A program made the position numbers and the translations under genes. From the NCBI GenBank assembly GCA_964602805.1, contig CAZRSJ010000005.1, positions 1-63,103 on the forward strand: 63,103 bases of DNA. Reading direction: 5' to 3'. Below the pieces are notes generated by a model. That model ran no database searches, was not told the origin of the DNA, and saw nothing but the letters and a program-made list of their open reading frames with translations. The DNA is from an uncultured Chromatiales bacterium. GTDB lineage: Bacteria > Pseudomonadota > Gammaproteobacteria > Poriferisulfidales > Poriferisulfidaceae. Shown piece after piece: positions 1 to 63,103 of the stretch. How positions within the stretch are numbered: the first letter of the stretch is position 1; each line of letters opens with the position of its first letter.

Positions 1-2
1 AT

Positions 3-386
3 TTTAACAGAAGTTCCCGGTTCCCTCTACTCTCTGGTGAGAAATCCAGGCTAGGCTGTGAACTTTTGGCCGTCGCAATCAACCTCACGGCTATCTTTTC
101 CTTCATCAAGAACAAAACCACGATCAATCCGGTGAAACCCCATACTGCGACCTCGTTGGTGACTTCCGGAGCGTTTAAATTTTCCCGGAACCCCATGTAT
201 CTGGGGCTGCTGCTGTTCCTTTTCGGTTTTGCGCTTCAGGTCAACATCATCGGGGGAATTCCCTTGTTGATTCTTTTCGTTCTCTACCTGAACGCGTTTC
301 AAATCCTCCCCGAGGAGCGTGCCATGCTGGAAGTTTTTGGAGATGAATACCGGGAATATATGAAAAAAGTCAGAAGGTGGATATAG
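3..386 (+). CDS. isoprenylcysteine carboxyl methyltransferase / phospholipid methyltransferase-family membrane protein, 5'-truncated by window edge
   Basis: ORF 66..386 ends with family-typical motifs (FKFSRNPMYLG, LPEERAMLEVFGDEYREYMKKVRRWI). The frame stays open back to nt 3, so the true start is probably outside the window. Confidence 0.65.
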   Translation, partial: FNRSSRFPLLSGEKSRLGCELLAVAINLTAIFSFIKNKTTINPVKPHTATSLVTSGAFKFSRNPMYLGLLLFLFGFALQVNIIGGIPLLILFVLYLNAFQILPEERAMLEVFGDEYREYMKKVRRWI

Positions 387-398
387 GGTGAAAGCCTT

Positions 399-1082
399 TT
401 AGGGCGACGGCACATACTCCCAGCTTTCGGACTGTTCTGCCGCAGCAGTTCTCTCCTCATCGGTCATCTCTTCTTCTATGCCCCGGATCAAATCTCGGAT
501 CTCCTTCCGCGTGATCGCACACTGCGCATGGCTCGTTTCGCGATAAAGCGTCCGGGAATCCGTATCACATGCCTCGATCATCTTGAATTCCGAGAGTTTC
601 CGTACATTGTCGGCAAGCAACCAAGCGCGGATAATGTCGTAGCGTACGCCGCTGCCTTTCCAATAGTGATGGGCAAGAAAATAGCGGGCGGCCAAAGCAT
701 CGTCCCACTGCCGGAAGAACCCGCGCCGGTCGGACAACCCGATCAGAATCGCAAGACCCATGCCGTCCCGTTCGGCAAACTGGGCCGCCGCCTTCCGGTA
801 CCAGTCGACCGCCACCGCATCATCCTGCGCCACGCCTTCGCCTAGATCGTGGAACATGCCCATCCGCAACTGCGCCCACGGGAATCCTTTTTCCGCAGCC
901 TCCCGGGCAATCGCCAGCGCCGACTCCATCTCGTCCTCGCGCCACAGGATATCGACCTCCGCCTCGCCAGGGTTGGCTTCCAGCGCCCGCGCAGGCGCCT
1001 CCATGACTCCGGCGGTGCAACCAGCCGCGAGTGACGCCCAAAGCATCAGGAGGATTGTTCGGGATCCTGGAAACGCGGACAT
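399..1082 (-). CDS. Sel1-like repeat lipoprotein
   Basis: N-terminal signal with lipobox (SLAAGC). Sel1/TPR-like repeat signatures (GFPWAQLRMGMFHDLGEGVAQDDAVAVDWYRKAAAQ). Confidence 0.6.
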   Translation of the reverse strand: MSAFPGSRTILLMLWASLAAGCTAGVMEAPARALEANPGEAEVDILWREDEMESALAIAREAAEKGFPWAQLRMGMFHDLGEGVAQDDAVAVDWYRKAAAQFAERDGMGLAILIGLSDRRGFFRQWDDALAARYFLAHHYWKGSGVRYDIIRAWLLADNVRKLSEFKMIEACDTDSRTLYRETSHAQCAITRKEIRDLIRGIEEEMTDEERTAAAEQSESWEYVPSP

Positions 1083-1121
1083 GGTTGTTCGGGCAGGAAA
1101 TGCCCGGGGCCGAATGGAGGG

Positions 1122-1550
1122 CTAGCTCCGGTAAGCCTGTTCGATGGCTTCTTGCCGGTTCTTCTCTTCTGCGCTGAATGCGGCAGTGGGGCGAAGCAGC
1201 AAACGTTCGATCCCGATCGGCGCGCCGGTCGCCTCGCAATAACCGTAAGAGCCGTCTTCGATCCGGCGAAGTGCTTCTTCAATCTTCGGCAACAACTTCG
1301 AGTCCCGGTTGAGCGCGCGCACCTTCAGGTTGATGTCTTCCTCGACAGAGGCGCGATCCAGCTCATCGCATTCCCGGTGCTCTTCGGACAACTCCGCCTT
1401 GGCGCGTTCCAGCCGAACGCCCAATTCCTTGCGCAGATCAAGCAGGCGTTGCCGGAAGAATTCCAGCTGCTCGCCGTTCATGTAATCCTTGCGCGGCGCA
1501 CGAAGCAGTTGCTTTTCAGTAAGCATTTTCAAGACTCTTCCCGTGCTCAT
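1122..1550 (-). CDS. dksA: RNA polymerase-binding transcription factor DksA (zinc-finger cysteines mostly absent)
   Basis: 142 aa. The coiled-coil region with acidic tip context and the C-terminal YGYCEATGAPIGIERLLLRPTAAF align to E. coli DksA [25 protein letters not shown]. Confidence 0.85.
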   Translation of the reverse strand: MSTGRVLKMLTEKQLLRAPRKDYMNGEQLEFFRQRLLDLRKELGVRLERAKAELSEEHRECDELDRASVEEDINLKVRALNRDSKLLPKIEEALRRIEDGSYGYCEATGAPIGIERLLLRPTAAFSAEEKNRQEAIEQAYRS

Positions 1551-1630
1551 GAAATCAATAGTTTTATAGCCGGTGTCTATTTTACTTGTTGCCGCGGTCC
1601 GCGCAAAATTCCTCCCGGCGGAGAAGTCTC

Positions 1631-2203
1631 TCAGGCTACCGCCTCTGTTCCCTGAGGCCGCAGCAGCGAAGCTTCCACTTCCATGCGCACCTCGTGCCCC
1701 TCAAGCCTTTCGATCAGGGCTAGCGCGAAGTCCATGGCCGTGCCGGGACCACGCGAGGTGATGACCGGGCCGTCGACCTCCACCGGTGAACCGGTAAACA
1801 CGACTTCGCCGTAATCTTCCGCATTGATGCAACCCGGGTAGCAGGTCGCCTTGCGTCCGTCCAGCAAGCGGCTGCTTGCCAGGACTTTCGGAGCCGCGCA
1901 GATTGCCGCCACGGCACGGTCCTGATCTACTTGGCTTCGAAGCAATTCGTGAATGCGGGGATCCGCATCCAGGTAATCAGCCCCGGGCAGACCGCCGGGG
2001 AGCACCACCATATCGAAGGTTTCGCCCATCGCCTCGTCCAGCGTCGTGTCCGGGACAAGCCGGGTCCCGCGCGAGGCCGTGACCGCGCCATCACCCAGGC
2101 CAGCAGTGACGACTTCGATCCCCGCACGGCGAAGAAGGTCGATCAGGGTAACCGCTTCAAGTTCTTCGCAACCGTCCGCCAGCGGAATCAGGACCCGGCT
2201 CAT
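1631..2203 (-). CDS. DJ-1/PfpI family protein (YajL/ThiJ-like)
   Basis: 190 aa. Nucleophile-elbow motif AAICAAP and overall DJ-1 pattern. 4-nt overlap with the upstream ctpA stop. Confidence 0.8.
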   Translation of the reverse strand: MSRVLIPLADGCEELEAVTLIDLLRRAGIEVVTAGLGDGAVTASRGTRLVPDTTLDEAMGETFDMVVLPGGLPGADYLDADPRIHELLRSQVDQDRAVAAICAAPKVLASSRLLDGRKATCYPGCINAEDYGEVVFTGSPVEVDGPVITSRGPGTAMDFALALIERLEGHEVRMEVEASLLRPQGTEAVA

Positions 2204-3492
2204 TGGGAGCGGGCCTCCTGATTGGCTTGTCTCAATTTGCCGTACTTGAGCAACTCGAGCGCGGCCTGCACCTGATTGTCATCAAGGATTGCTTTTCGAA
2301 TTGATTGGTTCGAGTTTTCCGATTCGTCTTTCTCCGGCGCGACGAACTCCACCTCGTAGTCCGGCTCGATCCCCTTCTCATGGATCGTCTGTCCGGACGG
2401 CGTGTAGTAGCGCGCCGTGGTCAACTTGAGTGCAGCATTCTGATTGTTCAGCGGCACCAGAGTCTGCACCGATCCCTTGCCGAATGTTTGCGTGCCGAGC
2501 AGCTTCGCCCGACCGTTGTCCCGCAAGGCACCAGCCACGATTTCGGAAGCCGAGGCCGACCCCCCGTTGATCAGCACGACGACCGGCACTCCACCCGTCT
2601 GGTCGCCGCTGCCGGCGTGTTCCTGAACATTCGACTTCTCCGTGCGCCCTCGGGTGGAAACGATCAATTGCTTGTGACTTAAGAAGGCATCCGAAATCTC
2701 GATTGCCGCGGTGAACAACCCTCCCGGATTGTTGCGAAGATCCAGGACGATCCCTTGCAGTTCATGATCCGATTCGTCCTGCAACTGTTCCAGCTGATCC
2801 ATGAAATCAGCGCTGGTGCGGAGCTGGAAGTTGCTGATTCGGAGGTAGGCATAACCGGGTTCCAGAACCTGCCTGCGCACGCTCTGCACTTTAATGATGG
2901 CCCGCGTGATCTCCACCTCGAAGGGCTCCTCGGCATCCTCGCGGGAAACGGTCAGGGTAATGGTGGTCCCGGGCTTTCCACGCATGATCTGCACGGCATC
3001 ATGCAGGGTCAGGTCGTGCACCGGCTCCCCGTCCAGTTCCAAGATCATGTCGCCGCTGAGGATTCCTGCGCGCTGGGCCGGCGTGTCGTCAATCGGCGAG
3101 ACGACCTTGACCGCGCTGTCGTCCTTGTCCTTGGTGACCACGATGCCGAGTCCGCCGAACTCCCCGGAAGTCGTGACCTCCCAATCGTCCAGTTCTTCAC
3201 GGTCTAGGTAAGTCGTGTAAGGGTCGAGCTTGGAGGCCATGCCGCGCATGGCGTTGCGCATCAGGGTGCTATCGTCGACTTCATCGACGTACTGGCGCTT
3301 GATCAGCGCAAAGGCCTCGGAAAAGTTGCGCAGTTCCTGCAGCGAGACGGATGCCTGACCGTCCGGCTTCGCGATAACTGCATGACCCAATGCGCCTGCA
3401 ACCACCAGCAACAGGGCCGAAATTAGCAGTCCAGAAGGGGGAATTTTGGGCATAATTCCTGAAAAAATGGCGGAAAAGGCATTGTAGAGCAA
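2200..3492 (-). CDS. ctpA: carboxy-terminal processing protease (S41 family, PDZ domain)
   Basis: 430 aa. N-terminal membrane anchor, PDZ region (GGLGIVV...SPIDDTPAQRAGILSGDMILELDG), S41 catalytic region (GGSASASEIVAGAL ... FGKGSVQ). Confidence 0.9.
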   Translation of the reverse strand: MLYNAFSAIFSGIMPKIPPSGLLISALLLVVAGALGHAVIAKPDGQASVSLQELRNFSEAFALIKRQYVDEVDDSTLMRNAMRGMASKLDPYTTYLDREELDDWEVTTSGEFGGLGIVVTKDKDDSAVKVVSPIDDTPAQRAGILSGDMILELDGEPVHDLTLHDAVQIMRGKPGTTITLTVSREDAEEPFEVEITRAIIKVQSVRRQVLEPGYAYLRISNFQLRTSADFMDQLEQLQDESDHELQGIVLDLRNNPGGLFTAAIEISDAFLSHKQLIVSTRGRTEKSNVQEHAGSGDQTGGVPVVVLINGGSASASEIVAGALRDNGRAKLLGTQTFGKGSVQTLVPLNNQNAALKLTTARYYTPSGQTIHEKGIEPDYEVEFVAPEKDESENSNQSIRKAILDDNQVQAALELLKYGKLRQANQEARSQ

Positions 3493-3596
3493 TACTTGAA
3501 TGCGTCAAACCTCAACTTACCGGCCTCAAGCGATAGGGAAAGCCGGTTACAGGCCGGGATGGCGGCCTGAAACCAACATAAAACTAATGGTATGTT

Positions 3597-3623
3597 CGAA
3601 TTTTCTAATGTTAGAATGTTTCG
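3597..3623. promoter_or_regulatory. imperfect 12-2-13 inverted repeat, candidate ArsR/SmtB operator
   Basis: cgaattttctaa-tg-ttagaatgtttcg with a perfect core TTCTAA(3603-3608)/TTAGAA(3611-3616). It lies immediately upstream of the arsR-family start at 3627. Confidence 0.4.
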
Positions 3624-3626
3624 GCC

Positions 3627-3953
3627 ATGGCTGCCCGGATCCCCGTGCCCGAATCCCTGCATGCGCTTGACGACGATATCGAACGCGCCTGCCACGCGGT
3701 CAAGGGGCTTTCGCATCCGATCCGACTCAAAGTCCTCTGCGTGCTGGGCGACAACGAAATGTCGGTCAACGACCTGGCGGCCGCCTGCGAAACCTCGCAA
3801 AGCAATATCTCGCAGCACCTGAGCATCCTTCGGCAATGCGGCATCCTGGCCACCCGCAAGGAGGCCAACTTCGTGCACTACCGGATCAACGATCCGCGCA
3901 TGATCCAGTTGATGAACCTGATGCGTGACATGTTCTGTTCGCAGGCACACTGA
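3627..3953 (+). CDS. ArsR/SmtB family transcriptional regulator
   Basis: 108 aa. HTH signature HPIRLKVLCVLGDNEMSVNDLAAACETSQSNISQHLSILRQCGIL. Confidence 0.85.
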   Translation: MAARIPVPESLHALDDDIERACHAVKGLSHPIRLKVLCVLGDNEMSVNDLAAACETSQSNISQHLSILRQCGILATRKEANFVHYRINDPRMIQLMNLMRDMFCSQAH

Positions 3954-3964
3954 ACATCGACTAA

Positions 3965-4390
3965 ATGCAGGAATACATAGACTTCGCGATGCGCCACCCG
4001 TTCCTGATGGGAGCGGTCTCGGCGTTGATCGTCATGATCGCGGTGACCGAAATGCGCCGCCTGACGCGTCGATACAAGGAGATCACCGCCGCGCAGGCCG
4101 TGCAGCTGATGAACCGGGAGTCGGCATGGATGCTGGACGTGCGGGAAGACCAGGAAGTCAAGGACGGCATGATCCCGAATTCCCAGCGGATCGCGCTCAG
4201 CGAACTGCCGAACCGTATCGGGGAGCTGAAAGGACAGGAAGGGCCGGTGATCGCCTACTGCCGGACCGGGATGCAGGCGCATCGAGCCTGCAAGATGCTG
4301 GTGCGGGAGGGGTTGGACCCCGTCTACAACCTGAAAGGCGGGATCGGCGGCTGGCAGGAAGCCGGAATGCCGCTGGAGGCCAGTCCGTGA
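3965..4390 (+). CDS. membrane-anchored rhodanese-domain sulfurtransferase
   Basis: 141 aa. N-terminal TM helix. Rhodanese active-site loop AYCRTGMQA followed by LKGGIGGWQEAG. Confidence 0.8.
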   Translation: MQEYIDFAMRHPFLMGAVSALIVMIAVTEMRRLTRRYKEITAAQAVQLMNRESAWMLDVREDQEVKDGMIPNSQRIALSELPNRIGELKGQEGPVIAYCRTGMQAHRACKMLVREGLDPVYNLKGGIGGWQEAGMPLEASP

Positions 4391-4659
4391 CTCCGCCCGA
4401 AGTCGTGCTTTACACGGGCCCTGCCTGCCCGTACTGCGACCGCGCCAAGATGCTGCTGGAACGCAAGGGGGTCTCCTACCAGGAAATCCGCGTGGATCGG
4501 GACCCCGGGGAATTCTCCACCATGCTGGAGCGTAGCGGCGGACGCCGGTCCGTGCCGCAAATTTTCATCGGGGACTACCATGTGGGCGGTTTCGACGACA
4601 TGTCCGCGCTCAACCTGGAAGGCAAGCTGGATCCGCTGCTGGCCGGAGAACCGGCGTGA
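4387..4659 (+). CDS. grxC: glutaredoxin 3
   Basis: Tail of ORF 3925..4659. GTG at 4387 overlaps the rhodanese stop. CPYC active site (LYTGPACPYCDRAK) and VPQIFIGDYHVGGFDD. Confidence 0.85.
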   Translation: MTPPEVVLYTGPACPYCDRAKMLLERKGVSYQEIRVDRDPGEFSTMLERSGGRRSVPQIFIGDYHVGGFDDMSALNLEGKLDPLLAGEPA

Positions 4660-5183
4660 CGAAGAAATCCGCCTCCCTCTCCGGCAAAGGCGCAACCCGG
4701 GCGAGACGCATGCAATTCGTGGAACACCACGGCAGCTCGACTTTCGCGGTCGAGCATATCTGCCTGCGCCACGCCGAGTTCAAGACGGTGCGCGAACCCG
4801 GGGAACTTGTTGAGGGTCAGTTCGAAACCAAGGCGCGGATCAGCAATGAGACGGTCTCGCTGGATGACGACCGCCATTCGGTCTCCCTGATCGTCAACGT
4901 GACGCGGCTGGAGGATGAGACAGAGGTATTCAGCTGCGAGGTCTGCTATACCGGCGTTTTCCTGATCCAGGGCTTGTCCGATGAGAAGGGCCATGAACTG
5001 CTGATGACCCGGTGCCTGGACATGCTCTACCCGTACATCAGTTCGACGATCGCGCAACTGGCAAGCCAAGCCGGTTTCCAAGGCCTGCAACTCGTTCCCA
5101 TCAGTTTCGGGGCGTTGTACCGGAGCGAGCAGCGCGAAAAACAACAGTGGGAAGACATCCAGGACAAGGTGGTTCGCCACTGA
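4656..5183 (+). CDS. secB: protein-export chaperone SecB
   Basis: 175 aa with a SecB-like core (FAVEHICLRHAEFK ... CLDMLYPYISSTIAQLASQAGFQGLQLVPISFGALY). Start is uncertain (an internal Met is possible). Conserved rhodanese-grxC-secB-gpsA order. Confidence 0.85.
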   Translation: MTKKSASLSGKGATRARRMQFVEHHGSSTFAVEHICLRHAEFKTVREPGELVEGQFETKARISNETVSLDDDRHSVSLIVNVTRLEDETEVFSCEVCYTGVFLIQGLSDEKGHELLMTRCLDMLYPYISSTIAQLASQAGFQGLQLVPISFGALYRSEQREKQQWEDIQDKVVRH

Positions 5184-5193
5184 CATCCCCGGC

Positions 5194-6186
5194 ATGAAAA
5201 TTTCGATTCTGGGGCAGGGCGCATGGGGCACGGCGCTTGCCTTTCACGTATCCCAGGCTCACGCGGTGCGCTGGTGGGGCCGCGACCCGGCCCGGTGCCA
5301 GACACTGGAAAACACTCGATTGAACGAGGCCGCCCTTCCGGGTTGCGTCATTCCGGATTCCATCCAGATCACGGAGGACATCCAAGCCTGCGTGGAGAGC
5401 TGCGACTGGGTCGTCATGGCCGTACCGGTTGCGGCAATGGCCGAAGTCGCCGCACAGCTGGAACCGGCCTCCCGGTTCGGGCTGATCTGGACCTGTAAGG
5501 GAATGGATCCAGACAGCGGTCGGCTACCCGGTGAGATCTTGGATGACGTCCTGGGTCCGGGAACGCAGCGCGCCGTCCTGTCGGGGCCTTCTTTCGCGGA
5601 CGACCTCGCGGCAGGGCTGCCGGCGGCCGCGGTCATGGCAGCAACAGACCCAGAGGTCGCCGAAGCAGCGGCCACGGTGTTTCATCATGGTCCGTTTCGA
5701 ATCTATCCGGGAACGGACCCGGTCGGTGTCCAACTCGGTGGCGCGGTGAAAAACGTTCTGGCGATCGCCGCCGGCATTGCGCACGGGCTGCGGCTCGGTG
5801 ACAGTGCCCGCGCCGCGTTGATCACCCGCGGCATCAACGAAATGATGGTACTGGGCAAGGCGCTGGGAGCGAATCAATCCACCTTGTCCGGCCTGTCCGG
5901 CTTGGGTGACCTTGTGCTGACTTGCTCCAGTGCCCATTCGCGTAATTTCCGCCTGGGCCAACTGATCGGCGAAGGTCAATCGGTTGAACAGGCCAGCACC
6001 ACGATCGGGCAGGTCACCGAGGGACGGTACACCGCCCTCGCGCTGTCTCGGCTAAGCCAGGATCATGGGCTGGAACTGCCCATCTGCGAACAGGTTCGGC
6101 AGGTACTGGCGGGGGCGATCCGCCCGGCCCAAGCGGTCGAGGCCTTGCTGACACGCCCGGCCAAGTTCGAGGTTCTGCATGCCTGA
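5194..6186 (+). CDS. gpsA: NAD(P)H-dependent glycerol-3-phosphate dehydrogenase
   Basis: 330 aa. N-terminal Rossmann ILGQGAWGTALA. GpsA motifs GAVKNVLAIAAG and TEGRYTA. Confidence 0.92.
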   Translation: MKISILGQGAWGTALAFHVSQAHAVRWWGRDPARCQTLENTRLNEAALPGCVIPDSIQITEDIQACVESCDWVVMAVPVAAMAEVAAQLEPASRFGLIWTCKGMDPDSGRLPGEILDDVLGPGTQRAVLSGPSFADDLAAGLPAAAVMAATDPEVAEAAATVFHHGPFRIYPGTDPVGVQLGGAVKNVLAIAAGIAHGLRLGDSARAALITRGINEMMVLGKALGANQSTLSGLSGLGDLVLTCSSAHSRNFRLGQLIGEGQSVEQASTTIGQVTEGRYTALALSRLSQDHGLELPICEQVRQVLAGAIRPAQAVEALLTRPAKFEVLHA

Positions 6187-7132
6187 CAAAGACCCGCTTT
6201 CCATTGATTTTTCCGGCCTGTCCCTGAAGACTCCCCTGGTCCTGCTCTCGGGCTGCGTCGGTTTCGGCGACGAATACACCCGGGTCGAAGGCTTTTCGCA
6301 CGACGAGATCGGGGCGATTTGTCTCAAGGGAACCACTCTCGAACCCCGCCTAGGCAATCGGCCGCACCGGCTGGCGGAAACCCCGGACGGCCTACTGAAT
6401 TCGATTGGTCTGCAGAACCCCGGCGTGGATGCAGTCATTCGTGATGTGCTGCCAACCTTGGATTTCTCCGCAACCCGTTTCCTCGCCAACGTATCCGGAG
6501 CCACCGTCGAGGAGTACGCCGAGGTCACGCGGCGCTTCGACGACTCTCCGATTGACGGCATCGAGGTCAACATTTCGTGTCCCAACGTCAAGGCCGGCGG
6601 CATGGAATTCGGCAATGACCCGAAAATGTCGGCAGTCGTGGTCGATGCCTGCCGAAAAGCGACCTCCAAGCCGCTGATTATCAAAATGTCGCCAAATCAG
6701 ACCGACATCCGTGCCAATACGCGCGCCTGCCTGGAAGCGGGAGCCGACGCATTCGCGGTCATCAACACGGTCTCCGGCATGGCCATCGACGCCGAGTCCC
6801 GTTCCGCCGTGCTGGGTGCAAAACAGGGAGGATTATCCGGGCCTGCCATCAAACCCATCGCCCTCCTCAAGGTGCATGAGGTCTACCAGGAAACCGCAGC
6901 CCATGGCATTCCGATCATCGGCCAAGGAGGCGTGGTTTCGACAACGGACGCGCTGGAATTTCTGATTGCCGGCGCTTCGGCGGTGGGGGTCGGCACCGGG
7001 CTGTTCTACGACCCGCTGGCCTGCCGTTCGATCAACGAGGGTATCCGCGACTACCTGCTGCGCCACGATCTTGGTTCGGTCGCGGAACTGACCGGCACCC
7101 TGGATTCTAGCGACGCTCAGTCTTCAGAGTAG
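6179..7132 (+). CDS. pyrD: class-1 type dihydroorotate dehydrogenase (catalytic subunit-like)
   Basis: 317 aa. Motifs LNSIGLQNPG, catalytic-Cys loop EVNISCPNV, GGLSGPAIKPIAL, IIGQGGV. 8-nt overlap with gpsA. Confidence 0.8.
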   Translation: MPDKDPLSIDFSGLSLKTPLVLLSGCVGFGDEYTRVEGFSHDEIGAICLKGTTLEPRLGNRPHRLAETPDGLLNSIGLQNPGVDAVIRDVLPTLDFSATRFLANVSGATVEEYAEVTRRFDDSPIDGIEVNISCPNVKAGGMEFGNDPKMSAVVVDACRKATSKPLIIKMSPNQTDIRANTRACLEAGADAFAVINTVSGMAIDAESRSAVLGAKQGGLSGPAIKPIALLKVHEVYQETAAHGIPIIGQGGVVSTTDALEFLIAGASAVGVGTGLFYDPLACRSINEGIRDYLLRHDLGSVAELTGTLDSSDAQSSE

Positions 7133-7977
7133 CCGAGCCGCTCAAGCAGACCCTGCAGCGAATCATCGCTGCTGTAGTGCAGCACCAGATTGCCGCCTTT
7201 TCTCCCGGGACGGAGGGTGACCGGGCACCCCAGATGATCTGACAGCCGTTGCTGGAGGCGCGTCATATCCGGATCCGGCTCCGAAGTGCTGGGAGATTTG
7301 GCTTTCTTGGTTTTCTGCGCCCGGCGCTCTGTCGCCCGAACCGACAAGTCCTCGTCCTGAATGGCTTGCGCCAGTTTTTTCTGGCGTTTGGCCGGCAAGG
7401 GCACCAGGACTCGGGCATGCCCCATGCTGATCTTGCCGTCCCGAACTAGTTGTTGAACTTCCGGGCAAAGTTCGAGCAAGCGAATCAGGTTGGTAACGGT
7501 GGCGCGCGCCCGGCCGACCTGCTCGGCGACTTGCTCATGGGTCTGATCCAGGCGTTCGGCCAACCCGCGTAACGCCTGGGCCTCATCGATGGGATTGAGG
7601 TCTTCCCGCTGGATGTTTTCGATCAGGGTTATCGTCGCAGCCTCGTCGTCGGATAAATCGCGAATGACCGCCGGCAGGGATTCGAGTCCAGCGGCACGAG
7701 CGGCGCGCAGCCTTCGTTCCCCCGCGACCAGTTCGTATTGCCCCCCGACCCGGCGCACCACGACCGGTTGGATCGCGCCACGTTCCTTCAGCGAGGCAGC
7801 CAAAGATTCGATCGCTTGATCGTCGAATTGAGTTCGCGGCTGGTACGGGCTGGTGCGCAACCGATTCAGCGGGATGTCCTGAAGCTCCAAATCGTCGCGT
7901 TCATCGACCGGCTGGGGCCGAGAGCTCAGCAGAGCGTCGACTCCTGCTCCCAAACGGCGTTTGGGGGGATTGCTCAT
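7117..7977 (-). CDS. parB: chromosome partitioning protein ParB
   Basis: Internal Met of ORF 7117..8412 (MSNPPKRRLGAGVDALL). ParB box GERRLRAA and HTH region. ATGA overlap with the parA stop at 7974-7977. Confidence 0.92.
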   Translation of the reverse strand: MSNPPKRRLGAGVDALLSSRPQPVDERDDLELQDIPLNRLRTSPYQPRTQFDDQAIESLAASLKERGAIQPVVVRRVGGQYELVAGERRLRAARAAGLESLPAVIRDLSDDEAATITLIENIQREDLNPIDEAQALRGLAERLDQTHEQVAEQVGRARATVTNLIRLLELCPEVQQLVRDGKISMGHARVLVPLPAKRQKKLAQAIQDEDLSVRATERRAQKTKKAKSPSTSEPDPDMTRLQQRLSDHLGCPVTLRPGRKGGNLVLHYSSDDSLQGLLERLGYSED

Positions 7978-8753
7978 GGGGCGAAACCGGACTCGGAGCG
8001 TTCGCGGCGCAGGATCTCGCCCGCCAACATCAGATATGCAACGGCACCCCGGCTCGATGGATCGTAGGACGAAACCGGCCGTCCGTGACTGGGAGCTTCG
8101 GCCAACGTGACATTGCGAGGGATCATGGTGCGATAAACCTGTTCGCCAAAATGTTCTAAAAGCGCCTCGGAAACTTCGTGGGATAGTTTGTTGCGTGGGT
8201 CGTACATGGTACGCAGGATTCCCGCGATGGCAAGTTTCTGGTTCGCTTGACGGGAAATCTGGGCGATGGTGTCGAGCAAGGCGCTCAACCCCTCCAAAGC
8301 GTAGAACTCGCACTGGGTCGGCACGATCACGCGGTCGGCAACCACCAGGGCGTTGATCGTCAGGATGTTCAACGATGGAGGGCAATCGACGAGAATGTAG
8401 TCGTCCGTACAATCAACCAGCGTCTCACGCAACCGGTACTCGCGCTGGTCTTCGGCCACGAGCCGTACCTCGGCTTCGGTCAGGTCGGGCCCGGCCGGCA
8501 CCAGGTCAAATCCCCCGTGGGGCACGGCCACGCGCACTTCGGCAATCGAGGCACCTTCCAGCAGAACATCCGCGCAGCTTTGCGCTAGGTCGCTCTTGTT
8601 CAAGCCGCAACCGGTCGTGGCATTGCCCTGGGGGTCCAGGTCGACCAGCAAGACTTTTTTGCCGGCAGAGGTCAGCGAAGCCGCCAAGTTGATGGCGGTG
8701 GTGGTTTTACCGACTCCGCCTTTCTGGTTGCAGATGGCGAATACCTGGGTCAT
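7974..8753 (-). CDS. parA: chromosome partitioning ATPase ParA/Soj
   Basis: Internal Met MTQVFAICNQKGGVGKTTTA (deviant Walker A). ATGA overlap with the rsmG stop at 8750-8753. Confidence 0.92.
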   Translation of the reverse strand: MTQVFAICNQKGGVGKTTTAINLAASLTSAGKKVLLVDLDPQGNATTGCGLNKSDLAQSCADVLLEGASIAEVRVAVPHGGFDLVPAGPDLTEAEVRLVAEDQREYRLRETLVDCTDDYILVDCPPSLNILTINALVVADRVIVPTQCEFYALEGLSALLDTIAQISRQANQKLAIAGILRTMYDPRNKLSHEVSEALLEHFGEQVYRTMIPRNVTLAEAPSHGRPVSSYDPSSRGAVAYLMLAGEILRRERSESGFAP

Positions 8754-9499
8754 GAGCCCTCCGCGGCAGCACCCGAGGGGCGAAGCACGACCACCGTTCG
8801 AGTCGAAGAGCCGGCAGTCGATTTCTCCAGCTTCATGACCGAAGCGTTCCACCCTCGCGGAAGCTCATGCAGTTCCCGTTCGATGTCCAGACCCTTCGGA
8901 AACAAGTAGACGCCCTCCGCGCCGATCAGGTGTTCGCTGCATCGGACAAGTTCCCCCAGCGAACCCACCGCCCGAGCCATGACGCATTCGAACGGATCGT
9001 CCTGGTAATGCCCGACTTCGCCCGTGACGACCTCCACATTGGGAAGATCCAGTTCCAGCTTTGCCTGCCGGACGAAGCGGGTTTTCTTGCGGCTGCGGTC
9101 GAGCAGCACGAATTGACGTTCGGGGTGGACCACGGCCAGTGGCAAGCCCGGCAACCCGGCACCAGTGCCAAAATCCAGAATCCGGCGGACATCGGGCGGA
9201 AGAAAACTGAAAAGTACGAGAGAATCCAAGAGGTGCCGCGGCACGATTTCCGGTAGGGTGCGAGCGCCAATCAGGTTATACGCCCGGTTCCACTGCGCGA
9301 CAAGCCTACAGTAAGTCGACAGGGTCTTGATTTGCGCGGAGGAGAGATCCAAGCCGGAAATCCCCCGAATGCCTGCCTTCAGTTGGCGCTCCAATACGCT
9401 ATCCGGCGGCAAACCGGAAGTCGCGGAAACGGTTCGAGAGCGGCGCGTTTGGCGAGAGGGCTCCCGGGCACGGGAAGGAAGGGCCCTGCCTCCCCCCAT
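8750..9499 (-). CDS. rsmG: 16S rRNA (guanine527-N7)-methyltransferase RsmG
   Basis: SAM motif ILDFGTGAGLPGLPLA and the conserved mnmG-rsmG-parA-parB order. The N-terminus may be shorter than the ORF. Confidence 0.85.
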   Translation of the reverse strand: MGGGRALPSRAREPSRQTRRSRTVSATSGLPPDSVLERQLKAGIRGISGLDLSSAQIKTLSTYCRLVAQWNRAYNLIGARTLPEIVPRHLLDSLVLFSFLPPDVRRILDFGTGAGLPGLPLAVVHPERQFVLLDRSRKKTRFVRQAKLELDLPNVEVVTGEVGHYQDDPFECVMARAVGSLGELVRCSEHLIGAEGVYLFPKGLDIERELHELPRGWNASVMKLEKSTAGSSTRTVVVLRPSGAAAEGS

Positions 9500-9500
9500 G

Positions 9501-11333
9501 TCAGAGAACCTGTTGCCGGGTGCCGTCGGCCTTCAGGTGGATCTTCAGGATCGCGACGGCGGCAGGCGTCACTCCGGGAATGCGTGCGGCCTGCCCTAGC
9601 GTGGCGGGCCGGCAATGGCTCAGCTTCTCTCGCGCCTCGTGGGACAAGGCGGTGATCGACCGGTAGTCGATCCCGTCCGGCAAGCGACGGGTTTCATCCT
9701 TCTTGAGCCGTTCGATCTCGTGTTGATGCCGACGGATATATCCTTCGTAGCGAAGTTCGATCTCCGCCTGGCGACCGATCTCGGGACTGGCCGGCTCGTA
9801 CGCCGGAAGCATCGAGACGGCTTCCGCGTAGTTCGTTTCGGGACGCCTCAGGACATCGGCCAAACTGTCTTCACCCAGCCGAGTGGTCCGCAGTCGCCCC
9901 AATTCCTGTTCCAGCGAATCGCGCCGCTTGCAGAAAAGCTCCCAGTGCGCGTCGCAAACCAAGCCCAACTCGCGCCCAGTCTCGGTCAGGCGCAGGTCGG
10001 CATTGTCTTCCCGAAGAGTCAAGCGGTATTCGGCACGGCTGGTGAACATGCGGTACGGCTCATCCACGCCCCGTGTAATCAAGTCATCGACCAAAACACC
10101 GGCATAGGCCTCGTCGCGACGTGGCCACCAAGCCTCGCGGCCCAGGCTTTGGGCTGCCGCGTTATAGCCTGCAAGCAATCCCTGCGCTGCCGCTTCTTCG
10201 TAGCCGGTTGTGCCATTGATTTGTCCCGCCAGGTACAGGCCGGGCAAGGCCTTGCACTGCAAGGTCGGGCGCAGTTGCCGCGGATCAAAGAAGTCGTATT
10301 CGATGGCATAACCGTAACGCGTCAGTTTCACTTCCTCAAATCCCGGAATGGTCCGGACGAACCGTTCCTGCACTTCGGCCGGCAGACTGGTGGAGATCCC
10401 ATTGGGGTAGATCACATCGGTATCCAGACCTTCGGGCTCGATGAACACCTGGTGAGACGGTCGCTCGGCGAAACGGACCACCTTGTCCTCAACCGAGGGG
10501 CAGTAACGCGGCCCACGGCTATCAATGGCCCCCGTATGCATCGGCGACTGGTGCAAATGTGCGCGAATCAATTCGTGGGTCGCTTCTGTCGTCCGGGTCA
10601 GATGGCAGGACACCTGCCGCGGATGCACATCCGGCGGGCTAAGCCGAGACAGCGGCGGCGGCGGGATTTCGCCCGGCTGGACAGAAGTCTTTGCCCAATC
10701 AATAGTTTGGCCGTTTAGACGGGGAGGGGTTCCGGTCTTGAGCCGCCCGACATCGGGCAACAGTTCACGCAACCGATGCGCGAGGAGCAGGGACGGAGGA
10801 TCTCCGGCCCGACCCCCCTGGGTCTGTTCAGCCCCGATATGAATCGCGCCATCCAGGAATGTGCCGGTGGACAGCACGACTGCAGACGCCTTGATCTGGT
10901 CGCCCTCCTCGGTGAGGATGCCGCCTACCTTGCCGTCCCGTACGATCAGGTCGCCAACTGCAATTGATCGAACCTCTAGATTTTTGGCTTCGGTAACGAA
11001 ACCCTGAATCGCCTTACGGTAGAGCTTTCGGTCAGTCTGAGCGCGGGTGGCGTGCACTGCAGGCCCTTTTCTCCGGTTAAGCACCCGGACATGGATGCCG
11101 GCACGATCCGCAGCCTGCGCCATCACCCCGCCCAATGCATCAATTTCGCGCACCAGATGGCTCTTCCCGATGCCGCCAATCGCCGGGTTGCAACTCATTT
11201 GTCCGATTCCGTCGAAACGGTGAGTCAAAAGCAAGGTGCGTGCGCCGGTGCGCGCAGACGCAAGCGCCGCCTCCACGCCGGCGTGGCCGCCGCCGATGAC
11301 TAGAACGTCCCAGATGCGATTTGTGGCTGTCAT
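9501..11333 (-). CDS. mnmG: tRNA uridine 5-carboxymethylaminomethyl modification enzyme MnmG (GidA)
   Basis: 610 aa. FAD motif DVLVIGGGHAGVEAA and GidA-wide similarity (TGTFL, GQINGTTGYEEAAAQG). Confidence 0.95.
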   Translation of the reverse strand: MTATNRIWDVLVIGGGHAGVEAALASARTGARTLLLTHRFDGIGQMSCNPAIGGIGKSHLVREIDALGGVMAQAADRAGIHVRVLNRRKGPAVHATRAQTDRKLYRKAIQGFVTEAKNLEVRSIAVGDLIVRDGKVGGILTEEGDQIKASAVVLSTGTFLDGAIHIGAEQTQGGRAGDPPSLLLAHRLRELLPDVGRLKTGTPPRLNGQTIDWAKTSVQPGEIPPPPLSRLSPPDVHPRQVSCHLTRTTEATHELIRAHLHQSPMHTGAIDSRGPRYCPSVEDKVVRFAERPSHQVFIEPEGLDTDVIYPNGISTSLPAEVQERFVRTIPGFEEVKLTRYGYAIEYDFFDPRQLRPTLQCKALPGLYLAGQINGTTGYEEAAAQGLLAGYNAAAQSLGREAWWPRRDEAYAGVLVDDLITRGVDEPYRMFTSRAEYRLTLREDNADLRLTETGRELGLVCDAHWELFCKRRDSLEQELGRLRTTRLGEDSLADVLRRPETNYAEAVSMLPAYEPASPEIGRQAEIELRYEGYIRRHQHEIERLKKDETRRLPDGIDYRSITALSHEAREKLSHCRPATLGQAARIPGVTPAAVAILKIHLKADGTRQQVL

Positions 11334-11371
11334 TGCGCCGCTTAATATAGATGGAATCTGGAAATTCGGGG

Positions 11372-11426
11372 AAATGTCCGATATAATAATTTATATATTC
11401 TATACTTTTCGGACATTTATCGGACA
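11372..11426. promoter_or_regulatory. operator-like repeats in the AT-rich mnmG / wHTH-gene divergent intergenic region
   Basis: Perfect 10-bp inverted repeat AAATGTCCGA (11372-11381) / TCGGACATTT (11409-11418). A third TCGGACA half-site at 11420-11426 sits 11 bp after the second. Confidence 0.45.
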
Positions 11427-11432
11427 ATAAAG

Positions 11433-11918
11433 ATGCGCCAAGAACAGCATAAGTTATTGTCTAGGCTGGAAAAACTAGGGCGACCAGCGTTGATTTCAGA
11501 ACTACGTGAAGGATTCCGTGTCAATGATCGGACCTTGCGTCGTTGGTTGCTCGCGCTATGCGACGAAGGAGAGGTCGAGGCAATCGGATCCAACAAAGGA
11601 AGGCGGTACCGACTCGCAGCACCGCCGAAGGCGGACCCGCAAATCGAGGACGGGACTCTTGATGAACTGCAACAGGAACTGCTGTGCGAAGCAATCCGCG
11701 ACATCGTTTGCGGGCGCACCCTGACAACCCTTCTCACGGAGCGCATTCGAACCCTTCTTCCGGCCCCGGTCCGCCCAGGCTTTATCGATAACACCCTGCA
11801 ACGCCTTCAATCGGTGACAAGTCAGGAAGCAGAATCACTCGGAATCTCCCCGGAGGCATTCGAACGCTGGCGCCATCTACAATGCTCTATCGAATCCGGG
11901 CAACCGGCCGCCGATTGA
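11433..11918 (+). CDS. hypothetical protein with N-terminal winged-helix-like segment
   Basis: 161 aa. N-terminus LLSRLEKLGRPALISELREGFRVNDRTLRRWLLALCDEGEVEAIG resembles a wHTH. No other motif recognised. Confidence 0.5.
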   Translation: MRQEQHKLLSRLEKLGRPALISELREGFRVNDRTLRRWLLALCDEGEVEAIGSNKGRRYRLAAPPKADPQIEDGTLDELQQELLCEAIRDIVCGRTLTTLLTERIRTLLPAPVRPGFIDNTLQRLQSVTSQEAESLGISPEAFERWRHLQCSIESGQPAAD

Positions 11919-11931
11919 CCCGAATCCCGCC

Positions 11932-12636
11932 ATGACTCTCCGTTTTCTTTCCATCGAGCACGTGCCACAAGAGGGAGTGGGCACAATTTCTTCGTATATT
12001 CAAGAGCTTGGTGGAAACCTGACCCGGCACAGGCAATACCATCAACAACCCCTGTCCGCATTCCACAACGACTACGACGTACTGGTGGCAATGGGGGGAC
12101 CGATGGGTGTACACGACTCCGACCAGCATTCCTGGCTCGATGGTGAACTGCACTTCATCCGCGAAGCGATTAATCAGGGCAAACACGTCCTCGGCATCTG
12201 TCTCGGTGCCCAGATGATTGCCAGGGCCTTGGGCGCGGAGGTTCGAAAAAACCCCTGCACGGAAATCGGCTGGTTCCCGGTTCATTTCGAGAACGCCTTT
12301 CTGGAAACCCGGATCGGGCAGGGGCTCAACCGGCAAATGGACGTCTTGCACTGGCACGGGGACACCTTTTCCATCCCTCCGGGCGCGGTGCAGGTCGCGA
12401 GCAGCGAGGCCTGCGCCAACCAAGGATTCCTGTACGAAGGGAAAGTGCTGGGGCTTCAGTTCCACCTGGAGATGGGAACGGAAGAAGTGGACGTGATGAC
12501 CGAGCATTTCGAGGATGAACTGGTGCCCGACAAATTCGTCCAGGGCGGGGAAGAGATCCGAACGCGAACCGAGGAATGCGCCGCACCGGCGCGGCAAGCC
12601 TTGTTCTCTATCTTGGACGGATGGCTGGAACGTTAA
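11932..12636 (+). CDS. class I glutamine amidotransferase (GATase1, GMP-synthase-like)
   Basis: 234 aa. Nucleophile elbow VLGICLGAQMIA and downstream HWHGD / QFHLE motifs. Confidence 0.8.
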   Translation: MTLRFLSIEHVPQEGVGTISSYIQELGGNLTRHRQYHQQPLSAFHNDYDVLVAMGGPMGVHDSDQHSWLDGELHFIREAINQGKHVLGICLGAQMIARALGAEVRKNPCTEIGWFPVHFENAFLETRIGQGLNRQMDVLHWHGDTFSIPPGAVQVASSEACANQGFLYEGKVLGLQFHLEMGTEEVDVMTEHFEDELVPDKFVQGGEEIRTRTEECAAPARQALFSILDGWLER

Positions 12637-12721
12637 CTGAGGTAGCCTTAAAAAGAATCTTATTTATCAATGAATTAGAATCTATCACGCATTGCCTTTT
12701 TCTCTATATGTGATCCAAGAA

Positions 12722-12747
12722 AAACGCCCAGCCGAAGCTGGGCGTTT
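12722..12747. terminator. bidirectional rho-independent terminator
   Basis: Perfect 11-bp stem aaacgcccagc / gctgggcgttt with loop cgaa. A-run upstream and T-run downstream, between convergent genes. Confidence 0.75.
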
Positions 12748-12779
12748 AATTTTTGAGGCTAGTTTTATGTTCGACTAAA

Positions 12780-13319
12780 TTACTCCGACGACAGCATTCC
12801 ACCGACTTTACCGGAGATCATGCCAAAGACGGCGCCAACGACAACGGATATCGCGACGACGACCAAGGCGTTTGAAGTACCAGCAGAGCTTAAGGCTTCC
12901 ATAGTAAACGCACCCTCAGTTTGCAGCGCATAGGCTGCAACGCTTGCATAGCCCAAAACACTTGCTGGGATTGAGGAGAAGTATTCGACATGGGCCAACA
13001 GGCACATGACTAGAACACTACCAGCTACTACGATTCCTGCCCAGATGGGAACAGTCAACGCTTCGCCTAACGGGATCGATAGGATAACGAGTAATGCTAC
13101 CCAAGCAACCACCGCACCAAGAATACCGCAAACAATCGTGTTTTGCAATGCTTTTTGGTCTCCCCCTATTGCGAAATAACAGGCCCAAGCAATGAAAGCT
13201 ACCCAAATGAGGACGATTCCGGCTAATGGACCCAAACTTAGTGCCGTTGCGACACCACCTAGAACACCGATGCTGACCGATAATGCGACAAGACTTGACA
13301 TGGTCATACCTCCTGTCAA
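12780..13319 (-). CDS. DUF1097-like inner membrane protein
   Basis: 179 aa, very hydrophobic, several predicted TM helices (GVLGGVATALSLGPLAGIVLIWVAFIAWACYFAIGG). The family call is by resemblance only. Confidence 0.55.
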   Translation of the reverse strand: MTGGMTMSSLVALSVSIGVLGGVATALSLGPLAGIVLIWVAFIAWACYFAIGGDQKALQNTIVCGILGAVVAWVALLVILSIPLGEALTVPIWAGIVVAGSVLVMCLLAHVEYFSSIPASVLGYASVAAYALQTEGAFTMEALSSAGTSNALVVVAISVVVGAVFGMISGKVGGMLSSE

Positions 13320-13555
13320 ATTGTGTTATCGACCGCGTCCAGTCTGATCCAACGTCCAGCCGAACGACGATCTACCCCGTATTGTACATGGTATGGATTT
13401 CCGCAAGTACCACTTTCGAGTGAGTCAATTCGAACGTCAACCGTGCCGGGAAAAATCCCAGGCGCGACTCCCTGATTTTCCCGTTTCGCAGCACCGACCA
13501 CAGACCAAAACCTGTCAACGTCCCCATCTCTATAGGCACCGGAAAAAGCGCGTGG

Positions 13556-13583
13556 TTGACATTGGCGGCAGTTGACCTATGAT
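13556..13583 (+). promoter_or_regulatory. sigma70-type promoter candidate for rpmH operon
   Basis: TTGACA (13556-13561), 16-nt spacer, TATGAT (13578-13583). It lies 25 nt upstream of the rpmH ATG. Confidence 0.5.
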
Positions 13584-13607
13584 GCGCACCCGGTTGCAGT
13601 TCCGACC

Positions 13608-13742
13608 ATGAAACGAACCTTTCAGCCCAACAATTTGCGCCGCAAGCGGACGCACGGATTCCGTGCTCGCATGCGGACTCGTGCCGGGCGCGCCATTCTT
13701 AATGCCCGGCGCCGCCGCGGTCGTGCGCGACTCATCCCCTGA
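13608..13742 (+). CDS. rpmH: 50S ribosomal protein L34
   Basis: Absent from the ORF track (44 aa). My translation is [44 protein letters not shown], a classic L34 sequence. Confidence 0.95.
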
Positions 13743-14103
13743 ACCGGAAGAAGCCCCCGGGCGATTCTCTTTCCCGCGCAGCCGTAGGCTGGTTCATTCG
13801 CATCAGTTCCAGAATGTCTACCGGCACCGGAAGACGAAGCGTGCGCATGGCCGCATCGTTTCTTGCGTGTGGGTGCCGAACGGACAACCGGCAGCACGCC
13901 TCGGGCTCGCTGTCTCGAAACGCGCGCTGCGACGCAGCTCTGCCCGCAACACGTTCAAGCGTCTGGTGCGGGAACACTTTCGGCTCCATCCTTTGTCCGG
14001 AATGGATTTGATCGTCAGCTGCCGCCGAGATGTCCGCCCCCCGCTCGACCGGCGGGCGATCCGTCTTGAGCTTGCCGACCTTTGGGACAGGATCAAGCCA
14101 TGA
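13723..14103 (+). CDS. rnpA: ribonuclease P protein component
   Basis: Frame of ORF 13663..14103. RnpA-like [17 protein letters not shown] ... [24 protein letters not shown]. The start is uncertain: GTG 13723 inside the rpmH 3' end is the first canonical start near the expected N-terminus. Confidence 0.8.
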
Positions 14104-14333
14104 CCCGTCTTCTCATCGGCCTGTTGCGCGCCTACCAATACCTGCTCAGTCCGTTTTTCGGACAGCACTGCAGGTTTACGCCAACCTGCTCGCAGTACGC
14201 CATCGACGCTCTGCGCGAACATGGCCCTTGGCGCGGCAGCATGCTCGCGGCAAGGCGCGTGCTGCGTTGCCATCCCTGGCATCCGGGGGGATTGGATCCG
14301 GTGCCGGAACGGAGGCGCACCCATGGGTGGTGA
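14100..14333 (+). CDS. yidD: membrane protein insertion efficiency factor YidD
   Basis: [46 protein letters not shown] overlap with the rnpA stop. Confidence 0.9.
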
Positions 14334-16014
14334 CCCCCGGCTGTTCCTGTACGGCGCCCTCGCCATCATGCTGTTCCTGGTCTGGCAGACCTGGGAACTG
14401 GAGAAGGCTCCTCTTACGTCCACGCAAGTTTCGCAGCAGCAGCCGGCCCCGACGGAAGGGGCTCCGGACATGCCGGCACCCCGAGCAGAGGATATGCCCG
14501 AGGCCCGGCAGGCCGAACCTGCCGCCGATCTTCCTAACGAAGCATTGCCCGAACGCCGTGACTGGATCAAGGTGCGTACGGATGTGCTGGACCTGCGTAT
14601 CGACACCGTGGGCGGAAACGTCATGCAGGCAGACCTGCCCCAGTACCCGGTCTCCCTCGAAAAGCCGGACGTTCCCACGCGACTCTTGTATGTCGGCAAT
14701 GAAAAATATGTCGTGCAGAGCGGGCTGACACACGACACAAGCGGCGATCTGGATCTCAGCCACCGAGCACCCAGTCATCATTCGTCCTATCAGGTCGATC
14801 GGCTGCAGTACGATTTTTCCGAGGCGGCCGAACCGAAAACCGTCACCCTGCGTTGGGACGGGCCGGACGGCATCCAGGTGCTCAAGCATTTCCACTTCAC
14901 GCCGGGCCATTACCTAGTCGACGTCACGCATGAAGTACGCAACCAGGGAGCAGAAGACTGGGTCGGGCGGCAATACCGCCAGTTGCGACGCAGCGCCGGC
15001 CGCGCGCCAGACCGAACCTCACTCCTGTTCGGCAACACCGAGGCCATTTCCTTTATTGGTGCGGCCTATCACGATTCCGAGACCTATCACAAATTGTCGT
15101 TCGAGGACATGGACGAGGAGCCGTTCAGCGCAAACCTGATGGACGGATGGGTGGCCATGCTGCAGCACTATTTCGTCTCCGCCTGGGTGCCTCCGCGCGG
15201 GGATGTCGAACGGTACTACACCCGGGTCGTGCGCGGAGGGCGTTATCCCGAATACATCATCGGCATGCATTCACCCGCCCAGCGCATCGCGCCTGGAGCC
15301 AGCGCCCGGTTTTCCTCACAACTGTACGTCGGACCGAAAGAGCAAAACAAACTCAAGGAGATTGCCGACGGCCTGGAATTGACCGTGGACTATGGCATCC
15401 TCACGATCCTGTCGAAACCCCTGTTCTGGGTCCTGGACAACATCTACTGGCTGACCGGAAACTGGGGCTGGTCGATCGTGCTGCTGACGGTCCTGATCAA
15501 ACTGGTGTTCTACAAACTGTCCGAGACCAGCTACCGATCAATGGCGAAGATGCGCAAGTTCGCGCCGCGGGTGCAGCAGTTGCGCGAACGCTACGGCAGC
15601 GACCGCGTGAAGATGAACGAGGCGATGATGAAGATGTACCGGGAGGAGAAGGTCAACCCGCTGGGCGGCTGCTGGCCGATCCTCGTGCAAATCCCGGTCT
15701 TCATCGCACTGTACTGGGTGCTTCTGGAAAGCGTGGAATTGCGGCAGGCCCCGTTTATCGCCTGGATTCATGACTTGTCGGTGCGCGATCCGTACTACGT
15801 CCTTCCGGTGCTCATGGGTGCCAGCATGGTTGTGCAGACCAAGCTCAACCCGACCCCCCCGGATCCGTTCCAGGCCAAGCTGATGATGGCCTTGCCGATC
15901 GTGTTCACGGTCTTCTTCCTGTTCTTCCCGGCCGGGCTGGTCCTGTACTGGCTGGTCAACAACCTGCTCTCGATCGCCCAGCAGTGGTTCATCATCCGGC
16001 GCATGGACGCGTAG
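14323..16014 (+). CDS. yidC: membrane protein insertase YidC
   Basis: Internal Met of ORF 14221..16014 ([25 protein letters not shown]), large periplasmic domain, conserved C-terminal core ([35 protein letters not shown]). Confidence 0.93.
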
Positions 16015-16027
16015 TGCCGCAACCGGC

Positions 16028-17362
16028 ATGAATTCCGGCGACACGATCGTCGCTTTGTCCACCCCGCCCGGGCGCGGCGCACTCGCCCTGATTCGCGCGA
16101 GTGGCCCCCAGGTTCCAGATCTGACCCGCCAACTCAATGGTGGGGTGCTTCCCGCACCTCGCACCGCTTCTCTTCGGGTACTCCACGATGCCGAGGGCCG
16201 CACGCTGGATCAGGGCGTGCTGACGTTCTACCCGGCCCCCGCTTCGGCCACCGGCGAAGACGTGCTGGAAATCTCCTGCCATGGTGCACCCGCAGTCGTC
16301 GAGACCTTGCTGTTCCGTTTGCGTTCGCTGGGTGCACGCCCGGCCGAACCCGGCGAATTCAGCCGCCGGGCATTCGAGGCCGGAAAGATGGACCTGGCCC
16401 AGGCCCAGGCAGTCGCCGATCTTGTCGCCGCGACCACGGGACGGGCGGCCCGGTGCGCTGCGAGAGTGCTAAAAGGCGATATTTCACGGGAAATTGCATC
16501 TATTTTGCAGGAAATTGTCGATATCAGGGTCTATATTGAAGGGGCTTTGGACTTTCCTGACGAAGATGTGGACTGGTTGGCGGAATCCGATTTCAGTACC
16601 CGGATATCGGCACTTTCTGACCAAGTGGGGCAATTGGTTTGTCGGGCACGACAAGGGCGGACAGTCGCCACGGGAATCCGCTTGGCATTACTCGGCCCGC
16701 CCAATGTCGGCAAATCCAGCCTGCTTAATCATTTCACCGGTGCCGACACGGCAATCGTAACCGCGCAGCCCGGCACCACCCGGGACGTGCTGACGGCCTC
16801 GTTCCAGATTGACGGCATTCCACTGATCCTGGCCGACACCGCCGGCATTCGTGCGGCGGAGGCCGAAGCGGAGGTTGAGGGAATCCGCCGCAGTTGGCGC
16901 GCCGCCGAAGAAGCCGACCTGATTTTGCAGATGTTCGACGCTCATGCCGGCTGGAGTGAAGACGATCAAGAAATAAAGAATCGCTTGCCGGGACGCCCCG
17001 CCTTGATTCTGGCCAACAAATGCGACTTGCTGCCCGACGGGGTCCCCGGATCCGGACCCGAAGAAGCCATTCGCCTGTCGGCGAAATTTGGCCACGGAAT
17101 CGAAACGCTCAAGCAACAGATTATCCAGATGCTGGAACTTGAAAATGCGTTGGAGGAAGATGAATTCATGGCGCACCAGCGACAGATCGATGCCTTGCTC
17201 GAGACCGGCGAAGCACTGAAACGCGCCGCCCGAGCCCAGGGTGGCGAATTGATTGCGGAAGAACTTCGCCTCGCACAGGAGGCCTTGGGCACCTTGACCG
17301 GCGAATTCACCGCCGACGATCTGCTCGGAGAAATCTTCAGCCGGTTCTGCATCGGAAAATGA
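16028..17362 (+). CDS. mnmE: tRNA modification GTPase MnmE (TrmE)
   Basis: 444 aa. DTIVALSTPPGRGALALIR N-terminus, G1 GPPNVGKSSLLN, DTAGIR, C-terminal FCIGK. Confidence 0.95.
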   Translation: MNSGDTIVALSTPPGRGALALIRASGPQVPDLTRQLNGGVLPAPRTASLRVLHDAEGRTLDQGVLTFYPAPASATGEDVLEISCHGAPAVVETLLFRLRSLGARPAEPGEFSRRAFEAGKMDLAQAQAVADLVAATTGRAARCAARVLKGDISREIASILQEIVDIRVYIEGALDFPDEDVDWLAESDFSTRISALSDQVGQLVCRARQGRTVATGIRLALLGPPNVGKSSLLNHFTGADTAIVTAQPGTTRDVLTASFQIDGIPLILADTAGIRAAEAEAEVEGIRRSWRAAEEADLILQMFDAHAGWSEDDQEIKNRLPGRPALILANKCDLLPDGVPGSGPEEAIRLSAKFGHGIETLKQQIIQMLELENALEEDEFMAHQRQIDALLETGEALKRAARAQGGELIAEELRLAQEALGTLTGEFTADDLLGEIFSRFCIGK

Positions 17363-17446
17363 CAACCCTGTTTCTTGTCATAAGTCGGTAACAGCAAGCC
17401 CCCATACTCTCCCGGCACCGCACCTGCGGTTGATCGAATCCCTTCC

Positions 17447-18118
17447 ATGCAAGCAACTCTAGCCCGGCGCCTGACCGCCGAATTCCTCGGCACACTCTTC
17501 CTGCTGGCCACTGTGGTCGGGTCCGGCATCATGGGCGAGACTTTGTCTGGCGGCAACGACGCCATCGCGCTTCTCGGCAACACGCTCGCGACCGGCGCCA
17601 TCCTTGCCGTGTTGATCCTGGTTTACGGCCCGGTCTCGGGGGGCCATTTCAATCCCGCGGTCACTCTCGGGTTCCTGATCCGCAGGGAAATCACCCCGAG
17701 CACGTCCCTCGCTTACGTGTCCGTGCAGATTGCCGGAGGGTTGTGCGGGGTCTGGCTCGCGCATGTCATGTTCGGTGAGCCGGCGTTCACGGCATCGCTC
17801 AACGCGCGCACCGGCATTGGCGTCTGGGTCGGCGAATTCATGGCGACTTTCGGTCTTTTGGCCACCATACTCGGATGCTTGCGCTACTGCGCGGCCGCAG
17901 TGCCATACGCGGTCGGGTTGTTTATCTCCGCCGGCTACTGGTTCACTTCATCGACTTCCTTCGCAAACCCTGCCGTTACGATCGCCCGTTCGTTCACTGA
18001 TACGTTCTCTGGAATACGGCCGGAAGACGCCCCGTGGTTCATCCTCGTGCAACTGTTCGGAGCCATCGTGGCCACCATAGTGATGGGCTGGCTGCTTCAC
18101 AAGCCTGCCGAGAAGTAG
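17447..18118 (+). CDS. MIP/aquaporin family channel
   Basis: 223 aa with two NPA boxes (GGHFNPAVTLG and FANPAVTIARS). Confidence 0.88.
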   Translation: MQATLARRLTAEFLGTLFLLATVVGSGIMGETLSGGNDAIALLGNTLATGAILAVLILVYGPVSGGHFNPAVTLGFLIRREITPSTSLAYVSVQIAGGLCGVWLAHVMFGEPAFTASLNARTGIGVWVGEFMATFGLLATILGCLRYCAAAVPYAVGLFISAGYWFTSSTSFANPAVTIARSFTDTFSGIRPEDAPWFILVQLFGAIVATIVMGWLLHKPAEK

Positions 18119-18140
18119 AATACAGTTCGGGTTTTAACGC

Positions 18141-18170
18141 CTCCGCCAACGCTGGCGGAGCCTTGTTTTT
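18141..18170 (+). terminator. rho-independent terminator/attenuator after aquaporin gene
   Basis: 8-bp stem ctccgcca / tggcggag, loop acgc, then ccttgttttt. It ends 4 nt before the symporter start. Confidence 0.55.
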
Positions 18171-18173
18171 CCG

Positions 18174-19631
18174 ATGATCGTCGGCTCTTTCATTTTCTTT
18201 CTGGCCCTGTTTCTGGGCATTGGGCTGTACGCGCACCTGCACTCGCGTCATAGCCACCGCGACTACCTGCTGGCCAGCCAAGAGACTCCGCCTTGGCTTG
18301 CGGGGCTTTCAGCCGGCGCGACTGCCAACAGCGGCTACATGTTCACCGGCCTGATCGGTTATGCCTATCTGGTCGGCTTGCCCTCCATCTGGTTGGGGCT
18401 CGGAATGATCATCGGCGACATCATCGCCTCGTCCTTCATCCACCGCCGCCTGCGCTCGGCCACGAACATGGGGCAAGCCGAGACCTACGCCGGCATCCTC
18501 AGCCACTGGAACGGCACGGACTTTCGGATGTACCGTCACTTGGCCGGATTCGTGTCCCTGATTTTCCTGTCCACGTATGCGGCGGCACAGTTCGTGGCCG
18601 GCAGCAAGGCACTGCATGTGCTGTTCGGCTGGGAAGAATTCGTCGGAGCCCTGATCGGCGCAGCCATCGTGGCGAGCTACAGTTGGGCCGGAGGGATCCG
18701 GGCTTCCATCTGGACGGATGCCTTGCAAGCCATCGTCATGATGGTAGCGATGATCGTATTGCTTGTGATTGCACTTGATTTCGTGGGCGGGATGTCCGCC
18801 GCCTGGGCTGCGCTGGACGCAGTCTCTCCGACACACATGAACCTGATTCCCCCGGACTTGCAGTTCGGCGCGCTGGGGCCGTTGCTGTTCGGCCTGGGCT
18901 GGATCGTCGCGGGATTCTGCGTTGTCGGGCAACCGCACATCATGGTGCGCTTCATGACGCTGGACCGCCCGGAAAACACCAATCGGGCACGCGTCTACTA
19001 CTACGCCTGGACATTCCTGTTCGGCTTGGTCGCCACTGCCATGGGCCTTTTGACCCGGATCCTTCTTCCCCCCGACATCGTGTTTGATGCCGAGTTGGCG
19101 CTGCCGACCGTGGCGCTTGATTTGCTCCCGGGAATCCTGGTTGGGGTCGTGATAGCAGGAATGTTCGCTGCCACTCTTTCTACGGCCGACTCCCTGATCC
19201 TGAGTTGCGCCGCAAACCTGACCGATGATTTCGCTCCAGAAGACCGCCTGCCCCTGGTCATCGTCAGGGGCGGCACGCTCCTGATGACGCTGGTGGCGTT
19301 GGCCATCGCCCTGTCCGGGGACCAGAGCGTCTTTACGCTGGTGATTCTTGCCTGGTCCATGATGGGGGCGGTGTTTGCCCCCTTGATTACCGTGTACGCG
19401 CTAGGCGGGCGACCAAACCAGCCGTTGGCGATCGCCATGCTGGTGTCTGCTGTTGTCTGCGTCGTGCTCTGGCAGATGACTCCGGAGCTCGCGCTCTACT
19501 ACAAGGGGTTCCTTGGCTTCATTGTTGGCTTTGTGGTGTATCTGATCGGAAGCCGCCTCGGCCTGACCCTCGGAAAATCCGACACGGCTAGGGATTCTTT
19601 CCTGCACCATGCCGAAACCGAGAGGCATTGA
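18174..19631 (+). CDS. sodium:solute symporter family transporter (PutP-like)
   Basis: 485 aa, about 13 hydrophobic segments, SSS-like motifs (GATANSGYMFTGL, WAGGIRASIWTDALQ). Confidence 0.8.
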   Translation: MIVGSFIFFLALFLGIGLYAHLHSRHSHRDYLLASQETPPWLAGLSAGATANSGYMFTGLIGYAYLVGLPSIWLGLGMIIGDIIASSFIHRRLRSATNMGQAETYAGILSHWNGTDFRMYRHLAGFVSLIFLSTYAAAQFVAGSKALHVLFGWEEFVGALIGAAIVASYSWAGGIRASIWTDALQAIVMMVAMIVLLVIALDFVGGMSAAWAALDAVSPTHMNLIPPDLQFGALGPLLFGLGWIVAGFCVVGQPHIMVRFMTLDRPENTNRARVYYYAWTFLFGLVATAMGLLTRILLPPDIVFDAELALPTVALDLLPGILVGVVIAGMFAATLSTADSLILSCAANLTDDFAPEDRLPLVIVRGGTLLMTLVALAIALSGDQSVFTLVILAWSMMGAVFAPLITVYALGGRPNQPLAIAMLVSAVVCVVLWQMTPELALYYKGFLGFIVGFVVYLIGSRLGLTLGKSDTARDSFLHHAETERH

Positions 19632-19652
19632 GCCGGAAGTGCGACTCTTATC

Positions 19653-20300
19653 TCACGAAACTGACGTCTCGTTTTCTTCCAAGTACGCGCGCAGGGCGTC
19701 GCGAGCCGCTTCAAGCCCAAGGCCGGTGCGAGCCGATACCAAGCTGATCGGCAGTTCGTTCCAATCCTGAAGCGCTTTCCGCAAATCGATCAGGGTGCAT
19801 TGTGCCTTGGAGCGCGACAACTTGTCCGCCTTGTTCAGCAAGACATGCACGGGTAAACCCACGGCGCTGCACCATTCCAGCAATTGCTGATCGCTGTCGC
19901 GCAACGGGTGGCGGATATCCATGAGCAGCATCAGGCGGACCAGGCTTTGCCGGCCTCGAAGATATCCTTCCACCATGCGTTGCCAGCCTGCGCGCTCGGC
20001 TTTGGACGCACGCGCGAAGCCATAGCCCGGCAGGTCCACCAAGCGGCGCGTTTCGTCCACGGCAAAAAAATGGAGCAGGCGGGTTCGGCCGGGAGCCGCA
20101 CTGGTCCGCGCCAGAGCGCGCCGTTCGCAAAGCGCGTTGATCACGCTCGATTTGCCGACATTGGAGCGTCCGGCAAAGGCTACTTCCACCCCCTGGTCCG
20201 GGGGGCAGTCTCCCACCCGGGGATGTCCGGAGAGGTAGGCAGTCTGGCGCAGGTCCAAAATCCGCTTGGAGTCCTTGGTCAATCTGTCACCGCCCTGCAA
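19653..20300 (-). CDS. engB: ribosome biogenesis GTP-binding protein EngB/YihA
   Basis: 215 aa. G1 FAGRSNVGKSSVINAL, DLPGYGFA, LNKADKL. Confidence 0.92.
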   Translation of the reverse strand: MQGGDRLTKDSKRILDLRQTAYLSGHPRVGDCPPDQGVEVAFAGRSNVGKSSVINALCERRALARTSAAPGRTRLLHFFAVDETRRLVDLPGYGFARASKAERAGWQRMVEGYLRGRQSLVRLMLLMDIRHPLRDSDQQLLEWCSAVGLPVHVLLNKADKLSRSKAQCTLIDLRKALQDWNELPISLVSARTGLGLEAARDALRAYLEENETSVS

Positions 20301-20312
20301 TTCGATCGGGTT

Positions 20313-20876
20313 TCACGACTCTGACCCGTGAAGGAATTGTACGATCCTGTCTACCGCCTCGTCAGGGGACAATTCCACCGTATTGATGTGCAACTCAGGA
20401 TTCTCTGGAGGCTCGTAGGGAGAATCGATGCCGGTGAAGTGCGGCAATTCGCCCCTCCGGGCCTTTGCGTAGTGACCCTTGACGTCGCGCGCCTCGCAAA
20501 CATCAATCGGCGCATCGACAAAAATTTCAACAAACTCCCCGTCTTCCATCAAAGCGCGAGCCTTTGCTCGTTCTGCGCGAAACGGGGAGATGATGGCAAC
20601 GATGGCGATCAGACCGGCGTCCACCATGAGTTTGGCAACTTCGGAAATCCGGCGGATGTTTTCCACCCGATCAGCAGGCGTAAAGTCGAGATCCCGGCTC
20701 AGCCCGAGCCGGATATTGTCCCCGTCCATAAGGTACGTATGCTGACCCAGAGCTTCAAGCTTTTTCTCCAGCAGACCCGCGATCGTCGATTTGCCGGCAC
20801 AAGGCAGGCCCGTCAACCAGAGGACGCGAGGCTGTTGATGCAAGGCATGTGCCCGCGTGGCTTTGTTGATGCTCAT
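20313..20876 (-). CDS. cysC: adenylylsulfate (APS) kinase
   Basis: 187 aa. P-loop [37 protein letters not shown]. Confidence 0.92.
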
Positions 20877-21015
20877 CCGAAGCCTTGCTCTCGATCACGG
20901 AAAGTCCATTCTAGCGATATTCTTGGCTGCGCTTTGGCTTCGATCCGAACTGCGGCCGAGAAGAGCGATTTTGTTACAATGGCGCGCCTGTATGGGATAC
21001 CCTTCCAGCTAATCA

Positions 21016-21645
21016 ATGATTCGGCACTGGATCTGGGCGGCGCTTGCGCCCGGCATCGTTTTCATGGCGTCCCCGGCCTTCGCCGAGGGCGATCCCATCG
21101 CCGGGCAAACCCGCGCGACCGTTTGCGCGGCATGCCATGGCATCGACGGGAATAGCATCAACCCGGAATGGCCCAGTCTGGCCGGGCAGGGTGCCGCATA
21201 CATGGTGACCCAGTTGAAACGGTTCCAGTCCGGTGATCGCGAAAACGTATTGATGCAGCCGCAGGCTGTCCTGCTATCTGAACAAGATATTCTCGACGTG
21301 TCTGCCTTTTACGCGGCGCAAACACCTAAGGTCGGCGTTGCCCAAGCCGACACCAAAACCCTGGAACTGGGTGAACTGGTCTATCGCGGCGGCATTCTCG
21401 ACCGGAACATACCGGCCTGCATCTCTTGCCACGGCCCAACCGGCACCGGCAATGACCCTGCCGAGTTTCCGCGGCTGGCCGGCCAACATGCCACCTATAC
21501 CATCCTGCAGTTGAAATCTTTCCGCGAAGGGTTCGAGGCGCACAAGCTTCACACCCGACAGAATCCCATGATGAACGAGGTAGCAGCCAAAATGACCGAT
21601 GAGGAAATCGAGGCTGTCGCACACTATATTTCCGGCTTGTATTGA
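21016..21645 (+). CDS. dihaem cytochrome c4
   Basis: 209 aa with a signal peptide and two CxxCH motifs (CAACHG, CISCHG), each followed by a distal Met region. Confidence 0.9.
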   Translation: MIRHWIWAALAPGIVFMASPAFAEGDPIAGQTRATVCAACHGIDGNSINPEWPSLAGQGAAYMVTQLKRFQSGDRENVLMQPQAVLLSEQDILDVSAFYAAQTPKVGVAQADTKTLELGELVYRGGILDRNIPACISCHGPTGTGNDPAEFPRLAGQHATYTILQLKSFREGFEAHKLHTRQNPMMNEVAAKMTDEEIEAVAHYISGLY

Positions 21646-22286
21646 TGACTCCCTTGCGACTCGCCACGCTCGGTCTGGCGAGCCTGTTGACGGCCACCGC
21701 GCCCGCCCACGAAGCCGCGGATCATCCCGACCACAAGTTCGAAGAGGGTCAGCACTACACCGTGCTGGAAAATATCCCGCCTGCCGAAGTGCCGGAGGGA
21801 AAAACCGAACTGATCGAATTCTTCTGGTACGGCTGTCCGCACTGCTACAGATTGGAGCCGTTGCTCAAGCCCTGGCTTGAGGAGCGAACCGACACGGTTC
21901 ACGTGCGGCTCGTCCCGGCCATCTTCAGTGCACGATGGGTGGTGGGCGCCCGGGTGTACTACACCTTGGAATTGATGGATCGATTGGATCTGCACCCCGT
22001 CGTCTTCAACCTCGTGCATGAGCAGGGCCGCCCGCTGCAAAGCGGCGAGGGGATCGGGCGCATGCTCGAAATCTTTGAAATTGACCCGGAAGCTTTCGCG
22101 GAGACGTTCCGCTCGCAGGCGGTCACCGACCGACTGGAAGAGGCGCGGGAATTGCCTAAAACCTACGGTATCGACGGTGTGCCAGCCCTAGCAGTGGACG
22201 GACGATACCGGATCACGACCCGGAACGCGACCAATTACCAGATGCTTCTGGATATCGCGGATTTTCTGGTTCACGAAAAGCCCTGA
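21642..22286 (+). CDS. dsbA: thiol:disulfide interchange protein DsbA
   Basis: 214 aa with a signal peptide and active site FFWYGCPHCY. 4-nt overlap with the cytochrome c4 gene. Confidence 0.92.
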   Translation: MMTPLRLATLGLASLLTATAPAHEAADHPDHKFEEGQHYTVLENIPPAEVPEGKTELIEFFWYGCPHCYRLEPLLKPWLEERTDTVHVRLVPAIFSARWVVGARVYYTLELMDRLDLHPVVFNLVHEQGRPLQSGEGIGRMLEIFEIDPEAFAETFRSQAVTDRLEEARELPKTYGIDGVPALAVDGRYRITTRNATNYQMLLDIADFLVHEKP

Positions 22287-22529
22287 ACCTCCGGCTTGCC
22301 GGCTTCCGAAAAGCAAACAGCCGGCCTAGGCGGCATGCTGATTTCTAAGGGGGAGGGTGGCTCCGGCGCAAACAGAGGGCTTTGAACCGGAGCCGAACCG
22401 TACCCGACAGGGGATCCCGGATACGGTGATAACTGTTTAGAATAAATCCGAACCTGAAGGTTCCGCCCCTCTTGATTCGTAGTGTACCGCATACTGCGCT
22501 TTCCCCCAAATATCTTCCCCGCGCCCCGA

Positions 22530-25247
22530 TCAGTGTGCCTGATCCCAGTTATCGCCGGAGCAGATGTCGACCACCATTGGCACGTCTAATTCGCTGACCC
22601 CTTCCATTCGCTCCCTGAGACCGTCGGCAATTTCCTCGATTTTCTCGCCCGGGACTTCCGCAACCAGTTCGTCATGCACCTGGAGAATAAGTGCGCAGTC
22701 CGGGTGCTCCGCCTTCAACCACCCGTGCACGCCAATCATGGCCTGTTTGATGATATCCGCTGCAGTCCCCTGCATGGGAGCATTGATCGCAGTGCGCTCC
22801 GCATACATGCGCTGGTTGTAGTTGCGTGAGGAAATACCGTCGACATGCAGCCGTCGGCCGAGCACCGTCTCCACGTAGCCCCGTTCGCGCGCTTGTTCAC
22901 GCGTCCGGTTCATGTAATTTAGGACTTCCGGGTAGCGCTCGAAATAGGTTTTCACGTAATCTTCCGCTTGGTTCCGGCCAATGCGCAGTTGCCGGGCAAG
23001 ACCGAACCCGCTCATGCCGTACATCAATCCGAAATTGATGGCTTTCGCCGTGCGACGCTGATCCGGCGTGACCGCATCATGGGCGATCCCGAATATTTCC
23101 GCGGCCGTCGCCCGGTGTACGTCATCCTTGTTCCGGAAGGCCTGGCACAAGGTCGGGTCTTTCGAGATGTGGGCCATGATGCGAAGTTCGATCTGCGAAT
23201 AGTCGGCCGCAATCAGGACACATCCCGGGCGTGCGACGAATGCCTGGCGGACCCGCCGGCCCTGTTCCGTTCGGATCGGGATGTTCTGCAAGTTCGGGTC
23301 GGACGAAGACAACCGCCCGGTCGCCGTGACCGCCTGGTGGAACGAGGTGTGCAGGCGCCCGGTTTCAGGATTGATCATCTGCGGCAGTTTGCCGACATAA
23401 GTCGACAGCAGCTTGGTTTGTTGCCGGTAATTCAGAATCATGTCCGGCAAAACGTCCAACGCCGCCAATTCCTCCAGCACATCCTCGGCCGTGGATGGCG
23501 CACCCTTGGGGGTCTTCCGCAACGGCTCCAGACCACGTTCTTCGAACAGCACCTTCTGCAATTCCTGGGTCGAGTTCAGATTCAACTCGCGTCCGCATTC
23601 GCGGGTTATCTCTTCCTTCAGCGCCTCCAGGTCTTTTTCCAATTCTTCCGACTGCTTCTGCAAGGTTTCCGTGTCGATCAACACGCCAACCCGTTCCATG
23701 TCTTCCAACACCCGGATTAGGGGCAGTTCCAACTGCTCATAGACCGCCTGGAGGGTTGGAGCTTTCTGCAGACGAGGCCATAAAGTCCGGTGCAGGCGTA
23801 ACGTCATGTCTGCATCTTCGGCGGCGTACTGGCTGGCCTGGTCAATCGGCACTTCATCGAAACCGATTTGCTTCTTCCCCGTTCCCGTGACCTCGCTGTA
23901 GCGAATGGTTTCCTCGTTCAGATACATCCGGGACAGATTGTCCAGGCTGTGTCGGCTGGCCGTCGAGTTGTACACGTAGGACTCGAGCATGCTGTCGTGC
24001 ATCGGGCCGTCGACAGCGGCACCATGACGCCGCAGGACAGCCAGGTCGTATTTGAAGTGATGCCCGATCTTGGCCAGCTTCGAGTCGGTCAGCAACGACT
24101 GCAACCGCTCCAGCACTTGCTCCTGATCCAGTTGCGGCGGGGAACCCAGCGCCGTATGGCCGAGCGGAATATAGGCGGCCTCTCCCGGTGCAGTCGCAAG
24201 AGAAATCCCGACCAACGCGGCGCGCTGAGGATCCAAACTGGTGGTTTCAGTGTCCAGCGCAAAAGTGCCGGCTTCCCGTGCGGCAGTCACCCATCGATCC
24301 AGATCCTCCAAGGTCAGGATCGTGGAATAGTTTCTCCCGCGGGCTCCCTGGGATGCCCCTTCAGAACTTTCGGCAGTAGCGTCCTTGGATGCGTGCAGTT
24401 CTCGAAGGAACGAGCGTAGATCATGCTCCTTGTACAGGGTCTCTAGCCGCGAGAAATCGAGAGGGCGGCGCGCCAAGTCGCGGGGCGACTGATCCAACTC
24501 GAGATCGACTCGAATCGTAACCAGCTTCCGGTACAGCGGCAAATCGTCCAGGCTGGCCCGCAAATTCTCGCCAGCTTTCCCCTTGATCGAGTCTACGTTT
24601 TCAATAAGTTTCCCCAGTGTGCCGTATTCCTGAAGCCATTTGGCCGATGTTTTCGGGCCCACTTTGGGAACCCCCGGGATGTTGTCCACCGCATCACCGG
24701 CCAGTGTCTGGTAGTCGATGAATTGATCGGGGCGAACTTCGAACTTCTCCATCACCCGGGCCGCATCCATGGGCGGGCGGTCAATATCGATCAGGGTCAC
24801 GTGTTCCGTGACCAGCTGCGCCATGTCCTTGTCGCTGGAGAGGATGAGCACGTCCAAGCCCTCGGCCTCGCCCTTATGCGCCAAGGTGCCGATGACGTCG
24901 TCGGCTTCGACATCCGGCACAACCAGCAGGGGCAGACCCAGTGCCTCGATGATTTTCTGCAGCGGTTCGATTTGTGTCCTCAGTTCCGGTTCCATCGGTT
25001 TCCGGTTGGCCTTGTATTCCGGATACAAATCGTGGCGGAAGTTTTTCCCCGGAGCATCCATGACCACCGCCACATAAGCCGGAGTGGTCAAGCGCAACTG
25101 TCTTTGCAGGGTGTTGACCACACCGAAGATGGCACCGGTCGGACGCCCTCGGTGATCCGTCAGGCTGGCGTGTACGTGGTAGGAGCGGTGCAGGTAGGCG
25201 GAACCGTCGACCAGCAACAGGTTGGGCCGCGATTGAGGGTCAGCCAT
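22530..25247 (-). CDS. polA: DNA polymerase I
   Basis: Internal Met MADPQSRPNLLLVDGSAYLHRSYH of ORF 22530..25514. 5'-nuclease, 3'-5' exonuclease (FALDTETTSLD) and polymerase motifs (DYSQIELRIMAH, QVHDELV). Confidence 0.95.
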   Translation of the reverse strand: MADPQSRPNLLLVDGSAYLHRSYHVHASLTDHRGRPTGAIFGVVNTLQRQLRLTTPAYVAVVMDAPGKNFRHDLYPEYKANRKPMEPELRTQIEPLQKIIEALGLPLLVVPDVEADDVIGTLAHKGEAEGLDVLILSSDKDMAQLVTEHVTLIDIDRPPMDAARVMEKFEVRPDQFIDYQTLAGDAVDNIPGVPKVGPKTSAKWLQEYGTLGKLIENVDSIKGKAGENLRASLDDLPLYRKLVTIRVDLELDQSPRDLARRPLDFSRLETLYKEHDLRSFLRELHASKDATAESSEGASQGARGRNYSTILTLEDLDRWVTAAREAGTFALDTETTSLDPQRAALVGISLATAPGEAAYIPLGHTALGSPPQLDQEQVLERLQSLLTDSKLAKIGHHFKYDLAVLRRHGAAVDGPMHDSMLESYVYNSTASRHSLDNLSRMYLNEETIRYSEVTGTGKKQIGFDEVPIDQASQYAAEDADMTLRLHRTLWPRLQKAPTLQAVYEQLELPLIRVLEDMERVGVLIDTETLQKQSEELEKDLEALKEEITRECGRELNLNSTQELQKVLFEERGLEPLRKTPKGAPSTAEDVLEELAALDVLPDMILNYRQQTKLLSTYVGKLPQMINPETGRLHTSFHQAVTATGRLSSSDPNLQNIPIRTEQGRRVRQAFVARPGCVLIAADYSQIELRIMAHISKDPTLCQAFRNKDDVHRATAAEIFGIAHDAVTPDQRRTAKAINFGLMYGMSGFGLARQLRIGRNQAEDYVKTYFERYPEVLNYMNRTREQARERGYVETVLGRRLHVDGISSRNYNQRMYAERTAINAPMQGTAADIIKQAMIGVHGWLKAEHPDCALILQVHDELVAEVPGEKIEEIADGLRERMEGVSELDVPMVVDICSGDNWDQAH

Positions 25248-25325
25248 GTCAAGAAAAACGGGTAGAACGGTATTATATAAAGATGTCAGCGAGCCTCTAA
25301 AATTCCCGGAATTTTTACCCGACAG

Positions 25326-25736
25326 ATGCTTATGGCCTCCCCGCCCACCCTGCGCGACATCGAGGCGATGGCCGATCAGGCATTCGCTGAAATCCCAGAT
25401 GAACTGGCACGCCACGCGACCGCAGTTGCAATTCATGTGTGCGACTTCCCCGACGAGGAGACATGTCGGACGATGGAACTGGAGAGCCCGTTCGACCTTC
25501 TTGGGCTTTACCACGGCGTCAGCCTGGATCAGAAATCAGTGGACGACCTGCCGCAGGACCTAGATCATGTCTACCTGTACCGGCGTCCGATACTGGAATA
25601 CTGGGAAGAGCAGGGCGGTGACCTGGCGGATCTGGTCCGCCAGATACTGTTGCACGAAATCGGCCATCATTTCGGCTTCTCGGATGCGGAAATGGACCAC
25701 ATCTGCGCACAGGCGCGCCGGGAAGCAAAAAAATAA
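25326..25736 (+). CDS. small zinc metallopeptidase-like protein (HExxH, DUF1025-like)
   Basis: 136 aa. LLHEIGHHFGFSDAEM motif. Divergent from polA. Confidence 0.65.
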   Translation: MLMASPPTLRDIEAMADQAFAEIPDELARHATAVAIHVCDFPDEETCRTMELESPFDLLGLYHGVSLDQKSVDDLPQDLDHVYLYRRPILEYWEEQGGDLADLVRQILLHEIGHHFGFSDAEMDHICAQARREAKK

Positions 25737-25829
25737 CGGCGGACTGAACTGATGGGCTTTCGGCGTGGGCCCGCGTAGCTTTCCGCGCGCACCGATGCGG
25801 TACGATAAAGTGCTCGTTTTCGACTTCCC

Positions 25830-26345
25830 ATGTTTGATTTTCTCGCTGCCATCGACCGGGCGCTGAGCACGTTATGCGCCTGGACGGGCAGGGCCGTGGC
25901 TTGGTTGACGTTGGCCATGGTGCTCCTGACCGCCACCGTGGTGGTATTGCGCTACGGGTTTGGATTCGGGCGAATCTACCTGCAGGAAATCATCACGTAC
26001 CTGCACGCGACCGTGTTCATGTTGGCCGCGGCCTGGACCCTGCGTCTTGACGGGCATGTGCGCGTAGACGTGCTGTACCGCTCCCTGAAGCCACGCACTC
26101 AGGCCTGGGTGGATCTGCTCGGTTCAGTTTTCTTGCTGCTGCCAACCGCGGGCCTGTTGCTTTGGCTGTCCTACGACTATGCGGAAAAGGCTTGGGAGTT
26201 GAAGGAAGCGTCGCGCGAAACAGACGGCCTGCCGTTTCTGTACATCCTGAAAGCCGTCATTCCGGTCGCATCGGGACTGCTGGTCCTGCAAGGAATGGCG
26301 GACATTCTGCAACGAGTCAGGCAATTGGCCGGAGATCAGGAATGA
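25830..26345 (+). CDS. TRAP transporter small permease subunit (DctQ family)
   Basis: 171 aa, four hydrophobic helices. ATGA overlap with the following DctM-like gene. Confidence 0.8.
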   Translation: MFDFLAAIDRALSTLCAWTGRAVAWLTLAMVLLTATVVVLRYGFGFGRIYLQEIITYLHATVFMLAAAWTLRLDGHVRVDVLYRSLKPRTQAWVDLLGSVFLLLPTAGLLLWLSYDYAEKAWELKEASRETDGLPFLYILKAVIPVASGLLVLQGMADILQRVRQLAGDQE

Positions 26346-27715
26346 TCTGGGCGCTGACGCTGTTCGGACTGGTCGTGCTGGTGTTGATGGCTGGCTATCC
26401 GGTCGCGTTCACGCTGGCCGGGATCTCCCTGCTGGTCGCGGCAGTAGCCACGGCGGCGGGAGTCTTTGATCCGGCCCTGCTGCTGACGCTGCCGTCGAGA
26501 GTGTTCGGTATCATGACTAACGACATCCTCATTGCGGCTCCCCTGTTCATCTTCATGGGAGTGACCCTGCAGCGTTCGAGGGTCGCCGAGGACCTGCTGG
26601 AGACGATGAGTCGATTGTGCGGGGCATTGCCCGGTGGGCTGGGCCTTTCGGTCATGGTGGTTGGAGTCCTGCTGGCTGCGAGCACCGGCATCGTCGGAGC
26701 AACGGTGGTCACGCTGGGCCTGCTGGCCCTGCCCAGCATGCTGCAGCGCGGCTACGACCCGCCGGTCGCCTGCGGCGCCATATGCGCGTCCGGCACTTTG
26801 GGACAAATCATTCCACCTTCGATCGTCCTGGTCCTGCTGGGCGACGTGATGTCTTCCGCCTTCCAAAAAGCCCAATTGGACATGGGCATCTTTTCACCGC
26901 AGACGGTTTCAGTCGCGGACCTTTTCGCGGGGGCCATGCTCCCGGGACTGGCGCTGGTCGGACTGTACGTGACTTACCTGCTGTTTACCGCCTGGCGCAA
27001 CCCCGAGCGCCTGCCTTCAGGATCCCAAGATTCCAAAGCCCATGAACTTTCAATTGGCGAAGTGCTGGGCGTCCTGGTGGCCCCGTTAGCCCTGATCGTC
27101 ACGGTGCTTGGAGCCATCCTGGCAGGGTTTGCCACGCCGACGGAAGCGGCTTCCTTGGGGGCGGTCGGCAGCCTCCTGCTCGCACGTCGCGAAGGGCCCG
27201 TAACCTTGGACATGCTGCGCGGCATCACACGGGATACGGCGCGAGTGACCAGCATGGTGTTCATGGTGCTGATCGGCGCCTCGATTTTCTCGCTGGTGTT
27301 TCGCGGCCTCGGCGGCGATGACCTGGTGCACGAGTGGCTGTCCAATCTGCCCGGCGGCGTAATCGGCGCCATGGTGGCGGTCATGCTGCTGATGTTTCTA
27401 CTTGGCTTTGTGCTGGATTTCATCGAGATTACTTACGTGGTGGTGCCCCTGGTCGGGCCCGTGCTCTTGATGATGGGACTGGATCCGATCTGGCTCGGTG
27501 TGATGATCGCGATCAACCTGCAGACCTCTTTTCTGACTCCACCGTTCGGTTTCGCCTTGTTTTACCTCCGCGGCGTTGCACCCGACACCGTGGCCACGGT
27601 ACAGATCTACCGCGGCGTGATGCCGTTCATTGCCCTGCAGGTTCTGATGCTGGCCATCCTCGCGCTATGGCCGGAACTGGCAACTTGGTTGCCACAACAG
27701 ATTTTTGGATATTGA
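26342..27715 (+). CDS. TRAP transporter large permease subunit (DctM family)
   Basis: Internal Met MIWALTLFGLVVLVLMAGYPVAF of ORF 26162..27715. Polytopic. DctM-like motifs (GGLGLSVMVVGVLLAASTG, FLTPPFGFALFYLRG). Confidence 0.85.
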   Translation: MIWALTLFGLVVLVLMAGYPVAFTLAGISLLVAAVATAAGVFDPALLLTLPSRVFGIMTNDILIAAPLFIFMGVTLQRSRVAEDLLETMSRLCGALPGGLGLSVMVVGVLLAASTGIVGATVVTLGLLALPSMLQRGYDPPVACGAICASGTLGQIIPPSIVLVLLGDVMSSAFQKAQLDMGIFSPQTVSVADLFAGAMLPGLALVGLYVTYLLFTAWRNPERLPSGSQDSKAHELSIGEVLGVLVAPLALIVTVLGAILAGFATPTEAASLGAVGSLLLARREGPVTLDMLRGITRDTARVTSMVFMVLIGASIFSLVFRGLGGDDLVHEWLSNLPGGVIGAMVAVMLLMFLLGFVLDFIEITYVVVPLVGPVLLMMGLDPIWLGVMIAINLQTSFLTPPFGFALFYLRGVAPDTVATVQIYRGVMPFIALQVLMLAILALWPELATWLPQQIFGY

Positions 27716-27732
27716 GGGAACGCGTCCCGGAA

Positions 27733-28326
27733 TTAGTACGGCGTTTCCAGGATCATCTGCATGGTCTGCAGACCGGTAACCACCAGTACGGCATAGATCG
27801 CGCCCGTGCTCATGATGATGATGCGCTTCTGCCGAAGCATTTCCTCATTCATCATCGGGCCGATCAGCATCCAGGTTGCGGCAGCCAGATTGGCGCCGAA
27901 GAAGCCGTAATAAGTCGCGAGTTCGCCGAATGCCGCCTGTTCACTGGCGACTATGAAGGAGCCCCAGACAGCCACAGCTGCTCCAATATAAGTCCCGATC
28001 CGGATGATTGTGGCGGAAATCATCCCGGTCGGTTGCAGCAACACCAGCAGGCCGAAAACCGAGAGTATCCACCACCAGATCAGGTTGGTCGCGTGCGGCG
28101 CGTATTCGGGGTTCTTGAACATCGAAATGGCAATCATGACGTACGTCAGTCCGCTGATTGACATAGCCAAACGGAGAATCCACAGATCCGTCTCGCGCAT
28201 GCGGACGAAGGAACTGGCTATCCAGAGCGCGGCCACAAAATTGAACAGGCACGACGCATAGTAAAGAACAGAATGTACAAGGGATGGGGTCGCCAGAAAT
28301 TCGTTCATTGCCGGGATTCCGTTCAA
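27733..28326 (-). CDS. hypothetical polytopic membrane protein
   Basis: 197 aa, about six hydrophobic helices, no motif recognised. It sits between the TRAP permease genes and the TRAP binding-protein gene. Confidence 0.5.
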   Translation of the reverse strand: MNGIPAMNEFLATPSLVHSVLYYASCLFNFVAALWIASSFVRMRETDLWILRLAMSISGLTYVMIAISMFKNPEYAPHATNLIWWWILSVFGLLVLLQPTGMISATIIRIGTYIGAAVAVWGSFIVASEQAAFGELATYYGFFGANLAAATWMLIGPMMNEEMLRQKRIIIMSTGAIYAVLVVTGLQTMQMILETPY

Positions 28327-28351
28327 GCCTCGAAAGCGGACTTATTCTACA

Positions 28352-29419
28352 CTACCGCGCGTCCAGATACGCTTGTTCGGAAATGGCAGTCCAGTCCCGT
28401 ACCCGCGCATAAAACGCTTGGTAACTGTCGTAAACCCGCCGAGTAAATTCGTCGGTTTCAGCCACTTCCGCAATTACCGCCTCGGCATGCTCCCGCAATG
28501 CGCTCAGCACTTCCGGGGGGAATTGCCGGAGCTCGACTTCGTATTTCTCAACCAGCGCTTTCAGCGCATCGTTGTTATGCGCAGTGAAATCGGCCATCAT
28601 GTCTTGATTGGTAGCCCGGGCGGCATTCTGCACGATGATCTGAAGATCTTTCGGCAACGCCTCGAACGCCGGGCGGTGAACCAATCCTTCCAGCGTGGTC
28701 CCGGGTTCATGCCAACCGGGATAGTAGTAGTACTTCGCCGCACGGTGCAATCCGAATGCCAAGTCGTTCCACGGGCCGACCCATTCGGTCGCGTCGATCG
28801 CCCCGGTCTGCAGCGACACCAAAAGCTCTTTCCCGCTTAGATTCACTGGCGTGCCACCGACCCGGCGCAACACTTCCCCACCTAAGCCCGGGATGCGCAT
28901 GCGCAGGCCCTGCAGGTCTTCGAGCCCCCGGATCTCACGCTTGAACCATCCACCCATCTGGACCGTGGTATTCCCAGCCGCCAGCGGAACCACGTCGAAC
29001 GGGGCATAGGCTTCTTCCCATAGTTCCATGCCCCCTCCCTTATACAACCAACTGTTCATCTCATTGGCCGTCATGCCAAACGGCATGGTGGAGAAGAACT
29101 GGAACGCCGGATTCTTGCCTTTCCAGTAGTAGGCCGCGCCGTGACCCATCTGCGCCGCACCCTGGCTTACCGCATCGAATACTTCGAACGCCGGCACCAG
29201 TTCGCCGGCTCCGTACACTTGCACCTGCAAGCGTCCGCCGGACATCTCGCCAATCGCCTGCGCCAAGAATTCCGCACCGGTGCCAAGGCCGGGAAAGTTT
29301 TTCGGCCAAGTGGTGACCATCTTCCAGTGCAGGGGCTCATCAGCGTTCGCCCGGCCCGCCAAGCCAAGTCCGGCAACTGCAGTGGCCGCGCCCGCGCCTA
29401 GGAATTCCCGTCGTTGCAT
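28352..29419 (-). CDS. TRAP transporter substrate-binding protein (DctP family) with Tat-type signal
   Basis: 355 aa. MQRREFLGAGAATAVAGLGLAGRANA twin-arginine leader and a DctP-like body. Confidence 0.8.
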   Translation of the reverse strand: MQRREFLGAGAATAVAGLGLAGRANADEPLHWKMVTTWPKNFPGLGTGAEFLAQAIGEMSGGRLQVQVYGAGELVPAFEVFDAVSQGAAQMGHGAAYYWKGKNPAFQFFSTMPFGMTANEMNSWLYKGGGMELWEEAYAPFDVVPLAAGNTTVQMGGWFKREIRGLEDLQGLRMRIPGLGGEVLRRVGGTPVNLSGKELLVSLQTGAIDATEWVGPWNDLAFGLHRAAKYYYYPGWHEPGTTLEGLVHRPAFEALPKDLQIIVQNAARATNQDMMADFTAHNNDALKALVEKYEVELRQFPPEVLSALREHAEAVIAEVAETDEFTRRVYDSYQAFYARVRDWTAISEQAYLDAR

Positions 29420-29448
29420 CTAGTCCCCCTTGGGTGCGAAATTACTGT

Positions 29449-31635
29449 TTATCGGCACTCGAGTTTTGCGTAGTCGTACATGAGCCATTTGACGCCAGCG
29501 TCTTCGAAGCGCACCTGAACCCGCAAGTGCGGCGGCCGACCTTCGTATTCTACGATGATACCGGGGCCGAACTTCGGGTGCGCCACCGGCGTGCCCGGAC
29601 CGGGGACGTCCAGATTGGGCGGAGGTGCCGGACGGGCGGTGCCGGCCCCGTACCTCGCCAAAAACGCAGACGCAGGTGGGACGAAGTCCCGCGGCACTTC
29701 GGTCACCGTGTGTTCGTCGGGCAGTTCCTGAATAAAGCGCGACGGAATCAGGCCCGAGGAAGTTCGCCCAAAGATCATTCGTTCGTAGGCATGCGTTAAG
29801 ACCAACTGCTGCCGGGCGCGTGTTATGCCCACATAGCAAAGCCGGCGTTCTTCTTCAAGCGGAGAGTCCTCTCGCGTCATCGGCAGGATGCCGTCTTCCA
29901 GTCCGACGATGAACACCAGCGGAAACTCCAGCCCCTTGGCCATGTGCAGAGTCATCAACTGAACCGCGTTTCCGGGCACGCCTTCACCTCGCTCGCCAGC
30001 TTCCAGCGCCGTGCTGTCTAAAAACGCTTCCGCCAAGCCAGGGCTGCCATCTTCGTCAGGCTCCTCCCAGACATCCTCGAATGCCGCGGCGGAATTCACC
30101 AGTTCCCCCAGGTTCTCGCTGCGCGCCTCTTCCAGTTCCCGGTCGGTCTCCTGGTACATCTCCAGCAGCCCGGATTTATCCAGGATGTGGCGGACGGTTT
30201 CCGCCAATCCGCAGCCTTCGGTCTCCTCACGCAGGGCCTCCAGGCATTGCTCGAATTCTTCCAGTGCCCGGCCCGCCTGCGAAGTGGATCGGCTTCTAGC
30301 CTGTTCCTGCGCCGCCGAAAACAGCGATTCTCCGGCGGCAGTCGCAACTGTTCGAACGGCTTCGATTGTCTTTACACCTATCTTACGGGGAGGAACATTG
30401 CACACCCGTTGCCAAGCGACATCGTCATCCGGATTCAGGCACAGCCGCAGATAGGCCAAGGTATCTTTCACCTCGCGCCGCTCGAAGAACCGGATACCCC
30501 CGTACACCCGGTAAGGGATTTGCCGGTTGTTCAGGTTCGTCTCGAAAGGTTGCGACTGCCGATTCGTGCGGTAGAGCACGGCACACTCGTCCCACCGCCC
30601 TCCGTCTTCCACCCACTGTTCGATCTTTCCGATGACATAGTTGGCTTCCACCCCTCCGGTCGGCGCGCTGAACACGGTGATCGGATCTTGTTCGGCCCGG
30701 TCGGTCCACAACCGCTTTTTTAGCCGGTCGTAGTTGTTCCCGATCAGCGCATTGGCCGCCTCAAGCACCGGGCTGGTGGAGCGGTAGTTCTGCTCCAACG
30801 GCCAGACCTGGACATTTTTGTGGTTTTGCTGGAAGTCGAGGATATGTTTCGGGCGCGCCCCCCGCCAGCCATAGATCGATTGGTCGTCGTCTCCAACCAC
30901 GAACAACGGGCGTTCACCACCCGCCAACAGCTCCAGCCAAGCATTCTGCAAATCGTCTGCATCCTGGAATTCATCCACTAGCAGGTGGCGAAACCGCAAT
31001 TGGTAGTGTTTTTGGACGGCTGGGTGATCGCGCAGCAGTTCGACGCAGCGCAACAGCAGTTCATCGAAATCTACCAAGCCGCTCTGTTCGCAGCGCCGCT
31101 CGTATCGCTCCATGACCGGGAGACGGGCTTGTTCCCGACCACTTTCGGGCTCTATATGGCGGGCGCGCAGGCCTTCTCCCTTCTTCAGGCTGATCCACCG
31201 AATGGCATCGGCGACATCGCGCGCCTTGCGCGGCTGGTCAAGATCCCGAAGAATCTGACGAATCAGGGTTTTTTGATCCTCTCGATCCAGGATCTGGAAG
31301 TTCCCGGGCAGTCCGGCCTCGTCGTGAAAGCGCAACAGCATCCTGCGGGCCAGCGCATGGAACGTCCCGACCCACAGACCGCCCGCGGACTGCCCCCGCA
31401 ACCGTTCGATGCGCTCCCGCATCTCGGTCGCCGCCTTGTTGGTAAATGTAACCGTCAGGATTTCTTTCGGCTGGATATCCTGCGTCTTCACCAACCAAGC
31501 GAAACGGTGAGTCAGCACCCGGGTCTTTCCAGAGCCGGCGCCCGCCAGCACCAAAGTGCAGTAATCCGGATCCGATGTGACCGCGTTGCGCTGCGCTTCG
31601 TTCAGGACATCCAGTATCGGGTCCGCCGGGGTCAT
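29449..31635 (-). CDS. uvrD: DNA helicase II UvrD
   Basis: Collinear similarity to E. coli UvrD (LVLAGAGSGKTRVLTHR, VDEFQDADDLQ, VVGDDDQSIYGWRGA, LEQNYRSTS, VQLMTLHMAKGLEFP, C-terminal KFGPGIIVEYEG). Start taken at Met 31635, which forms an ATGA overlap with the ubiB stop. Confidence 0.9.
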   Translation of the reverse strand: MTPADPILDVLNEAQRNAVTSDPDYCTLVLAGAGSGKTRVLTHRFAWLVKTQDIQPKEILTVTFTNKAATEMRERIERLRGQSAGGLWVGTFHALARRMLLRFHDEAGLPGNFQILDREDQKTLIRQILRDLDQPRKARDVADAIRWISLKKGEGLRARHIEPESGREQARLPVMERYERRCEQSGLVDFDELLLRCVELLRDHPAVQKHYQLRFRHLLVDEFQDADDLQNAWLELLAGGERPLFVVGDDDQSIYGWRGARPKHILDFQQNHKNVQVWPLEQNYRSTSPVLEAANALIGNNYDRLKKRLWTDRAEQDPITVFSAPTGGVEANYVIGKIEQWVEDGGRWDECAVLYRTNRQSQPFETNLNNRQIPYRVYGGIRFFERREVKDTLAYLRLCLNPDDDVAWQRVCNVPPRKIGVKTIEAVRTVATAAGESLFSAAQEQARSRSTSQAGRALEEFEQCLEALREETEGCGLAETVRHILDKSGLLEMYQETDRELEEARSENLGELVNSAAAFEDVWEEPDEDGSPGLAEAFLDSTALEAGERGEGVPGNAVQLMTLHMAKGLEFPLVFIVGLEDGILPMTREDSPLEEERRLCYVGITRARQQLVLTHAYERMIFGRTSSGLIPSRFIQELPDEHTVTEVPRDFVPPASAFLARYGAGTARPAPPPNLDVPGPGTPVAHPKFGPGIIVEYEGRPPHLRVQVRFEDAGVKWLMYDYAKLECR

Positions 31636-33176
31636 CCGCCCCCCCAGTGCAGGAATGCCAGCCAACCGCCCATTGCCAACGCCGCGCTTGCGGCAACTGC
31701 CAGCCAGAGGCGGGTGCGTTTGAGCTTGCGCCGGGAAGTCTCGAGTTTCGTTTGAAGCGTCGGCGAAGGATCGGGCGGTGGAGTGGCCGGAGGATCTTCA
31801 AGGAAATGCTCAACCATCTGCGGGATGCGATGGCGCACAAGCCGGACCAGTGCAAGCAGCCCGGTTTGCTCGCTCACCCAGCGGTCCATGAAAGGCTTGG
31901 CAGTCGTCCACAGGTCGAGATCCGGGTACAGTTCGCGACCGACGCCTTCGATGTTGACCAGGGTCTTCTGCAACAGCAGCAATTGCGGCTGCACTTCCAT
32001 CTGGAAGCGGCTCGCGGTCTGGAACAGCCGCAGCAGCAGGTTCGCGAACGAAATCTCGGAAAACGGCCGCTGGAAAATCGGCTCGCACACCGTGCGGATG
32101 GCCGCCTCGAAGTCCGCGACCCGGGTCCCGGGTGGCACCCAACCGGATTCCACATGCAGTTCCGCCACCCGACGGTAGTCGTTGTTGAAGAAAGCCGCGA
32201 GGTTAAACGCTAGGTAGCGCTGGTCGGAAGTCGACAGCGACCCCATGATGCCGAAGTCCACTGCACTGTACTTCGGCGATTCCGGGGTTTCCCGGGAAAT
32301 GAAGATGTTGCCGGGGTGCATGTCGGCATGGAAGAAATTATGGTCGAACACCTGGGTGAAGAAAATCTCCACGCCCCGTTCGGCCAAGCATTTCAGGTCG
32401 ACTCCATGGCGCACCAATTCCTCGCGATCCGAGATCTGGATCCCGTAGATGCGTTCCATGGTCATGACGTCCCGGGCGGTGTAGTCCCAGAACACTTCCG
32501 GCACATACAGCAGTTCGCTGTTCTCGAAGTTGCGGCGCAGTTGGCTGGCGTTGGCGGCCTCACGCGTCAGATCCAGTTCATCAAAAATAACACCTTCATA
32601 TTCGGCCACCAGGTCTACCGGGTGCAGGCGCCGGGATCCCTCCCAGACCCGTTCAAGAAACCGGGCCAGCCTGTACATCATCCGGATGTCGCGGCGAATC
32701 GTCTTCTCGATCCCGGGGCGCAGCACCTTGACGATAACGTCGGTATCATCCAGGCGCGCCGCGTGCACCTGAGCCACCGAGGCGGAGGCGAGCGGCGTGG
32801 TGTCGAACTGGCTGAACATTTCCTGTATCGGCCGCCCCAATGACCGTTCAATGACTTTGCGCGCCGCCTCCCCGTCGAATGGCGGCACCCGATCCTGAAG
32901 CAGGGCCAGTTCGTCGGCCAAGTCGGTGGGAAGCAGGTCGCGCCGGGTCGACAGCATCTGCCCGAACTTGACAAAAATGGGCCCTAAGTCCTCCAGCGCG
33001 CGCCGAATGCGCTCCGCCCGCGGCCTGCGCGACCAGCGGAACCAGTTCCAGGGCAGCAGGCAAAGCAGCCCGCGTCCCAGCCAGAACCGGGACAGGGCGA
33101 TTTCGTCGAGGCCGTGGCGCAGCAGCACCCACGGAATATAGAGCGGTCGCGCGAGAATGCGCCCTTGTCCGTTCAT
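31632..33176 (-). CDS. ubiB: ubiquinone biosynthesis regulatory protein kinase UbiB (ABC1 family)
   Basis: 514 aa. ALEDLGPIFVKFGQMLSTRRDLLP, ASASVAQVH, FFHADMHPGNIF. 4-nt overlap with ubiJ. Confidence 0.93.
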   Translation of the reverse strand: MNGQGRILARPLYIPWVLLRHGLDEIALSRFWLGRGLLCLLPWNWFRWSRRPRAERIRRALEDLGPIFVKFGQMLSTRRDLLPTDLADELALLQDRVPPFDGEAARKVIERSLGRPIQEMFSQFDTTPLASASVAQVHAARLDDTDVIVKVLRPGIEKTIRRDIRMMYRLARFLERVWEGSRRLHPVDLVAEYEGVIFDELDLTREAANASQLRRNFENSELLYVPEVFWDYTARDVMTMERIYGIQISDREELVRHGVDLKCLAERGVEIFFTQVFDHNFFHADMHPGNIFISRETPESPKYSAVDFGIMGSLSTSDQRYLAFNLAAFFNNDYRRVAELHVESGWVPPGTRVADFEAAIRTVCEPIFQRPFSEISFANLLLRLFQTASRFQMEVQPQLLLLQKTLVNIEGVGRELYPDLDLWTTAKPFMDRWVSEQTGLLALVRLVRHRIPQMVEHFLEDPPATPPPDPSPTLQTKLETSRRKLKRTRLWLAVAASAALAMGGWLAFLHWGGG

Positions 33177-33766
33177 GGCTGGATGCGGTCAATCCGCATT
33201 TCAAACCGCTCCAAGTCGTCGCGCAACCGGTCCACCTCGCGCACGAAGCGGTCAAGTTCAGAGGAACTCGGCAACAGGCCCGACTCCTCGTGCAAGTAGT
33301 CCCGGGCATTGCTCTCGGCTGCCTCACCGAAATTCCGGGCCACCTGCCGGCATTCCTCAAGGGTTCGCATCATCAGCCGGGCCGGCACGTCACCGACGGC
33401 GCGCGACAGCAGTTCCTCCCAGTCGATGTCGAGGGCGGCCAGGAAGTCGCGCAAATCCTGCGCGATCTCGCCCTCGCCCTCCAGATGGATTCCGTCGGCC
33501 CGGTCGCTGAGCACATACCGGACGAAGGCTGCCAGATGCCCGCGGATCGCAAGATCTGCTTCTTCTCCCGGAGATTCCAGAGTCAATTTCCCGTCGTCGA
33601 TGCGCAATCCGATGGAAGGCAGTGGCAGAAGTTCCAGCCGGATCGTGCGCTGGCCCATCGCCTGCAGGCGCTTCTGCGACTCTTCGTCAGTGCGCAGAGC
33701 CTGATTGACAAGAGTAGAAAGTGAAGCAAACATTGGGGACTGTATAAAATTATCCGCAAGATTCAT
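33173..33766 (-). CDS. ubiJ: ubiquinone biosynthesis accessory factor UbiJ (SCP2 domain)
   Basis: 197 aa. Position immediately upstream of ubiB and an SCP2-like N-terminal half (LVNQALRTDEESQKRLQAMGQRTIRLEL). Confidence 0.75.
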   Translation of the reverse strand: MNLADNFIQSPMFASLSTLVNQALRTDEESQKRLQAMGQRTIRLELLPLPSIGLRIDDGKLTLESPGEEADLAIRGHLAAFVRYVLSDRADGIHLEGEGEIAQDLRDFLAALDIDWEELLSRAVGDVPARLMMRTLEECRQVARNFGEAAESNARDYLHEESGLLPSSSELDRFVREVDRLRDDLERFEMRIDRIQP

Positions 33767-33779
33767 GATAATTCATTTA

Positions 33780-35200
33780 TATTCAGTATCTTATCAAATC
33801 TTTAGTAGATCAGTTTCCAGCATGGCATAATCCCCGCATGATCCGTTCGTCTGTCTATCGCCTGTATCCGGGCACCCTGCGCCGGGGACAGATGTTGTCT
33901 GGCATTGCCGGGGCGAACCGCTATGTCTGGAACTGGGCTGCCGCCAACAATCGTGATGCAATGAAAGCCTATAAGGAGGGGAAAGGCGAAAAACCTTCCC
34001 CGACTTTCTTCACCCTGGGCCCGGAATTCACGAAACTGCGTAACAGCGCAGGCCACGAATGGCTGAAAGAACTGCCGTTCACAGAGGTCCGCTACGTGCT
34101 GAAGCGATACGCGGACGCCATGAAGGAAGCAAGGAAGGGTGCGCGGGGCTTTCCGAGATTCCGACATCGCGAGGACGGGGATTCGTTCACGATTCCGCAG
34201 GATGTGCGGATTACGGATGGGAAACTCTACATCACCAGGGTGGGCTGGGTGCCAATCAGCCGCCGGGGTGGCGACCCGTGGGCTTACGGCAAAGCGAAGC
34301 AGGCCGTGGTGGTCAAGCACCCCAACGGGAAATGGTACGTCTCGGTGTTCTGGGAAGTCCCGGATGCGAAACCGGAGGACAACGGCAAGGCGGTGGGCGT
34401 GGACCTGGGCAAATGGAACGTGGCAACCACCGAACCGGAACAGATATTCATGCCGGATGTCTCCCGCCTTGAGATCCGACTGAAGCGGCATCAACGGAAG
34501 ATGCATCGGCGCAAACGTATGCTCCTGCTGGATACAGACGGGGAACCGAAACGAATCCGGCAAGGCAAAGCCATCAAGGTCAATTCGGGCCGACGCGAGA
34601 AGGAGCGAAAGATCGTAGCAAGATTGTCTCGCAGGATCGCAAACATCCGGGACAACTGGCGACATCATGTCAGTTGTGACCTGGCGAGTCGCTTCGGGAC
34701 AATCTGCGTGGAAGGCCTGAAGATCAAAAACATGATGAGGTCGGCCAAAGGCACGGTGGAGAAACCGGGCAAGAATGTCAAGGCGAAATCTGCCTTGAAC
34801 CGGGGAATTGCGGAAAGCGGCTGGGGCCGGTTGCGCTTCATGCTCGAGTACAAGGCACACCGGGTGGAGCAAGTCAATCCGGCGTACACGAGCCAGACCT
34901 GCCACCAATGCGGGCATGTGGCGGAGGCGAACCGTCGGCAAGAGAGATTCAAATGCGTATCCTGCGGATACGCGGGGAATGCGGACATCAATGCCGCGTT
35001 CAACATACTGGCGCTGGGGACTGGCGCGGCTGGACAGGGAGGGGCGTTCGCCTCTGTCAGGGCCGGTCCTTCGGGCGCGGTTCGGTCAAGCGACCCCGAT
35101 GATCTGTCAATGGATATGCAAGGTCTGCTTGCGGATTATTGTCTATAAGTCCCTTTCAGATTATAGATTGAGGATAGGCTGACCCGTATAATTGTCTAAA
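33780..35200 (+). mobile_element. IS200/IS605-family, TnpB-only (IS1341-like) element; ends not defined
   Basis: Single tnpB ORF with no tnpA (Y1 or serine) gene, flanked by short AT-rich segments. A 7-bp-stem hairpin tctataa(35142-35148)/ttataga(35161-35167) spans the stop codon. The boundaries given are approximate. Confidence 0.5.
33838..35148 (+). CDS. tnpB: RNA-guided endonuclease TnpB (OrfB_IS605 + zinc ribbon)
   Basis: 436 aa. N-terminal YRLYPG, RuvC-I GVDLGKWNVA, RuvC-II ICVEGLKIKNM, zinc ribbon CHQCGH...CVSCGY, RuvC-III NADINAAFNIL. Confidence 0.9.
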   Translation: MIRSSVYRLYPGTLRRGQMLSGIAGANRYVWNWAAANNRDAMKAYKEGKGEKPSPTFFTLGPEFTKLRNSAGHEWLKELPFTEVRYVLKRYADAMKEARKGARGFPRFRHREDGDSFTIPQDVRITDGKLYITRVGWVPISRRGGDPWAYGKAKQAVVVKHPNGKWYVSVFWEVPDAKPEDNGKAVGVDLGKWNVATTEPEQIFMPDVSRLEIRLKRHQRKMHRRKRMLLLDTDGEPKRIRQGKAIKVNSGRREKERKIVARLSRRIANIRDNWRHHVSCDLASRFGTICVEGLKIKNMMRSAKGTVEKPGKNVKAKSALNRGIAESGWGRLRFMLEYKAHRVEQVNPAYTSQTCHQCGHVAEANRRQERFKCVSCGYAGNADINAAFNILALGTGAAGQGGAFASVRAGPSGAVRSSDPDDLSMDMQGLLADYCL

Positions 35201-35202
35201 CA

Positions 35203-35982
35203 ATGTGCACGCACACGCGGCTGCTTTTTCTGGGGCTGCTGGCATCGCTCGGCGGTGCTGGCCAGGCGGCGGATTCGCCGTTCTCCTTGGGCTCGGATCC
35301 CGGGCTGCAGATCGCCGTACGACTGATTTCCGACAAGACCCCGGAGGAACCGTCAGCGGACGGCAGTATCGAGGAAGAAGGCGCGGAATCTCCGGAACAG
35401 GCGGAAGAAGGTGCGCCTTCCGCACAAACTCCCGGCATCCCGGCCTCACAAGAGGACCGCGTCGAAGATCAAGGCCTTTTGGAGGATCCGGAAGAAGGCC
35501 AACCGGCCGCAGGCCAGGAAACAGCCGGTGAAACCGAAGATCCCGGGGTCGAAGACGAACTCGAAAGGGAGCCGGAACTTGCGGAGCAGGCAAGTATCGA
35601 AGAAGGGCAAGAGAGGGAGCTTTCCCGAATCGAGGCCGTATTGAACCGCGTTGACCAGATCCTGCTGGACGCGGGGGTCCGGGCCCGCAAAGAGCGGGAA
35701 GGAAGGATCGACGGCGACGGGACAACAGAGGAAGACTTGCCGGATTGGGAGACACAGGGCGAAGGCGAAGGGGAAACTGCAGAGGAAGAGGCCGAACGCG
35801 GCGGAGTCGCCGAAGGCCAGGTTCCCGGCGATGTCCCGACCGGCAAGACGCGTCCGACTCACGGCTACGAGAAAGACGACGACATCGTGACCCGGCAGGT
35901 CTGTGAACTGGCGGAACGAGAGGAAGACCCCGAGGTCCGTAAACAGCTGGAGCAAAAATGCAAAAGCCTGAGAGACAGTTAG
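35203..35982 (+). CDS. secreted hyper-acidic low-complexity protein
   Basis: 259 aa. Signal peptide LLFLGLLASLGGAGQA, then long Glu/Asp/Gly/Pro-rich sequence. The C-terminal segment has two Cys. Confidence 0.6.
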   Translation: MCTHTRLLFLGLLASLGGAGQAADSPFSLGSDPGLQIAVRLISDKTPEEPSADGSIEEEGAESPEQAEEGAPSAQTPGIPASQEDRVEDQGLLEDPEEGQPAAGQETAGETEDPGVEDELEREPELAEQASIEEGQERELSRIEAVLNRVDQILLDAGVRARKEREGRIDGDGTTEEDLPDWETQGEGEGETAEEEAERGGVAEGQVPGDVPTGKTRPTHGYEKDDDIVTRQVCELAEREEDPEVRKQLEQKCKSLRDS

Positions 35983-37142
35983 CCCTGCTCGCCTTGCTGC
36001 TGGCCTTCGCCAGCGGATGCCAGACCGGCATGTCCGGCGTCTACGGGGGCCTGTTCGAAAAATCGTCGGAAGAGCCGGCTGTCGAGCCGGTGCCGGAAGA
36101 ATGGTATCTGGATGCCGGCATTGTCCGGTTCAAGGGGGAAGTCGACAAGAAAGAAGTAGCCGAGGGGGACGTGTTCCCCCAGGTGCGAAGAGCCGAAACC
36201 CTGTATTTTCCCCAGCAGTTGCGCCAGGCGATGCTACGCGGGGGCGGCTGGCGGCATGTGTGGGTGGTGCCGGAACGCGCCGTTCCGGACCTGCGCATCG
36301 AGGGCACGATCCTGAAATCGAACGGCTCCGAACTGGACTTGAAAATCCTCGCCATCGACTCGACCGGCGGGCAGTGGCTCGATCGCGTCTACCACCATGA
36401 ATTCAGCGAAACCGATTACGCCGGCGAAGATCGGGCTCGGCCGATGGAAGCCCTATTCGACCAGATTGCCAAGGACCTTTTGCTCGAACGTGACCGCAAG
36501 GGGGTAGCAGCCATGAAGGAAATCCGCGCCGTGGCGGAATTGCGGTTCGCGGAAGAGTTCGCACCACAGGCGTTCGAACGTTATGTCAAGGAACAAAAGG
36601 GCCGCACGCGCCTGATTTCCCTGCCGGCCGAAGAAGACACGTTGTACCAACTGGTCCTGCAAATCAAGGAACGCGACGACCTCTTCGTCGAGACCCTGCA
36701 GCAATACTCGGAGGGTTTTTCGGAAAAGATCGATGCCTCGTACCGAGACTGGGCACGACAGAGTTTCTACGAACGCCGTGCGCATGACGAGGGAGTTGCC
36801 GCCAGCGTAACACAGGGACTTCTGAGCGCTCTGGCCATCATCGGCGGAGTCGTGGTGGCGGCCGACTCGGGGTCTTCCCCAGAAGTCCGCCAGCTCGGCC
36901 AAGTGCTGGTGGGGGCCGGCGCTTACGGTGCCTATGATGCCTACCAAGACTACGAAGCAACGGAAATCCACGAGGCCGCGCTCAAGGAGCTCGGACAGTC
37001 GCTCGACTTGGAGGTGGAGCCCCAAGTCGTGCAAGTAGAAAACCAGACACGGACGCTTACCGGGTCGGTCGAAGACCAGTACCAGCAGTGGCACGAAATC
37101 CTGAACGAGATTTACCTGTCGGAACGTGGCGCCCTGAACTGA
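35958..37142 (+). CDS. lipoprotein of unknown function
   Basis: 394 aa. Lipobox LLLAFASGC. Overlaps the preceding gene by 25 nt. One internal hydrophobic stretch (GLLSALAIIGGVVVAA). Confidence 0.65.
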   Translation: MQKPERQLALLALLLAFASGCQTGMSGVYGGLFEKSSEEPAVEPVPEEWYLDAGIVRFKGEVDKKEVAEGDVFPQVRRAETLYFPQQLRQAMLRGGGWRHVWVVPERAVPDLRIEGTILKSNGSELDLKILAIDSTGGQWLDRVYHHEFSETDYAGEDRARPMEALFDQIAKDLLLERDRKGVAAMKEIRAVAELRFAEEFAPQAFERYVKEQKGRTRLISLPAEEDTLYQLVLQIKERDDLFVETLQQYSEGFSEKIDASYRDWARQSFYERRAHDEGVAASVTQGLLSALAIIGGVVVAADSGSSPEVRQLGQVLVGAGAYGAYDAYQDYEATEIHEAALKELGQSLDLEVEPQVVQVENQTRTLTGSVEDQYQQWHEILNEIYLSERGALN

Positions 37143-37867
37143 TTCCGGTCGCACTGGCGCTGGTGGCGGGACTGGCCGCAGGAACCGCCACGGCCGAGAG
37201 CCTCCAGGATCGGGCGCTTCGTGCCATGCTGGATTCGGATTGGGCCCGGGCGGTCGAGTTGTGGGCAGGGGTGGACGGGCAACGAGCCCGGGAATACCTT
37301 CAGCAGGCCCGGGCGGAACTCCAGTATCAGCGGACCCGGTCCCTGCTGAACGAGGCCCGTGTAGCCCGGCAGAAAGAAGACTGGGCCACGGCCGATACCG
37401 CCTACCTCAAGGCATTGGCCATCTCCCCCCATTTGAAGTCGGCGCACCAAGGCCGAGAGCAAGTCGCCCTGTACATCGAGGCATACCGGCAGCTGGACGC
37501 GTTGAAACTGCCGGAAGGCCTCTACGACAAGGTCATCCGAGCCCGGGCGAAAGAGTGGCTTGCCTTTGTCCGAGAGAAACAACTCGATGACCGAAAGATC
37601 AGCAAGGCCCGCACGGAGATTGTCGAGGCATTGAAGCTGGCGCAAATCCCGGTTTCCCTGATCCTGACTTCGGACAACCAGTCCGAGGTTGAAATTTACG
37701 GCGTCGGGAAACTCGGGCGGCTCGAACGCCAGACCCTGAAGTTGATCCCAGGTGACTACATCGTCGTTGCCAACCGGCCCGGATACCGAGATGCTCGGGC
37801 GACGCTGAAAGTGCGCCCCGGCAAGGCTCTTACCCTAGACATTCGATGCACGGAGTCGATCCGGTGA
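37088..37867 (+). CDS. exported helical-repeat protein with C-terminal PEGA-like domain
   Basis: 259 aa from GTG 37088 (start uncertain). Signal-like LIPVALALVAGLAAGTATA. C-terminal LILTSDNQSEVEIYG...GDYIVVANRPGYRDARATLKV. Confidence 0.6.
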   Translation: MARNPERDLPVGTWRPELIPVALALVAGLAAGTATAESLQDRALRAMLDSDWARAVELWAGVDGQRAREYLQQARAELQYQRTRSLLNEARVARQKEDWATADTAYLKALAISPHLKSAHQGREQVALYIEAYRQLDALKLPEGLYDKVIRARAKEWLAFVREKQLDDRKISKARTEIVEALKLAQIPVSLILTSDNQSEVEIYGVGKLGRLERQTLKLIPGDYIVVANRPGYRDARATLKVRPGKALTLDIRCTESIR

Positions 37868-39681
37868 TTCTTGAGCACGAGCCGATCCAGGCCAAGCCAT
37901 ATCGGTCGCCCAAGCAGGAAAGGCGCCGCAAGCGGCCCTCAGCACCCCGATTTCGTGGGGTAGGGCTGGCGATTCTGCTCCTGGCACTGATGACGGCAGG
38001 CGCCTGGTACGCCATGGAGCAGGCACAACTCATCAGCTTCGAGACTGACCCCGCAACCGCCACGGTGCGTCTCGAGAGCCCGCACATGATGGTGAACGGG
38101 CAAGCCTTGCTCTGGCGTGGCCAGCATATCGCGAATGTGGAAGCAGAAGGCCACTACCCTCGGCAGATCGAATTCCAGGCGGGTGGAGACGCGCCGCGCA
38201 CCGTGCAGGTCACTCTGGACCCCTTGCCGGGCAAACTCCGGGTTTCCACGACCCCTGAAACCGAAGGGGAAGTCCGAGTCGACGGCGAACGCGCCGGGAA
38301 GATCGGAGAAATACTGGAGGATATCTCCCCGGGCCAACATGTCGTACAGGTCAGCGTGGAGGGCTTCGAAATGCGCCAGCAAACGGTAGAGATCGAGGGA
38401 TACGGCCAATTGACCGAGATTGAGATTTCTCTCCAGAAGGTCGTAGAACCCGCCTTGCTGACGATTTCCAGTACCCCCGATACCGCGGACATATTGATCG
38501 ATGGCATCTGGCGGGGGCGGACCCCGAAGCGGGTCGCATTGACTCCAGATACCCAGGTGGAAGTTGCCTTGTTATTGCCCGGCCATACTCCAAACCGGCA
38601 GACCCTGAAATTGAAATCCGGCCGCCAAAACCATACGGTGACCCTGACACCGCGCCTCGGTACCCTTGAACTTTGGCCAACGCCGGCCAACGCGACGATT
38701 CGTATTGACGGGCAGGTGGAACTCCGGCGTCAGTTGCAGCTGACACAGCAAGCCCATACCGTGGAAGTTTCCGCACCAGGCTATGTGACGAATAAATACA
38801 CCGTGGTGCCCCACCCGGATACCCCAAAGCAACTTTTCGCCGTCTTGCAATCACAGGCGAAGGTCGAACACTCCCGGCGCCAAAAGCATGAACGGGATTT
38901 CGGGCTGATCTTCGTCGAGTTCCAGCCCCGCGGTTCGTTCGAGCTCACGACCACACGCCGCCGAATCCCGGTGCGCCTGACCCGACCGTTCGCGATCATG
39001 GACAAGGAAGTCACCAACGCCCTGTACCAGCGCTACCGAGCCGAACATGACTCCGGAGAAGTGTTCGGCAAGCGCCTGGATCGCCCGAGCCAGCCGGTAG
39101 TGCAGGTCAGTTGGGCGGATGCCGCACTGTTTGCGAACTGGATGAGCAAGCAGGCAGGGGTTGCGCCGTTCTACCGGGTACGCGACGGGCAAATCGTGGG
39201 ATTCGATGCGCAGGCGACCGGATACCGGTTGCCGAGTGAAGCCGAATGGGTCTGGTTGACCCGTTCCGGAAAGCGGTATGCCTGGGGTGACTTCATGCCG
39301 CCTCCAGATCGGTTCGGTAATCTAGCAGACGCTTCCGCTTCCGACATCGTGCAGCCGACACTGGAAGGATACAACGACGGGCATGCCGTCAGCGCCGACG
39401 TCGGAAGCTTCCCGCCTTCGGGCCAAGGGTTGTATGATTTGCCGGGCAACGTGGCGGAATGGATGCACGATGTGTTTCTCGACAAACTGCGGGTTTCGAC
39501 CCGTCCGGAGACAGAGCGAGTCAATCCGCTGGGCGAGGCCAGCGGTCGATACTACGTTATCCGGGGATTTAGCTGGCGCGATGGCGGGCGCAAGGAGTTG
39601 AGCCTGAACAACCGTCGCTACGACCGCGATCCCAAGGACGATGTGGGGTTCCGGCTGACTTACTACCTGGACAAGCCATGA
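37846..39681 (+). CDS. single-pass membrane protein with four PEGA-like repeats and a C-terminal FGE-sulfatase (SUMF1-fold) domain
   Basis: 611 aa. TM helix GVGLAILLLALMTAGAWYAM. PEGA-like repeats (for example LTISSTPDTADILIDGIWRGRTP). FGE-sulfatase motifs (MDKEVTNALYQRY, QPVVQVSWADAALFANWMS, YRLPSEAEWVW, NVAEWMHD, GFSWRD, GFRL). Confidence 0.8.
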   Translation: MHGVDPVILEHEPIQAKPYRSPKQERRRKRPSAPRFRGVGLAILLLALMTAGAWYAMEQAQLISFETDPATATVRLESPHMMVNGQALLWRGQHIANVEAEGHYPRQIEFQAGGDAPRTVQVTLDPLPGKLRVSTTPETEGEVRVDGERAGKIGEILEDISPGQHVVQVSVEGFEMRQQTVEIEGYGQLTEIEISLQKVVEPALLTISSTPDTADILIDGIWRGRTPKRVALTPDTQVEVALLLPGHTPNRQTLKLKSGRQNHTVTLTPRLGTLELWPTPANATIRIDGQVELRRQLQLTQQAHTVEVSAPGYVTNKYTVVPHPDTPKQLFAVLQSQAKVEHSRRQKHERDFGLIFVEFQPRGSFELTTTRRRIPVRLTRPFAIMDKEVTNALYQRYRAEHDSGEVFGKRLDRPSQPVVQVSWADAALFANWMSKQAGVAPFYRVRDGQIVGFDAQATGYRLPSEAEWVWLTRSGKRYAWGDFMPPPDRFGNLADASASDIVQPTLEGYNDGHAVSADVGSFPPSGQGLYDLPGNVAEWMHDVFLDKLRVSTRPETERVNPLGEASGRYYVIRGFSWRDGGRKELSLNNRRYDRDPKDDVGFRLTYYLDKP

Positions 39682-39896
39682 AACGACTTTGGTGGGTATC
39701 CTTGTATGCGATGGCGGCCTTGGCATGGGCCGAAGAGCCTCCTGCACCGCAAGCGGAAGAAGAGGATCACCAGATTATCGAAATCCTAACTGAAGAGGAT
39801 CTCAAGCAGAAAACCCCACAGATCACACTCAAGCAATTGACCCCAAAAGAAACCATTTCCCTCGACCAAGCCGTGGATATGCCCAGTGACATATAA
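39678..39896 (+). CDS. small secreted acidic protein
   Basis: 72 aa. Signal peptide MKRLWWVSLYAMAALAWA. ATGA overlap with the upstream gene and 11-nt overlap with the downstream gene. Confidence 0.55.
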   Translation: MKRLWWVSLYAMAALAWAEEPPAPQAEEEDHQIIEILTEEDLKQKTPQITLKQLTPKETISLDQAVDMPSDI

Positions 39897-40767
39897 ATTG
39901 AACAACCTGACCGGGCGCTGGCGTGAACACGAAGTGTTCTGGCAATTGCTGGCGTTGGCGGTGTCGTTCGTGCTGGTGCACGCGGCGTATGAACTGGTGG
40001 TGCGCCCAGTCGCCTACGAGGAGTTACAACGCCAGGCCGTTGCCGAGGAACAGGCTGAAATCGCATCGCCGACGCTTGGCGCGCGGATCGCCGTGGTCGT
40101 CAAGGACTACGAGCAGGAAGCCTGTTTTATCGCCCTGTTCTGGGCGCTCGCCATCATGTGGATGAAGCTGATGAAGCTGCGCTTCGCACGAAGGCTGCTG
40201 AGCCAGCGTGGCCGGCAAGACGAGGAGAGTTTCCTGGAAACCCGGGAAACCGATCTGGTCCTGCCTCAGGCGCACGACCGGGCACGCTTCACCGACGTGC
40301 GCGAGTACGTGCGAATGCAGGGCTATGGCGGTACCGTGCTCTATCGGGCTGCCGACGCCTGTCTGGATCGTTTCTTCACGACGCATTCCGTATCGGACGC
40401 CACTGCGGCCATGAAGGCCAGTTGCGAGATGGAGTCGGACCGGCAGGATACCGAACTGGCACTGGTGCGCTACCTGACCTGGGCCATCCCGTCGCTTGGA
40501 TTCATCGGCACGGTGCGCGGGATCGGCGCAGCCCTGGGGCAGGCCGAAGAAGCCACGCGCGGCAACATCGGGCCGGTGACGGAAAGCCTTGGCGTGGCAT
40601 TCAATTCAACGTTTGTCGCCCTGCTGATCAGCCTGTTCATCATGCTGCTGCTGCACAAACTGCAGGAAGCCCAGGAGTCGCTGGTACTGGATGCCCAGGA
40701 GCATTGCCAGCATCACCTGCTGCGTTACCTGCGGGAGCGGACGCGGACGGATGAGCCTTCTTCTTAG
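39886..40767 (+). CDS. MotA/TolQ/ExbB proton-channel family protein
   Basis: 293 aa (GTG start), four TM helices. Family motifs WAIPSLGFIGTVRGIGAAL and GVAFNSTFVALLISLFIMLLL. Confidence 0.8.
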   Translation: MTYKLNNLTGRWREHEVFWQLLALAVSFVLVHAAYELVVRPVAYEELQRQAVAEEQAEIASPTLGARIAVVVKDYEQEACFIALFWALAIMWMKLMKLRFARRLLSQRGRQDEESFLETRETDLVLPQAHDRARFTDVREYVRMQGYGGTVLYRAADACLDRFFTTHSVSDATAAMKASCEMESDRQDTELALVRYLTWAIPSLGFIGTVRGIGAALGQAEEATRGNIGPVTESLGVAFNSTFVALLISLFIMLLLHKLQEAQESLVLDAQEHCQHHLLRYLRERTRTDEPSS

Positions 40768-41662
40768 GATCGACAGCTACGCGCTGGCACAGCCCGACGG
40801 CACCGACTGGCGGGTCGAGTGGTGCTTGGCCCACCGGGACTCAAAAGACGGTTGGCGATTTGGTAAAGATGCCGGTGAACGGCTGCAGCCCCGACACACC
40901 GACAACGAAAACAACGAATATCTGGAAACACCGGGGATAGGGGAAAGCCAAGGCACGTCGAATATCGACCTTGCGTATTTGCAGTTGCGGGAATTCCTAC
41001 CGGAAGGGGAAGGCCCGATCGACCTTTCGGTAAGCGGAGGAATCGACCGATCGCGGCTCGAACGTCTGCTGGGCGTTCTGGAAGCCTTGAGCTACGCACC
41101 CCGAAGTGTATTCCCGACCGCACTGCTGGCGGCCCGGGACCTTGAACCCGGGCGCTACGGCATCATCGAGCTCGGGCGCAACCGCAGCTGGATCAGCGCC
41201 ATTGACGTTCAGCCGGGCCGTGCGCGACTGGAATCAGTCCAGGATTACGGGGATTTCGGCTTCTACCACCTCTTCACCCAATGGATGGAGAACGCGGCGG
41301 AGGCCTTCGCAGCCCAACACCGTTTCGACATACATCGCAACCTCGCGACAAACCGCGGGCAGCTGTTCGAACAAATGTGCCAAGGCTTCGCCGGGAAATC
41401 CGGACAGATCCGGCTCAATCTGGATTCCCGGCCCGTGACGCTGGACGAAAAGGTCTTTCAGGCCCGCTGGCCGAAGTCTTCTCTCGATACGGAGGGGCTG
41501 GAGCTCCTGCTGCTGCCTCCCCTGACGCGGGTATTGCCGCTGCCGGAACAGGGGTTGGGTCTCCCTCTTTGTGCCAACCCCACGCCCCAGGCCGTCTTCA
41601 ATCTGGAGGCCGCCGTGCCGGAAGACGGGCAAGCCCACCGTTGCGTGGCCCTTTCCTGCTGA
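40751..41662 (+). CDS. cytoplasmic hypothetical protein
   Basis: Internal Met MSLLLRIDSY of ORF 40691..41662. 303 aa, no signal or TM segment, no motif recognised. 17-nt overlap upstream and no gap downstream. Confidence 0.55.
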   Translation: MSLLLRIDSYALAQPDGTDWRVEWCLAHRDSKDGWRFGKDAGERLQPRHTDNENNEYLETPGIGESQGTSNIDLAYLQLREFLPEGEGPIDLSVSGGIDRSRLERLLGVLEALSYAPRSVFPTALLAARDLEPGRYGIIELGRNRSWISAIDVQPGRARLESVQDYGDFGFYHLFTQWMENAAEAFAAQHRFDIHRNLATNRGQLFEQMCQGFAGKSGQIRLNLDSRPVTLDEKVFQARWPKSSLDTEGLELLLLPPLTRVLPLPEQGLGLPLCANPTPQAVFNLEAAVPEDGQAHRCVALSC

Positions 41663-42706
41663 ATGTCCCGACGCCGCCGCAGCCGTTTCCTGAACCCGTT
41701 CGGCCTGGCTTTCCTGGATGTCATGTCCTGCGGACTGGGGGCCGCGGTCCTGCTGTTCCTGATCATCGACCACAATCTAACCGAACTGGCGCAAGCATCG
41801 GAGAGCGGCGAGGGAGATATGCAACTGCTGGAGCAATCGATCCAGGAACAGGAAGAACTGATTACCGAGCACCGCAGACAGATGCGTCAACTGCAACGCG
41901 AGTTGGAAAGCCTGGCGCAGCAGCGCGTGGCCGCCATCACCACCCAGGCCGAACTTCGCGCCCGCCAACCGAAAGCGTCTGACACGGCCCAACTGGAACA
42001 GGAACTGCGCAAGCGGAAGAAAAAGCTTCAGGAAGCGGAGAAAAGCAAGCAACTGAGAGCGAAAGAGGGAGAAGGGCAACGCCAGTACGTGGCGGGCTTC
42101 CGGGTCGAGGGCCGCCGCATCCTGATCCTGCTGGACCGCTCGGCCAGCATGCAGGACGAACGTATCGCCACGATCATCCGAAACAAGTTTCTCCCGGTGA
42201 AGTACCAGGTCGAGAGCTACAAGTGGCGCTGGGCGCGTTCCATCTTCGAATGGGTTCTCTCACACCTGCCGCAAGAGGCGCAATACCAAGTCTGGGGTTT
42301 CAGCACGACAGCGGCGCCGGCGCTGCCGAGGAGCGGATGGCTTCCGGCAAAAGACGGGAAGCGAATGGAAGAGGTGATTTCGGCCGTGCAGGGCTGGGTC
42401 CCTGCGGGAGGAACCCGACTTGATACGACCCTCAAGAAGATCGCCCAGATCAAGCCAAGGCCGGATGCTGTCTATCTGATTACGGACGGCCTGCCGACGC
42501 AGGGAAAATCCTGGTTCAAGAAAAACCGGGTCAGCCCTTCCCAGCGCATGGATTTTTTCCAAGAAGCAACGGGAGGCATTGCAGGCCCGCCTTTCAACAT
42601 CGTTCTGCTTCCACTTGAGGGCGACCCGGCAGCGGCCGGGGCCTACTGGGGATTTGCGATGAGGACGAACGGGCAATTCCTGGCCCCGGCGGAGGACTGG
42701 CCATGA
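41663..42706 (+). CDS. ExbD/TolR-like TM helix + coiled coil + VWA domain protein
   Basis: 347 aa. Arg-rich N-terminus, helix FGLAFLDVMSCGLGAAVLLFLII, roughly 110-aa coiled coil, VWA with MIDAS DRSAS and later GGTRLD / ITDG. Confidence 0.75.
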   Translation: MSRRRRSRFLNPFGLAFLDVMSCGLGAAVLLFLIIDHNLTELAQASESGEGDMQLLEQSIQEQEELITEHRRQMRQLQRELESLAQQRVAAITTQAELRARQPKASDTAQLEQELRKRKKKLQEAEKSKQLRAKEGEGQRQYVAGFRVEGRRILILLDRSASMQDERIATIIRNKFLPVKYQVESYKWRWARSIFEWVLSHLPQEAQYQVWGFSTTAAPALPRSGWLPAKDGKRMEEVISAVQGWVPAGGTRLDTTLKKIAQIKPRPDAVYLITDGLPTQGKSWFKKNRVSPSQRMDFFQEATGGIAGPPFNIVLLPLEGDPAAAGAYWGFAMRTNGQFLAPAEDWP

Positions 42707-43668
42707 GGCGCGTCCGCCGGCAAGCCGATAATCGTTTGTCGTTCCTCGACGTGGTCAGCTGTGGGTTCGGGGCCATGGTGCTGCTGATCCTGATCACTAA
42801 AAACACTGTGGGTGAGCCGGTCGAAGATCTTCGGGCCCAAATCGAAGCGCTGCAGGAACAACTCTCACGCATCATTCAGATCCGGGCAAGCCTGGCAACC
42901 GAACAACTTGCGGTGCAAACCCGAGTGCACGCCCAGCAGGAAAAACTGCAGGACGAACGGAAGGGCGTAGAGGAAGCGCGGCAGGCGAATGCTGGCGCCC
43001 AGGCGCAGGCCCTGATCGAAGCAGACCTGAAGACCGCGCTACAACGCCTCAATGAAGAAATGCGACGGCTGAATCTGACTGCATCCGAGCCGGATGTGAT
43101 TGGTGGCATCCCAGCCGACAGCGAGTACATCATTTTTATTGTCGACACGTCCGGCAGCATGAAACGGTTTGCCTGGAAGGCCGCCAGGCAACAGTTGGTG
43201 GCTCTGCTGGACGCTTATCCGAAAGTGCGCGGGCTCCAAGTGATGAACGACATGGGCACGTATATGTTCAGCGGCTACCGGGGGCGCTGGATTCCGGATA
43301 CGCCCGCACGGCGGAAGGTTCTCCTGCAGCGCTTTGACTCCTGGCATTCGTACAGCAATTCGAGCCCCGTCGAAGGCATTCTGGAAGCCATAAAGCGATT
43401 CCGCATGAAATCCGACAAGATCAGCCTGTACATCTTCGGCGACGAATACACTGGCGAGTCGATCCAGCGGGTCATCGACACGGTGGAGGATCTCAACTAC
43501 CGGGATGGGAAGAGACAGGTCCGCATTCATGCGGTCGGGTTCTTCACCCGGGCTCAGATCGAGAAGATCGATCCGAAATACGCCGATACCACTAGTCGGT
43601 TCGCGGCGCTAATGCGGGAGCTGACCCGGCGCAACGGAGGAACTTTTTTGGGGATCACGGTGGATTGA
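42703..43668 (+). CDS. ExbD/TolR-like TM helix + coiled coil + VWA domain protein (paralogue)
   Basis: 321 aa. MRRVRRQADNRLSFLDVVSCGFGAMVLLILI, coiled coil, VWA with MIDAS DTSGS. ATGA overlap with the previous gene. Confidence 0.75.
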   Translation: MRRVRRQADNRLSFLDVVSCGFGAMVLLILITKNTVGEPVEDLRAQIEALQEQLSRIIQIRASLATEQLAVQTRVHAQQEKLQDERKGVEEARQANAGAQAQALIEADLKTALQRLNEEMRRLNLTASEPDVIGGIPADSEYIIFIVDTSGSMKRFAWKAARQQLVALLDAYPKVRGLQVMNDMGTYMFSGYRGRWIPDTPARRKVLLQRFDSWHSYSNSSPVEGILEAIKRFRMKSDKISLYIFGDEYTGESIQRVIDTVEDLNYRDGKRQVRIHAVGFFTRAQIEKIDPKYADTTSRFAALMRELTRRNGGTFLGITVD

Positions 43669-43701
43669 GTCCACCCACAACAAAGCGGCAAGCTCCTTAT
43701 G

Positions 43702-44508
43702 CTACTGTCCTAACCGTCGGGTAATCGCCAACCGGAAAACATCCAATTCATGCTCAATCTTGTAGGGACAAGGCCTCCGGGGTCCATCCGGTCCGCAGCG
43801 ATTGTTTCCAGAATGATTCACGTGGTAATCGTTCCGCCCAAAATCCATACGAAGTCCCTCTAATCGCGCCACCCAGCCCCCGTTCAACGGGATTTCGGCC
43901 CCGAACCCGATGACCCAACCGGTTTCCGTCGAGCGATCATGAAAGGAGTCGTCAGGATCCACCGTCCTAGGTCGGTTCGGTCCAAAATCAACGTCGACGA
44001 CGAAGTTTTCAATCCGGGCACGCGCCAATCCTCCCGTAGCAAACACCGTCACTGAACCGAATGATTTCTCGATTCCTACACGGGCCGTAGTAATCCACTG
44101 AAACTCCACCACGGCCGTCTCGTCCAAAGCCCAAGGGCGGGGATCGAGCTGGTTAGTCTGGGCCTCTAAGTCACCGATGGTGCCTTCCAGTTCCAGTCGA
44201 ATCATGGTGCCACCCAGATTGAATTTCTTCCCTATCAGCACGCCACCAATGAAGCCGGCATCCTCGTAGCGAGTCACTAAGCCAGGACTGACCGGGTACG
44301 CAAAACCATTTGTATCAGTCAGCCGATTGTCGACTTCGGCAGATCCCACGAAAACACCCGCATAGGCTTCCGACCCATGGGGGGCCGACCAATTTTCCGC
44401 AGCAAAAACGGGGCCGCTTGCCACAACCATGAGAAGGACAAACATCCCAAGTGCCGTGCCACCCGGGGCATTATTGCCCCTGGACTCAAGCAAGAAAAAC
44501 GGTTTCAT
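43702..44508 (-). CDS. outer-membrane beta-barrel protein (OmpA-like/OMP_b-brl type)
   Basis: 268 aa with a signal peptide ending VFAAEN. Alternating-hydrophobicity strands (GFIGGVLIGKKF, WVIGFGAEIPL, WVARLEGLRMDFG) and a barrel-like C-terminal region. Confidence 0.65.
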   Translation of the reverse strand: MKPFFLLESRGNNAPGGTALGMFVLLMVVASGPVFAAENWSAPHGSEAYAGVFVGSAEVDNRLTDTNGFAYPVSPGLVTRYEDAGFIGGVLIGKKFNLGGTMIRLELEGTIGDLEAQTNQLDPRPWALDETAVVEFQWITTARVGIEKSFGSVTVFATGGLARARIENFVVDVDFGPNRPRTVDPDDSFHDRSTETGWVIGFGAEIPLNGGWVARLEGLRMDFGRNDYHVNHSGNNRCGPDGPRRPCPYKIEHELDVFRLAITRRLGQ

Positions 44509-44547
44509 TGCGGCCCCCTCGTGGCATCCCGCTCTGTTGACCAGGTT

Positions 44548-45279
44548 TCAGTCAATCCGCGTTCCGCGGTGGATAGCTACAATTCCGGCGCTTAGGTTGA
44601 AGTACTGGCAGGAAGCAAACCCTGCAGCGCGCATCATCTCGCGCAAGGTCCGTTGGTCCGGATGTACGGCGATGGATTCCGCCAGGTAGCGGTAGCTGTC
44701 GCGATCCCCGGCCACCAGTTCGCCTAGTTTCGGCACGGCCTGGTGCGTGTACGCATGGTAGAGCGGCTCCAGCCAAGCGGCCGGTTGGGAGAATTCGAGC
44801 ACGACCGCCAGTCCGCCGGGACGCAGCACCCGGTACATTTCTTGCAGGCAGGCCGAGGGATTCGTGAAATTGCGCAGGCCGAACCCGACCAGAACCCGGT
44901 CGAACGACTCCGACTCGAAAGGAAGCGCCATCGCATTGCCCTGTACGGCTGGAATATCCGTCAAACCTTCGTCCAGCAGCCGGTCCCGACCCTGAGTCAG
45001 CATGCCGTTGCTGAAGTCGCATAGGATCACCTGTCCTTCCGGGCCGACCTTCGAGCGAACCAGCCGGGCCAAGTCGCCGGTGCCACCAGCGAGATCCAGC
45101 ACACGTTGGCCCTCCCGGAGTTGCGCGAGCAGCGCAAACGTGCGTTTCCAGACCCGGTGCAGCCCGAACGACATCAGGTCGTTCATCAGGTCGTAGCGGA
45201 ACGCCACCGACTCGAACACCTCGTTTACAAGGCGGGTTTTCTCGTCCGGCTCAACCTCCCGGTAGCCAAAGCGCGCCAT
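44548..45279 (-). CDS. ubiE: ubiquinone/menaquinone C-methyltransferase UbiE
   Basis: 243 aa. VFESVAFRYDLMNDLMSFGLHRVWKR, SAM motif VLDLAGGTGDL, GFGLRN. Confidence 0.95.
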   Translation of the reverse strand: MARFGYREVEPDEKTRLVNEVFESVAFRYDLMNDLMSFGLHRVWKRTFALLAQLREGQRVLDLAGGTGDLARLVRSKVGPEGQVILCDFSNGMLTQGRDRLLDEGLTDIPAVQGNAMALPFESESFDRVLVGFGLRNFTNPSACLQEMYRVLRPGGLAVVLEFSQPAAWLEPLYHAYTHQAVPKLGELVAGDRDSYRYLAESIAVHPDQRTLREMMRAAGFASCQYFNLSAGIVAIHRGTRID

Positions 45280-45283
45280 AGGA

Positions 45284-45649
45284 CTAGTTCTCCGTGACCT
45301 TCCGCTCGATTCCGGCCTCTTTCAGGCGATCTAGGTAACGTTGCCAGCGCATCTCAAAATCGCGGCCCAGTTCGTACAGGTAGTCCCAGGAATAAATGCC
45401 CGTGTCATGGCCGTCGCTGAACACCAGTTTCACCGCATAGTGACCGACCGGTTCGATCGCATCGATGGCGACGTCTTCCTTGCCGACCTGCAGGGTTTCC
45501 TCTCCCGGACCGTGGCCCATGACTTCGGCTGAAGGCGAATGTACCCGGAGGTATTCGCAACTCAGTTGAAAGCGCTCTTCGCCGAACGCGAGTTCCAGGA
45601 CCCGGGAACGTTGATGCAAATGCAGTTCTGTCGGAGTGTTTTGGCTCAT
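45284..45649 (-). CDS. DUF971 family protein
   Basis: 121 aa. LSCEYLRVHSPSAEV ... YSWDYLYELG pattern typical of DUF971. Confidence 0.7.
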   Translation of the reverse strand: MSQNTPTELHLHQRSRVLELAFGEERFQLSCEYLRVHSPSAEVMGHGPGEETLQVGKEDVAIDAIEPVGHYAVKLVFSDGHDTGIYSWDYLYELGRDFEMRWQRYLDRLKEAGIERKVTEN

Positions 45650-45666
45650 CCCTGTATTTTAGGAGC

Positions 45667-46575
45667 TTAATCCCGCCGCCGTGCTCGCGGATGCGCGGAA
45701 TCGTAGGTCTGGGCTAGGTGCTGATAATCGAGGTGTGTGTAAATCTGCGTGGTGCTGATGCGGCGGTGCCCCAGCAATTCCTGCACGGCGCGCAGGTCGC
45801 CGGAGGATTCCAGCAGGTGGCTGGCGAAGGAATGGCGGAACAAGTGAGGATGCAACGCTTGGTCGCTTCCTGAGGCACAGCCAAACTGGCGCAGGCGCAT
45901 CTGTACGTTACGGGCCGACAGGCGCCGTCCCCGCTGACCCACAAACAGCGCGGTCTCCTCGGAATGCGCCATTTTCCCACGTACATCAAGCCAACCGCGC
46001 AAAGCCTTCAGCGCCATGCGGCCAACCGGCAGCTTCCGTTCCACCCGGCCTTTGCCGAGGACCAAAACTTCTCCTGCCGCCATATCCAGGTCATTGCAAT
46101 CCAGCCCTACCAGTTCGGACAGGCGCATACCACTGGAATACAAGAGCTCGAACATGGCCAGATCCCGGTATCCCAGCGGGCCATTCGGCGTCGAATCCAG
46201 CAGGCGCATAACGGCATCGACATCCAGCACCTTGGGAAGCGTCCGGGGCTGCCGAGGGGCTCGAACCCCGCTTGCCGGATTGTCCGCCCGGCGATGAGTC
46301 GCCACCAGATGATCGTAGAATCCGCGCAACGCCGACAGGACGCGCTGGATGGACCGCGGAGATCGCCCCTGTCGGAACAAATGCGCGGCATAGCGCTGAA
46401 CGTCGCCTTCATGCGCCTCGGCGGGTTCGGCCGATTGTTCGCCGAGCCAGCGGATGAATTGCCGGATATCGCTGGTGTAGCCAGCGACAGTGTGTATCGA
46501 GTAATTACGTTCCCAGCGCAACTTGGCTTGGAATTCCTCCAGCCACTTTTTCGAGTCTTCTTCGAGTTTGCTCAT
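45667..46575 (-). CDS. xerC: tyrosine recombinase XerC
   Basis: Internal Met MSKLEEDSKKWLEEF of ORF 45667..46908. Catalytic motifs (MRLSELVGL, HLFRHSFASHLL, LLGHRRISTTQIYTH). 4-nt overlap with the DUF484 gene. Confidence 0.9.
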   Translation of the reverse strand: MSKLEEDSKKWLEEFQAKLRWERNYSIHTVAGYTSDIRQFIRWLGEQSAEPAEAHEGDVQRYAAHLFRQGRSPRSIQRVLSALRGFYDHLVATHRRADNPASGVRAPRQPRTLPKVLDVDAVMRLLDSTPNGPLGYRDLAMFELLYSSGMRLSELVGLDCNDLDMAAGEVLVLGKGRVERKLPVGRMALKALRGWLDVRGKMAHSEETALFVGQRGRRLSARNVQMRLRQFGCASGSDQALHPHLFRHSFASHLLESSGDLRAVQELLGHRRISTTQIYTHLDYQHLAQTYDSAHPRARRRD

Positions 46576-47255
46576 GGAGACTTCCGAGGCTCGCAAAACC
46601 GGTCGATCAAGGCTGCCGTGAGATCGGCCACATGCAGGAGCAAAGTGGTGTCGCCTTCGCGGTCGATGCCCGGCGGCAGTTCCCGACAGAGTATGCCGAA
46701 GCGCCGTCTCCGCTTCAGGGGTGCAATGACCAAGGTATCCGAATCCGCGCTTGATTTCGGCCATAGCATCTGTACGGTCTCGCGGTCCGTCAGGATCTGC
46801 GGGCCCTTCCGGAACACGGTCATGATCGCGCGCACCAGGGGCGGGTGTTCGGGAATCTTGTATTTGGCGGCAACGCGTGGGATTTCCGGTCGCAGCCGGA
46901 TCGCCCAACCGGCATTCGGGAAATGGCGAAGCAGGCGCTTTTCCTGTGCCTGAATCGCGGTTCCCAGGGAGCTCGGGCGATCCTGCAGGCTTTCCGCCGC
47001 CAGGATCAGGGCATGGTCGATCAGCTTCTGGTTGCGGCTGGCCATCTGGAACAAGGCTTCCAGATGTGCATTGTGTTCTCGCAGCCGGCGGGCCTGGTAC
47101 GCCTGAAACGAAATAGTGCCGTCCGAATCCCGCGGCAACTGCATCTGCTCCAGCAGTTCCGGCCGGCCAGCTAGGAAATTAGGGTGTTTTTCGAGCCAAG
47201 CCTGAACCTGTGCCGCGGACAGCTCGCGTGGCGCAGATTTGGACTTCGGGCTCAT
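46572..47255 (-). CDS. DUF484 family protein (YigA-like)
   Basis: Internal Met MSPKSKSAPRELSAAQVQAWLEKHPNFLAGRPELL of ORF 46572..47861. Conserved dapF-DUF484-xerC order. ATGA overlap with dapF. Confidence 0.8.
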   Translation of the reverse strand: MSPKSKSAPRELSAAQVQAWLEKHPNFLAGRPELLEQMQLPRDSDGTISFQAYQARRLREHNAHLEALFQMASRNQKLIDHALILAAESLQDRPSSLGTAIQAQEKRLLRHFPNAGWAIRLRPEIPRVAAKYKIPEHPPLVRAIMTVFRKGPQILTDRETVQMLWPKSSADSDTLVIAPLKRRRRFGILCRELPPGIDREGDTTLLLHVADLTAALIDRFCEPRKSP

Positions 47256-48082
47256 AATTCCACGGAACCAGTATAGGCATACTCCGCACTGCCCCGCAAC
47301 ACCACCGGCTGGCCTTCGCCTTCCCAGTTCACCTGAAGGTCTCCGCCGGGAAGCGACACTACGACATCCTCCTGAAGCTCTCCCGCCAGCCGGCCTGCGA
47401 CTACTGCTGCGCAAGCCCCGGTACCGCAACCCGGAGTCTCGCCGACCCCGCGCTCCCATACCCGCAGCCGGATATGCCGAGGCGTGGAGATTTCCATGAA
47501 GCCCACATTGGCATGCCGGGGGAATCTCGGATGGGTCTCGATCCGGGGCCCCAGGATGTTCACCGGCGCACTGCCGATCGCATCGACGGTCAGCACCGCA
47601 TGGGGATTGCCCATGGAAACCACGGCAATCGAATATTCTTTTCCGCCCACCTCCAAGACGTAAGCGGGGTGGCGGCCTCGATTCGAAAAGGGAATTTCGT
47701 CCGGTTCCAGCCTCGGGGTGCCCATATTGACGCTCACCGAGCCGTCGTCGTGCAGTTGCAGGATGACTTCCCCCGAAGGCGCGCGCGCGCGCTGGTTCGA
47801 GGCATCTGCATACTTTCGATCGGCAGCATAGCGGCCCAAGCAGCGTGCGCCATTGCCGCATTGCTCCACTGACTGGCCGTCGGCATTGTAGATCCGGTAG
47901 GAAAAATGGATGTCAGGGTCCGGATCCGAGTCCAGGAACAACACCTGATCACACCCGACCCCGACGCGGCGGTCCGCGATTCTCCGCAATTGGGCTACCG
48001 TCAGGGAAACCTCACGGTCCCAAGCATCAAGGACGACGAAGTCGTTGCCCAGGCTGTGCATTTTGGTGAAGTCGAGCCGCAT
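47252..48082 (-). CDS. dapF: diaminopimelate epimerase
   Basis: 276 aa. MRLDFTKMHSLGNDFVVLD, active-site Cys motifs NADGQSVEQCGNGARC and GVGETPGCGTGACA. Confidence 0.95.
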   Translation of the reverse strand: MRLDFTKMHSLGNDFVVLDAWDREVSLTVAQLRRIADRRVGVGCDQVLFLDSDPDPDIHFSYRIYNADGQSVEQCGNGARCLGRYAADRKYADASNQRARAPSGEVILQLHDDGSVSVNMGTPRLEPDEIPFSNRGRHPAYVLEVGGKEYSIAVVSMGNPHAVLTVDAIGSAPVNILGPRIETHPRFPRHANVGFMEISTPRHIRLRVWERGVGETPGCGTGACAAVVAGRLAGELQEDVVVSLPGGDLQVNWEGEGQPVVLRGSAEYAYTGSVEL

Positions 48083-48165
48083 CGCTGCATTTTACTTTAG
48101 GGTTAGCACATGGACACGTGCACGGCACAAACATGGCCTAGATCGCGTCCGACCAATCGTATTTC

Positions 48166-48193
48166 TTGACAAATTAGCAATTCGGTTTACAAT
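48166..48193 (+). promoter_or_regulatory. sigma70-type promoter candidate for the XRE-ImmA gene
   Basis: TTGACA (48166-48171), 16-nt spacer, TACAAT (48188-48193). It lies 37 nt upstream of ATG 48231. Confidence 0.5.
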
Positions 48194-48230
48194 ATTAAAA
48201 TTCCTTTGAATTCTATAAACCGAGTTTAAT

Positions 48231-49298
48231 ATGATCGGCGCACGCTTGAAGCGGGCACGGGCGGCTTCTGGTCTGTCGATGAAAGCGTTGGGCGAGCAGG
48301 CCGGGGTCAGTGCCAACATGATTAAGAAATATGAGCATGATGTAAGTATGCCCAGTTCTGGAGTGCTGCTCAAACTAGGGCAGGCACTGGATGTTCGCTC
48401 TGAATATTTCTTTCGCCCGGTGAATGTAGAACTCACTCGGGTTGAATACCGAAAACGTGCCAATACCCCAGTATCCGTGCTCAAACGGATAGAGGCAGAC
48501 GTGCTGGAGCAAGCCGAGCGCTGGCAGGAACTAGCCAATCTTTGGCCACAATTTCCAGTTTCCAAGTTTGACCAAGTTCAAAACCTACCGGACTGCTTGA
48601 ATGACTTGAAACAGATTGAAAAAGTGGCGGAACGGGTGCGGACGGTATGGAAACTTGGCATGAATCCGATTCCGGACCTAGTCGACCTGCTTGAGTCGCA
48701 TGGAGTGTTGGTAATCGTCACACAAGTGGAAGATCAGACGAAATTCAGCGGCCTTCAGGCGGTGGTGGCCAAACAACCGGTGATTGTGATTTCAGCCAAC
48801 TGGCCAGGAGATCATCAGCGCTTCACATTGGCTCATGAGCTTGGTCACCTGCTCCTGCACAAACGCCTCGACCCGGTACTGGATGAAGAAAAAGCTTGCA
48901 ACCGATTTGCCGGAGCTTTTCTGCTGCCTGCGACCAGTACTCGGCAGCAACTTGGAAAGAAGCGCCATAGCCTAGAAATGTACGAACTATTTCTTCTGAA
49001 GCATGAATTTGGGTTGAGTATGCAGGCGTGTCTATATCGGGCAGCCGACTTGGGGATTATTGACGAATCCGTGTGCAAGCGCCTATTCATGCGTTTCTCT
49101 TCGCAGGGGTGGCGCAAAAAGGAACCCGGCAAAGCTTGCCCAGGCGAACGAACAGTTCTGTTCCAGCAACTAGTTCATCGCGCCTTAGGCGAAGGCATCA
49201 TCAATGAATCAAAAGCGGCCGAATTGCTGAAGACTTCTCTTATGGCCTTCCGCAAAATGCGAAATTTGGAGTCTTTCAGTGCAGGTTTTCAGTTGTGA
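48231..49298 (+). CDS. XRE-family HTH fused to ImmA/IrrE-type (M78, COG2856) zinc metallopeptidase
   Basis: 355 aa. N-terminal HTH (IGARLKRARAASGLSMKALGEQAGVSANMIKKYEHD) and HExxH FTLAHELGHLLLH in the C-terminal half. Confidence 0.85.
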   Translation: MIGARLKRARAASGLSMKALGEQAGVSANMIKKYEHDVSMPSSGVLLKLGQALDVRSEYFFRPVNVELTRVEYRKRANTPVSVLKRIEADVLEQAERWQELANLWPQFPVSKFDQVQNLPDCLNDLKQIEKVAERVRTVWKLGMNPIPDLVDLLESHGVLVIVTQVEDQTKFSGLQAVVAKQPVIVISANWPGDHQRFTLAHELGHLLLHKRLDPVLDEEKACNRFAGAFLLPATSTRQQLGKKRHSLEMYELFLLKHEFGLSMQACLYRAADLGIIDESVCKRLFMRFSSQGWRKKEPGKACPGERTVLFQQLVHRALGEGIINESKAAELLKTSLMAFRKMRNLESFSAGFQL

Positions 49299-49761
49299 TG
49301 CCAATATTTTTATCGATTTGGAAGAGGGAGAAGTTTTAGATTTTCTCTTCCAGCTTCCTCATCGATTTCTGGTTCCAGACATCCTCTTTGTGGAAGAGCT
49401 CCAAGAACAGCACAGTTATTTTCTTGACTTGGGCTTGGGCCTTGGCGAATTGTCTCCTCAATCAATGGCCGATGCGGGCGAACTAATACAACGATACGGC
49501 GGCTCATGCAGCAGAAACGACTGCTTCGCTCTCGCACTAGCTAGACAGGAACAATGTGTACTACTCACCGGTGACCACGGTCTGAGGAATGCAGCAGAAA
49601 CGGAATCCACACCAGTAAGGGGAACGATTTGGGTGATCGAGCACCTCATCAAGCATAGGATGATCACCAAGCAACGCGCCCTTTCGGTCTATCAGGCCAT
49701 GCAGGTAAGAGGCCGACGCCTGCCATGGGATCTAGCCTACCGGCGATTGAGGAATCTCTGA
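49279..49761 (+). CDS. PIN-like domain protein (DUF3368/DUF4411-like putative toxin)
   Basis: 160 aa (GTG start, 20-nt overlap upstream). Acidic residues in PIN-like positions (CDANIFIDLEE, LLTGD) and a C-terminal GTIWVIEHLIKHRMI helix. Confidence 0.55.
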   Translation: MQVFSCDANIFIDLEEGEVLDFLFQLPHRFLVPDILFVEELQEQHSYFLDLGLGLGELSPQSMADAGELIQRYGGSCSRNDCFALALARQEQCVLLTGDHGLRNAAETESTPVRGTIWVIEHLIKHRMITKQRALSVYQAMQVRGRRLPWDLAYRRLRNL

Positions 49762-49782
49762 CGGATCCGGAATTGAAGATTC

Positions 49783-50583
49783 TCAGCCTTCCATGTTTGT
49801 GACTAGTAATTCTGTCGACCGCGAACGATGTGATGCCTGCCCAGCGATAACACTATGCCGTTCTAACTGAGTATGCTGGCCAAAATCTTTGTAAAGAGCC
49901 CTCACGCTCTCATGATCTGCATTAGTCATTGCGAAATTGACACCCCGGCTGACAGCACGATGTAAAGCTTCGCACAGCCGAATTTGGTCTTCCCAAGCAA
50001 ATATTTTTTGGTTGTATTTAACAAAGCCGTTCAGATTGTGGCGCACCGTGTAAGGAGGATCAACAAATAAAAAGTCGCCTCTTTGTGCTGCATCAATGGT
50101 TGCCTCGAAGTCTTGATGTACAAGTGTCGCGTTTTTTAGCGCCTTTGACCATGCTTTGAAATCCTCATTGGGGAAAATGACTGTTTGCTTAGTGCCGACC
50201 GGCACATTGAATTGCCCATGCTTGTTTTCGCGATAAAGACCATTCCAGCAGGTTCGATTAAGGTACATGAATTGTGCGGCGCGGGTTACTGGTTTACGTA
50301 AACACTTTGACCGCATTTCATAATAATATTCTATGGAATGTCGAGCCGCATGTTGCATAAGGAAACACTCAAACTCCTCTAGTTCATCTCGAATCACGGT
50401 ATACAGTTCGATCAATCGCCCATTGATGTCCCCGAGCAATGCACCGAGTGGCTGGATTTTGAAGAAAGCCGCACCCCCGCCTAGAAATGGCTCAATATAT
50501 TTGCCTTTGAATTCAGGAGGAGAAAATTGGCCGCTTTCAAACAACCAACGCTTTCCACCAGCCCACTTAAGAAAGGGATTCAT
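49783..50583 (-). CDS. Dam-class (D12, alpha-group) N6-adenine DNA methyltransferase
   Basis: 266 aa. MNPFLKWAGGKRWL, motif I EPFLGGGAAF, motif IV FLFVDPPYT. Confidence 0.9.
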   Translation of the reverse strand: MNPFLKWAGGKRWLFESGQFSPPEFKGKYIEPFLGGGAAFFKIQPLGALLGDINGRLIELYTVIRDELEEFECFLMQHAARHSIEYYYEMRSKCLRKPVTRAAQFMYLNRTCWNGLYRENKHGQFNVPVGTKQTVIFPNEDFKAWSKALKNATLVHQDFEATIDAAQRGDFLFVDPPYTVRHNLNGFVKYNQKIFAWEDQIRLCEALHRAVSRGVNFAMTNADHESVRALYKDFGQHTQLERHSVIAGQASHRSRSTELLVTNMEG

Positions 50584-50594
50584 GGCGATCTACA

Positions 50595-52949
50595 CTATTT
50601 AGGGAACTTCGGAGAAACTTCTTTTTTCAGCCACCCGACAAATTCGAGATCTTCATCCGTATAGGTCTTGAATTGGTTTTTGTGTGCCGCGATGTTACGC
50701 AATTTATTAAAAACCTGAATCCAACCGAGATAATATTTTTGTCCGAGGCGTTCATTAGGCATTGGGTTCTTAAAAACATGCTTGAAATGATCCCAATTGT
50801 TTGGCTGCTTCACAATTTCCACAAAGTCTACAACATCTAGGTAAGCTTCTTTCGGTTTCCGGCGATCTTTATCTTCTCTTTGCTGTTTGGTGAAAGCATT
50901 CTTACGAATACGTTCGCTTTCTACACCAACCTCCCAATATGCAGGATCGCCGCTACCCAACCGCTCCGTGCCATGGATTTTTTTTAAAGTATTAATTACG
51001 TAATCTGTCATGCGTTCTGCCAATTTCATAAGAAAGCCATTCACCTCATCAATCTCATCTGAACTGCCTTGCTCTCTCCATCTCTGAAATTCCTCACTAC
51101 CAAAATCAGGATGTACGTCAGCAAGTGTCTGCATCAGATAGTATGTATATTCTTTCACCCCGCCCTCGCCAAATCGACGAGAGAATTGTGTCTTGATTAC
51201 ATCATCCGATGCGGTTTTGACAAAGTCAAACAACGGTTGGCAGAAATTGATAATCTGATTTGAAAAATCTTCTGGGCTCATCAAGTAGAAATCAAGCGAT
51301 TTCTTATGTGTCAAATACGTCACCACTTCTGCTATGGTGGATAAATGTGCACGAATGCCTGGGTTTGTAGCAATAAATTCATCTTTGCCTCCTTCCCAGC
51401 GCTTAGGGTTGGCCTTACGAACCTCTTCAAAGTAAGCACTCAATACTTGGAAAGCGCGTGCCACTGTTTTCTCATCGGTAGCATCCGATAACGGGCCATT
51501 CGCCAACGTTTTACCAGCAAGTCTTCCAATAAGGCCGGACCTTCTCAATCCCTTTACCACCTCGGATATAGTTAGATTCTGCGTGGGCCCGGGTGACACT
51601 CCGTGCACCGCAAAACGCCGTGCTAAGGGGCTTGATTTGTCTGTGTTCAATACACGCACAACGGCTGAGGCCAAGGCTGATAGTGCTGTTGAAGGATCGC
51701 TGTCTCCCATTCTGATGTCAGCTAAGAGACTGTCTAGTAAACCTCTTGGGACACTTTTTTGCTTGTGATTAATCGTGATAAACAAGTCGGCTTCCTTCTC
51801 TACTTCCATCTTCTCAAATGCCAAAACAAAAAGACTTTGATCAAGGAATTCATCGGATAAATGGGAGAATCCATACAATCTATGTTGGCCATCAATGACC
51901 CATGCAGATCGGTATTTCGACGGCAAGGTTATCCAGCCAAATTTAATGTTCGGGTCCGTATTCTCCCGATTAGATATCAAGTCAAATCGAGGCGAGTCAG
52001 AGAAATTCACCAGAATGTTTGTGGGGAAAAAGCCGCCTTTTTTGATAAATTCACCAATCCGTTTGATACGAGACGCTAATATCATCCGCTGATAGGCTGG
52101 GCGACCATCCGGGTGATTTAGTGCTTGGTGATTAATAAAAGAGATCTTTAATAAGCTTCTAGGCGTTGCCACAAAACTATAGAATTTCTCTCCACCAATT
52201 TTGCCGCGAATCGCGGGTAATTTGACGTTGCCTAAACCCGGAACTTTTTTGCCCTTTAGAAATTCTCCAAGTATCTGGTACTTGCCAGCAGGCCCCATGT
52301 GTTTCACAAAAGTTTGAAAATATTGGAGTTCATTTTCGGTTATTATTTCAATATTGCCATCACTAGCTCTTTCGATATCCTGCGAAGACCAAAGAATATT
52401 ATTCGTTGCGTAAACCCATATTATCTTGGGCTTTTCTCTACCACTATCAGCAAATCGTTTGTTGATAGTTGAGCGAAAATAATTTTGAAGCGATATGGTT
52501 TCCTGAAGGTCCTTTTGCAAAGAACGCCGGCCACGTTTTGCCCGAGACTTGCATTCAATAACGAGTGCCGTTTCTTCATCTTCGGCATATACATCGACTT
52601 GTTTCTTGCCTATAGAACCATCGGCACGTTGAAAATTAATTTTAAAATTAGCACCATTTAATATCTGGTACCCCATCAGATAAAACAAGCACCAAACACT
52701 ATCTTCGAGCAATTTGTTATGGCTCTTATTGCGCTTAAGCTGAGTAGAGCGTTTTCCATGCCGTTGGACTTCCCAACCTTTATCTTCTTCTTCTGGAACA
52801 TCTACGGGATGAACACTCTTTGCATCATATGTTCTTCTTCGTTTACGATACTCTGAAACACGTTTTGTCTCGTCTACAAGCAGTAAGAGAAAATTTGATT
52901 CCTCATCATCAACCTTTGGTTTGGTTTGTCCAGTTTCTTTTGCCATCAT
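50595..52949 (-). CDS. PD-(D/E)xK nuclease-like + DGQHR (DndB/ParB-like) + C-terminal HEPN fusion protein
   Basis: 784 aa. N-terminal KQVDVYAEDEETALVIECKS, central WVIDGQHRLYGF with FITINHKQKSV, C-terminal VFNKLRNIAAHKNQ (Rx4H). 11-nt gap to the methyltransferase gene. Confidence 0.75.
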   Translation of the reverse strand: MMAKETGQTKPKVDDEESNFLLLLVDETKRVSEYRKRRRTYDAKSVHPVDVPEEEDKGWEVQRHGKRSTQLKRNKSHNKLLEDSVWCLFYLMGYQILNGANFKINFQRADGSIGKKQVDVYAEDEETALVIECKSRAKRGRRSLQKDLQETISLQNYFRSTINKRFADSGREKPKIIWVYATNNILWSSQDIERASDGNIEIITENELQYFQTFVKHMGPAGKYQILGEFLKGKKVPGLGNVKLPAIRGKIGGEKFYSFVATPRSLLKISFINHQALNHPDGRPAYQRMILASRIKRIGEFIKKGGFFPTNILVNFSDSPRFDLISNRENTDPNIKFGWITLPSKYRSAWVIDGQHRLYGFSHLSDEFLDQSLFVLAFEKMEVEKEADLFITINHKQKSVPRGLLDSLLADIRMGDSDPSTALSALASAVVRVLNTDKSSPLARRFAVHGVSPGPTQNLTISEVVKGLRRSGLIGRLAGKTLANGPLSDATDEKTVARAFQVLSAYFEEVRKANPKRWEGGKDEFIATNPGIRAHLSTIAEVVTYLTHKKSLDFYLMSPEDFSNQIINFCQPLFDFVKTASDDVIKTQFSRRFGEGGVKEYTYYLMQTLADVHPDFGSEEFQRWREQGSSDEIDEVNGFLMKLAERMTDYVINTLKKIHGTERLGSGDPAYWEVGVESERIRKNAFTKQQREDKDRRKPKEAYLDVVDFVEIVKQPNNWDHFKHVFKNPMPNERLGQKYYLGWIQVFNKLRNIAAHKNQFKTYTDEDLEFVGWLKKEVSPKFPK

Positions 52950-53200
52950 TCGTTAGGAAAACATCTAAAGATGGCAAACGCACATTGTCCTTGACTACAG
53001 GATAACTCTGTACCATTCATAGCGGCTTTTCTTCGCGAAACTACCGGTTCGAAAAACTTGTGTGGGCTTTTTGTGTGGTCGCAATTCTTGGAAATGGGCA
53101 ACGACATAATGACAAAAATATTTACAAATGTCTAGGTGTGGTTGCCGCAAATTGGTACTCTAAAAGTTTAGAGTCCTAAAAATTTAGATCTGCTTTCGGT

Positions 53201-53229
53201 TTGCAAGGGTCACTGGATTTGGCTAGAAT
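53201..53229 (+). promoter_or_regulatory. sigma70-type promoter candidate for rplU-rpmA
   Basis: TTGCAA (53201-53206), 17-nt spacer, TAGAAT (53224-53229). It lies 30 nt upstream of the rplU ATG. Confidence 0.5.
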
Positions 53230-53258
53230 ACGCGCCCCCTGACGGTTCAATCCTTCTC

Positions 53259-53570
53259 ATGTACGCAGTCATCGAAACCGGCGGCAAGCAATACCGTGTC
53301 CAGCCCGGCGACATCATCCGGGTGGAGCGGCTTGCGAGCGAGCCCGGCGACAAGGTCGAATTCGATCGCGTGCTGCTGGTGGCGGACAAGAAGAAAACCC
53401 ACATCGGCACGCCGCATGTGGAAGGGGGGCGTGTCGCCGCCCAAGTGACCAGCCACGGCCGTGCGCCGAAGATCGAGGTGGTCAAATTCCGGCGGCGGAA
53501 GAATTCCCGGACCCGTACCGGGCACCGGCAGCATTGGACCGAACTCGAAATCAAAGATATCCAGGTGTGA
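53259..53570 (+). CDS. rplU: 50S ribosomal protein L21
   Basis: 103 aa. [18 protein letters not shown]. Confidence 0.95.
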
Positions 53571-53577
53571 GGCAGCG

Positions 53578-53838
53578 ATGGCACACAAAAAATCAGGCGG
53601 CAGTTCCAGGAACGGGCGCGATTCCGAGTCCAAGCGGCTTGGCGTAAAACGCTTCGGCGGCCAGCAGGTTCGCGCCGGAACCATCTTGGTGCGTCAGCGT
53701 GGCACCCGTTACCGGCCCGGGTCTTTCGTCGGCTGCGGCCGCGACCACACCCTGTTCGCCAAGGTAGACGGGACCGTGGAATTCCGCTCCCGCGGGCGCG
53801 AAAGCCGTACGTACGTATCGGTCAACCCGGCCGGATAA
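53578..53838 (+). CDS. rpmA: 50S ribosomal protein L27
   Basis: Internal Met [28 protein letters not shown] of ORF 53461..53838. Confidence 0.95.
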
Positions 53839-53884
53839 TCCATCCGGCTGGCCTTCCGGCATGTCCCAGTGCCGGAATTCCTGA

Positions 53885-56089
<2,205 letters not shown>

Positions 56090-56093
<4 letters not shown>

Positions 56094-57406
56094 TCTCGCA
56101 AACCGAATACGCGCGGCGGCGCAAGAGGCTCATGCGCCGGATCGGGCCGGATGCGGTGGCCTTGATTCCCGCGGCCCCGGCTCGGGTTCAAAGTCGCGAT
56201 GTCCACTGGCCGTACCGGCAGGACAGCGACTTCCTGTACCTGACCGGATTCCCGGAGCCGGACGCCGTCGCGATGCTGCTCCCCGGACACCCGGACGGCG
56301 AGTTCGTGATGTTCTGCAAGCCGCGCAACCCAGCCGTCGAACAATGGGAAGGCGCGCTTGTCGGCCTGGAGGGAGCCTGCGAGCGCTACGGGGCGGATGC
56401 GGCCTACCCTATCGAGAAATTGAATGACATGGTTCTGACGCTGCTCCGGGAACGGCAGACCCTGTGCTACGCACTGGGACAGGACGGAGACTTCGACGGG
56501 CGGGTTGCCCGCTGGATCGATCAGATGCGTCTCCGTAGCCGGACCGGCCACAATCCTCCAGAGGAATGCCGCCTGCTCGACCGGGACCTGCACGAGATGC
56601 GCCTGTTCAAGAGCCGCAGCGAGATCGCGCTGATGCGCAAGGCTTCCGCCATCGTGACCGGCGCCCACCGCCGCGCCATGGGCACGGCGAAACCGGGATG
56701 CTACGAATACGAACTGGAAGCCGAACTGGTGTATGAAACCCAACGCCACGACATGCGTTTCGCTTATTCCAGCATTGTGGCTTCGGGCCACAATGCCTGC
56801 ACGCTCCACTATTCCGAGAACTCCCGCCGGACCGAAGAAGGCGACTTGGTCTTGATCGACAGCGGGGGCATGTTGGCCGGTTATGCCAGCGACATTACCC
56901 GCACCTGGCCGGTGAGCGGCCAGTTCACGCCCGCGCAACGGGAAATTTACGAGCTGGTCCTGGAGGCGCAGCAGGCGGCCATCCGCCAGTGTGTTCCCGG
57001 CAACACCTGGGACGACCTCCACCGCGCGGCAACCCGCGTCCTGACCCGGGGCCTAGTGCATTTGGGGGTGCTGAAGGGGCGGTGGCAGACCCTGTGGAAG
57101 AAAGAGGCATACAAGCCCTACTTCATGCACGGGACTTCCCATTGGCTGGGCATGGACGTGCATGACGTCGGCGAGTACCGTGTCGACGGGAAGTGGCGAG
57201 GGCTGGAACCCGGCATGGTCACCACGGTAGAACCCGGACTTTACTTCACGCCGGGCCTCAAAGGAGTGCCGAAGCGATTTCGCGGCATCGGGGTGCGGAT
57301 CGAGGACGACGTGGCGGTCACCCGCAAGGGACCGGATGTGCTCAGCGCGAGCCTGCCTTCCGATCCGGACGACATCTGCCGTCTCGTGGGGGCAGTAGCG
57401 CAGTGA
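56090..57406 (+). CDS. pepP: Xaa-Pro aminopeptidase
   Basis: Internal Met MISQTEYARRRKRLM (ATGA overlap with the proB stop). M24 motifs (DSGGMLAGYASDITRT, HGTSHWLGMDVHD, VEPGLY). Confidence 0.9.
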
Positions 57407-58638
57407 GCGAAACCGAAACGAACCCGGACCTGATCATCGCCGGCGGCGGGTTGGCCGGCCTGGTGCAGGCCGTTCTGCTGGGCTCTTCCGGTTGGAGAAT
57501 CGCGGTTCTGGAGCGCAGCGACGGGCTTTCGGCCCTAGCCGACCCGCGCAGCCTCGCCTTATCCGAAAGCACCCGGCGCATCCTTGATTCGGTCGGAGCA
57601 TGGGACGCACTCTCGTCCGAATGTGCGCCGGTGTCGCACATCGACGTCTCCCAGCGTGGCGCCTTCGGGTCGACCCGCCTGCATGCCGAGGACGAACAAT
57701 TGCCGGCTCTGGGCTATGTCGTGCCTGCGGGAACCCTGGCCGGAATCCTGCGCAAGGCGGCCGATGACTTGCCGAACTGCGAGATCCTGACGCAGACCTC
57801 CGTCGAACAGGTACAACCTCAAGAGGCCGGCATTGCACTGAAAATCAGGAAGGATGCCACCCCGCAGACCCTGTCCGCGCGTCTCCTGATTGCGGCGGAC
57901 GGGGCACGGTCGGCCTTGCGCGATGCATTGGGGCTGCACACGGAAGAAGTGGATTACGACCAAAGCGCCGTGGTCGCGGAAGTCGAAATGGATCGGGCGG
58001 CGGAAGGCTGGGCGTACGAGCGTTTCACCGACACCGGCCCTCTGGCCCTGCTGCCGCACCCGTCGGGCCGGTGGGCTTTGGTTTGGGCGTTGTCCCGCGA
58101 AGGCGTCCGGCAGGCCCGGACCTGGTCGGATTCCAGGTTCTGCCGTGAACTGCAGCAGGTGCTTGGGTCGCGCGCCGGTCAGGTCGTCGATGCGGGGCCG
58201 CGAAATTTTTATGATTTGACGTTTCGTCGCGTCCGACAGAGAGTCGGCACCCGCAGTGTCCTGATCGGAGATGCGGCTTACAGTTTCCACCCCGTGGCGG
58301 CGCAGGGATTCAATTTGGTCGTGCGGGATGCTGCATGGCTTGCCCAAGAACTTCGGGATGCCAAACAGGAAGGAGCCGATCCGGGTCACCCTGAACTGCT
58401 CGAAGGATACGCCTGCTCGCGGGACACGGATGCACGAAGAGTCGCCGGATTCACGGACTTCCTCGCCCGTGGGTTCGTGATGCAGAATCCCTTGATCCGC
58501 GGTGCACGTGCCGCCAGTTTGTTTGCTTTGGAGGGCATGCCGCAATGCCGAACCCGGCTGATCCGCTTCGGAATGGGCGCGGACCTTCCCCAGGCTGACC
58601 TGGCCTTGAAAATGAAGGAAGAGCAGACCCATGCCTGA
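57403..58638 (+). CDS. ubiH: FAD-dependent ubiquinone hydroxylase UbiH
   Basis: GTG 57403 overlaps the pepP stop. DLIIAGGGLAGL Rossmann motif, DGARSALR, GDAAYSFHPVAAQGFN. Conserved pepP-ubiH-ubiI order. Confidence 0.85.
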   Translation: MSETETNPDLIIAGGGLAGLVQAVLLGSSGWRIAVLERSDGLSALADPRSLALSESTRRILDSVGAWDALSSECAPVSHIDVSQRGAFGSTRLHAEDEQLPALGYVVPAGTLAGILRKAADDLPNCEILTQTSVEQVQPQEAGIALKIRKDATPQTLSARLLIAADGARSALRDALGLHTEEVDYDQSAVVAEVEMDRAAEGWAYERFTDTGPLALLPHPSGRWALVWALSREGVRQARTWSDSRFCRELQQVLGSRAGQVVDAGPRNFYDLTFRRVRQRVGTRSVLIGDAAYSFHPVAAQGFNLVVRDAAWLAQELRDAKQEGADPGHPELLEGYACSRDTDARRVAGFTDFLARGFVMQNPLIRGARAASLFALEGMPQCRTRLIRFGMGADLPQADLALKMKEEQTHA

Positions 58639-59827
58639 TGTGGTGGTGATCGGCGGAGGTGCAGTCGGTTTGACCACTGCCGCATTGTTGGCGCGATCCG
58701 GATTTCAGGTCGAACTGGTCGAACAACGGGAACTGCCACCGAAAGAACCGGGGCCGGACCCCGAAATCCGGGGGCTGGCGCTGACTCCGGCATCTGAAGC
58801 AATTCTGCGAGCCTGTGGGGCGTGGGAAAACCTGGACCTCGACCGTGTCCAGCCCTGGACCCGGATGCAGGTTTGGGGGGAACCCGACCATGACGGGGTC
58901 GAATTTCTGGCATCCGACATCAACAAGCCGCAACTTGGGCATATCGTGGAAAACACGGTGCTGGTCCGGGCGCTGCACCAGGCTCTGCAGGATGCCGGCG
59001 TGGCACTTCACTGCCCAGACTCGGTCGCCCGGCTCGAACATTATTCGTCCGGCGTCACTTTGGATCTGGAATCCGGCACACAACTGGACGCCCGCCTAGT
59101 CGTGGCGGCAGACGGTGCGGATTCGAAAACCCGGTCACTGGCTGGGCTTGAGTGGGATTACCGACCGTATCGTGAGCAGGCCATCGTCGCGGAAATCGAA
59201 ACCGAACTGCCAAGCGAACCGACAGCGTGGCAGCGATTTACTGTAGATGGTCCGGCCGCTTTGTTGCCGTTATTCAACCGCCATTATTCGCTGGTCTGGT
59301 CGACAACCCAGGCCGAAGCGCTAATGGATTTGGATTCGGGCGAATTCGAAGCCGGGCTGACAGAAGCTATGGGAGGACGCCTAGGCGCGATGCAACTCTG
59401 CGGGCCACGCGTAAAGTTCCCGTTGGGCCGCGGTTGCGCGCCGCACTGGTGTGCGGACGGCATCGTGCTGGTCGGCGATGCGGCGCACGTAGTGCATCCC
59501 CTAGCTGGACTGGGCCAAAACCTGGGGCTGATGGATGCGGCCGTTCTGCAGGAGGAAATTGCCATTCATTCGCTCGGCCTGCGTGCCTTGCGCGCATATG
59601 AGCGCCGACGCAAGGGCCCGGTCAGGGCGACCCAGTACCTGCTTGAAGGATTCCGCCTGGGCTTCGGCAGTGGATGGCAAGGCTTCAGGCAGGCGGGAGA
59701 CCTGGCGATGGAACTGACTGGCCGATATCGCGCGGTGCGGAGGTTTTTCATCCATCAGGCGGACGGATGCCTGGATGGGCCCAGATGGCTACGAACCGGG
59801 GAGGCTTTCCCGGAAAGCGGCGTATGA
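58631..59827 (+). CDS. ubiI: FAD-dependent ubiquinone hydroxylase (UbiI/VisC/UbiF family)
   Basis: 398 aa. DVVVIGGGAVGL, DGADSKTR, GDAAHVVHPLAGLGQN. Confidence 0.8.
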   Translation: MPDVVVIGGGAVGLTTAALLARSGFQVELVEQRELPPKEPGPDPEIRGLALTPASEAILRACGAWENLDLDRVQPWTRMQVWGEPDHDGVEFLASDINKPQLGHIVENTVLVRALHQALQDAGVALHCPDSVARLEHYSSGVTLDLESGTQLDARLVVAADGADSKTRSLAGLEWDYRPYREQAIVAEIETELPSEPTAWQRFTVDGPAALLPLFNRHYSLVWSTTQAEALMDLDSGEFEAGLTEAMGGRLGAMQLCGPRVKFPLGRGCAPHWCADGIVLVGDAAHVVHPLAGLGQNLGLMDAAVLQEEIAIHSLGLRALRAYERRRKGPVRATQYLLEGFRLGFGSGWQGFRQAGDLAMELTGRYRAVRRFFIHQADGCLDGPRWLRTGEAFPESGV

Positions 59828-59883
59828 CCGAAAGTCAGTCTTTCAGGGCCTGACGGCTTCACTTCATATATAATGCGCCGCCT

Positions 59884-60150
59884 ATGGCCAATTCAGCCCA
59901 AGCCCGCAAGCGCGCCCGCCAGGCGGACTCTCACCGTGAAGCCAACATGGCGCTGGCATCGCGCTACCGCACCTTCGTCAAGAAGGTCGTCAAGTTGATT
60001 GAGGAAGGCGATCGCGAACAGGCCATGCAGTCTTACCAAGAAGCCGTCCCCGTGATCGACAGTGCGGTGACCCGCGGGTTGATCCACCGCAACAAGGCAG
60101 CTCGCCAGAAAAGCCGCCTGAACGCGCGAATCAAAAGCCTCAGCGCCTAA
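59884..60150 (+). CDS. rpsT: 30S ribosomal protein S20
   Basis: 88 aa. MANSAQARKRARQ. Confidence 0.95.
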   Translation: MANSAQARKRARQADSHREANMALASRYRTFVKKVVKLIEEGDREQAMQSYQEAVPVIDSAVTRGLIHRNKAARQKSRLNARIKSLSA

Positions 60151-60179
60151 AACCCTGCCGGGTTGTTCCCGGAATATCG

Positions 60180-60198
60180 TCCTCATGATCCATGAGGA
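60180..60198. terminator. hairpin between convergent rpsT and acyltransferase genes
   Basis: Perfect 8-bp stem tcctcatg / catgagga with a 3-nt loop. The T-tract is weak. Confidence 0.35.
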
Positions 60199-60205
60199 GC
60201 GTTGT

Positions 60206-60976
60206 CTATTTCTCCGATTCTGACGCGTCGGGGTTTCCTTTGACGATTCCAACCACGAATTCCCGCGCCCGGTCGGCCAGATGCCGGCGATCCAGGCCGT
60301 CCGGGTCGATTGCCGGGCCGATGTGCACCTCCGCCTGAATGGAGGCGCATCCGAGAATTCCCAAGATGCTGGCGGCCAATGTTTGCTGATCCACGTATGG
60401 CACCTCCGGATGCACACCTTCCGGGTGTGGATAGCGCAACGCGACCGGCTGCACATGGACTCCGCTTTCAATCGCTGCCGCAAAAAGGCGTGGATGGAAC
60501 GGAAGCACGGTATGGCCTTTTCCTGTTGTCCCTTCAGGAAAGACCGCGACGCTTTGTTGCCGCTTGAATGCTTTTCGGATTCCCTCGATGCTGCGCCGCG
60601 CCGCGCCTTCGCCTCCCCGCTTAATAAACAGCGTCCCACCCGCCCGGGACAAGCGGGAAATCACCGGCCACTGGGCGACCTCCGCCTTACTCAGGAATGC
60701 CACCGGCACAGCCGAGCCCAGCACCATGATGTCCAGCCATGAGATATGGTTGCACACCACCAGGCAGGGCGCTTCGGCAGGCTGCCCGGTCACAGACACC
60801 TGAACGTTCAGGCGGGTCAAGACCCGCCGGTACCATTCCTGGTTCTTTTGCTGTGCCTCAGGATCCGGGGGGGTGGATTTCAACGCACGGAGATGTTTCG
60901 CGTTCCCATGCACGAGCCCCCATCCGATAGGGTACAGCAGCCGAAAAAACCGCCACAGGCCGCGAATCAGTTTCAC
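60206..60976 (-). CDS. 1-acyl-sn-glycerol-3-phosphate acyltransferase family protein
   Basis: 256 aa. HxxxxD block [11 protein letters not shown] and FPEGTT block. Confidence 0.8.
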
Positions 60977-62991
60977 GAGACCTGGATTCTTTCCTTGAAG
61001 GCGTCAAAAGACCGGATCGGCTCTTCGCAAGTCGGGCCGATGCAGACATAGGCCACCGCCTCACCTTGGGCCGGCTTGTCCTGAAGTGCCGGCGGAAGAT
61101 CCTCCGTGTCTTCGCGAATGGCGTAGCAATCCGCCTTGAGATCGCCGCGCCAAGCTGCGGATTTCCAGCGTCCCAACTCCGGCTCGTTGCCACGCAAGAT
61201 GATCTGCGCAGGAGGCTGTTCCACCACAAACCGGGCCTCCATGAACCGGGCATGTTCCTGGGGCGCCTGCACAATGGCACCCTGTGCGCTGGCCAGCGTT
61301 CGCTCTGCCAACTCCACCCATTCGCTCCGTGCGAGCAGGTGCCCGATCCGGATCAGCCCTTCGCAGGCAACTGCGCAACCGGATGGAGCGACATCGTCCG
61401 CCAGAAGTCGGGGGCGAACCAACAATTCTTCGTGGTCATGCGACGTAAAGAAAAGGCCTCCATCGGGGTCCGCAAACTGCTCGGCGATGACTCCGGCAAG
61501 TTGTTCGGCGAATTTCAGGTTCTCGTTGCTCCAGCGCCCCTGCAGTAGCAAAAGTGCCGCTTCCAGCATGAATGCGTAGTCGTCCAGATACGCATTCAGG
61601 TGCGCCTTCCCCTGGCTGAAACTCGCCTTCAATCGCTGGCCGTCCCACAACTGCTGCCGCACGAAATCGAACGCGGCGACCGCACTGCGGAACCAATCCG
61701 GCTCGCCCAACTGGCGCGAAGCCAGAATCAGGCCGCGGATCATCAGGGCGTTCCAGCTGGTCAGCATCTTGTCGTCCAGTCCCGGGCGAACGCGGACCGA
61801 GCGAGCCTCGAACAGACGCTGCAGGTCCTGCTCGAACATGCCCTGGAGTTCTTCAACCGGTTGCTTGGTGTTCGCCGCAGTCTCCAGCATGGTCTGGAAA
61901 CCGTGCAAATGCCAGCGCCCTTCGAAATTCGCCGGGCGATCCAGTCCGAACCGGAACGCAAAAGCCGGGTAATGCTCCTCCGGGATCAGCGCCTGCACCT
62001 CTTCCGGCGTCCACAGGTAAAACTTGCCTTCCTCACCCTCGGAGTCGGCATCCAGGCTGGAATAGAAGCCACCGGATTCATCCTGGAGTTCACGGGTGAC
62101 GAACGAAACGATACCCGCCGCCGCAGCCCGCAGCGGCGGGGATTCCGTGCGCGTCCAGGCCTCTGCGTAAAGCGGCAGCAGAAGGGCTTGGTCGTACAGC
62201 ATTTTCTCGAAGTGAGGAATCATCCAGTGCGCATCGACCGAATACCGGTAGAAACCTCCCCCGGCGTGATCCTGAATCCCACCCTCGGCCATGCACGACA
62301 AGGTGTGCGTGGCCATGTGCTGCGCCCGCGGATTGTCCTGCTGCTGCAGCCACTGCAATTGGGTGGGTCGTGCAAATTTTGGTGCGCCGCCGAATCCCCC
62401 GTCCCGCGCATCGAATGCTCGCGCCAAGCCTTCGATGACGTCGGCCTCAAGCCCCTCCGGCCAAGGAGCCGCTTGGGGCAACTGATGGATTTGCTGGAGT
62501 GCAGTGCAGACCGATTCGTTTTGCTTGTCCAATTCCTCGGCATGTTCGCCGTACCACTCCGCGACCCGCTCCAGTATCTGGCTGAACGCTGGCAACCCGT
62601 GGCGGGGCTCCGGCGGGAAGTAAGTGCCCCCGAAGAAAGGGACGCGTTTGTCCGGCGTGAGGAACAAGGTCAGCGGCCAACCTCCACCTCGCTGGGTCAA
62701 CAGCATCTGTGCCGTTTGGTACAGCTTGTCCAGATCTGGACGCTCTTCGCGATCCACCTTGATGTTGACGTACAGGCGGTTCATCAATGCCGCCGTCGCC
62801 GGATCCTCGAAGGACTCGTGCGCCATTACGTGGCACCAATGGCAGGCAGCATAGCCGATCGACAGCAGGATCGGCCGACCGCTGTCGCGGGCTTCGCGCA
62901 ACGCTTCCTCATCCCACGGATACCAATCCACCGGGTTGTCCGCATGCTGGCGCAGGTAAGGGCTGGAGGCTTCGGCGAGACGATTCGACAT
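60973..62991 (-). CDS. thioredoxin-domain (DUF255) / six-hairpin glycosidase-like protein (YyaL/SSP411 family)
   Basis: 672 aa. [42 protein letters not shown]. Confidence 0.85.
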
Positions 62992-63103
62992 AACGGTAAG
63001 GGTTCCCTGAAAATTATACGGTGCGGGCTTTTGTTAGGATTTCTCTATTTCCCCGATCCGCGAGCTAACGCGATTTTGCCAGTTTTTCAGAGGCCGGAGG
63101 TCC

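Follow-up and report, generated by a model that had tools for sequence, protein, structure and literature searches.

The nine genes at 35203-43668 of the window (the whole stretch of 63,103 nucleotides analysed here) are best read as encoding one trans-envelope force transducer that is driven by the proton motive force (PMF) and works on an outer-membrane lipoprotein complex. We give this reading a probability of about 0.6. Its motor would be formed by a TolQ/ExbB-fold channel, G6, and two paralogous proteins, G8 and G9, that carry a transmembrane (TM) Asp and a VWA head (Table 1).

In the window ORF list, nine ORFs occur at the coordinates given in an earlier note on this DNA, and all the junctions that it listed were reproduced. 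Consecutive ORFs overlap by 25 nt (G1/G2), 22 nt (G3/G4), 11 nt (G5/G6) and 17 nt (G6/G7), share a 4-nt ATGA (G4/G5 and G8/G9) or abut with a gap of 0 nt (G7/G8). The G2/G3 junction, absent from the earlier note, is an overlap of 55 nt if G3 starts at GTG 37088; this start is less certain and is the sole plausible one upstream of the G3 signal peptide. With nine same-strand ORFs and junction overlaps of 0-55 nt, the proposal of a single operon was borne out. As had also been proposed, the products span the envelope, with predicted locations in the cytoplasm, inner membrane, periplasm and outer membrane, and a domain scan of the window's nine genes agreed that no OmpA-like domain, TonB/TolA, MoxR or DUF58 is encoded.

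Table 1. Genes and sequence features of the operon; loci are those in which each gene or its family was found, with varying denominators drawn from the 80 loci that share the gene order
Feature	Position (nt)	Strand	Description	Loci
Operon	35203-43668	+	nine ORFs	80
G1	35203..35982	+	secreted, very acidic protein, 259 aa, pI 4.1, 69 D+E	48/52
G2	35958..37142	+	lipoprotein, 394 aa, lipobox LAFASGC	50/53
G3	37088..37867	+	exported helical (TPR-like) protein, C-terminal PEGA-like beta-sandwich, 259 aa	52/53
G4	37846..39681	+	single-pass inner-membrane protein, 611 aa, PEGA-like repeats and FGE-sulfatase fold	58/58
G5	39678..39896	+	small secreted acidic protein, 72 aa, signal peptide ...ALAWA/EE	74/76 (by C-terminal motif)
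G5 tail	39846-39893		KETISLDQAVDMPSDI	
G6	39886..40767	+	predicted TolQ/ExbB/MotA-family proton channel subunit, 293 aa, GTG start	68/70
G6 Thr209	40510-40512		pore-lining Thr	
G6 Thr242	40609-40611		pore-lining Thr	
G7	40751..41662	+	cytoplasmic, divergent Hsp70-NBD/actin-fold protein, 303 aa	71/71
G8	41663..42706	+	proposed axle subunit 1, 347 aa	74/74
G8 TM motif	41696-41770		LxFLDxMSCGxG with Asp19	
G8 MIDAS	42134-42148		D158-x-S160-x-S162	
G9	42703..43668	+	proposed axle subunit 2, 321 aa, full-length G8 paralogue	70/70
G9 TM motif	42730-42798		SFLDVxxCGFGA with Asp16	
G9 MIDAS	43144-43158		D148-x-S150-x-S152	

The gene order is repeated across Gammaproteobacteria, and the operon is widespread in the marine members. 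Comparison with three relatives gave dN/dS values of 0.05-0.26 for all nine genes (0.21-0.26 for G1, 0.08-0.16 for G2 and 0.10-0.18 for G5), indicating purifying selection. This selection and the recurrence of the same order in 80 loci together argue that the operon exceeds chance. The earlier note had staked its case on co-conservation, and the genes are indeed syntenic in these loci. The operon occupies one ubiJ/ubiE position in every close relative, including two with single-chromosome assemblies of 1.57-1.59 Mb. In most genomes the cluster has four further genes, absent from the sponge-symbiont clade of the window, and the clade is also devoid of an FHA-like domain in G7, of the G1 lipobox and of much of G3. 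The window copy is a streamlined sponge-symbiont version that has neither the FHA-like domain nor the accessory genes; the cluster of which it is a reduced form is larger and counts about 13 genes. An extra upstream TPR protein, present in other lineages, gave a near-threshold TonB_C-like match.

The channel subunit G6 has the TolQ/ExbB fold and two conserved pore threonines. It matches the Pfam family MotA_ExbB (PF01618) with 46.3 bits (cutoff 22.9), and four hydrophobic helices are expected from its hydropathy and the positive-inside rule. In Foldseek searches with an AF2 model (pLDDT 92, pTM 0.85), TolQ and ExbB were the best PDB matches (probability 1.0, TMt up to 0.64) and MotA/PomA matched more weakly. 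The earlier assignment to the MotA/TolQ/ExbB family was therefore correct but the label "MotA-like" was not, as the fold is nearest to TolQ/ExbB. Thr209 and Thr242 are 100% conserved in 80 sequences.

G8 and G9 are single-pass paralogues with an ExbD/TolR/MotB-type TM Asp, a long stalk and a MIDAS-bearing VWA head; the two families align over their full length (hhalign 99.7%, E 2.7e-25, 315 columns). In G8, an Arg-rich cytoplasmic tail is followed by the single TM helix with its invariant Asp19, a helical stalk of ~100 residues whose profile matches only long-helix proteins in the PDB, e.g. ATP synthase subunit b, and a VWA domain (VWA_2, 28.9 bits, Pfam cutoff 27); the C-terminal DWP is invariant. 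G9 has a single TM segment with invariant Asp16, a helical stalk and a divergent VWA domain that is sub-threshold in Pfam (19.8 bits, cutoff 23.8), 5 of 24 members of its family giving a match. The MIDAS DxSxS and a later Asp (D275 in G8, D247 in G9) are conserved in both families. The TM Asp of G8 and G9 and both pore threonines of G6 are 100% conserved in 72-82 sequences (82 for G8). No ExbD match was found across the whole operon in the Pfam scan, G8 and G9 included, no ExbD/TolR chain of the PDB was matched by the G8/G9 profile, and no ExbD/TolR gene was found near the operon; the axle assignment hence rests on the short TM motif. Thus, of the previously claimed ExbD-like VWA pair, the Asp helix, stalk, paralogy and intact MIDAS were confirmed, and the likeness to ExbD is confined to the TM motif.

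G7 had been described as a protein with no recognisable motif. This description is to be rejected: its profile matches Hsp70 NBDs in the PDB (E 3.7e-5), and an AF2 model of moderate confidence (pLDDT 58, pTM 0.60) retrieved only Hsp70 NBDs among the Foldseek top 50 (best E 1.6e-9), identifying a divergent Hsp70-NBD fold. The glycine-rich phosphate-2 loop is degenerate ('elqlhq' aligned to 'DLGGGT' of Hsp70), so that G7 is probably not an ATPase. The ATG at 40751 gives a length in agreement with homologues; orthologues outside the window clade reach 400-480 aa and end in an FHA-like domain (E 0.0036 to the EssC FHA, profile versus PDB), and the window protein is a truncated form.

The remaining products are predicted to be exported or exposed to the periplasm. 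G1 has a signal peptide and a conserved C-terminal domain homologous to Simiduia S_399. Elsewhere its family is mostly a lipoprotein with a Ser/Pro-rich linker, a lipobox being present in 41 of 57 members and in none of the window clade. The G2 family has a lipobox in 52 of 58 members; G2 has no Asp at +2, from which we infer outer-membrane targeting. A Gly/Ala-rich hydrophobic stretch at aa ~284-330 resembles a glycine zipper, and no relatives were found in Pfam or the PDB. G1 and G2 are assigned to outer-membrane lipoprotein families. G3, which has weak Pfam matches to PEGA (0.0033) and TPR_2 (0.015) and is homologous to S_484TPR (E 2e-16), a long form in which TPR is present, is a shortened version of a ~480-aa membrane-anchored TPR protein of other lineages. 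In G4, an Arg/Lys-rich cytoplasmic N-terminus and a TM segment (aa ~39-57) precede PEGA-like repeats (aa ~61-337; four by eye, of which two stretches pass alone; PEGA 1.9e-18) and a Pfam FGE-sulfatase domain (aa 376-604, E 5e-32). This domain contains no Cys (none after aa 345) and hence is non-catalytic as an FGE. In the G5 family the acidic C-terminal tail (...SFPVDI) is conserved, with the consensus F.PSEEISEDLSVSFPVDI-COOH. A small ORF ending in [FYM]PxDI-stop stands just upstream of the channel gene in nearly all loci scored, and 2.97 million codons, taken over all frames, contain just 81 instances of this motif.

In the mechanism that we propose, five G6 subunits would surround one G8-G9 heterodimer in a motor of the 5:2 type (5:1:1), a stoichiometry based on homology and on published AF3 models (PMC12204202). 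Proton flow via the Asp/Thr site would turn or cycle the G8-G9 axle and thereby move the two VWA heads, ~15 nm out in the periplasm. The metal site of the heads would grip an acidic ligand, whose identity is a guess; candidates are the acidic C-terminal tail of G5 or the acidic G1 and G2 of lipoprotein families. An assembly close to the outer membrane, comprising G4, G3 with its TPR and PEGA parts, and the lipoproteins, would receive the work. No co-conserved outer-membrane beta-barrel or peptidoglycan-binding component that might resist the force was found, a point against this reading. G7, with its FHA-like domain in most lineages, may act as a cytoplasmic scaffold or regulator and would probably dock on the cytoplasmic domain of the channel or on the Arg-rich G8 and G9 tails. 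As for the cellular role, energy-requiring outer-membrane housekeeping is the most probable one, e.g. tethering, remodelling or turnover of a lipoprotein complex.

A different, rather unlikely possibility is a machine for secretion, gliding or adhesion that resembles T9SS/Gld or Agl-Glt and in which the motor would drive a PorK-like G4 assembly to move or expose a surface adhesin or cargo, the VWA heads or the acidic G1 and G5 being the adhesive or exported parts. The secreted and acidic character of G1 and G5 is in line with it, and FHA-like cytoplasmic domains, such as that of long-form G7, are typical of secretion-system base plates. The earlier note, in stating that Gld partners are missing, overlooked that the best NCBIfam match of the G4 FGE domain is TIGR03525, GldK/PorK (1e-19). 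PorK has a non-catalytic, repurposed FGE fold, and its ring works with a PMF motor in T9SS (PMC12421860); Myxococcus gliding pairs VWA adhesins with TolQR-like motors (PMC9946355). However, with 71 bits the GldK match falls well short of the cutoff of 350, and G4 has a predicted inner-membrane anchor, unlike PorK, a lipoprotein of the outer membrane. Pfam and NCBIfam searches of the window and Simiduia products, several of which gave no hits, revealed no outer-membrane barrel, secretin or GldL/M/N match among the co-conserved genes. The VWA heads are moreover tied to the inner membrane by stalks of no more than ~100 residues. Most of the carriers are marine Gammaproteobacteria, planktonic or symbiotic, for which no gliding is known.

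It is clearly improbable that the operon encodes no motor, with static BatA/BatB-like VWA scaffolds and a TolQ-like structural or ion-leak partner, or that it is a decaying remnant of the 13-gene cluster. The missing ExbD match would fit static scaffolds, but the invariant TM Asp and pore threonines are hard to account for without ion coupling, and MoxR and DUF58, which belong to Bat-type BatA/BatB operons, are absent from the nine genes in the Pfam scan. Decay would fit the losses in the clade and an IS605-type TnpB that immediately precedes G1, and does so only in the window; yet all nine ORFs are intact and under purifying selection.

Zorya uses a MotAB-like 5:2 motor in immunity. The suggestion of a Zorya-like defence, in which such a motor would sense envelope perturbation on infection and trigger a response, can draw on this precedent, on a weak ZorA match of G6 (E 0.029, PADLOC) and on a low-GC island ~4.5 kb downstream that encodes a D12 methyltransferase and a protein with a DndB domain, but it is very improbable and went unsupported. 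None of the nine proteins had a significant PADLOC match, and searches of 72,556 plasmids and 50,697 phage genomes gave no G8 relatives, both of which speak against a role in defence. Pfam and NCBIfam revealed neither a nuclease nor another effector domain in the nine proteins. The gene order is rigid in all sampled loci, the operon is kept at one fixed housekeeping position in reduced 1.6-Mb symbiont genomes, and ubiE, xerC and other housekeeping genes separate it from the island. Immunity is not a likely role.

The earlier note stated that the operon matches no named system. The system as a whole is unnamed, but its core has been described: the "TPH-vWA" motor class, an in silico prediction of 2025 (Mol Biol Evol, PMC12204202), consists of a TolQ-like channel and a heterologous Asp-helix VWA pair with no tolR/exbD nearby, and AlphaFold 3 models place the Asp helices inside a TolQ-like pentamer, where Thr residues encircle the Asp. 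Compared by features, the G6-G8-G9 core fits every one of this class (seed, Idiomarina) and is therefore not new. What is new here is the fold of G7 and its FHA-like tail, the G5 tail, the Cys-free PorK/GldK-like G4, the G1 and G2 families and the four extra genes. The role proposed for the transducer would be analogous to that of Tol-Pal or of the PorLM-PorKN pair of T9SS.

The nine genes, here termed G1 to G9, lie on the + strand and form a chain in which each gene abuts or overlaps the next; from G1 to G9 the overlaps amount to 25, 55, 22, 4, 11, 17, 0 and 4 nt. Upon rechecking of the ORF coordinates, all the junctions named in the earlier note were found to be correct, and the G2/G3 junction, which it did not include, rests on a putative GTG start of G3. 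A consensus scan for promoters and terminators over 33700-44600 gave sites that were not above those of shuffled sequence, and none on the + strand within the operon. When compared with the orthologues of three relatives, all nine genes displayed dN/dS values of 0.05-0.26, including the 72-codon G5 (0.10-0.18). G1-G9 are nine real genes under selective retention. Hydropathy and N-terminal sequences supported the topology proposed earlier for their products: signal peptides are present in G1, G3 and G5, a lipobox in G2, and one TM segment following a basic tail in G4, G8 and G9, while G7 has neither a TM segment nor a signal peptide.

Coordinates and occurrence of the operon genes, of the additional genes found in other lineages and of neighbouring features in the window
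Feature	Position	Strand	Length and remarks	Loci
ubi flank, upstream of the operon	31632-33766	-		
TnpB, IS605 family	33838-35148	+		
G1	35203-35982	+	259 aa	
G2	35958-37142	+	394 aa	
G3	37088-37867	+	259 aa, GTG start	
G4	37846-39681	+	611 aa	
G5	39678-39896	+	72 aa	
G6	39886-40767	+	293 aa, GTG start	
G7	40751-41662	+	303 aa	
G8	41663-42706	+	347 aa	
G9	42703-43668	+	321 aa	
OMP_b-brl gene	43702-44508	-		
ubi flank, downstream of the operon	44548-45279	-		
HTH + M78 (IrrE-like) regulator	48231-49298		low-GC island	
D12-class N6-adenine DNA methyltransferase	49783-50583		low-GC island	
784-aa protein with DndB domain	50595-52949		low-GC island	
Extra gene: upstream secreted TPR protein with TonB_C-like C-terminus				32/47
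Extra gene: lipoprotein d222				56/66
Extra gene: lipoprotein d215				52/64
Extra gene: lipoprotein M48 peptidase				31/60

In the window and in five close relatives (L004-L008), the operon occupies one site, between ubiJ-ubiB and ubiE, and thereby splits ubiE, ubiJ and ubiB, which usually form one contiguous cluster. More distant genomes carry the operon cluster elsewhere, e.g. between murB and yebC-ruvCAB in Arenicella. A TnpB gene with Cas12f1-like TNB, OrfB_IS605 and HTH domains lies between ubiJ and G1, with 54 nt separating it from the G1 start. This gene is present at that position in the window only; as the closest relative L004 and the relatives L005-L008 do not carry it there, it is probably a recent insertion, and it may have displaced or replaced the operon promoter. 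On the other side, the convergent OMP_b-brl gene is found at the same site in 4/5 of the relatives; it was weighed as a candidate for the absent outer-membrane component and rejected because it is convergent and adjoins the cluster only in the Porisulfidus clade. Further downstream, a low-GC island at ~48000-53500 (GC 0.44-0.50 compared to ~0.60 elsewhere) could be a DNA-modification or defence module gained by horizontal transfer and unrelated to the operon.

Among the matches listed, the closest genomes were "Candidatus Porisulfidus" MAGs and unclassified gammaproteobacterial MAGs, and the best match was a sponge-derived Porisulfidus MAG with 96% identity in G8. Two relatives are single-chromosome assemblies of 1.57 and 1.59 Mb. 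A genome scan confirmed at least 592 stretches in species-representative genomes, a number that exceeds the number of genomes because both paralogues, G8 and G9, can match. When a G8 profile was searched against 1.84 billion representatives, 451 clusters at 50% identity were retrieved with E <= 1e-30 and 1312 with E <= 1e-10; members are named in databases "VWA domain-containing protein", "hypothetical protein" or "MotA/TolQ/ExbB proton channel family protein". Some MAGs carrying the cluster (L013, L030, L046, L050, L058 and L026) are titled Klebsiella pneumoniae, Klebsiella sp., Phenylobacterium sp. or Candidatus Sulfomarinibacter; these titles look like binning or naming errors, as the cluster proteins group with marine and freshwater Gammaproteobacteria.

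Synteny was analyzed in a sample of 80 loci from species-representative genomes, each gene being counted only where the flank was long enough. Orthologues in the same order were found for G1 in 48/52 loci, G2 in 50/53, G3 in 52/53, G4 in 58/58 and G7 in 71/71, and this neighbourhood search supported co-conservation of the channel gene G6 (68/70) with G8 (74/74) and G9 (70/70). Simiduia agarivorans and Arenicella chitinivorans possess orthologues of all nine genes in the same order. Four additional conserved genes are present in most genomes (see Table), giving a 9-13-gene architecture. In Simiduia, the TPR protein (2471-3754 of locus L001) has a TonB_C match at its C-terminus with 23.6 bits, against a cutoff of 24.6 (E 7e-5), which hints at a TonB/TolA-like module contacting the outer membrane in the full system. 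None of the four extra genes was found in the Porisulfidus clade (0/7), including the window, which has no TPR protein. In this clade, G3 and G4 are also shortened, G1 has no lipobox and G7 no FHA-like domain. Because the extra genes, the G1 lipobox and the FHA-like domain are all missing from the clade, the copy in the window is best regarded as a streamlined version. Other variations were observed: in two loci (L057 and L081) the cluster is rearranged, the channel gene (~12120-12135) following G9, downstream of both VWA genes, and not preceding G7, and no G5-type ORF precedes it; in another (L041), a ~3-kb insertion (~4526-7434) separates the G4 and G5 orthologues in an otherwise intact cluster and holds a DNA methyltransferase-like ORF with a DPPY motif.

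The proposal that G6 encodes a MotA/TolQ/ExbB-like channel was borne out. G6 matched MotA_ExbB (PF01618) in Pfam with 46.3 bits, above the cutoff of 22.9 (E 4.3e-12), and its AF2 model (pLDDT 92, pTM 0.85) gave TolQ and ExbB chains as best matches in the PDB (probability 1.0, TMt 0.55-0.64), MotA and PomA being weaker. Two threonines in the last two helices, T209 (GTVRGI) and T242 (FNST), are 100% conserved in 80 orthologues; we take them to be equivalent to ExbB T148 and T181, which form the Thr ring of ExbB/TolQ. Hydropathy and the positive-inside rule suggest four membrane helices.

G8 and G9 share 22-24% identity, and the hhalign alignment of their family profiles runs over the full length (99.7%, E 2.7e-25, 315 columns); the heterologous pair is present in 70/70 loci. 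Both proteins have an Arg-rich tail followed by a single N-terminal TM helix with the motif (S/A)FLDV(M/V)xCGxGA, then a helical stalk of ~100 residues and a VWA domain with DxSxS and a later Asp. Conservation was measured on 72-82 sequences. The Asp of FLDV(M/V), D19 in G8 and D16 in G9, is 100% conserved, and the motif resembles the (I/L)DV(M/L) that ExbD and TolR have in E. coli. In the putative MIDAS, D158, S160, S162 and D275 of G8 are conserved at 98-100%, with a Thr in the GGT loop of the window protein, and D148, S150, S152 and D247 of G9 at 100%; G8 terminates in an invariant DWP. The VWA assignment relies in Pfam on VWA_2 for G8 (28.9 bits, cutoff 27) and on a VWA match below threshold for G9. 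The two had been described as VWA-tipped ExbD-like proteins: the Asp helix, the coiled coil and the conserved DxSxS stand, but the ExbD affiliation does not. Neither protein matched ExbD/TolR (PF02472) in Pfam at E <= 0.1, and the G8 profile retrieved from the PDB long-helix proteins alone, e.g. ATP synthase subunit b, and no ExbD, TolR or VWA chains. As neither Pfam nor the PDB links them to ExbD or TolR, G8 and G9 are not members of the ExbD family. The likeness, as far as sequence comparison tells, is limited to the Asp-bearing TM helix, the periplasmic part being predicted as a coiled coil plus VWA domain. Pfam found no ExbD, TolR or MotB gene in the operon.

The other products were analyzed in the same manner. 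G4 has, as anticipated, a single N-terminal TM anchor, PEGA repeats and an FGE-sulfatase fold: Pfam gave FGE-sulfatase at 5e-32 and PEGA at 1.9e-18, with two PEGA repeats significant alone and four visible by eye (aa ~61-337); there is no lipobox. A catalytic FGE requires a cysteine pair in the FGE-sulfatase domain. Since G4 has no cysteine after residue 345, it is not a catalytic formylglycine-generating enzyme. The best NCBIfam match of the FGE domain is PorK/GldK (TIGR03525, E 1e-19), at 71 bits against an equivalog cutoff of 350 and confined to the C-terminal 190 residues; the claim that the operon has no Gld partners has to be amended to that extent. From these sequence features, G4 appears to be a repurposed FGE fold, as is PorK of the T9SS (PMC12421860).

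The orthologues of G5 were missed by BLAST and were identified by their C-terminal tail, for which the family consensus is F.PSEEISEDLSVSFPVDI-COOH. A small signal-peptide ORF ending in [FYM]PxDI-stop lies directly upstream of the channel gene in 74/76 loci, and [FYM]PxDI-stop occurs 81 times in 2.97 million codons taken in all frames. In most genomes, G1, G2, d222 and d215 are lipoproteins that have no Asp at +2, from which targeting to the outer membrane is deduced. The G2 family profile found no relative in the PDB. A conserved Gly/Ala-rich hydrophobic segment of G2 (aa ~284-330, window 36807-36947; GGxxAIxGGIxA...AGAxxxKSG) resembles, in our estimation, the glycine-zipper hairpins of SlyB-type outer-membrane lipoproteins.

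G7, in which no motif had been recognised initially, proved to be related to Hsp70 nucleotide-binding domains. The family profile matched an Hsp70 NBD in the PDB (E 3.7e-5), and an AF2 model of moderate quality (pLDDT 58, pTM 0.60), built from a shallow alignment of 26 close relatives, returned only Hsp70 NBDs among the top 50 Foldseek matches (best E 1.6e-9); in Pfam, the G7 family matched no family, HSP70 included. Profile and model combined, G7 is predicted to adopt a divergent, two-lobed Hsp70-NBD (ASKHA) fold. The phosphate-2 loop DLGGGT of Hsp70 aligns with DLQLHQ in the family consensus and with ELGRNR in the window, and as the loop is replaced, G7 probably represents a pseudo-ATPase. 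Orthologues outside the Porisulfidus clade reach 400-480 aa by virtue of an extra C-terminal domain, whose match to the FHA domains of EssC is weak (E 0.0036) and to KIF13B marginal (E 0.064).

The operon encodes a TolQ/ExbB-fold channel with conserved Thr residues and paired Asp-helix VWA/MIDAS proteins, the pair being strictly co-conserved with the other seven genes, and has no ExbD. We propose that a G6 pentamer encircles a G8-G9 heterodimer and that proton flow would cause rotation or cycling of this axle. A stalk of ~100 residues, at 1.5 Å per residue if fully helical, would place the heads ~15 nm into the periplasm, where the MIDAS sites may bind an acidic ligand; the leading candidate is the conserved acidic tail of G5, and the acidic G1 and G2 are alternatives. 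The load could be a complex that G4, G3 and the lipoproteins form. G7 may act as a cytoplasmic scaffold or regulator, by analogy with PilM, which binds the N-terminus of PilN, and with the FHA-like domains that secretion-system base plates have on the cytoplasmic side. The model is weakest where the cellular role is concerned. A housekeeping task that consumes energy at the outer membrane is favoured because the operon is chromosomal, absent from the 72,556 plasmids and 50,697 phage genomes searched, rigid in gene order and under purifying selection in 1.6-Mb symbiont genomes. In its complete form, the proposal is a new functional class of PMF-driven 5:2-type trans-envelope nanomachine with 9-13 components, to be placed beside flagellar Mot, Ton, Tol, Agl/Gld and Zorya, in which two VWA/MIDAS 'hands' at the end of the rotating axle cyclically grip the G5 acidic tail or outer-membrane lipoproteins, a pseudo-Hsp70/FHA-like protein gates the motor from the cytoplasm, a PorK-like FGE-fold scaffold is there to work against, and the task performed at the outer membrane falls outside Tol and Ton. 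We hold this composite reading tentatively, with a probability of about 0.35.

Other explanations were weighed against it. A role in secretion or gliding similar to that of T9SS or Agl is possible given the PorK-like domain of G4 and the FHA-like domain of long-form G7, even though no outer-membrane conduit and no Gld or Glt component is co-conserved with the operon. Phage defence of the Zorya type, an option raised in the earlier note, is unlikely: PADLOC returned nothing significant for the nine proteins, the only match being ZorA at E 0.029 on G6, with no ZorB, ZorC or ZorD, and tblastn of G8 gave no match on 72,556 plasmids or 50,697 phage genomes. Neither a static, non-motor role, at odds with the invariant Asp and Thr residues, nor gene decay in a symbiont, at odds with the dN/dS values of 0.05-0.26, fits the data.

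The Gram-negative outer membrane has no energy source of its own, and to our knowledge few routes deliver energy to it: Ton, Tol, flagellar stators, Agl/Gld and T9SS, and Zorya. The operon is widespread and is retained even in sponge symbionts with 1.6-Mb genomes. It would combine a motor axle that directly bears predicted metal-dependent binding domains with partners that have no counterpart in known systems, namely a pseudo-Hsp70, a PorK-like FGE fold and a conserved-tail peptide. Once worked out, its function would give the 5:2 motor family a new output mode and could reveal a new envelope-maintenance process in abundant marine Gammaproteobacteria. Direct testing is feasible in culturable carriers, i.e. 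Simiduia agarivorans, Arenicella chitinivorans, Kineobactrum sediminis and Pseudohongiella acticola.

Among known systems, the Bat/MoxR-VWA operons are set apart by MoxR and DUF58, found neither in the nine products, in agreement with the initial reading, nor in the extended Simiduia cluster. Zorya likewise puts a MotA/ExbB-type pentamer (here predicted) and an Asp-bearing dimer to non-flagellar use, but the operon has no ZorA tail, ZorB peptidoglycan-binding domain or ZorC/D effectors and is not mobile. In the Agl-Glt machinery of Myxococcus, the VWA/MIDAS protein CglB is coupled in function to a motor of the TolQR type (PMC9946355); however, this lipoprotein is an adhesin of the outer membrane and not an axle, AglRQS has ordinary subunits of the TolR type, and the operon contains no Glt homologues. 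The T9SS PorKLMN/GldKLMN complexes also encode a PMF inner-membrane motor together with a non-catalytic FGE-fold periplasmic protein (PMC12421860). In contrast, neither PorL/GldL nor PorM/GldM is related in sequence to G6, G8 or G9. G4 has its anchor in the inner membrane and carries PEGA repeats, unlike PorK, a lipoprotein of the outer membrane that assembles into a ring with PorN. PorN, Sov and PorV are absent from the operon, which occurs in Gammaproteobacteria, while T9SS belongs to the Bacteroidota.

Ton and Tol-Pal (ExbB-ExbD-TonB and TolQ-TolR-TolA) share with the operon the TolQ/ExbB fold and Thr of G6, the Asp of the axle TM helix within a (L/I)DV(M/L)-type motif, and the presumed logic by which inner-membrane PMF is converted into work at the outer membrane. 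The differences are that the operon has no ExbD/TolR periplasmic domain, Pal or TolB, that none of the nine genes in the window encodes a third subunit of the TonB/TolA kind, that the predicted axle is a heterodimer itself bearing the output domain (VWA), and that G6 apparently has four hydrophobic helices and not three. The SHLS-type helix is absent from the TPH-vWA class (PMC12204202).

TPH-vWA/TolQ-like motors were predicted in 'Origin and Evolution of Bacterial Periplasmic Force Transducers' (Mol Biol Evol 2025; section 8, Fig. 4c-d; PMC12204202), the only relevant paper retrieved by a literature search for the operon's domain combination. As described there with Idiomarina loihiensis as the seed, TPH-vWA proteins are present in Proteobacteria and Verrucomicrobia, "predominantly in heterologous pairs". 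Their trans-pore helix is of the TolR/ExbD type and bears a conserved Asp, which AF3 models place within a ring of conserved Thr from a TolQ-like pentamer (PMC12204202). The operon similarly has a tolQ-like gene without adjacent tolR, exbD or motB (G6 in 68/70 loci), a membrane-tethered VWA pair, the Asp helix, the channel Thr and a Proteobacterial host. By that description, its core displays every feature of the class and probably belongs to it. The published account, in main text and supplements, treats only the three motor genes, and 'sulfatase', 'FGE' and 'PEGA' are absent from its main text. Beyond it are the Hsp70-like/FHA gene situated between those for the channel and the VWA proteins, a PEGA-FGE protein of the PorK kind, the small secreted peptide that bears a C-terminal motif, the lipoproteins, an M48 peptidase, and the reduced form with nine genes. 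The earlier note had described a distinct and unnamed ion-driven machine; the system is indeed distinct and unnamed, but its three-gene core had been predicted in print in 2025, and the novelty lies in the conserved set of 9-13 genes of which the motor is part.

Follow-up and report, generated by a model that had tools for sequence, protein, structure and literature searches.

The window, that is, the whole 63,103-nt stretch of DNA analyzed, comes from Candidatus Porisulfidus, a symbiont of a sponge. Positions 39886-43668 contain four genes (the stator gene g6, g7, VWA1, and VWA2), and all sequence strings quoted for this region in the original prediction were found where it had placed them. 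These four genes and those upstream of them are as follows:

g1, 35203..35982, plus strand: Glu/Asp-rich secreted protein, 259 aa; lineage-specific accessory
g2, 35958..37142, plus strand: conserved lipoprotein-like envelope protein with a lipobox (LAFASG-C21) and a hydrophobic segment at 284-302
g3, 37088..37867, plus strand: TPR protein with an N-terminal hydrophobic anchor and a C-terminal PEGA/CarboxypepD_reg-like beta-sandwich
g4, 37846..39681, plus strand: bitopic inner-membrane protein with PEGA domains and an FGE-sulfatase fold
g5, 39678..39896, plus strand: small acidic secreted protein, 72 aa; lineage-specific accessory
g6, 39886..40767, plus strand: MotA/TolQ/ExbB-family stator subunit, 293 aa
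g7, 40751..41662, plus strand: cytoplasmic protein with no TM segment, 303 aa; putative Hsp70/actin-like (ASKHA) fold
g8 (VWA1), 41663..42706, plus strand: candidate axle subunit A, 347 aa
g9 (VWA2), 42703..43668, plus strand: candidate axle subunit B, paralogue of VWA1, 321 aa

Seven of these genes form a conserved operon (lipoprotein, TPR protein, TM-PEGA-FGE-fold protein, stator, Hsp70-like protein, VWA1, and VWA2). Of the 80 loci sampled, which span 35-96% identity, more than 70, belonging to different families of Gammaproteobacteria, kept a strict gene order. The order g6-g7-VWA1-VWA2 was kept in essentially all loci with sufficient flank, with ORFs that overlap or abut; the start of VWA2 overlaps the stop of VWA1 by 4 nt. 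VWA2 accompanied VWA1 in 72 of the 73 distant loci (the contig of the remaining locus stops short of the VWA2 position), and the g7 slot was occupied by a gene in 71 of the 73. Genes g1 (69 D+E in 259 aa) and g5 are outside the conserved core: homologues of g1 were restricted to loci L001-L006, homologues of g5 were restricted to L001-L005 and L007, and neither protein was present in the 73 loci outside the Porisulfidus lineage (L001-L007). Acidic secreted proteins, which had been proposed as the obvious ligands of the VWA domains, therefore cannot be the conserved ligand.

The g6 product, which carries AIPSLGFIGTVRG and NSTFVALLISLF, matched the Pfam family PF01618 (MotA_ExbB; E = 4.3e-12, 46.3 bits, cutoff 22.9) and the TolQ model of NCBIfam (E = 2.7e-5), and TolQ was the sole match when the PDB was searched with the g6 family profile (8odt_A, E = 0.005). 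On these sequence matches, g6 is a bona fide member of the MotA_ExbB family. Four TM segments were predicted (approximately residues 17-35, 80-98, 200-220, and 237-255). The HMM alignment places P202 and T209 (both within AIPSLGFIGTVRG) and T242 (within NSTFVAL) at TolQ P138, T145, and T178, respectively, and all three residues were invariant in 79/79 g6 sequences; thus, the Pro/Thr channel motifs are retained in the MotA-like partner, as predicted. The channel chemistry of g6 is not identical to that of TolQ because a Val occupies the position of TolQ E173 (ExbB E176).

VWA1 (start, MSRRRRSRFLNPFGLAFLDVMSCGLGAAVLLFLII) and VWA2 (start, MRRVRRQADNRLSFLDVVSCGFGAMVLLILI) are collinear paralogues (BLASTP, E = 8e-11). 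Both consist of an Arg-rich tail, a single TM helix with an Asp, approximately 100 helical residues, and a VWA domain, and the tail and the Asp-bearing helix are at the positions originally described. In VWA1, the Arg-rich cytoplasmic tail precedes a TM helix at nt 41699-41767 with D19 at nt 41717-41719; the VWA2 helix is at nt 42733-42798 and D16 is at nt 42748-42750. The positive-inside rule puts the VWA domains in the periplasm, as predicted. In the 80 loci, the TM Asp was invariant (D19 in 81/81 VWA1-type and D16 in 79/79 VWA2-type sequences), as was the flanking motif F-L-D-x-(M/V)-x-C-G-x-G-A in the same sequences, and both were found in 119/120 database homologues, the one exception being an N-terminally truncated gene call. 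Conservation of the Asp, on which the original prediction depended, was thus borne out. The TM helix is the best-conserved part of the VWA proteins, which are 35-40% identical outside it; judged from sequence, such conservation would not be expected of a passive anchor.

The Asp is 16-19 residues from the N-terminus in both VWA proteins, and its position and local motif match those of TolR D23 (LLDVL) and ExbD D25 (FIDVM); these E. coli strings, and MotB D32, are correct in the original prediction. When the helices were aligned to ExbD/TolR with hhalign, the Asp motif came into register as proposed (FLDVM with (L/F)(L/I)DV(L/M)), but the alignment had P of approximately 0.03-0.045 and a probability of approximately 1%, and the VWA proteins gave no Pfam match to PF02472 (ExbD/TolR). 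Sequence homology of this helix to ExbD/TolR is therefore not demonstrable. ExbD/TolR/MotB homologues (phmmer, E < 0.01) were absent from the 63-kb window and, in the 80 loci, from the 10 kb on either side of the gene (21 kb scanned per genome), in agreement with the proposal that the two VWA proteins stand in place of ExbD/TolR.

The predicted stalk of approximately 100 residues agrees with the helices of the VWA1 AF2 model (13-45, 51-100, and 108-136; pLDDT > 90 for the VWA domain), in which the helical stalk extends to approximately residue 136. Heptad (3.5-residue) hydrophobic periodicity was significant in the membrane-proximal half (VWA1 51-100, above 2000/2000 shuffles; VWA2 36-85, reached by 0.55% of shuffles) but not in the distal half (shuffle test). 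The spacing between the TM Asp and the MIDAS Asp was tightly fixed (medians of 154 in VWA1 and 142 in VWA2) and was shorter in both paralogues of Porisulfidus (139 and 132, respectively), joint shortening being expected if the VWA1 and VWA2 stalks pair. The two distances co-varied across 77 loci (r = 0.93), a correlation that is mostly a contrast of two clades and, thus, cannot be counted as 77 independent observations.

Both VWA heads have an intact metal-binding (MIDAS) motif, as originally noted. In VWA1, this is D158-x-S160-x-S162 (DRSAS, residues 158-162; nt 42134-42148) plus T274-D275; D158, S160, S162, and the second MIDAS Asp (D275) were invariant in 81/81 sequences, and T274 was kept in 72/81. 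The VWA2 motif, D148-x-S150-x-S152 (DTSGS, residues 148-152; nt 43144-43158), was kept in 78/79 sequences. VWA1 matched Pfam VWA_2 with 28.9 bits (cutoff 27), whereas VWA2 was under the gathering threshold (21.2 bits). The best Foldseek matches of the VWA1 head were VWA domains (4fx5, CLCA1, BatB, and ITIH1; E of approximately 1e-6).

The original prediction left g7 undiscussed; its conserved start is at 40751. The AF2 model of g7 was poor (pLDDT 53.7, pTM 0.53), and all 50 Foldseek matches listed were Hsp70-family NBDs (Hsp70, Hsp110, and Ssz1; E down to 3e-6, TM 0.28-0.39), so that the modeled fold is probably an Hsp70/actin-like (ASKHA) nucleotide-binding domain. Orthologues elsewhere are 420-470 aa long with an additional C-terminal FHA-like domain that g7 of the window does not have; the latter aligns only to positions 34-251 of the long-orthologue profile (E = 4e-24). 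That profile matched FHA domains (KIF13B, 0.003; CHFR; EssC; Ki-67) and SSZ1 (0.1), and an FHA domain on g7 is probable in most lineages.

The three upstream envelope proteins were also syntenic. Gene g2 had the same position and order in at least 51 distant loci (phmmer, E = 1e-43 to 1e-75), with a nearly invariant lipobox C21 in the family alignment and no match among Pfam, NCBIfam, or PDB profiles. Gene g3 (58 loci) is shortened here (259 aa vs. approximately 510 aa elsewhere); it gave weak Pfam matches to PEGA and TPR, and its family profile matched TPR structures with E down to 1.5e-11. Gene g4 (67 loci) encodes a basic N-tail, a TM segment at approximately 36-54, periplasmic PEGA domains (Pfam, E = 1.9e-18), and a C-terminal FGE-sulfatase-fold domain (E = 5e-32), the active-site region of which (VIRGFSWRDGGRK) has no Cys; the FGE Cys pair is absent in the alignment to the PDB matches.

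Taken as a whole, the locus is probably a member of "TPH-vWA," a class of putative 5:2 motors powered by the proton motive force. The architecture proposed originally, an orphan MotA/TolQ-like stator with two Asp-bearing single-pass proteins, was upheld: the Asp and the channel Thr/Pro are invariant and synteny is strict. We infer its 5:2 stoichiometry, pore insertion of the helices, heterodimerization, rotation, force transmission, and ligand as follows. A g6 pentamer, TolQ/MotA-like, would form the proton channel, and its central pore would be filled by two N-terminal TM helices, one from VWA1 and one from VWA2, with no part played by an ExbD/TolR/MotB dimer. D19 and D16, one per helix, would face the g6 Thr ring (T209 and T242), and their protonation and deprotonation would rotate the axle relative to the pentamer. 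The helices would run on into a parallel heterodimeric stalk of 100-115 residues (approximately 15 nm if fully extended), so that the two VWA heads, both MIDAS-competent, would sit far into the periplasm. There they might engage a conserved partner through one of its acidic residues, passing torque or tension on to this partner. Together with g2, g3, g4, and g7, the motor would make up a conserved envelope machine of seven genes, in which g7 may regulate or clutch the stator.

According to the original prediction, a motor whose axle proteins are tipped with VWA domains had yet to be described, and this is wrong: a computational study, [quoted passage not shown] (Mol Biol Evol 2025, PMC12204202, Fig. 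4c,d), had put forward such a class on genomic grounds and reported heterologous pairs of "TPH-vWA" genes with a conserved Asp beside an orphan tolQ-like gene. In its AlphaFold 3 model, built for one member of the family, the pentamer encloses the helices, and their Asp residues lie against the Thr ring. A literature search for experiments on class members returned only this paper, the text of which is silent on the other genes of the conserved operon ("PEGA" and "sulfatase," 0 occurrences). New here are the embedding of the putative motor module in a conserved seven-gene operon, the co-varying lengths of the two stalks across loci, and the lineage restriction of the proposed acidic ligands.

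The VWA proteins might instead be ordinary membrane-anchored periplasmic scaffolds (BatA/BatB-like) that co-occur with g6, with ExbD/TolR encoded elsewhere or g6 acting as a channel alone, and with the TM Asp serving oligomerization or membrane insertion. The lack of statistically significant homology between the helix and ExbD/TolR, the presence of Bacteroides BatB (the VWA domain of a membrane protein) among the structural neighbors of the VWA head, and the span of the scan (21 kb per genome), beyond which distant ExbD/TolR genes could lie, would all suit this reading. It is nevertheless unlikely: the Asp and nine adjacent TM positions were invariant in 160 sequences, whereas the remaining protein diverged to 35% identity; both paralogues were always present; the helix type was confined to coiled-coil plus VWA proteins (245 clusters, 0 with another ectodomain); and it is otherwise highly atypical for a tolQ-like gene to stand as an orphan, with neither tolR nor exbD beside it (PMC12204202).

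A signaling or gating device, in which proton flux via g6 and the TM Asp reports the PMF or envelope state and, by way of the stalk, switches MIDAS ligand affinity in the manner of integrins (outside-in or inside-out), the Hsp70-like/FHA protein providing the cytoplasmic read-out, is similarly improbable. The conserved cytoplasmic partner, which in most lineages probably carries a phosphothreonine-binding FHA domain, is consistent with such a device, and neither axle protein has a peptidoglycan-binding or OmpA-like anchor (Pfam, NCBIfam). VWA/MIDAS domains are, moreover, classic allosteric switches, as in integrin I domains. Against this, every characterized MotA/ExbB/TolQ-family complex is, to our knowledge, an energy transducer; the FHA domain is dispensable, because Porisulfidus g7 does not have it; and no gene of the operon resembled a kinase, phosphatase, or transcription factor (Pfam, NCBIfam). 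Coincidence, that is, hydrophobic helices with a chance Asp beside unrelated genes, has a probability close to nil and is refuted for practical purposes by the invariance of the motif in 160 sequences and the strict gene order in more than 70 loci of different families, although chance matches of short TM motifs are fairly frequent and the hhalign score was equaled by 6/200 column shuffles (3%).

The putative VWA-tipped motor can be compared with several known systems. With MotAB, PomAB, and ZorAB, it shares the Pfam superfamily, a four-TM stator topology, and a single-pass partner bearing an Asp, whereas an OmpA-like peptidoglycan-binding domain is missing from its axle; the axle proteins showed no plug helix, and in a PADLOC search for Zorya, similarity to ZorA was negligible (E = 0.029) and ZorB, ZorC, and ZorD had no matches. 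The resemblance to GldLM (PorLM) of the T9SS is analogy only: in both systems, a dimeric axle protein (for this locus, as proposed) itself extends a long periplasmic arm and energizes an outer-membrane-proximal complex, and both operons include a noncatalytic FGE-sulfatase-fold protein. PorK/GldK was among the best PDB matches of the single g4 sequence (E = 5e-14; FGE enzymes, 1e-13), but the family profile fitted true FGE enzymes slightly better (1.6e-28 vs. 1.3e-25 for PorK), the GldK model of NCBIfam gave 71 bits (cutoff 350), g4 is TM-anchored with PEGA domains whereas PorK/GldK is a lipoprotein, and nothing at the locus was related in sequence to GldL, GldM, or GldN (Pfam, NCBIfam).

The Myxococcus AglR-AglQ-AglS motor likewise combines a TolQ-like subunit with two different TolR-like axle subunits and involves TPR proteins, and a VWA adhesin, CglB, is located at the far end of the gliding machine (PMC9946355). 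However, AglQ and AglS are small TolR-like proteins of the ordinary kind, CglB is not fused to the axle but is a lipoprotein of its own in the outer membrane, and no Glt homologues were detected at the locus (Pfam, NCBIfam). Closer are Tol (TolQ-TolR-TolA) and Ton (ExbB-ExbD-TonB): g6 is in the same Pfam family, with TolQ as its closest solved relative and the channel Pro and Thr conserved, and the axle helix is N-in with a basic tail, an Asp at equivalent depth, and the motif hydrophobic-hydrophobic-D-V-(M/L). In contrast to Tol and Ton, g6 has an extra N-terminal TM segment, giving a four-TM, MotA-like topology, and a Val at the TolQ E173 equivalent; the VWA proteins have neither the ExbD/TolR periplasmic domain nor a PF02472 match; the proposed axle is a heterodimer of paralogues; and the locus has no TonB/TolA-type third subunit, so that the axle itself would bear the effector domain. 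With the TPH-vWA class, exemplified by Idiomarina loihiensis (PMC12204202), the locus has no difference in principle when compared by description, and it shares all features named for that class: TM-tethered vWA proteins beside a tolQ-like gene with no tolR/exbD/motB nearby, a trans-pore helix that resembles that of TolR/ExbD and carries a conserved Asp, absence of the SHLS/His TonB-type motif, a conserved ring of Thr residues in the subunit of the pentamer, heterologous gene pairs, and a proteobacterial host.

The + strand of the window holds a densely packed operon at 35.2-43.7 kb, in which the ORFs abut or overlap. Its genes, in order, were g1 to g7, followed by VWA1 and VWA2 (also g8 and g9), which encode the putative axle proteins:

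35203-35982 (+), g1, secreted protein rich in Glu/Asp
35958-37142 (+), g2, lipoprotein-like protein without a known domain
37088-37867 (+), g3, TPR protein with a PEGA-like end
37846-39681 (+), g4, protein with a basic tail, one TM segment, PEGA domains (Pfam E=1.9e-18) and an FGE-sulfatase-fold domain (Pfam E=5e-32)
39678-39896 (+), g5, small acidic secreted protein
39886-40767 (+), g6, stator of the MotA/TolQ/ExbB family (PF01618, E=4.3e-12)
40751 (conserved start) to 41662 (+), g7, protein without a Pfam match or TM segment
41663-42706 (+), VWA1
42703-43668 (+), VWA2

The operon is flanked by ubiB (31632-33176, ABC1 kinase domain) and ubiE (44548-45279). A TnpB/Cas12f1-like gene with OrfB_IS605 and Cas12f1-like TNB domains (33838-35148, +) lies directly upstream, and an outer-membrane beta-barrel (OMP) gene (43702-44508, -; OMP_b-brl, E=3e-8) runs convergently towards the operon. 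Because ubiB and ubiE are near neighbours in many Gammaproteobacteria, the 11-kb block that lies between them here (TnpB, operon and OMP gene) may have been inserted or rearranged. The OMP gene was kept in close relatives only, 4.5-6 kb further off in two of them (L003 and L005), and is probably outside the system. Promoter and terminator matches in a scan were no more common than expected by chance. Farther along the window, positions 48000-54000 form a low-GC island (0.44-0.50, vs. ~0.60 elsewhere), which resembles a mobile islet for restriction/modification or defence:

48231-49298, regulator with HTH and IrrE/M78-peptidase domains
49279-49761, 160-aa ORF overlapping the HTH/IrrE regulator gene
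49783-50583, D12-class N6-adenine DNA methyltransferase
50595-52949, DndB-domain protein (784 aa)

At the protein level, VWA1 was 96% identical to that of Candidatus Porisulfidus sp. TsSOB, which oxidises sulfur in association with sponges and has a genome of ~1.5-1.9 Mb. A scan of GTDB representatives, with one genome per species, gave at least 569 related loci, and database homologues of VWA1 amounted to at least 865 protein clusters; hosts ranged from free-living marine heterotrophs to genome-reduced sponge symbionts. Eighty of the loci were fetched, seven from the Porisulfidus lineage (L001-L007) and 73 distant ones. When the window proteins were compared by phmmer with all ORFs of these loci, the order g2-g3-g4-g6-g7-VWA1-VWA2 was observed in essentially all loci whose flanks reached far enough, and a separate all-against-all clustering gave the same order. 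Of the 73 distant loci, 71 had the stator gene beside the VWA genes and 72 had VWA1 paired with VWA2; the contig of the 73rd stops 158 bases past VWA1. Genes g1 and g5 were found in L001-L007 only. The original prediction had offered these acidic secreted proteins as VWA ligands, and as conserved ligands they are ruled out, since both are lineage-specific.

Outside the Porisulfidus lineage the same-strand block was longer, with extra genes that are absent from the window: upstream, a TPR protein (~470 aa) and a protein without assigned identity (~360 aa); downstream, two proteins without assigned identity (~225-235 aa) and a BepA-like M48 protease (~480-495 aa). Examples are L034:416-2780 with 12054-14839, and L009:17-2566 with 11691-14983. 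By cluster counts, these genes were kept in 38-64 of the 73 distant loci, which could reflect either a functional link or mere inherited synteny. Within the Porisulfidus lineage, g3 (259 aa vs. ~510 aa elsewhere), g4 (611 vs. ~700 aa) and g7 (303 vs. 420-470 aa) were shortened, and the symbiont therefore holds a minimised version of the machine. Four operon-bearing metagenome-assembled genomes (L009, L026, L045 and L050) are titled 'Klebsiella pneumoniae' or 'Klebsiella sp.'; these labels look like mis-assigned taxonomy, because the loci group with Pseudomonadales/Pseudohongiella-type loci.

The stator g6 matched PF01618 over residues 166-269 (46.3 bits, gathering cutoff 22.9), and the only solved structure matched by its family profile was TolQ (8odt_A, E=0.005). 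Residues P202, T209 and T242 aligned in the HMM alignment to TolQ P138, T145 and T178 and were invariant (79/79 sequences); the channel-lining Thr pair is T145/T178 in TolQ and T148/T181 in ExbB. The position equal to TolQ E173 is Val. An additional N-terminal TM segment gives g6 a MotA-like four-TM topology, and its acidic loop on the periplasmic side carries D-x-E-Q-E as an invariant motif. Invariant residues without a TolQ counterpart were His32, which lies in the additional first TM helix, and D74-x-E76-Q77-E78-x-C80, where TM2 reaches the periplasm; they may make up a site of proton entry or touch the axle immediately above the membrane. From family membership and an AF3 model of a relative (PMC12204202), we infer that g6 would form a pentamer around a dimeric partner (5:2).

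Each axle protein has a single TM helix, predicted to be N-in, with an Asp near its cytoplasmic third (VWA1 D19, VWA2 D16) that is comparable to TolR D23 and ExbD D25. The interval of the original prediction (39886-43668) takes in g6 to VWA2. All strings quoted in that prediction occur in the window, its E. coli TolR and ExbD sequences were correct, and the TM Asp that it had singled out was conserved in 81/81 VWA1-type and 79/79 VWA2-type sequences of the 80 loci. In a 34-sequence alignment of VWA1 (35-89% identity), the N-terminal positions L15, F17, D19, M21, C23, G24, G26, L30 and F32 were invariant, and mean column identity outside them was 52%. Residue H37 of VWA1, just above the membrane, was nearly invariant; the TM helices of both proteins are without His and without the SHLS/His motif. 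As paralogues the two proteins align collinearly (22% identity, E=8e-11), and they are encoded by adjacent genes, the stop codon of VWA1 overlapping the start codon of VWA2. Because Arg-rich N-tails and acidic post-TM segments point to an N-in, C-out orientation, the VWA domains are predicted to lie in the periplasm, as had been proposed.

The AF2 monomer of VWA1 (pLDDT 78.7) consisted of helices at 13-45, 51-100 and 108-136, followed by a VWA domain (pLDDT >90) whose structural neighbours were all VWA domains. VWA1 matched PF13519 above the cutoff; VWA2 fell below the Pfam threshold for VWA, yet is paralogous to VWA1. The metal-binding (MIDAS) residues D158, S160, S162 and D275 of VWA1 were invariant (81/81), T274 was present in 72/81 sequences, and the DxSxS of VWA2 was present in 78/79. 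In the half of the stalk nearer the membrane, family-averaged hydrophobicity was strongly periodic (3.5 residues) in both proteins; in the distal half this period was not significant. The spacing between the TM Asp and the MIDAS Asp varied little (median of 154 residues for VWA1, 142 for VWA2) and was shorter in both proteins of the Porisulfidus lineage (139 and 132, respectively). This joint change in stalk length fits a paired stalk, but the correlation between the two spacings (r=0.93, 77 loci) is largely a two-clade contrast. A search for other ectodomains on this helix type found none, and the odd-length matches were fragments or chimeric gene calls.

Neither axle protein matched PF02472 in Pfam at E≤1, their periplasmic part being a coiled coil plus a VWA domain, and the full VWA1 family had no ExbD/TolR match in Pfam, NCBIfam or PDB profile searches. 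In the PDB profile search this family matched ATP synthase b subunits and coiled coils, an effect of composition. Comparison of the TM helix by hhalign with E. coli TolR/ExbD, and also with 113 TolR/ExbD homologues, placed FLDVM in register with (L/F)(L/I)DV(L/M), though without significance (P=0.03-0.045); the helix score of 13.9 (P=0.045, probability 1.2%) was reached by 6 of 200 column shuffles. A third large protein search yielded Enterobacterales sequences only, so that little diversity was gained. TolR, ExbD and MotB genes were absent at E<0.01 from the window and from within 10 kb of the VWA genes in the 80 loci (phmmer, E. coli queries), and Pfam and NCBIfam gave no ExbD or MotB match in the operon. 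VWA1 and VWA2 stand outside PF02472. Their helix looks like, and would work like, an ExbD/TolR trans-pore helix.

Among the remaining conserved genes, g2 had no match in Pfam, NCBIfam or PDB-profile searches. The AF2 model of g7 was poor (pLDDT 54), and all 50 of the 50 Foldseek matches listed were Hsp70-family nucleotide-binding domains; these matches of a low-confidence model make an Hsp70/actin-like fold probable. Pfam matches were absent for the window protein and for 20 long orthologues, and alignment with DnaK by hhalign, in register over 'VPxxF...EPxAAA', was insignificant (P=0.043). Orthologues of 420-470 aa begin V(I/L)ELND-G ... SPGYAL ... G--A----RL-P and contain AVPGSFS-EQL-LLLG ... 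VGLVDSAVAAA; by eye, these motifs are reminiscent of Hsp70/actin-fold motifs. The C-terminus of the g7 orthologue profile matched FHA domains (KIF13B, CHFR, EssC, YukB and Ki-67), and such a domain is probable in g7 of most lineages. The window protein aligned to profile positions 34-251 only, and thus the FHA part is absent from it. Longer orthologues with the extra C-terminal FHA-like domain include L009:8608-10005 and L034:8691-10001.

The locus observation of the original prediction was confirmed, and its architectural interpretation, a stator with two Asp-bearing, VWA-tipped single-pass proteins, is well supported. We think it probable that a g6 pentamer passes protons by the residues D19 and D16 of a heterodimer of VWA1 and VWA2, which would be seated in the pore. 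Rotation or torsion would reach the two MIDAS heads through a ~15-nm helical stalk, and the heads would hold on to an acidic residue in a conserved partner of the periplasm or outer membrane, for which g2, g3 and g4 are candidates; g7 would work on the cytoplasmic face of the stator.

A broader reading seems to us unlikely: the seven-gene operon would be a previously unrecognised gammaproteobacterial trans-envelope machine, laid out like the T9SS/gliding core. Its parts would be the products of the seven genes: lipoprotein, TPR protein, TM-PEGA-FGE-fold protein, stator, cytoplasmic Hsp70-like/FHA protein and the two VWA axle subunits. The motor's own long dimeric axle would drive a periplasmic/outer-membrane assembly around the non-catalytic FGE-fold protein, with coupling via reversible MIDAS-metal bonds, and an actin/Hsp70-fold, phosphothreonine-reading clutch would control the stator from the cytoplasm. 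If so, retention in reduced sponge-symbiont genomes of 1.5-1.9 Mb would indicate an important envelope/host-interface function, for example secretion, surface-protein movement or outer-membrane maintenance. The FGE-fold domain of g4 is without the FGE catalytic Cys pair, and PorK/GldK were among the best PDB matches of g4. The search for T9SS core equivalogs gave only a domain-level GldK match of g4 (71 bits vs. a cutoff of 350) and no GldL, GldM or GldN. A specific relationship of g4 to PorK/GldK was rejected at the family level; because true FGE enzymes score slightly above PorK with the g4 family profile, the T9SS parallel is an analogy, not membership. A Zorya (ZorAB) defence system was also rejected, since ZorA was matched at E=0.029 only and PADLOC gave no other matches.

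The proposed motor, with a VWA1-VWA2 axle in a g6 pentamer, is not without precedent. The original prediction held that no VWA-tipped motor had been described, a claim refuted by a computational study (PMC12204202; Mol Biol Evol, June 2025). In that work (Fig. 4c,d), TM-tethered vWA homologues co-occur tightly with tolQ homologues, without tolR/exbD, carry a TolR/ExbD-like trans-pore helix with a conserved Asp, and are encoded as heterologous pairs in Proteobacteria and Verrucomicrobia; an AF3 model from another species has the Asp residues ringed by Thr, and the function is stated as unknown. The text of PMC12204202 has no mention of PEGA, sulfatase/FGE or a gene between the stator and axle genes, and a full-text literature search found no other papers on this motor class. 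The window locus belongs to this recently predicted TPH-vWA class, known from computation only: it likewise has a TM-tethered vWA protein with an Asp trans-pore helix and without the SHLS/His motif, pairs a tolQ-like gene with vWA genes in the absence of tolR/exbD/motB, and has a heterologous vWA gene pair.

The basic motor idea being already published, the window contributes a member and its context, not a discovery. The additions are the conserved operon context, whose full gene set supplies concrete ligand and regulator candidates, and the rejection of the acidic proteins as ligands across the family. The family is large, has no known phenotype and is experimentally tractable, since there are cultured hosts such as Kineobactrum sediminis and Pseudohongiella acticola. 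To our knowledge, the energy of all well-understood 5:2 motors is taken up by a separate part (the flagellar rotor, TonB or TolA), except in GldM/PorM, a dedicated axle that itself spans the periplasm. An axle tipped with metal-dependent adhesion domains would be a new coupling of proton flow to periplasmic work.

Follow-up and report, generated by a model that had tools for sequence, protein, structure and literature searches.

A mobile two-gene locus pairing a probable nuclease–DGQHR–HEPN-type fusion protein with an adenine methyltransferase: a candidate modification-linked restriction module

The window, by which we mean the whole stretch of 63,103 nt analysed here, comes from a contig (CAZRSJ010000005.1) of an uncultured Chromatiales bacterium, and carries between dapF and rplU a low-GC island that holds a two-gene module (Table 1). 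The ORF for a large, 784-aa protein lies 11 nt upstream of that for a 266-aa methyltransferase, the spacer being tgtagatcgcc. The original prediction had given the span of the two ORFs, the length of the larger one and their spacing, and had quoted peptide strings from them; the ORFs lie exactly there, on the minus strand, and all of the strings occur in the two translations. The island spans 5 kb, and its GC content of 40–50%, against ~60% in the flanks, marks it as compositionally foreign; no integrase, tRNA gene or flanking direct repeats were found within it. A consensus scan returned a weak promoter candidate upstream of the operon (9/12 consensus matches), a pattern match only. Next to the two-gene module in the window is a TA-like HTH-M78/PIN pair; that this pair is a separate module had previously been overlooked.

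Table 1. Coordinates in the window of the two-gene module, its island and the domains of the large protein.
Feature	Position	Strand	Basis
Low-GC island with two-gene module, inserted between dapF and rplU	48083..53258		GC content and flanking genes
Dam-family (alpha-class, D12) N6-adenine DNA methyltransferase, 266 aa	49783..50583	-	TIGR00571, PF02086, PADLOC MTase_II
Nuclease-DGQHR-HEPN protein gene, 784 aa, putative restriction/effector subunit	50595..52949	-	ORF
Probable HEPN (Swt1/Abi2-like) RNase domain, aa 641-784, R751-N-I-A-A-H756	50598..51029	-	motif, profiles; no Foldseek match
Helical linker, aa 542-640, no family assignment, least conserved part	51030..51326	-	model, identity comparison
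DGQHR (ParB/Srx-fold, DndB/DpdB-like) domain, aa 243-541, DGQHR at 353-357	51327..52223	-	TIGR03187, DpdB, DndB
PD-(D/E)xK nuclease domain, aa ~76-215, E82, D119, E132-C-K134	52305..52724	-	Foldseek, profiles, motif conservation
Sigma-70-like promoter candidate, weak, upstream of operon	53106..53134	-	TAGACA-17-CATTAT plus extended TG

The smaller gene had been read as a Dam-class partner, and rightly so. Its product exceeds the cut-offs of TIGR00571 dam (E = 1.4e-68; 231.4 bits vs 114.85) and PF02086 (E = 3e-45; 155.4 bits vs 22), matches the PADLOC model MTase_II (E = 9.7e-92), and has motif I (EPFLGGGA) before DPPY, the order of the alpha class; on these profile matches the Dam-family assignment is secure. 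The closest solved structures are those of DpnM (1.1e-45) and E. coli Dam (1.7e-30), both GATC enzymes. The recognition loop is kept in all Dam-type partners of the family, and in a comparison with Dam of the loop residues that we take to contact DNA, the N, L, R, N and P positions are kept, while the equivalents of R137/Y138 differ. The target is probably GATC. The host sequence shows no GATC depletion (420 observed vs 415 expected), a result that favours neither side.

At the centre of the 784-aa protein is the DGQHR domain that had been predicted from its motif, and the assignment to a DGQHR/ParB-like core is likewise secure: TIGR03187 matches aa 246-541 with 151.8 bits against a curated cut-off of 58.85 (E = 3.1e-44), Pfam DndB scores above its cut-off (E = 3.4e-11) and PADLOC DpdB matches at E = 1.9e-24. 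Equivalog-level scores to either relative are not reached (85 bits vs 300 for DpdB; 15.3 bits vs 328 for DndB), and dnd and dpd genes (dndACDE, dpdA/dpdC) and ssp genes are absent from the island and flanks. No match to PF03235 (DUF262) or DUF1524 was found in the protein. To follow conservation we counted residues in 53 divergent representatives, 26–51% identical to the 784-aa protein, of which one weakly matches PF03235. In all 53 of them D353-R357, Y286-Q-R288, F390, N394 and Q397 are invariant, and in pairwise comparisons the DGQHR domain is the most conserved of the protein (58–88% identity); the linker that follows, all-helical with high pLDDT in the model and without a Pfam match, reaches 28–67% in the same comparisons. 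DndB-like proteins bind ATP or GTP, and NTP binding by the ParB-type fold is diverse (bioRxiv 10.1101/2025.10.10.680097).

The N-terminal region had been described as a nuclease core with the motif D-x13-E-x-K; the motif is present, but its spacing is D119-x12-E132-x-K134. Among the 53 representatives E82 is found in 48, D119 in 50 and E132 in 49, and position 134 is lysine in 34 and threonine in 13. Pfam nuclease profiles stay below threshold in the 784-aa protein itself (Hjc, 18.6 bits vs 21.1; Card1_endonuc, E = 0.02) and exceed their cut-offs in relatives, such as P0265 with 25.8 bits for Hjc. In the AlphaFold model, where this region has a pLDDT of 81–92, the best Foldseek match is VC1899 (6.7e-4), with further matches to Cdn1, Card1, Can2, AF1548 and McrC. 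Together, the conserved E..D-x12-ExK and these Card1/VC1899-type fold matches back the predicted PD-(D/E)xK assignment, with both the catalytic motif and a restriction-endonuclease-like alpha/beta fold apparent in sequence and model. Nucleases of the Card1/Can2 type cut ssDNA/ssRNA non-specifically or introduce nicks, and are not known as sequence-specific enzymes.

The C-terminal domain is probably a HEPN-type RNase, and here the original prediction is borne out in part, less firmly than it was put: a conserved Rx4H lies in the canonical position, but profiles are sub-threshold, if stronger in relatives, and the fold search is without a match. R751 is present in 51/53 and H756 in 50/53 of the divergent representatives, and in the C-terminal model (pLDDT 91) the motif sits where the penultimate helix passes into the next loop, ahead of the final helix, the position it occupies canonically in HEPN domains (PMC3710099). 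HEPN_Swt1 scores 18–20.5 bits in the 784-aa protein against a cut-off of 27.5, with E = 6e-4 for the C-terminal region taken by itself; Abi_2 gives E = 0.027 and PADLOC AbiD E = 0.0019. Of 36 members compared over this region, 8 match HEPN_Swt1, 6 Abi_2 and 2 DUF4145, and HEPN_Swt1 matches 21 of the 53 divergent members with a best E of 1.2e-7 and 26.2 bits in one relative. Foldseek returned no significant structural neighbour of the C-terminal model, and no HEPN entries (best E 1.2 in PDB, 0.12 in BFVD). The order of modules is as predicted, from nuclease through DGQHR to the C-terminal Rx4H domain.

The 784-aa protein belongs to a family of more than 1500 homologues, the best 120 of which are 65–85% identical to it and ~784 aa long, and which forms 744 clusters at 50% identity with one shared architecture. 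Down to 26% identity all three domains retain their catalytic motifs, and the catalytic residues of the two flanking domains are present in at least 90% of members; retention of the motifs argues that all three may be active enzymes. The DGQHR motif is intact in 53/53 representatives; a few members are without the nuclease triad or without Rx4H, and none is without both, a pattern that would fit one sensor core with two partly redundant effectors. The module is horizontally mobile and occurs in defence islands; members of ~70% identity are found in Alpha- and Gammaproteobacteria, Thermodesulfobacteriota and Dadabacteria, and neighbours at some loci include Thoeris-like TIR genes and a relaxase element, and in the window an RmrA-like pair that PADLOC identifies.

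Linkage to a methyltransferase, as originally proposed, is strong. Across 22 genome loci a Dam homologue lies immediately downstream in 15 and immediately upstream in one, an MT-A70 methyltransferase is adjacent in five, and the remaining locus is a truncated contig, so that an adenine methyltransferase is adjacent or nearby in 21/21 assessable loci. Of six divergent representatives sampled, four have an adenine methyltransferase and two a radical-SAM/GHKL module, and the linkage holds at 30–34% identity (P0199, P0232 and P0303 with D12; P0194 with MT-A70). In some relatives the two genes overlap, and there are loci with the methyltransferase gene on the other strand or with a gene in between. 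REBASE-derived Type II models in PADLOC recognize methyltransferases of either type (E = 1e-92 for Dam-class and 1e-86 for MT-A70). The two types have been swapped at least three times and alternate across the large-protein tree, and in pairwise comparisons no domain of the large protein diverges extra across the exchanges. In the most divergent branch a short DGQHR protein (DndB/DpdB-like), a radical SAM enzyme and a GHKL ATPase sit beside the large protein, as a different, putative DNA-modification module. The MT-A70 and radical-SAM partners and the very large size of the family had been missed before.

The architecture had been put forward as belonging to no recognized named system, and none matching the module was found in PADLOC 2.0 or the searchable literature; a ParB–HEPN fusion, however, was catalogued in 2013, when Table 1 of Anantharaman et al. 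listed a Swt1-family HEPN domain fused to ParB (Saro_3948; PMC3710099). This is probably the pNL1 homologue found here, 31% identical over 96% of the length, and the superfamily is probably the same. That paper stops at the fusion: neither the N-terminal nuclease nor the constant pairing with an m6A methyltransferase is described there, nor are the exchanges of partner and the radical-SAM variant. Its proposal of a back-up RNase arm for HEPN domains fused to restriction nucleases would apply here too. Fusions of COG1479/DGQHR to PD-(D/E)xK and HEPN domains were also noted by Makarova et al. in 2013 (PMC3632139).

Among characterized systems, Type II restriction-modification pairs such as DpnII/MboI with DpnM are similar in being small mobile two-gene cassettes, in which a stand-alone alpha-class m6A methyltransferase and a PD-(D/E)xK-fold nuclease are encoded by separate, adjacent genes, co-conserved here for the methyltransferase and predicted nuclease. 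They differ in that the nuclease subunit here is ~780 aa long, carries DGQHR and probable HEPN domains and matches no restriction-enzyme model in PADLOC-DB 2.0, and in that the fold of the methyltransferase is interchangeable between Dam and MT-A70. With Dnd, Dpd and Ssp the module shares a ParB-superfamily NTPase domain (DGQHR or DUF262) and, by analogy, perhaps the coupling of DNA modification to restriction, and the short DGQHR protein of the divergent branch recalls the DndB/DpdB-like proteins that accompany modification genes; unlike them, it would use simple m6A, and its DGQHR domain shares a polypeptide with the effectors and does not form a protein by itself. In GmrSD and BrxU, too, one polypeptide contains both a ParB-like NTPase and a nuclease domain, but theirs are DUF262 and the HNH-like DUF1524, directed at modified DNA without a cognate methyltransferase, whereas here TIGR03187 DGQHR, PD-(D/E)xK and probable HEPN domains are always paired with one at the assessable loci.

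We consider it moderately likely that the two genes make up a mobile module of restriction-modification type, in which a ParB-fold NTP switch within the restriction subunit drives both a DNase and an RNase. The Dam/DpnM-like enzyme would methylate adenine in host DNA, and the DGQHR domain would act as an NTP-dependent DNA-binding switch that reports the partner's mark and licenses the two effector domains of the large protein, a Card1/Hjc-like PD-(D/E)xK DNase attacking unmodified (invader) DNA and a HEPN-type RNase forming a second, abortive-infection-like arm. That the methyltransferase marks self and the fusion protein senses modification, as the original prediction had it, is suggested by gene context; that unmethylated DNA is what the module attacks, that it depends on NTP, that its HEPN-type domain cuts RNA and that it acts against phages are likewise our inferences.

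Several points sit uneasily with this reading. The nuclease gene is first in the operon and no controller is evident, which would be awkward on entering a new host if the nuclease were constitutively active; the nuclease resembles the non-specific Card1/Can2 type; and the HEPN fold lacks a structural match, as the large protein lacks a match to known restriction-enzyme models. Nor is the absence of extra divergence at the methyltransferase exchanges expected if the nuclease reads a specific sequence alone, unless both types share a target. It would suit an arrangement that we think rather unlikely, in which the large protein recognizes no sequence itself and depends on the methyltransferase, as Res does on Mod in Type III systems, either for its recruitment or for reading the DNA, a ParB-fold NTP switch replacing the helicase-like ATPase that makes sliding complexes. 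ParB-fold proteins can work as NTP-gated DNA clamps, the methyltransferase types are interspersed on the large-protein tree, no target-recognition or HTH domain is recognizable in the large protein (Pfam, NCBIfam), and the genes are overlapping or spaced as if tightly co-transcribed. Type III systems likewise join an m6A methyltransferase to a large NTP-dependent PD-(D/E)xK subunit, and an NTP switch is conceivable in both; but the module has no SF2 helicase-like domain (Pfam, NCBIfam, PADLOC), its methyltransferases are small and Type II-like rather than Mod, an interface conserved with the unrelated Dam-class and MT-A70 folds is hard to envisage, and a methyltransferase on the opposite strand or one gene away, as at some loci, fits poorly.

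The position of the nuclease gene would be less dangerous if activity required the mark, as in an SspE-like scheme, where DGQHR would sense host m6A and thereby stimulate NTPase and nuclease against unmodified DNA or RNA, making the methyltransferase activator as well as protector. Xiong et al. (2020, cited in PMC10853773) are said to have reported that phosphorothioate-modified DNA stimulates the SspE NTPase; the combination of a ParB-like NTPase with a nuclease parallels SspE and GmrSD, and a modification gene always co-occurs. Against this, the domain is of the DGQHR family (TIGR03187) and not the DUF262 of SspE and GmrSD, to which the single weak match noted above is the nearest approach, and we think the scheme unlikely. 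Addiction-module behaviour is known from Type II restriction-modification systems, and a small, self-contained, mobile pair, very highly conserved in sequence across phyla and adjoining the TA-like pair in the window, might mainly stabilize its island by post-segregational killing, with little role in phage defence. Such a role is compatible with defence, but two effector domains with nucleic-acid targets are typical of anti-invader systems and some loci lie in defence-island contexts, so that as an account in its own right it seems quite unlikely. Most improbable is that the DGQHR protein serves chiefly to repress or limit methylation in an NTP-dependent way, a role proposed for DndB in the dnd operon, and that its nuclease-like flanks are vestigial or only bind DNA or RNA. 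The DGQHR core alone is invariant, in some members the nuclease or HEPN motif is degenerate, and DndB is described as a repressor modulated by ATP (PMC4507180; see also PMC10853773); yet the flanking catalytic residues persist in nearly all members and are never both lost, the conserved length of ~780 aa would be needless in a simple regulator, and a palindrome upstream of the operon in the window is not kept in related loci.

Beyond the restriction-modification-type reading that we prefer, a broader proposal is tentative and on balance doubtful: that these proteins form a new class of restriction subunit, in which a ParB-fold NTP switch, in place of a helicase or a simple dimeric endonuclease, tells modified from unmodified DNA largely whichever enzyme wrote the mark, and then fires a DNase and an RNase. 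Independence from the writer is suggested because the partners comprise two unrelated m6A methyltransferase folds and the radical-SAM/GHKL/DGQHR module. Should the module work as in the reading that we prefer, one polypeptide would unite a ParB-type nucleotide switch with DNA and RNA cleavage in a widespread restriction-modification variant, with hundreds of sequence clusters in several phyla, and would join the ParB-CTPase-fold switches, modification-linked defence (Dnd, Dpd, Ssp) and HEPN abortive-infection RNases that are now studied separately. The interchangeable partners would offer a natural experiment on how modification status is read, and with only two genes the module would be easy to test. 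PADLOC 2.0 misses it, and it is probably under-counted in surveys of defence systems. A corollary of the broader proposal would be that the radical-SAM/GHKL/short-DGQHR trio is an undescribed DNA-modification pathway, possibly making a new DNA modification. The layout of that most divergent branch parallels the modification-plus-restriction arrangement of Dnd and Dpd.

The 784-aa protein and its 266-aa methyltransferase partner make up a two-gene module that we read as a variant of restriction-modification. The nuclease gene comes first and the methyltransferase second in one operon, with 11 nt between them, and the pair lies within a segment of ~5 kb whose GC content is 40–50%, as against ~60% in the rest of the contig. 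This island is flanked by dapF/DUF484/xerC on one side and by rplU-rpmA-obg-proB on the other, and the same gene arrangement occurs, identical, in sibling metagenome samples; a search for island boundaries revealed no convincing flanking direct repeats.

Genes of the island in the window, and clusters of the most divergent relatives at other genome loci (L0xx).
Feature	Position	Strand	Remarks
784-aa protein gene	50595-52949	-	ORF
266-aa methyltransferase gene	49783-50583	-	ORF; co-oriented with the 784-aa protein gene
HTH + M78 peptidase protein gene	48231-49298	+	Domain matches; divergent from the module
PIN/DUF3368 protein gene (product 160 aa)	49279-49761	+	Overlaps the HTH-M78 gene
Divergent-branch cluster, L023	8311-12451		Full-length relative, no methyltransferase nearby
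Divergent-branch cluster, L024	8470-12693		Full-length relative, no methyltransferase nearby
Divergent-branch cluster, L030	377-5431		Full-length relative, no methyltransferase nearby
Divergent-branch cluster, L033	2776-5951		Full-length relative, no methyltransferase nearby

Assignment of the central DGQHR domain is secure (TIGR03187 over aa 246–541, scoring 151.8 bits where the cut-off is 58.85; E = 3.1e-44). At the N-terminus, Hjc and Card1_endonuc profiles give sub-threshold matches only; here a PD-(D/E)xK nuclease is supported by an AlphaFold2 model of the full-length protein, built from 51 homologues, which is confident at aa 30–210 (pLDDT 81–92) and has as its best PDB matches in Foldseek the PD-(D/E)xK nucleases VC1899, Cdn1, Card1, Can2, AF1548, McrC and R2 endonuclease. 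The D..ExK motif of the original prediction is present, its x13 spacing having been miscounted, and the actual arrangement is E82...D119-x12-E132-x-K134. The DGQHR core is poorly modelled (pLDDT < 50 at residues 269–310, 353–364 and 394–415) and Foldseek matches of the full-length model are confined to the nuclease domain. When PDB sequences were screened with a full-length family profile, nothing emerged beyond chance matches to ribosomal protein S16 (E ~0.3).

The C-terminal HEPN domain, originally proposed from an Rx4H motif, is probable, with support weaker than that for the other two domains. HEPN_Swt1 scores 18–20.5 bits on the window protein against a cut-off of 27.5, and the weak Abi_2, DUF4145 and PADLOC AbiD matches at the C-terminus all belong to the HEPN clan. 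A separate model of aa 540–784 is all-helical and confident (pLDDT 91.3); as Foldseek searches of it against PDB and BFVD returned neither HEPN nor any other significant neighbour, the call was not upgraded on structural grounds. In its favour we count the modelled position of R751-N-I-A-A-H756, spanning the transition from the penultimate helix into the next loop with one further helix after it, which is where the Rx4-6H motif was placed by Anantharaman et al. (PMC3710099), who also noted a polar residue after the arginine, as well as HEPN_Swt1 matches in 21 of 53 divergent family members (best E = 1.2e-7).

Those 53 representatives, 26–51% identical to the window protein (alignment A3), also show which parts of the protein are retained. 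DGQHR, Y286-Q-R288, F390, N394 and Q397 are invariant in all of them; E82, D119, D124 and E132 are kept in 48–50, R751 in 51 and H756 in 50. The K134 position is occupied by lysine in 34/53 and by threonine in 13/53, and both sampled members with ‘ECT’ (P0250, P0290) have a radical-SAM/GHKL context. The nuclease triad is degenerate in a handful of members (P0199, P0296, P0181, P0208, P0260) and the Rx4H motif in a few (P0185, P0295, P0290); none of the 53 lacks both effector motifs and none lacks DGQHR. This pattern suggests an indispensable ParB-fold core bearing two effector domains that are both catalytically active and partly redundant with each other.

The expectation of a Dam-class partner was borne out: the 266-aa enzyme is a full-length Dam-family, D12-class alpha-type methyltransferase (TIGR00571, 231 bits; PF02086, 155 bits) whose closest solved relatives, DpnM (E = 1.1e-45) and E. 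coli Dam (E = 1.7e-30), are both GATC enzymes. It retains the N-terminal LKWAGGK lysine and the aromatic-N-G-L-x-R...N-V-P loop, which we take to bear most of the GATC contacts in the Dam–DNA structure, and differs at the equivalents of R137/Y138. Since the loop is nearly identical in all 16 Dam-type partners of the related loci despite an overall identity of ~50–70%, these enzymes appear to have one common specificity, probably GATC.

Homologues of the large protein number more than 1500, the best 120 of which are 65–85% identical, ~784 aa long, annotated solely as ‘DGQHR domain-containing protein’ and distributed among Alpha- and Gammaproteobacteria, Thermodesulfobacteriota and Dadabacteria. 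With the C-terminal region as query, an exhaustive profile search yielded 744 clusters at 50% identity (376 at E ≤ 1e-10), and essentially all full-length matches are of 745–795 aa with the C-terminal domain in the same place; no full-length homologue was found in the phage collection searched. Among 22 genome loci, one of them a truncated contig, a Dam homologue lies immediately downstream in 15 and immediately upstream in one, while five have an adjoining MT-A70 methyltransferase of ~210–220 aa instead (PF05063, E ~1e-27 to 1e-30). Because the two methyltransferase types are interspersed on the large-protein tree, the partner seems to have been exchanged at least three times; none of the large protein's domains stands out as divergent where the partner was exchanged. 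A D12 or MT-A70 gene still adjoins or overlaps in divergent representatives at 30–34% identity.

The most divergent branch (~27–31% identity), which includes proteins of Novosphingobium pNL1 and an Agrobacterium plasmid, has, in place of a methyltransferase, three conserved neighbours: a short DGQHR protein (TIGR03187, E = 2e-33), a radical SAM enzyme (~540 aa) and a GHKL/HATPase_c_3 ATPase (~510 aa). This cluster may be an undescribed DNA-modification module; at L024 it is accompanied by a PIN_8 protein and a further GHKL ATPase.

These data are most simply explained by a module of the restriction-modification type, an explanation in which we place a modest degree of confidence: the methyltransferase would write m6A on resident DNA and the large protein would be the restriction subunit, its DGQHR domain serving as an NTP-dependent DNA-binding switch over the DNase and the RNase. 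Precedents come from the literature on other proteins: DndB-like proteins bind ATP and GTP (bioRxiv 10.1101/2025.10.10.680097), and where HEPN domains are fused to restriction nucleases, they have been suggested to provide a second line of defence that is RNA-directed or suicidal (PMC3710099). We rejected a Type IV enzyme beside an unrelated orphan methyltransferase, as the two genes co-occur strictly and are coupled in an operon. It is also very unlikely that the large protein is purely a DndB-like regulator, given the conservation of its effector active sites.

Three features suggest that the enzyme may be something other than a simple site-specific cutter: the nuclease gene precedes the methyltransferase with no controller protein evident at the operon, the nuclease domain resembles non-specific Card1/Can2-type enzymes, and the methyltransferase fold is freely exchangeable. 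All three features would be explained if the large protein depended on the methyltransferase in a Type III-like manner, which we regard as unlikely. They would also be explained by SspE-like activation of the large protein by modification, a reading less probable again. An addiction module, to which we give a lower probability still, could coexist with defence and is not a competing explanation. Either the ParB-switch or the interchangeable-partner reading, if true, would raise the interest of the restriction-modification-type module.

With regard to known systems, the protein is an equivalog of neither DpdB nor DndB, because it matches their models partially and with scores well short of the equivalog cut-offs, in a locus that lacks dnd and dpd genes. 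It has no helicase domain and is therefore not a Type III Res subunit; nor is it of the GmrSD/BrxU/SspE type, since DUF262 and DUF1524 are absent. For the large protein PADLOC gave these partial DpdB and DndB matches and the weak AbiD match, without a system-level match, and no restriction-enzyme model of PADLOC 2.0 matches it. The view that the architecture belongs to no recognised system holds in that we found no named system in the literature searched on DGQHR and DndB-like proteins and on ParB-like proteins with HEPN or MT-A70; it needs qualifying in that a ParB–HEPN fusion was already catalogued as ‘ParB (Saro_3948)’ (Anantharaman et al., 2013; PMC3710099) and COG1479/DGQHR fusions to PD-(D/E)xK and HEPN were noted in the same year (Makarova et al., 2013; PMC3632139). 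Saro_3948 is probably the pNL1 homologue of the large protein. We found no published description of the three-domain protein as a unit or any experimental test of it, nor of the obligate m6A partner, the Dam/MT-A70 exchanges or the radical-SAM variant.

The neighbouring HTH-M78 and PIN genes were ruled out as system components and are treated as a separate cassette because they are missing beside the module in all 22 related loci. The pair looks like a Rosmer-like or toxin-antitoxin cassette: the HTH-M78/IrrE product matches PADLOC RmrA, a Rosmer antitoxin-like component (E ~2e-53), and NCBIfam spr1629 (8e-37), and the PIN + DUF3368 protein has no PADLOC match. A near-consensus sigma-70 promoter (TTGACA-16-TACAAT, 11/12 matches, 48166–48193, + strand) closely precedes the HTH-M78 gene at the island's left edge.

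Between 208 and 225 nt ahead of the 784-aa start codon, and immediately upstream of a weak promoter-like site, is an 18-bp palindrome (53157–53174) whose 8-bp arms are perfect inverted repeats about a 2-nt spacer (ACTCTAAA-CT-TTTAGAGT). In 19 related loci no such element is conserved ahead of the gene, and the palindrome was therefore rejected as a family-wide operator. GATC occurs inside the 11-nt intergenic spacer (50584–50594, tgtaGATCgcc) and again, within AGATCT, at 53187–53190 in the upstream intergenic region; neither GATC nor other palindromes are depleted in the host sequence. These sites may be trivial, but could be relevant should GATC be the methyltransferase target and expression be methylation-sensitive. 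The surroundings of some related loci clearly point to defence or mobility, Thoeris-like TIR genes or a relaxase being close by; at L034 (7122–9468) and L035 (3746–6092), a 30%-identical relative and a D12 methyltransferase sit immediately beside Thoeris-like genes (TIR_2/ThsB_TIR, LD_cluster3) in a defence-island context.
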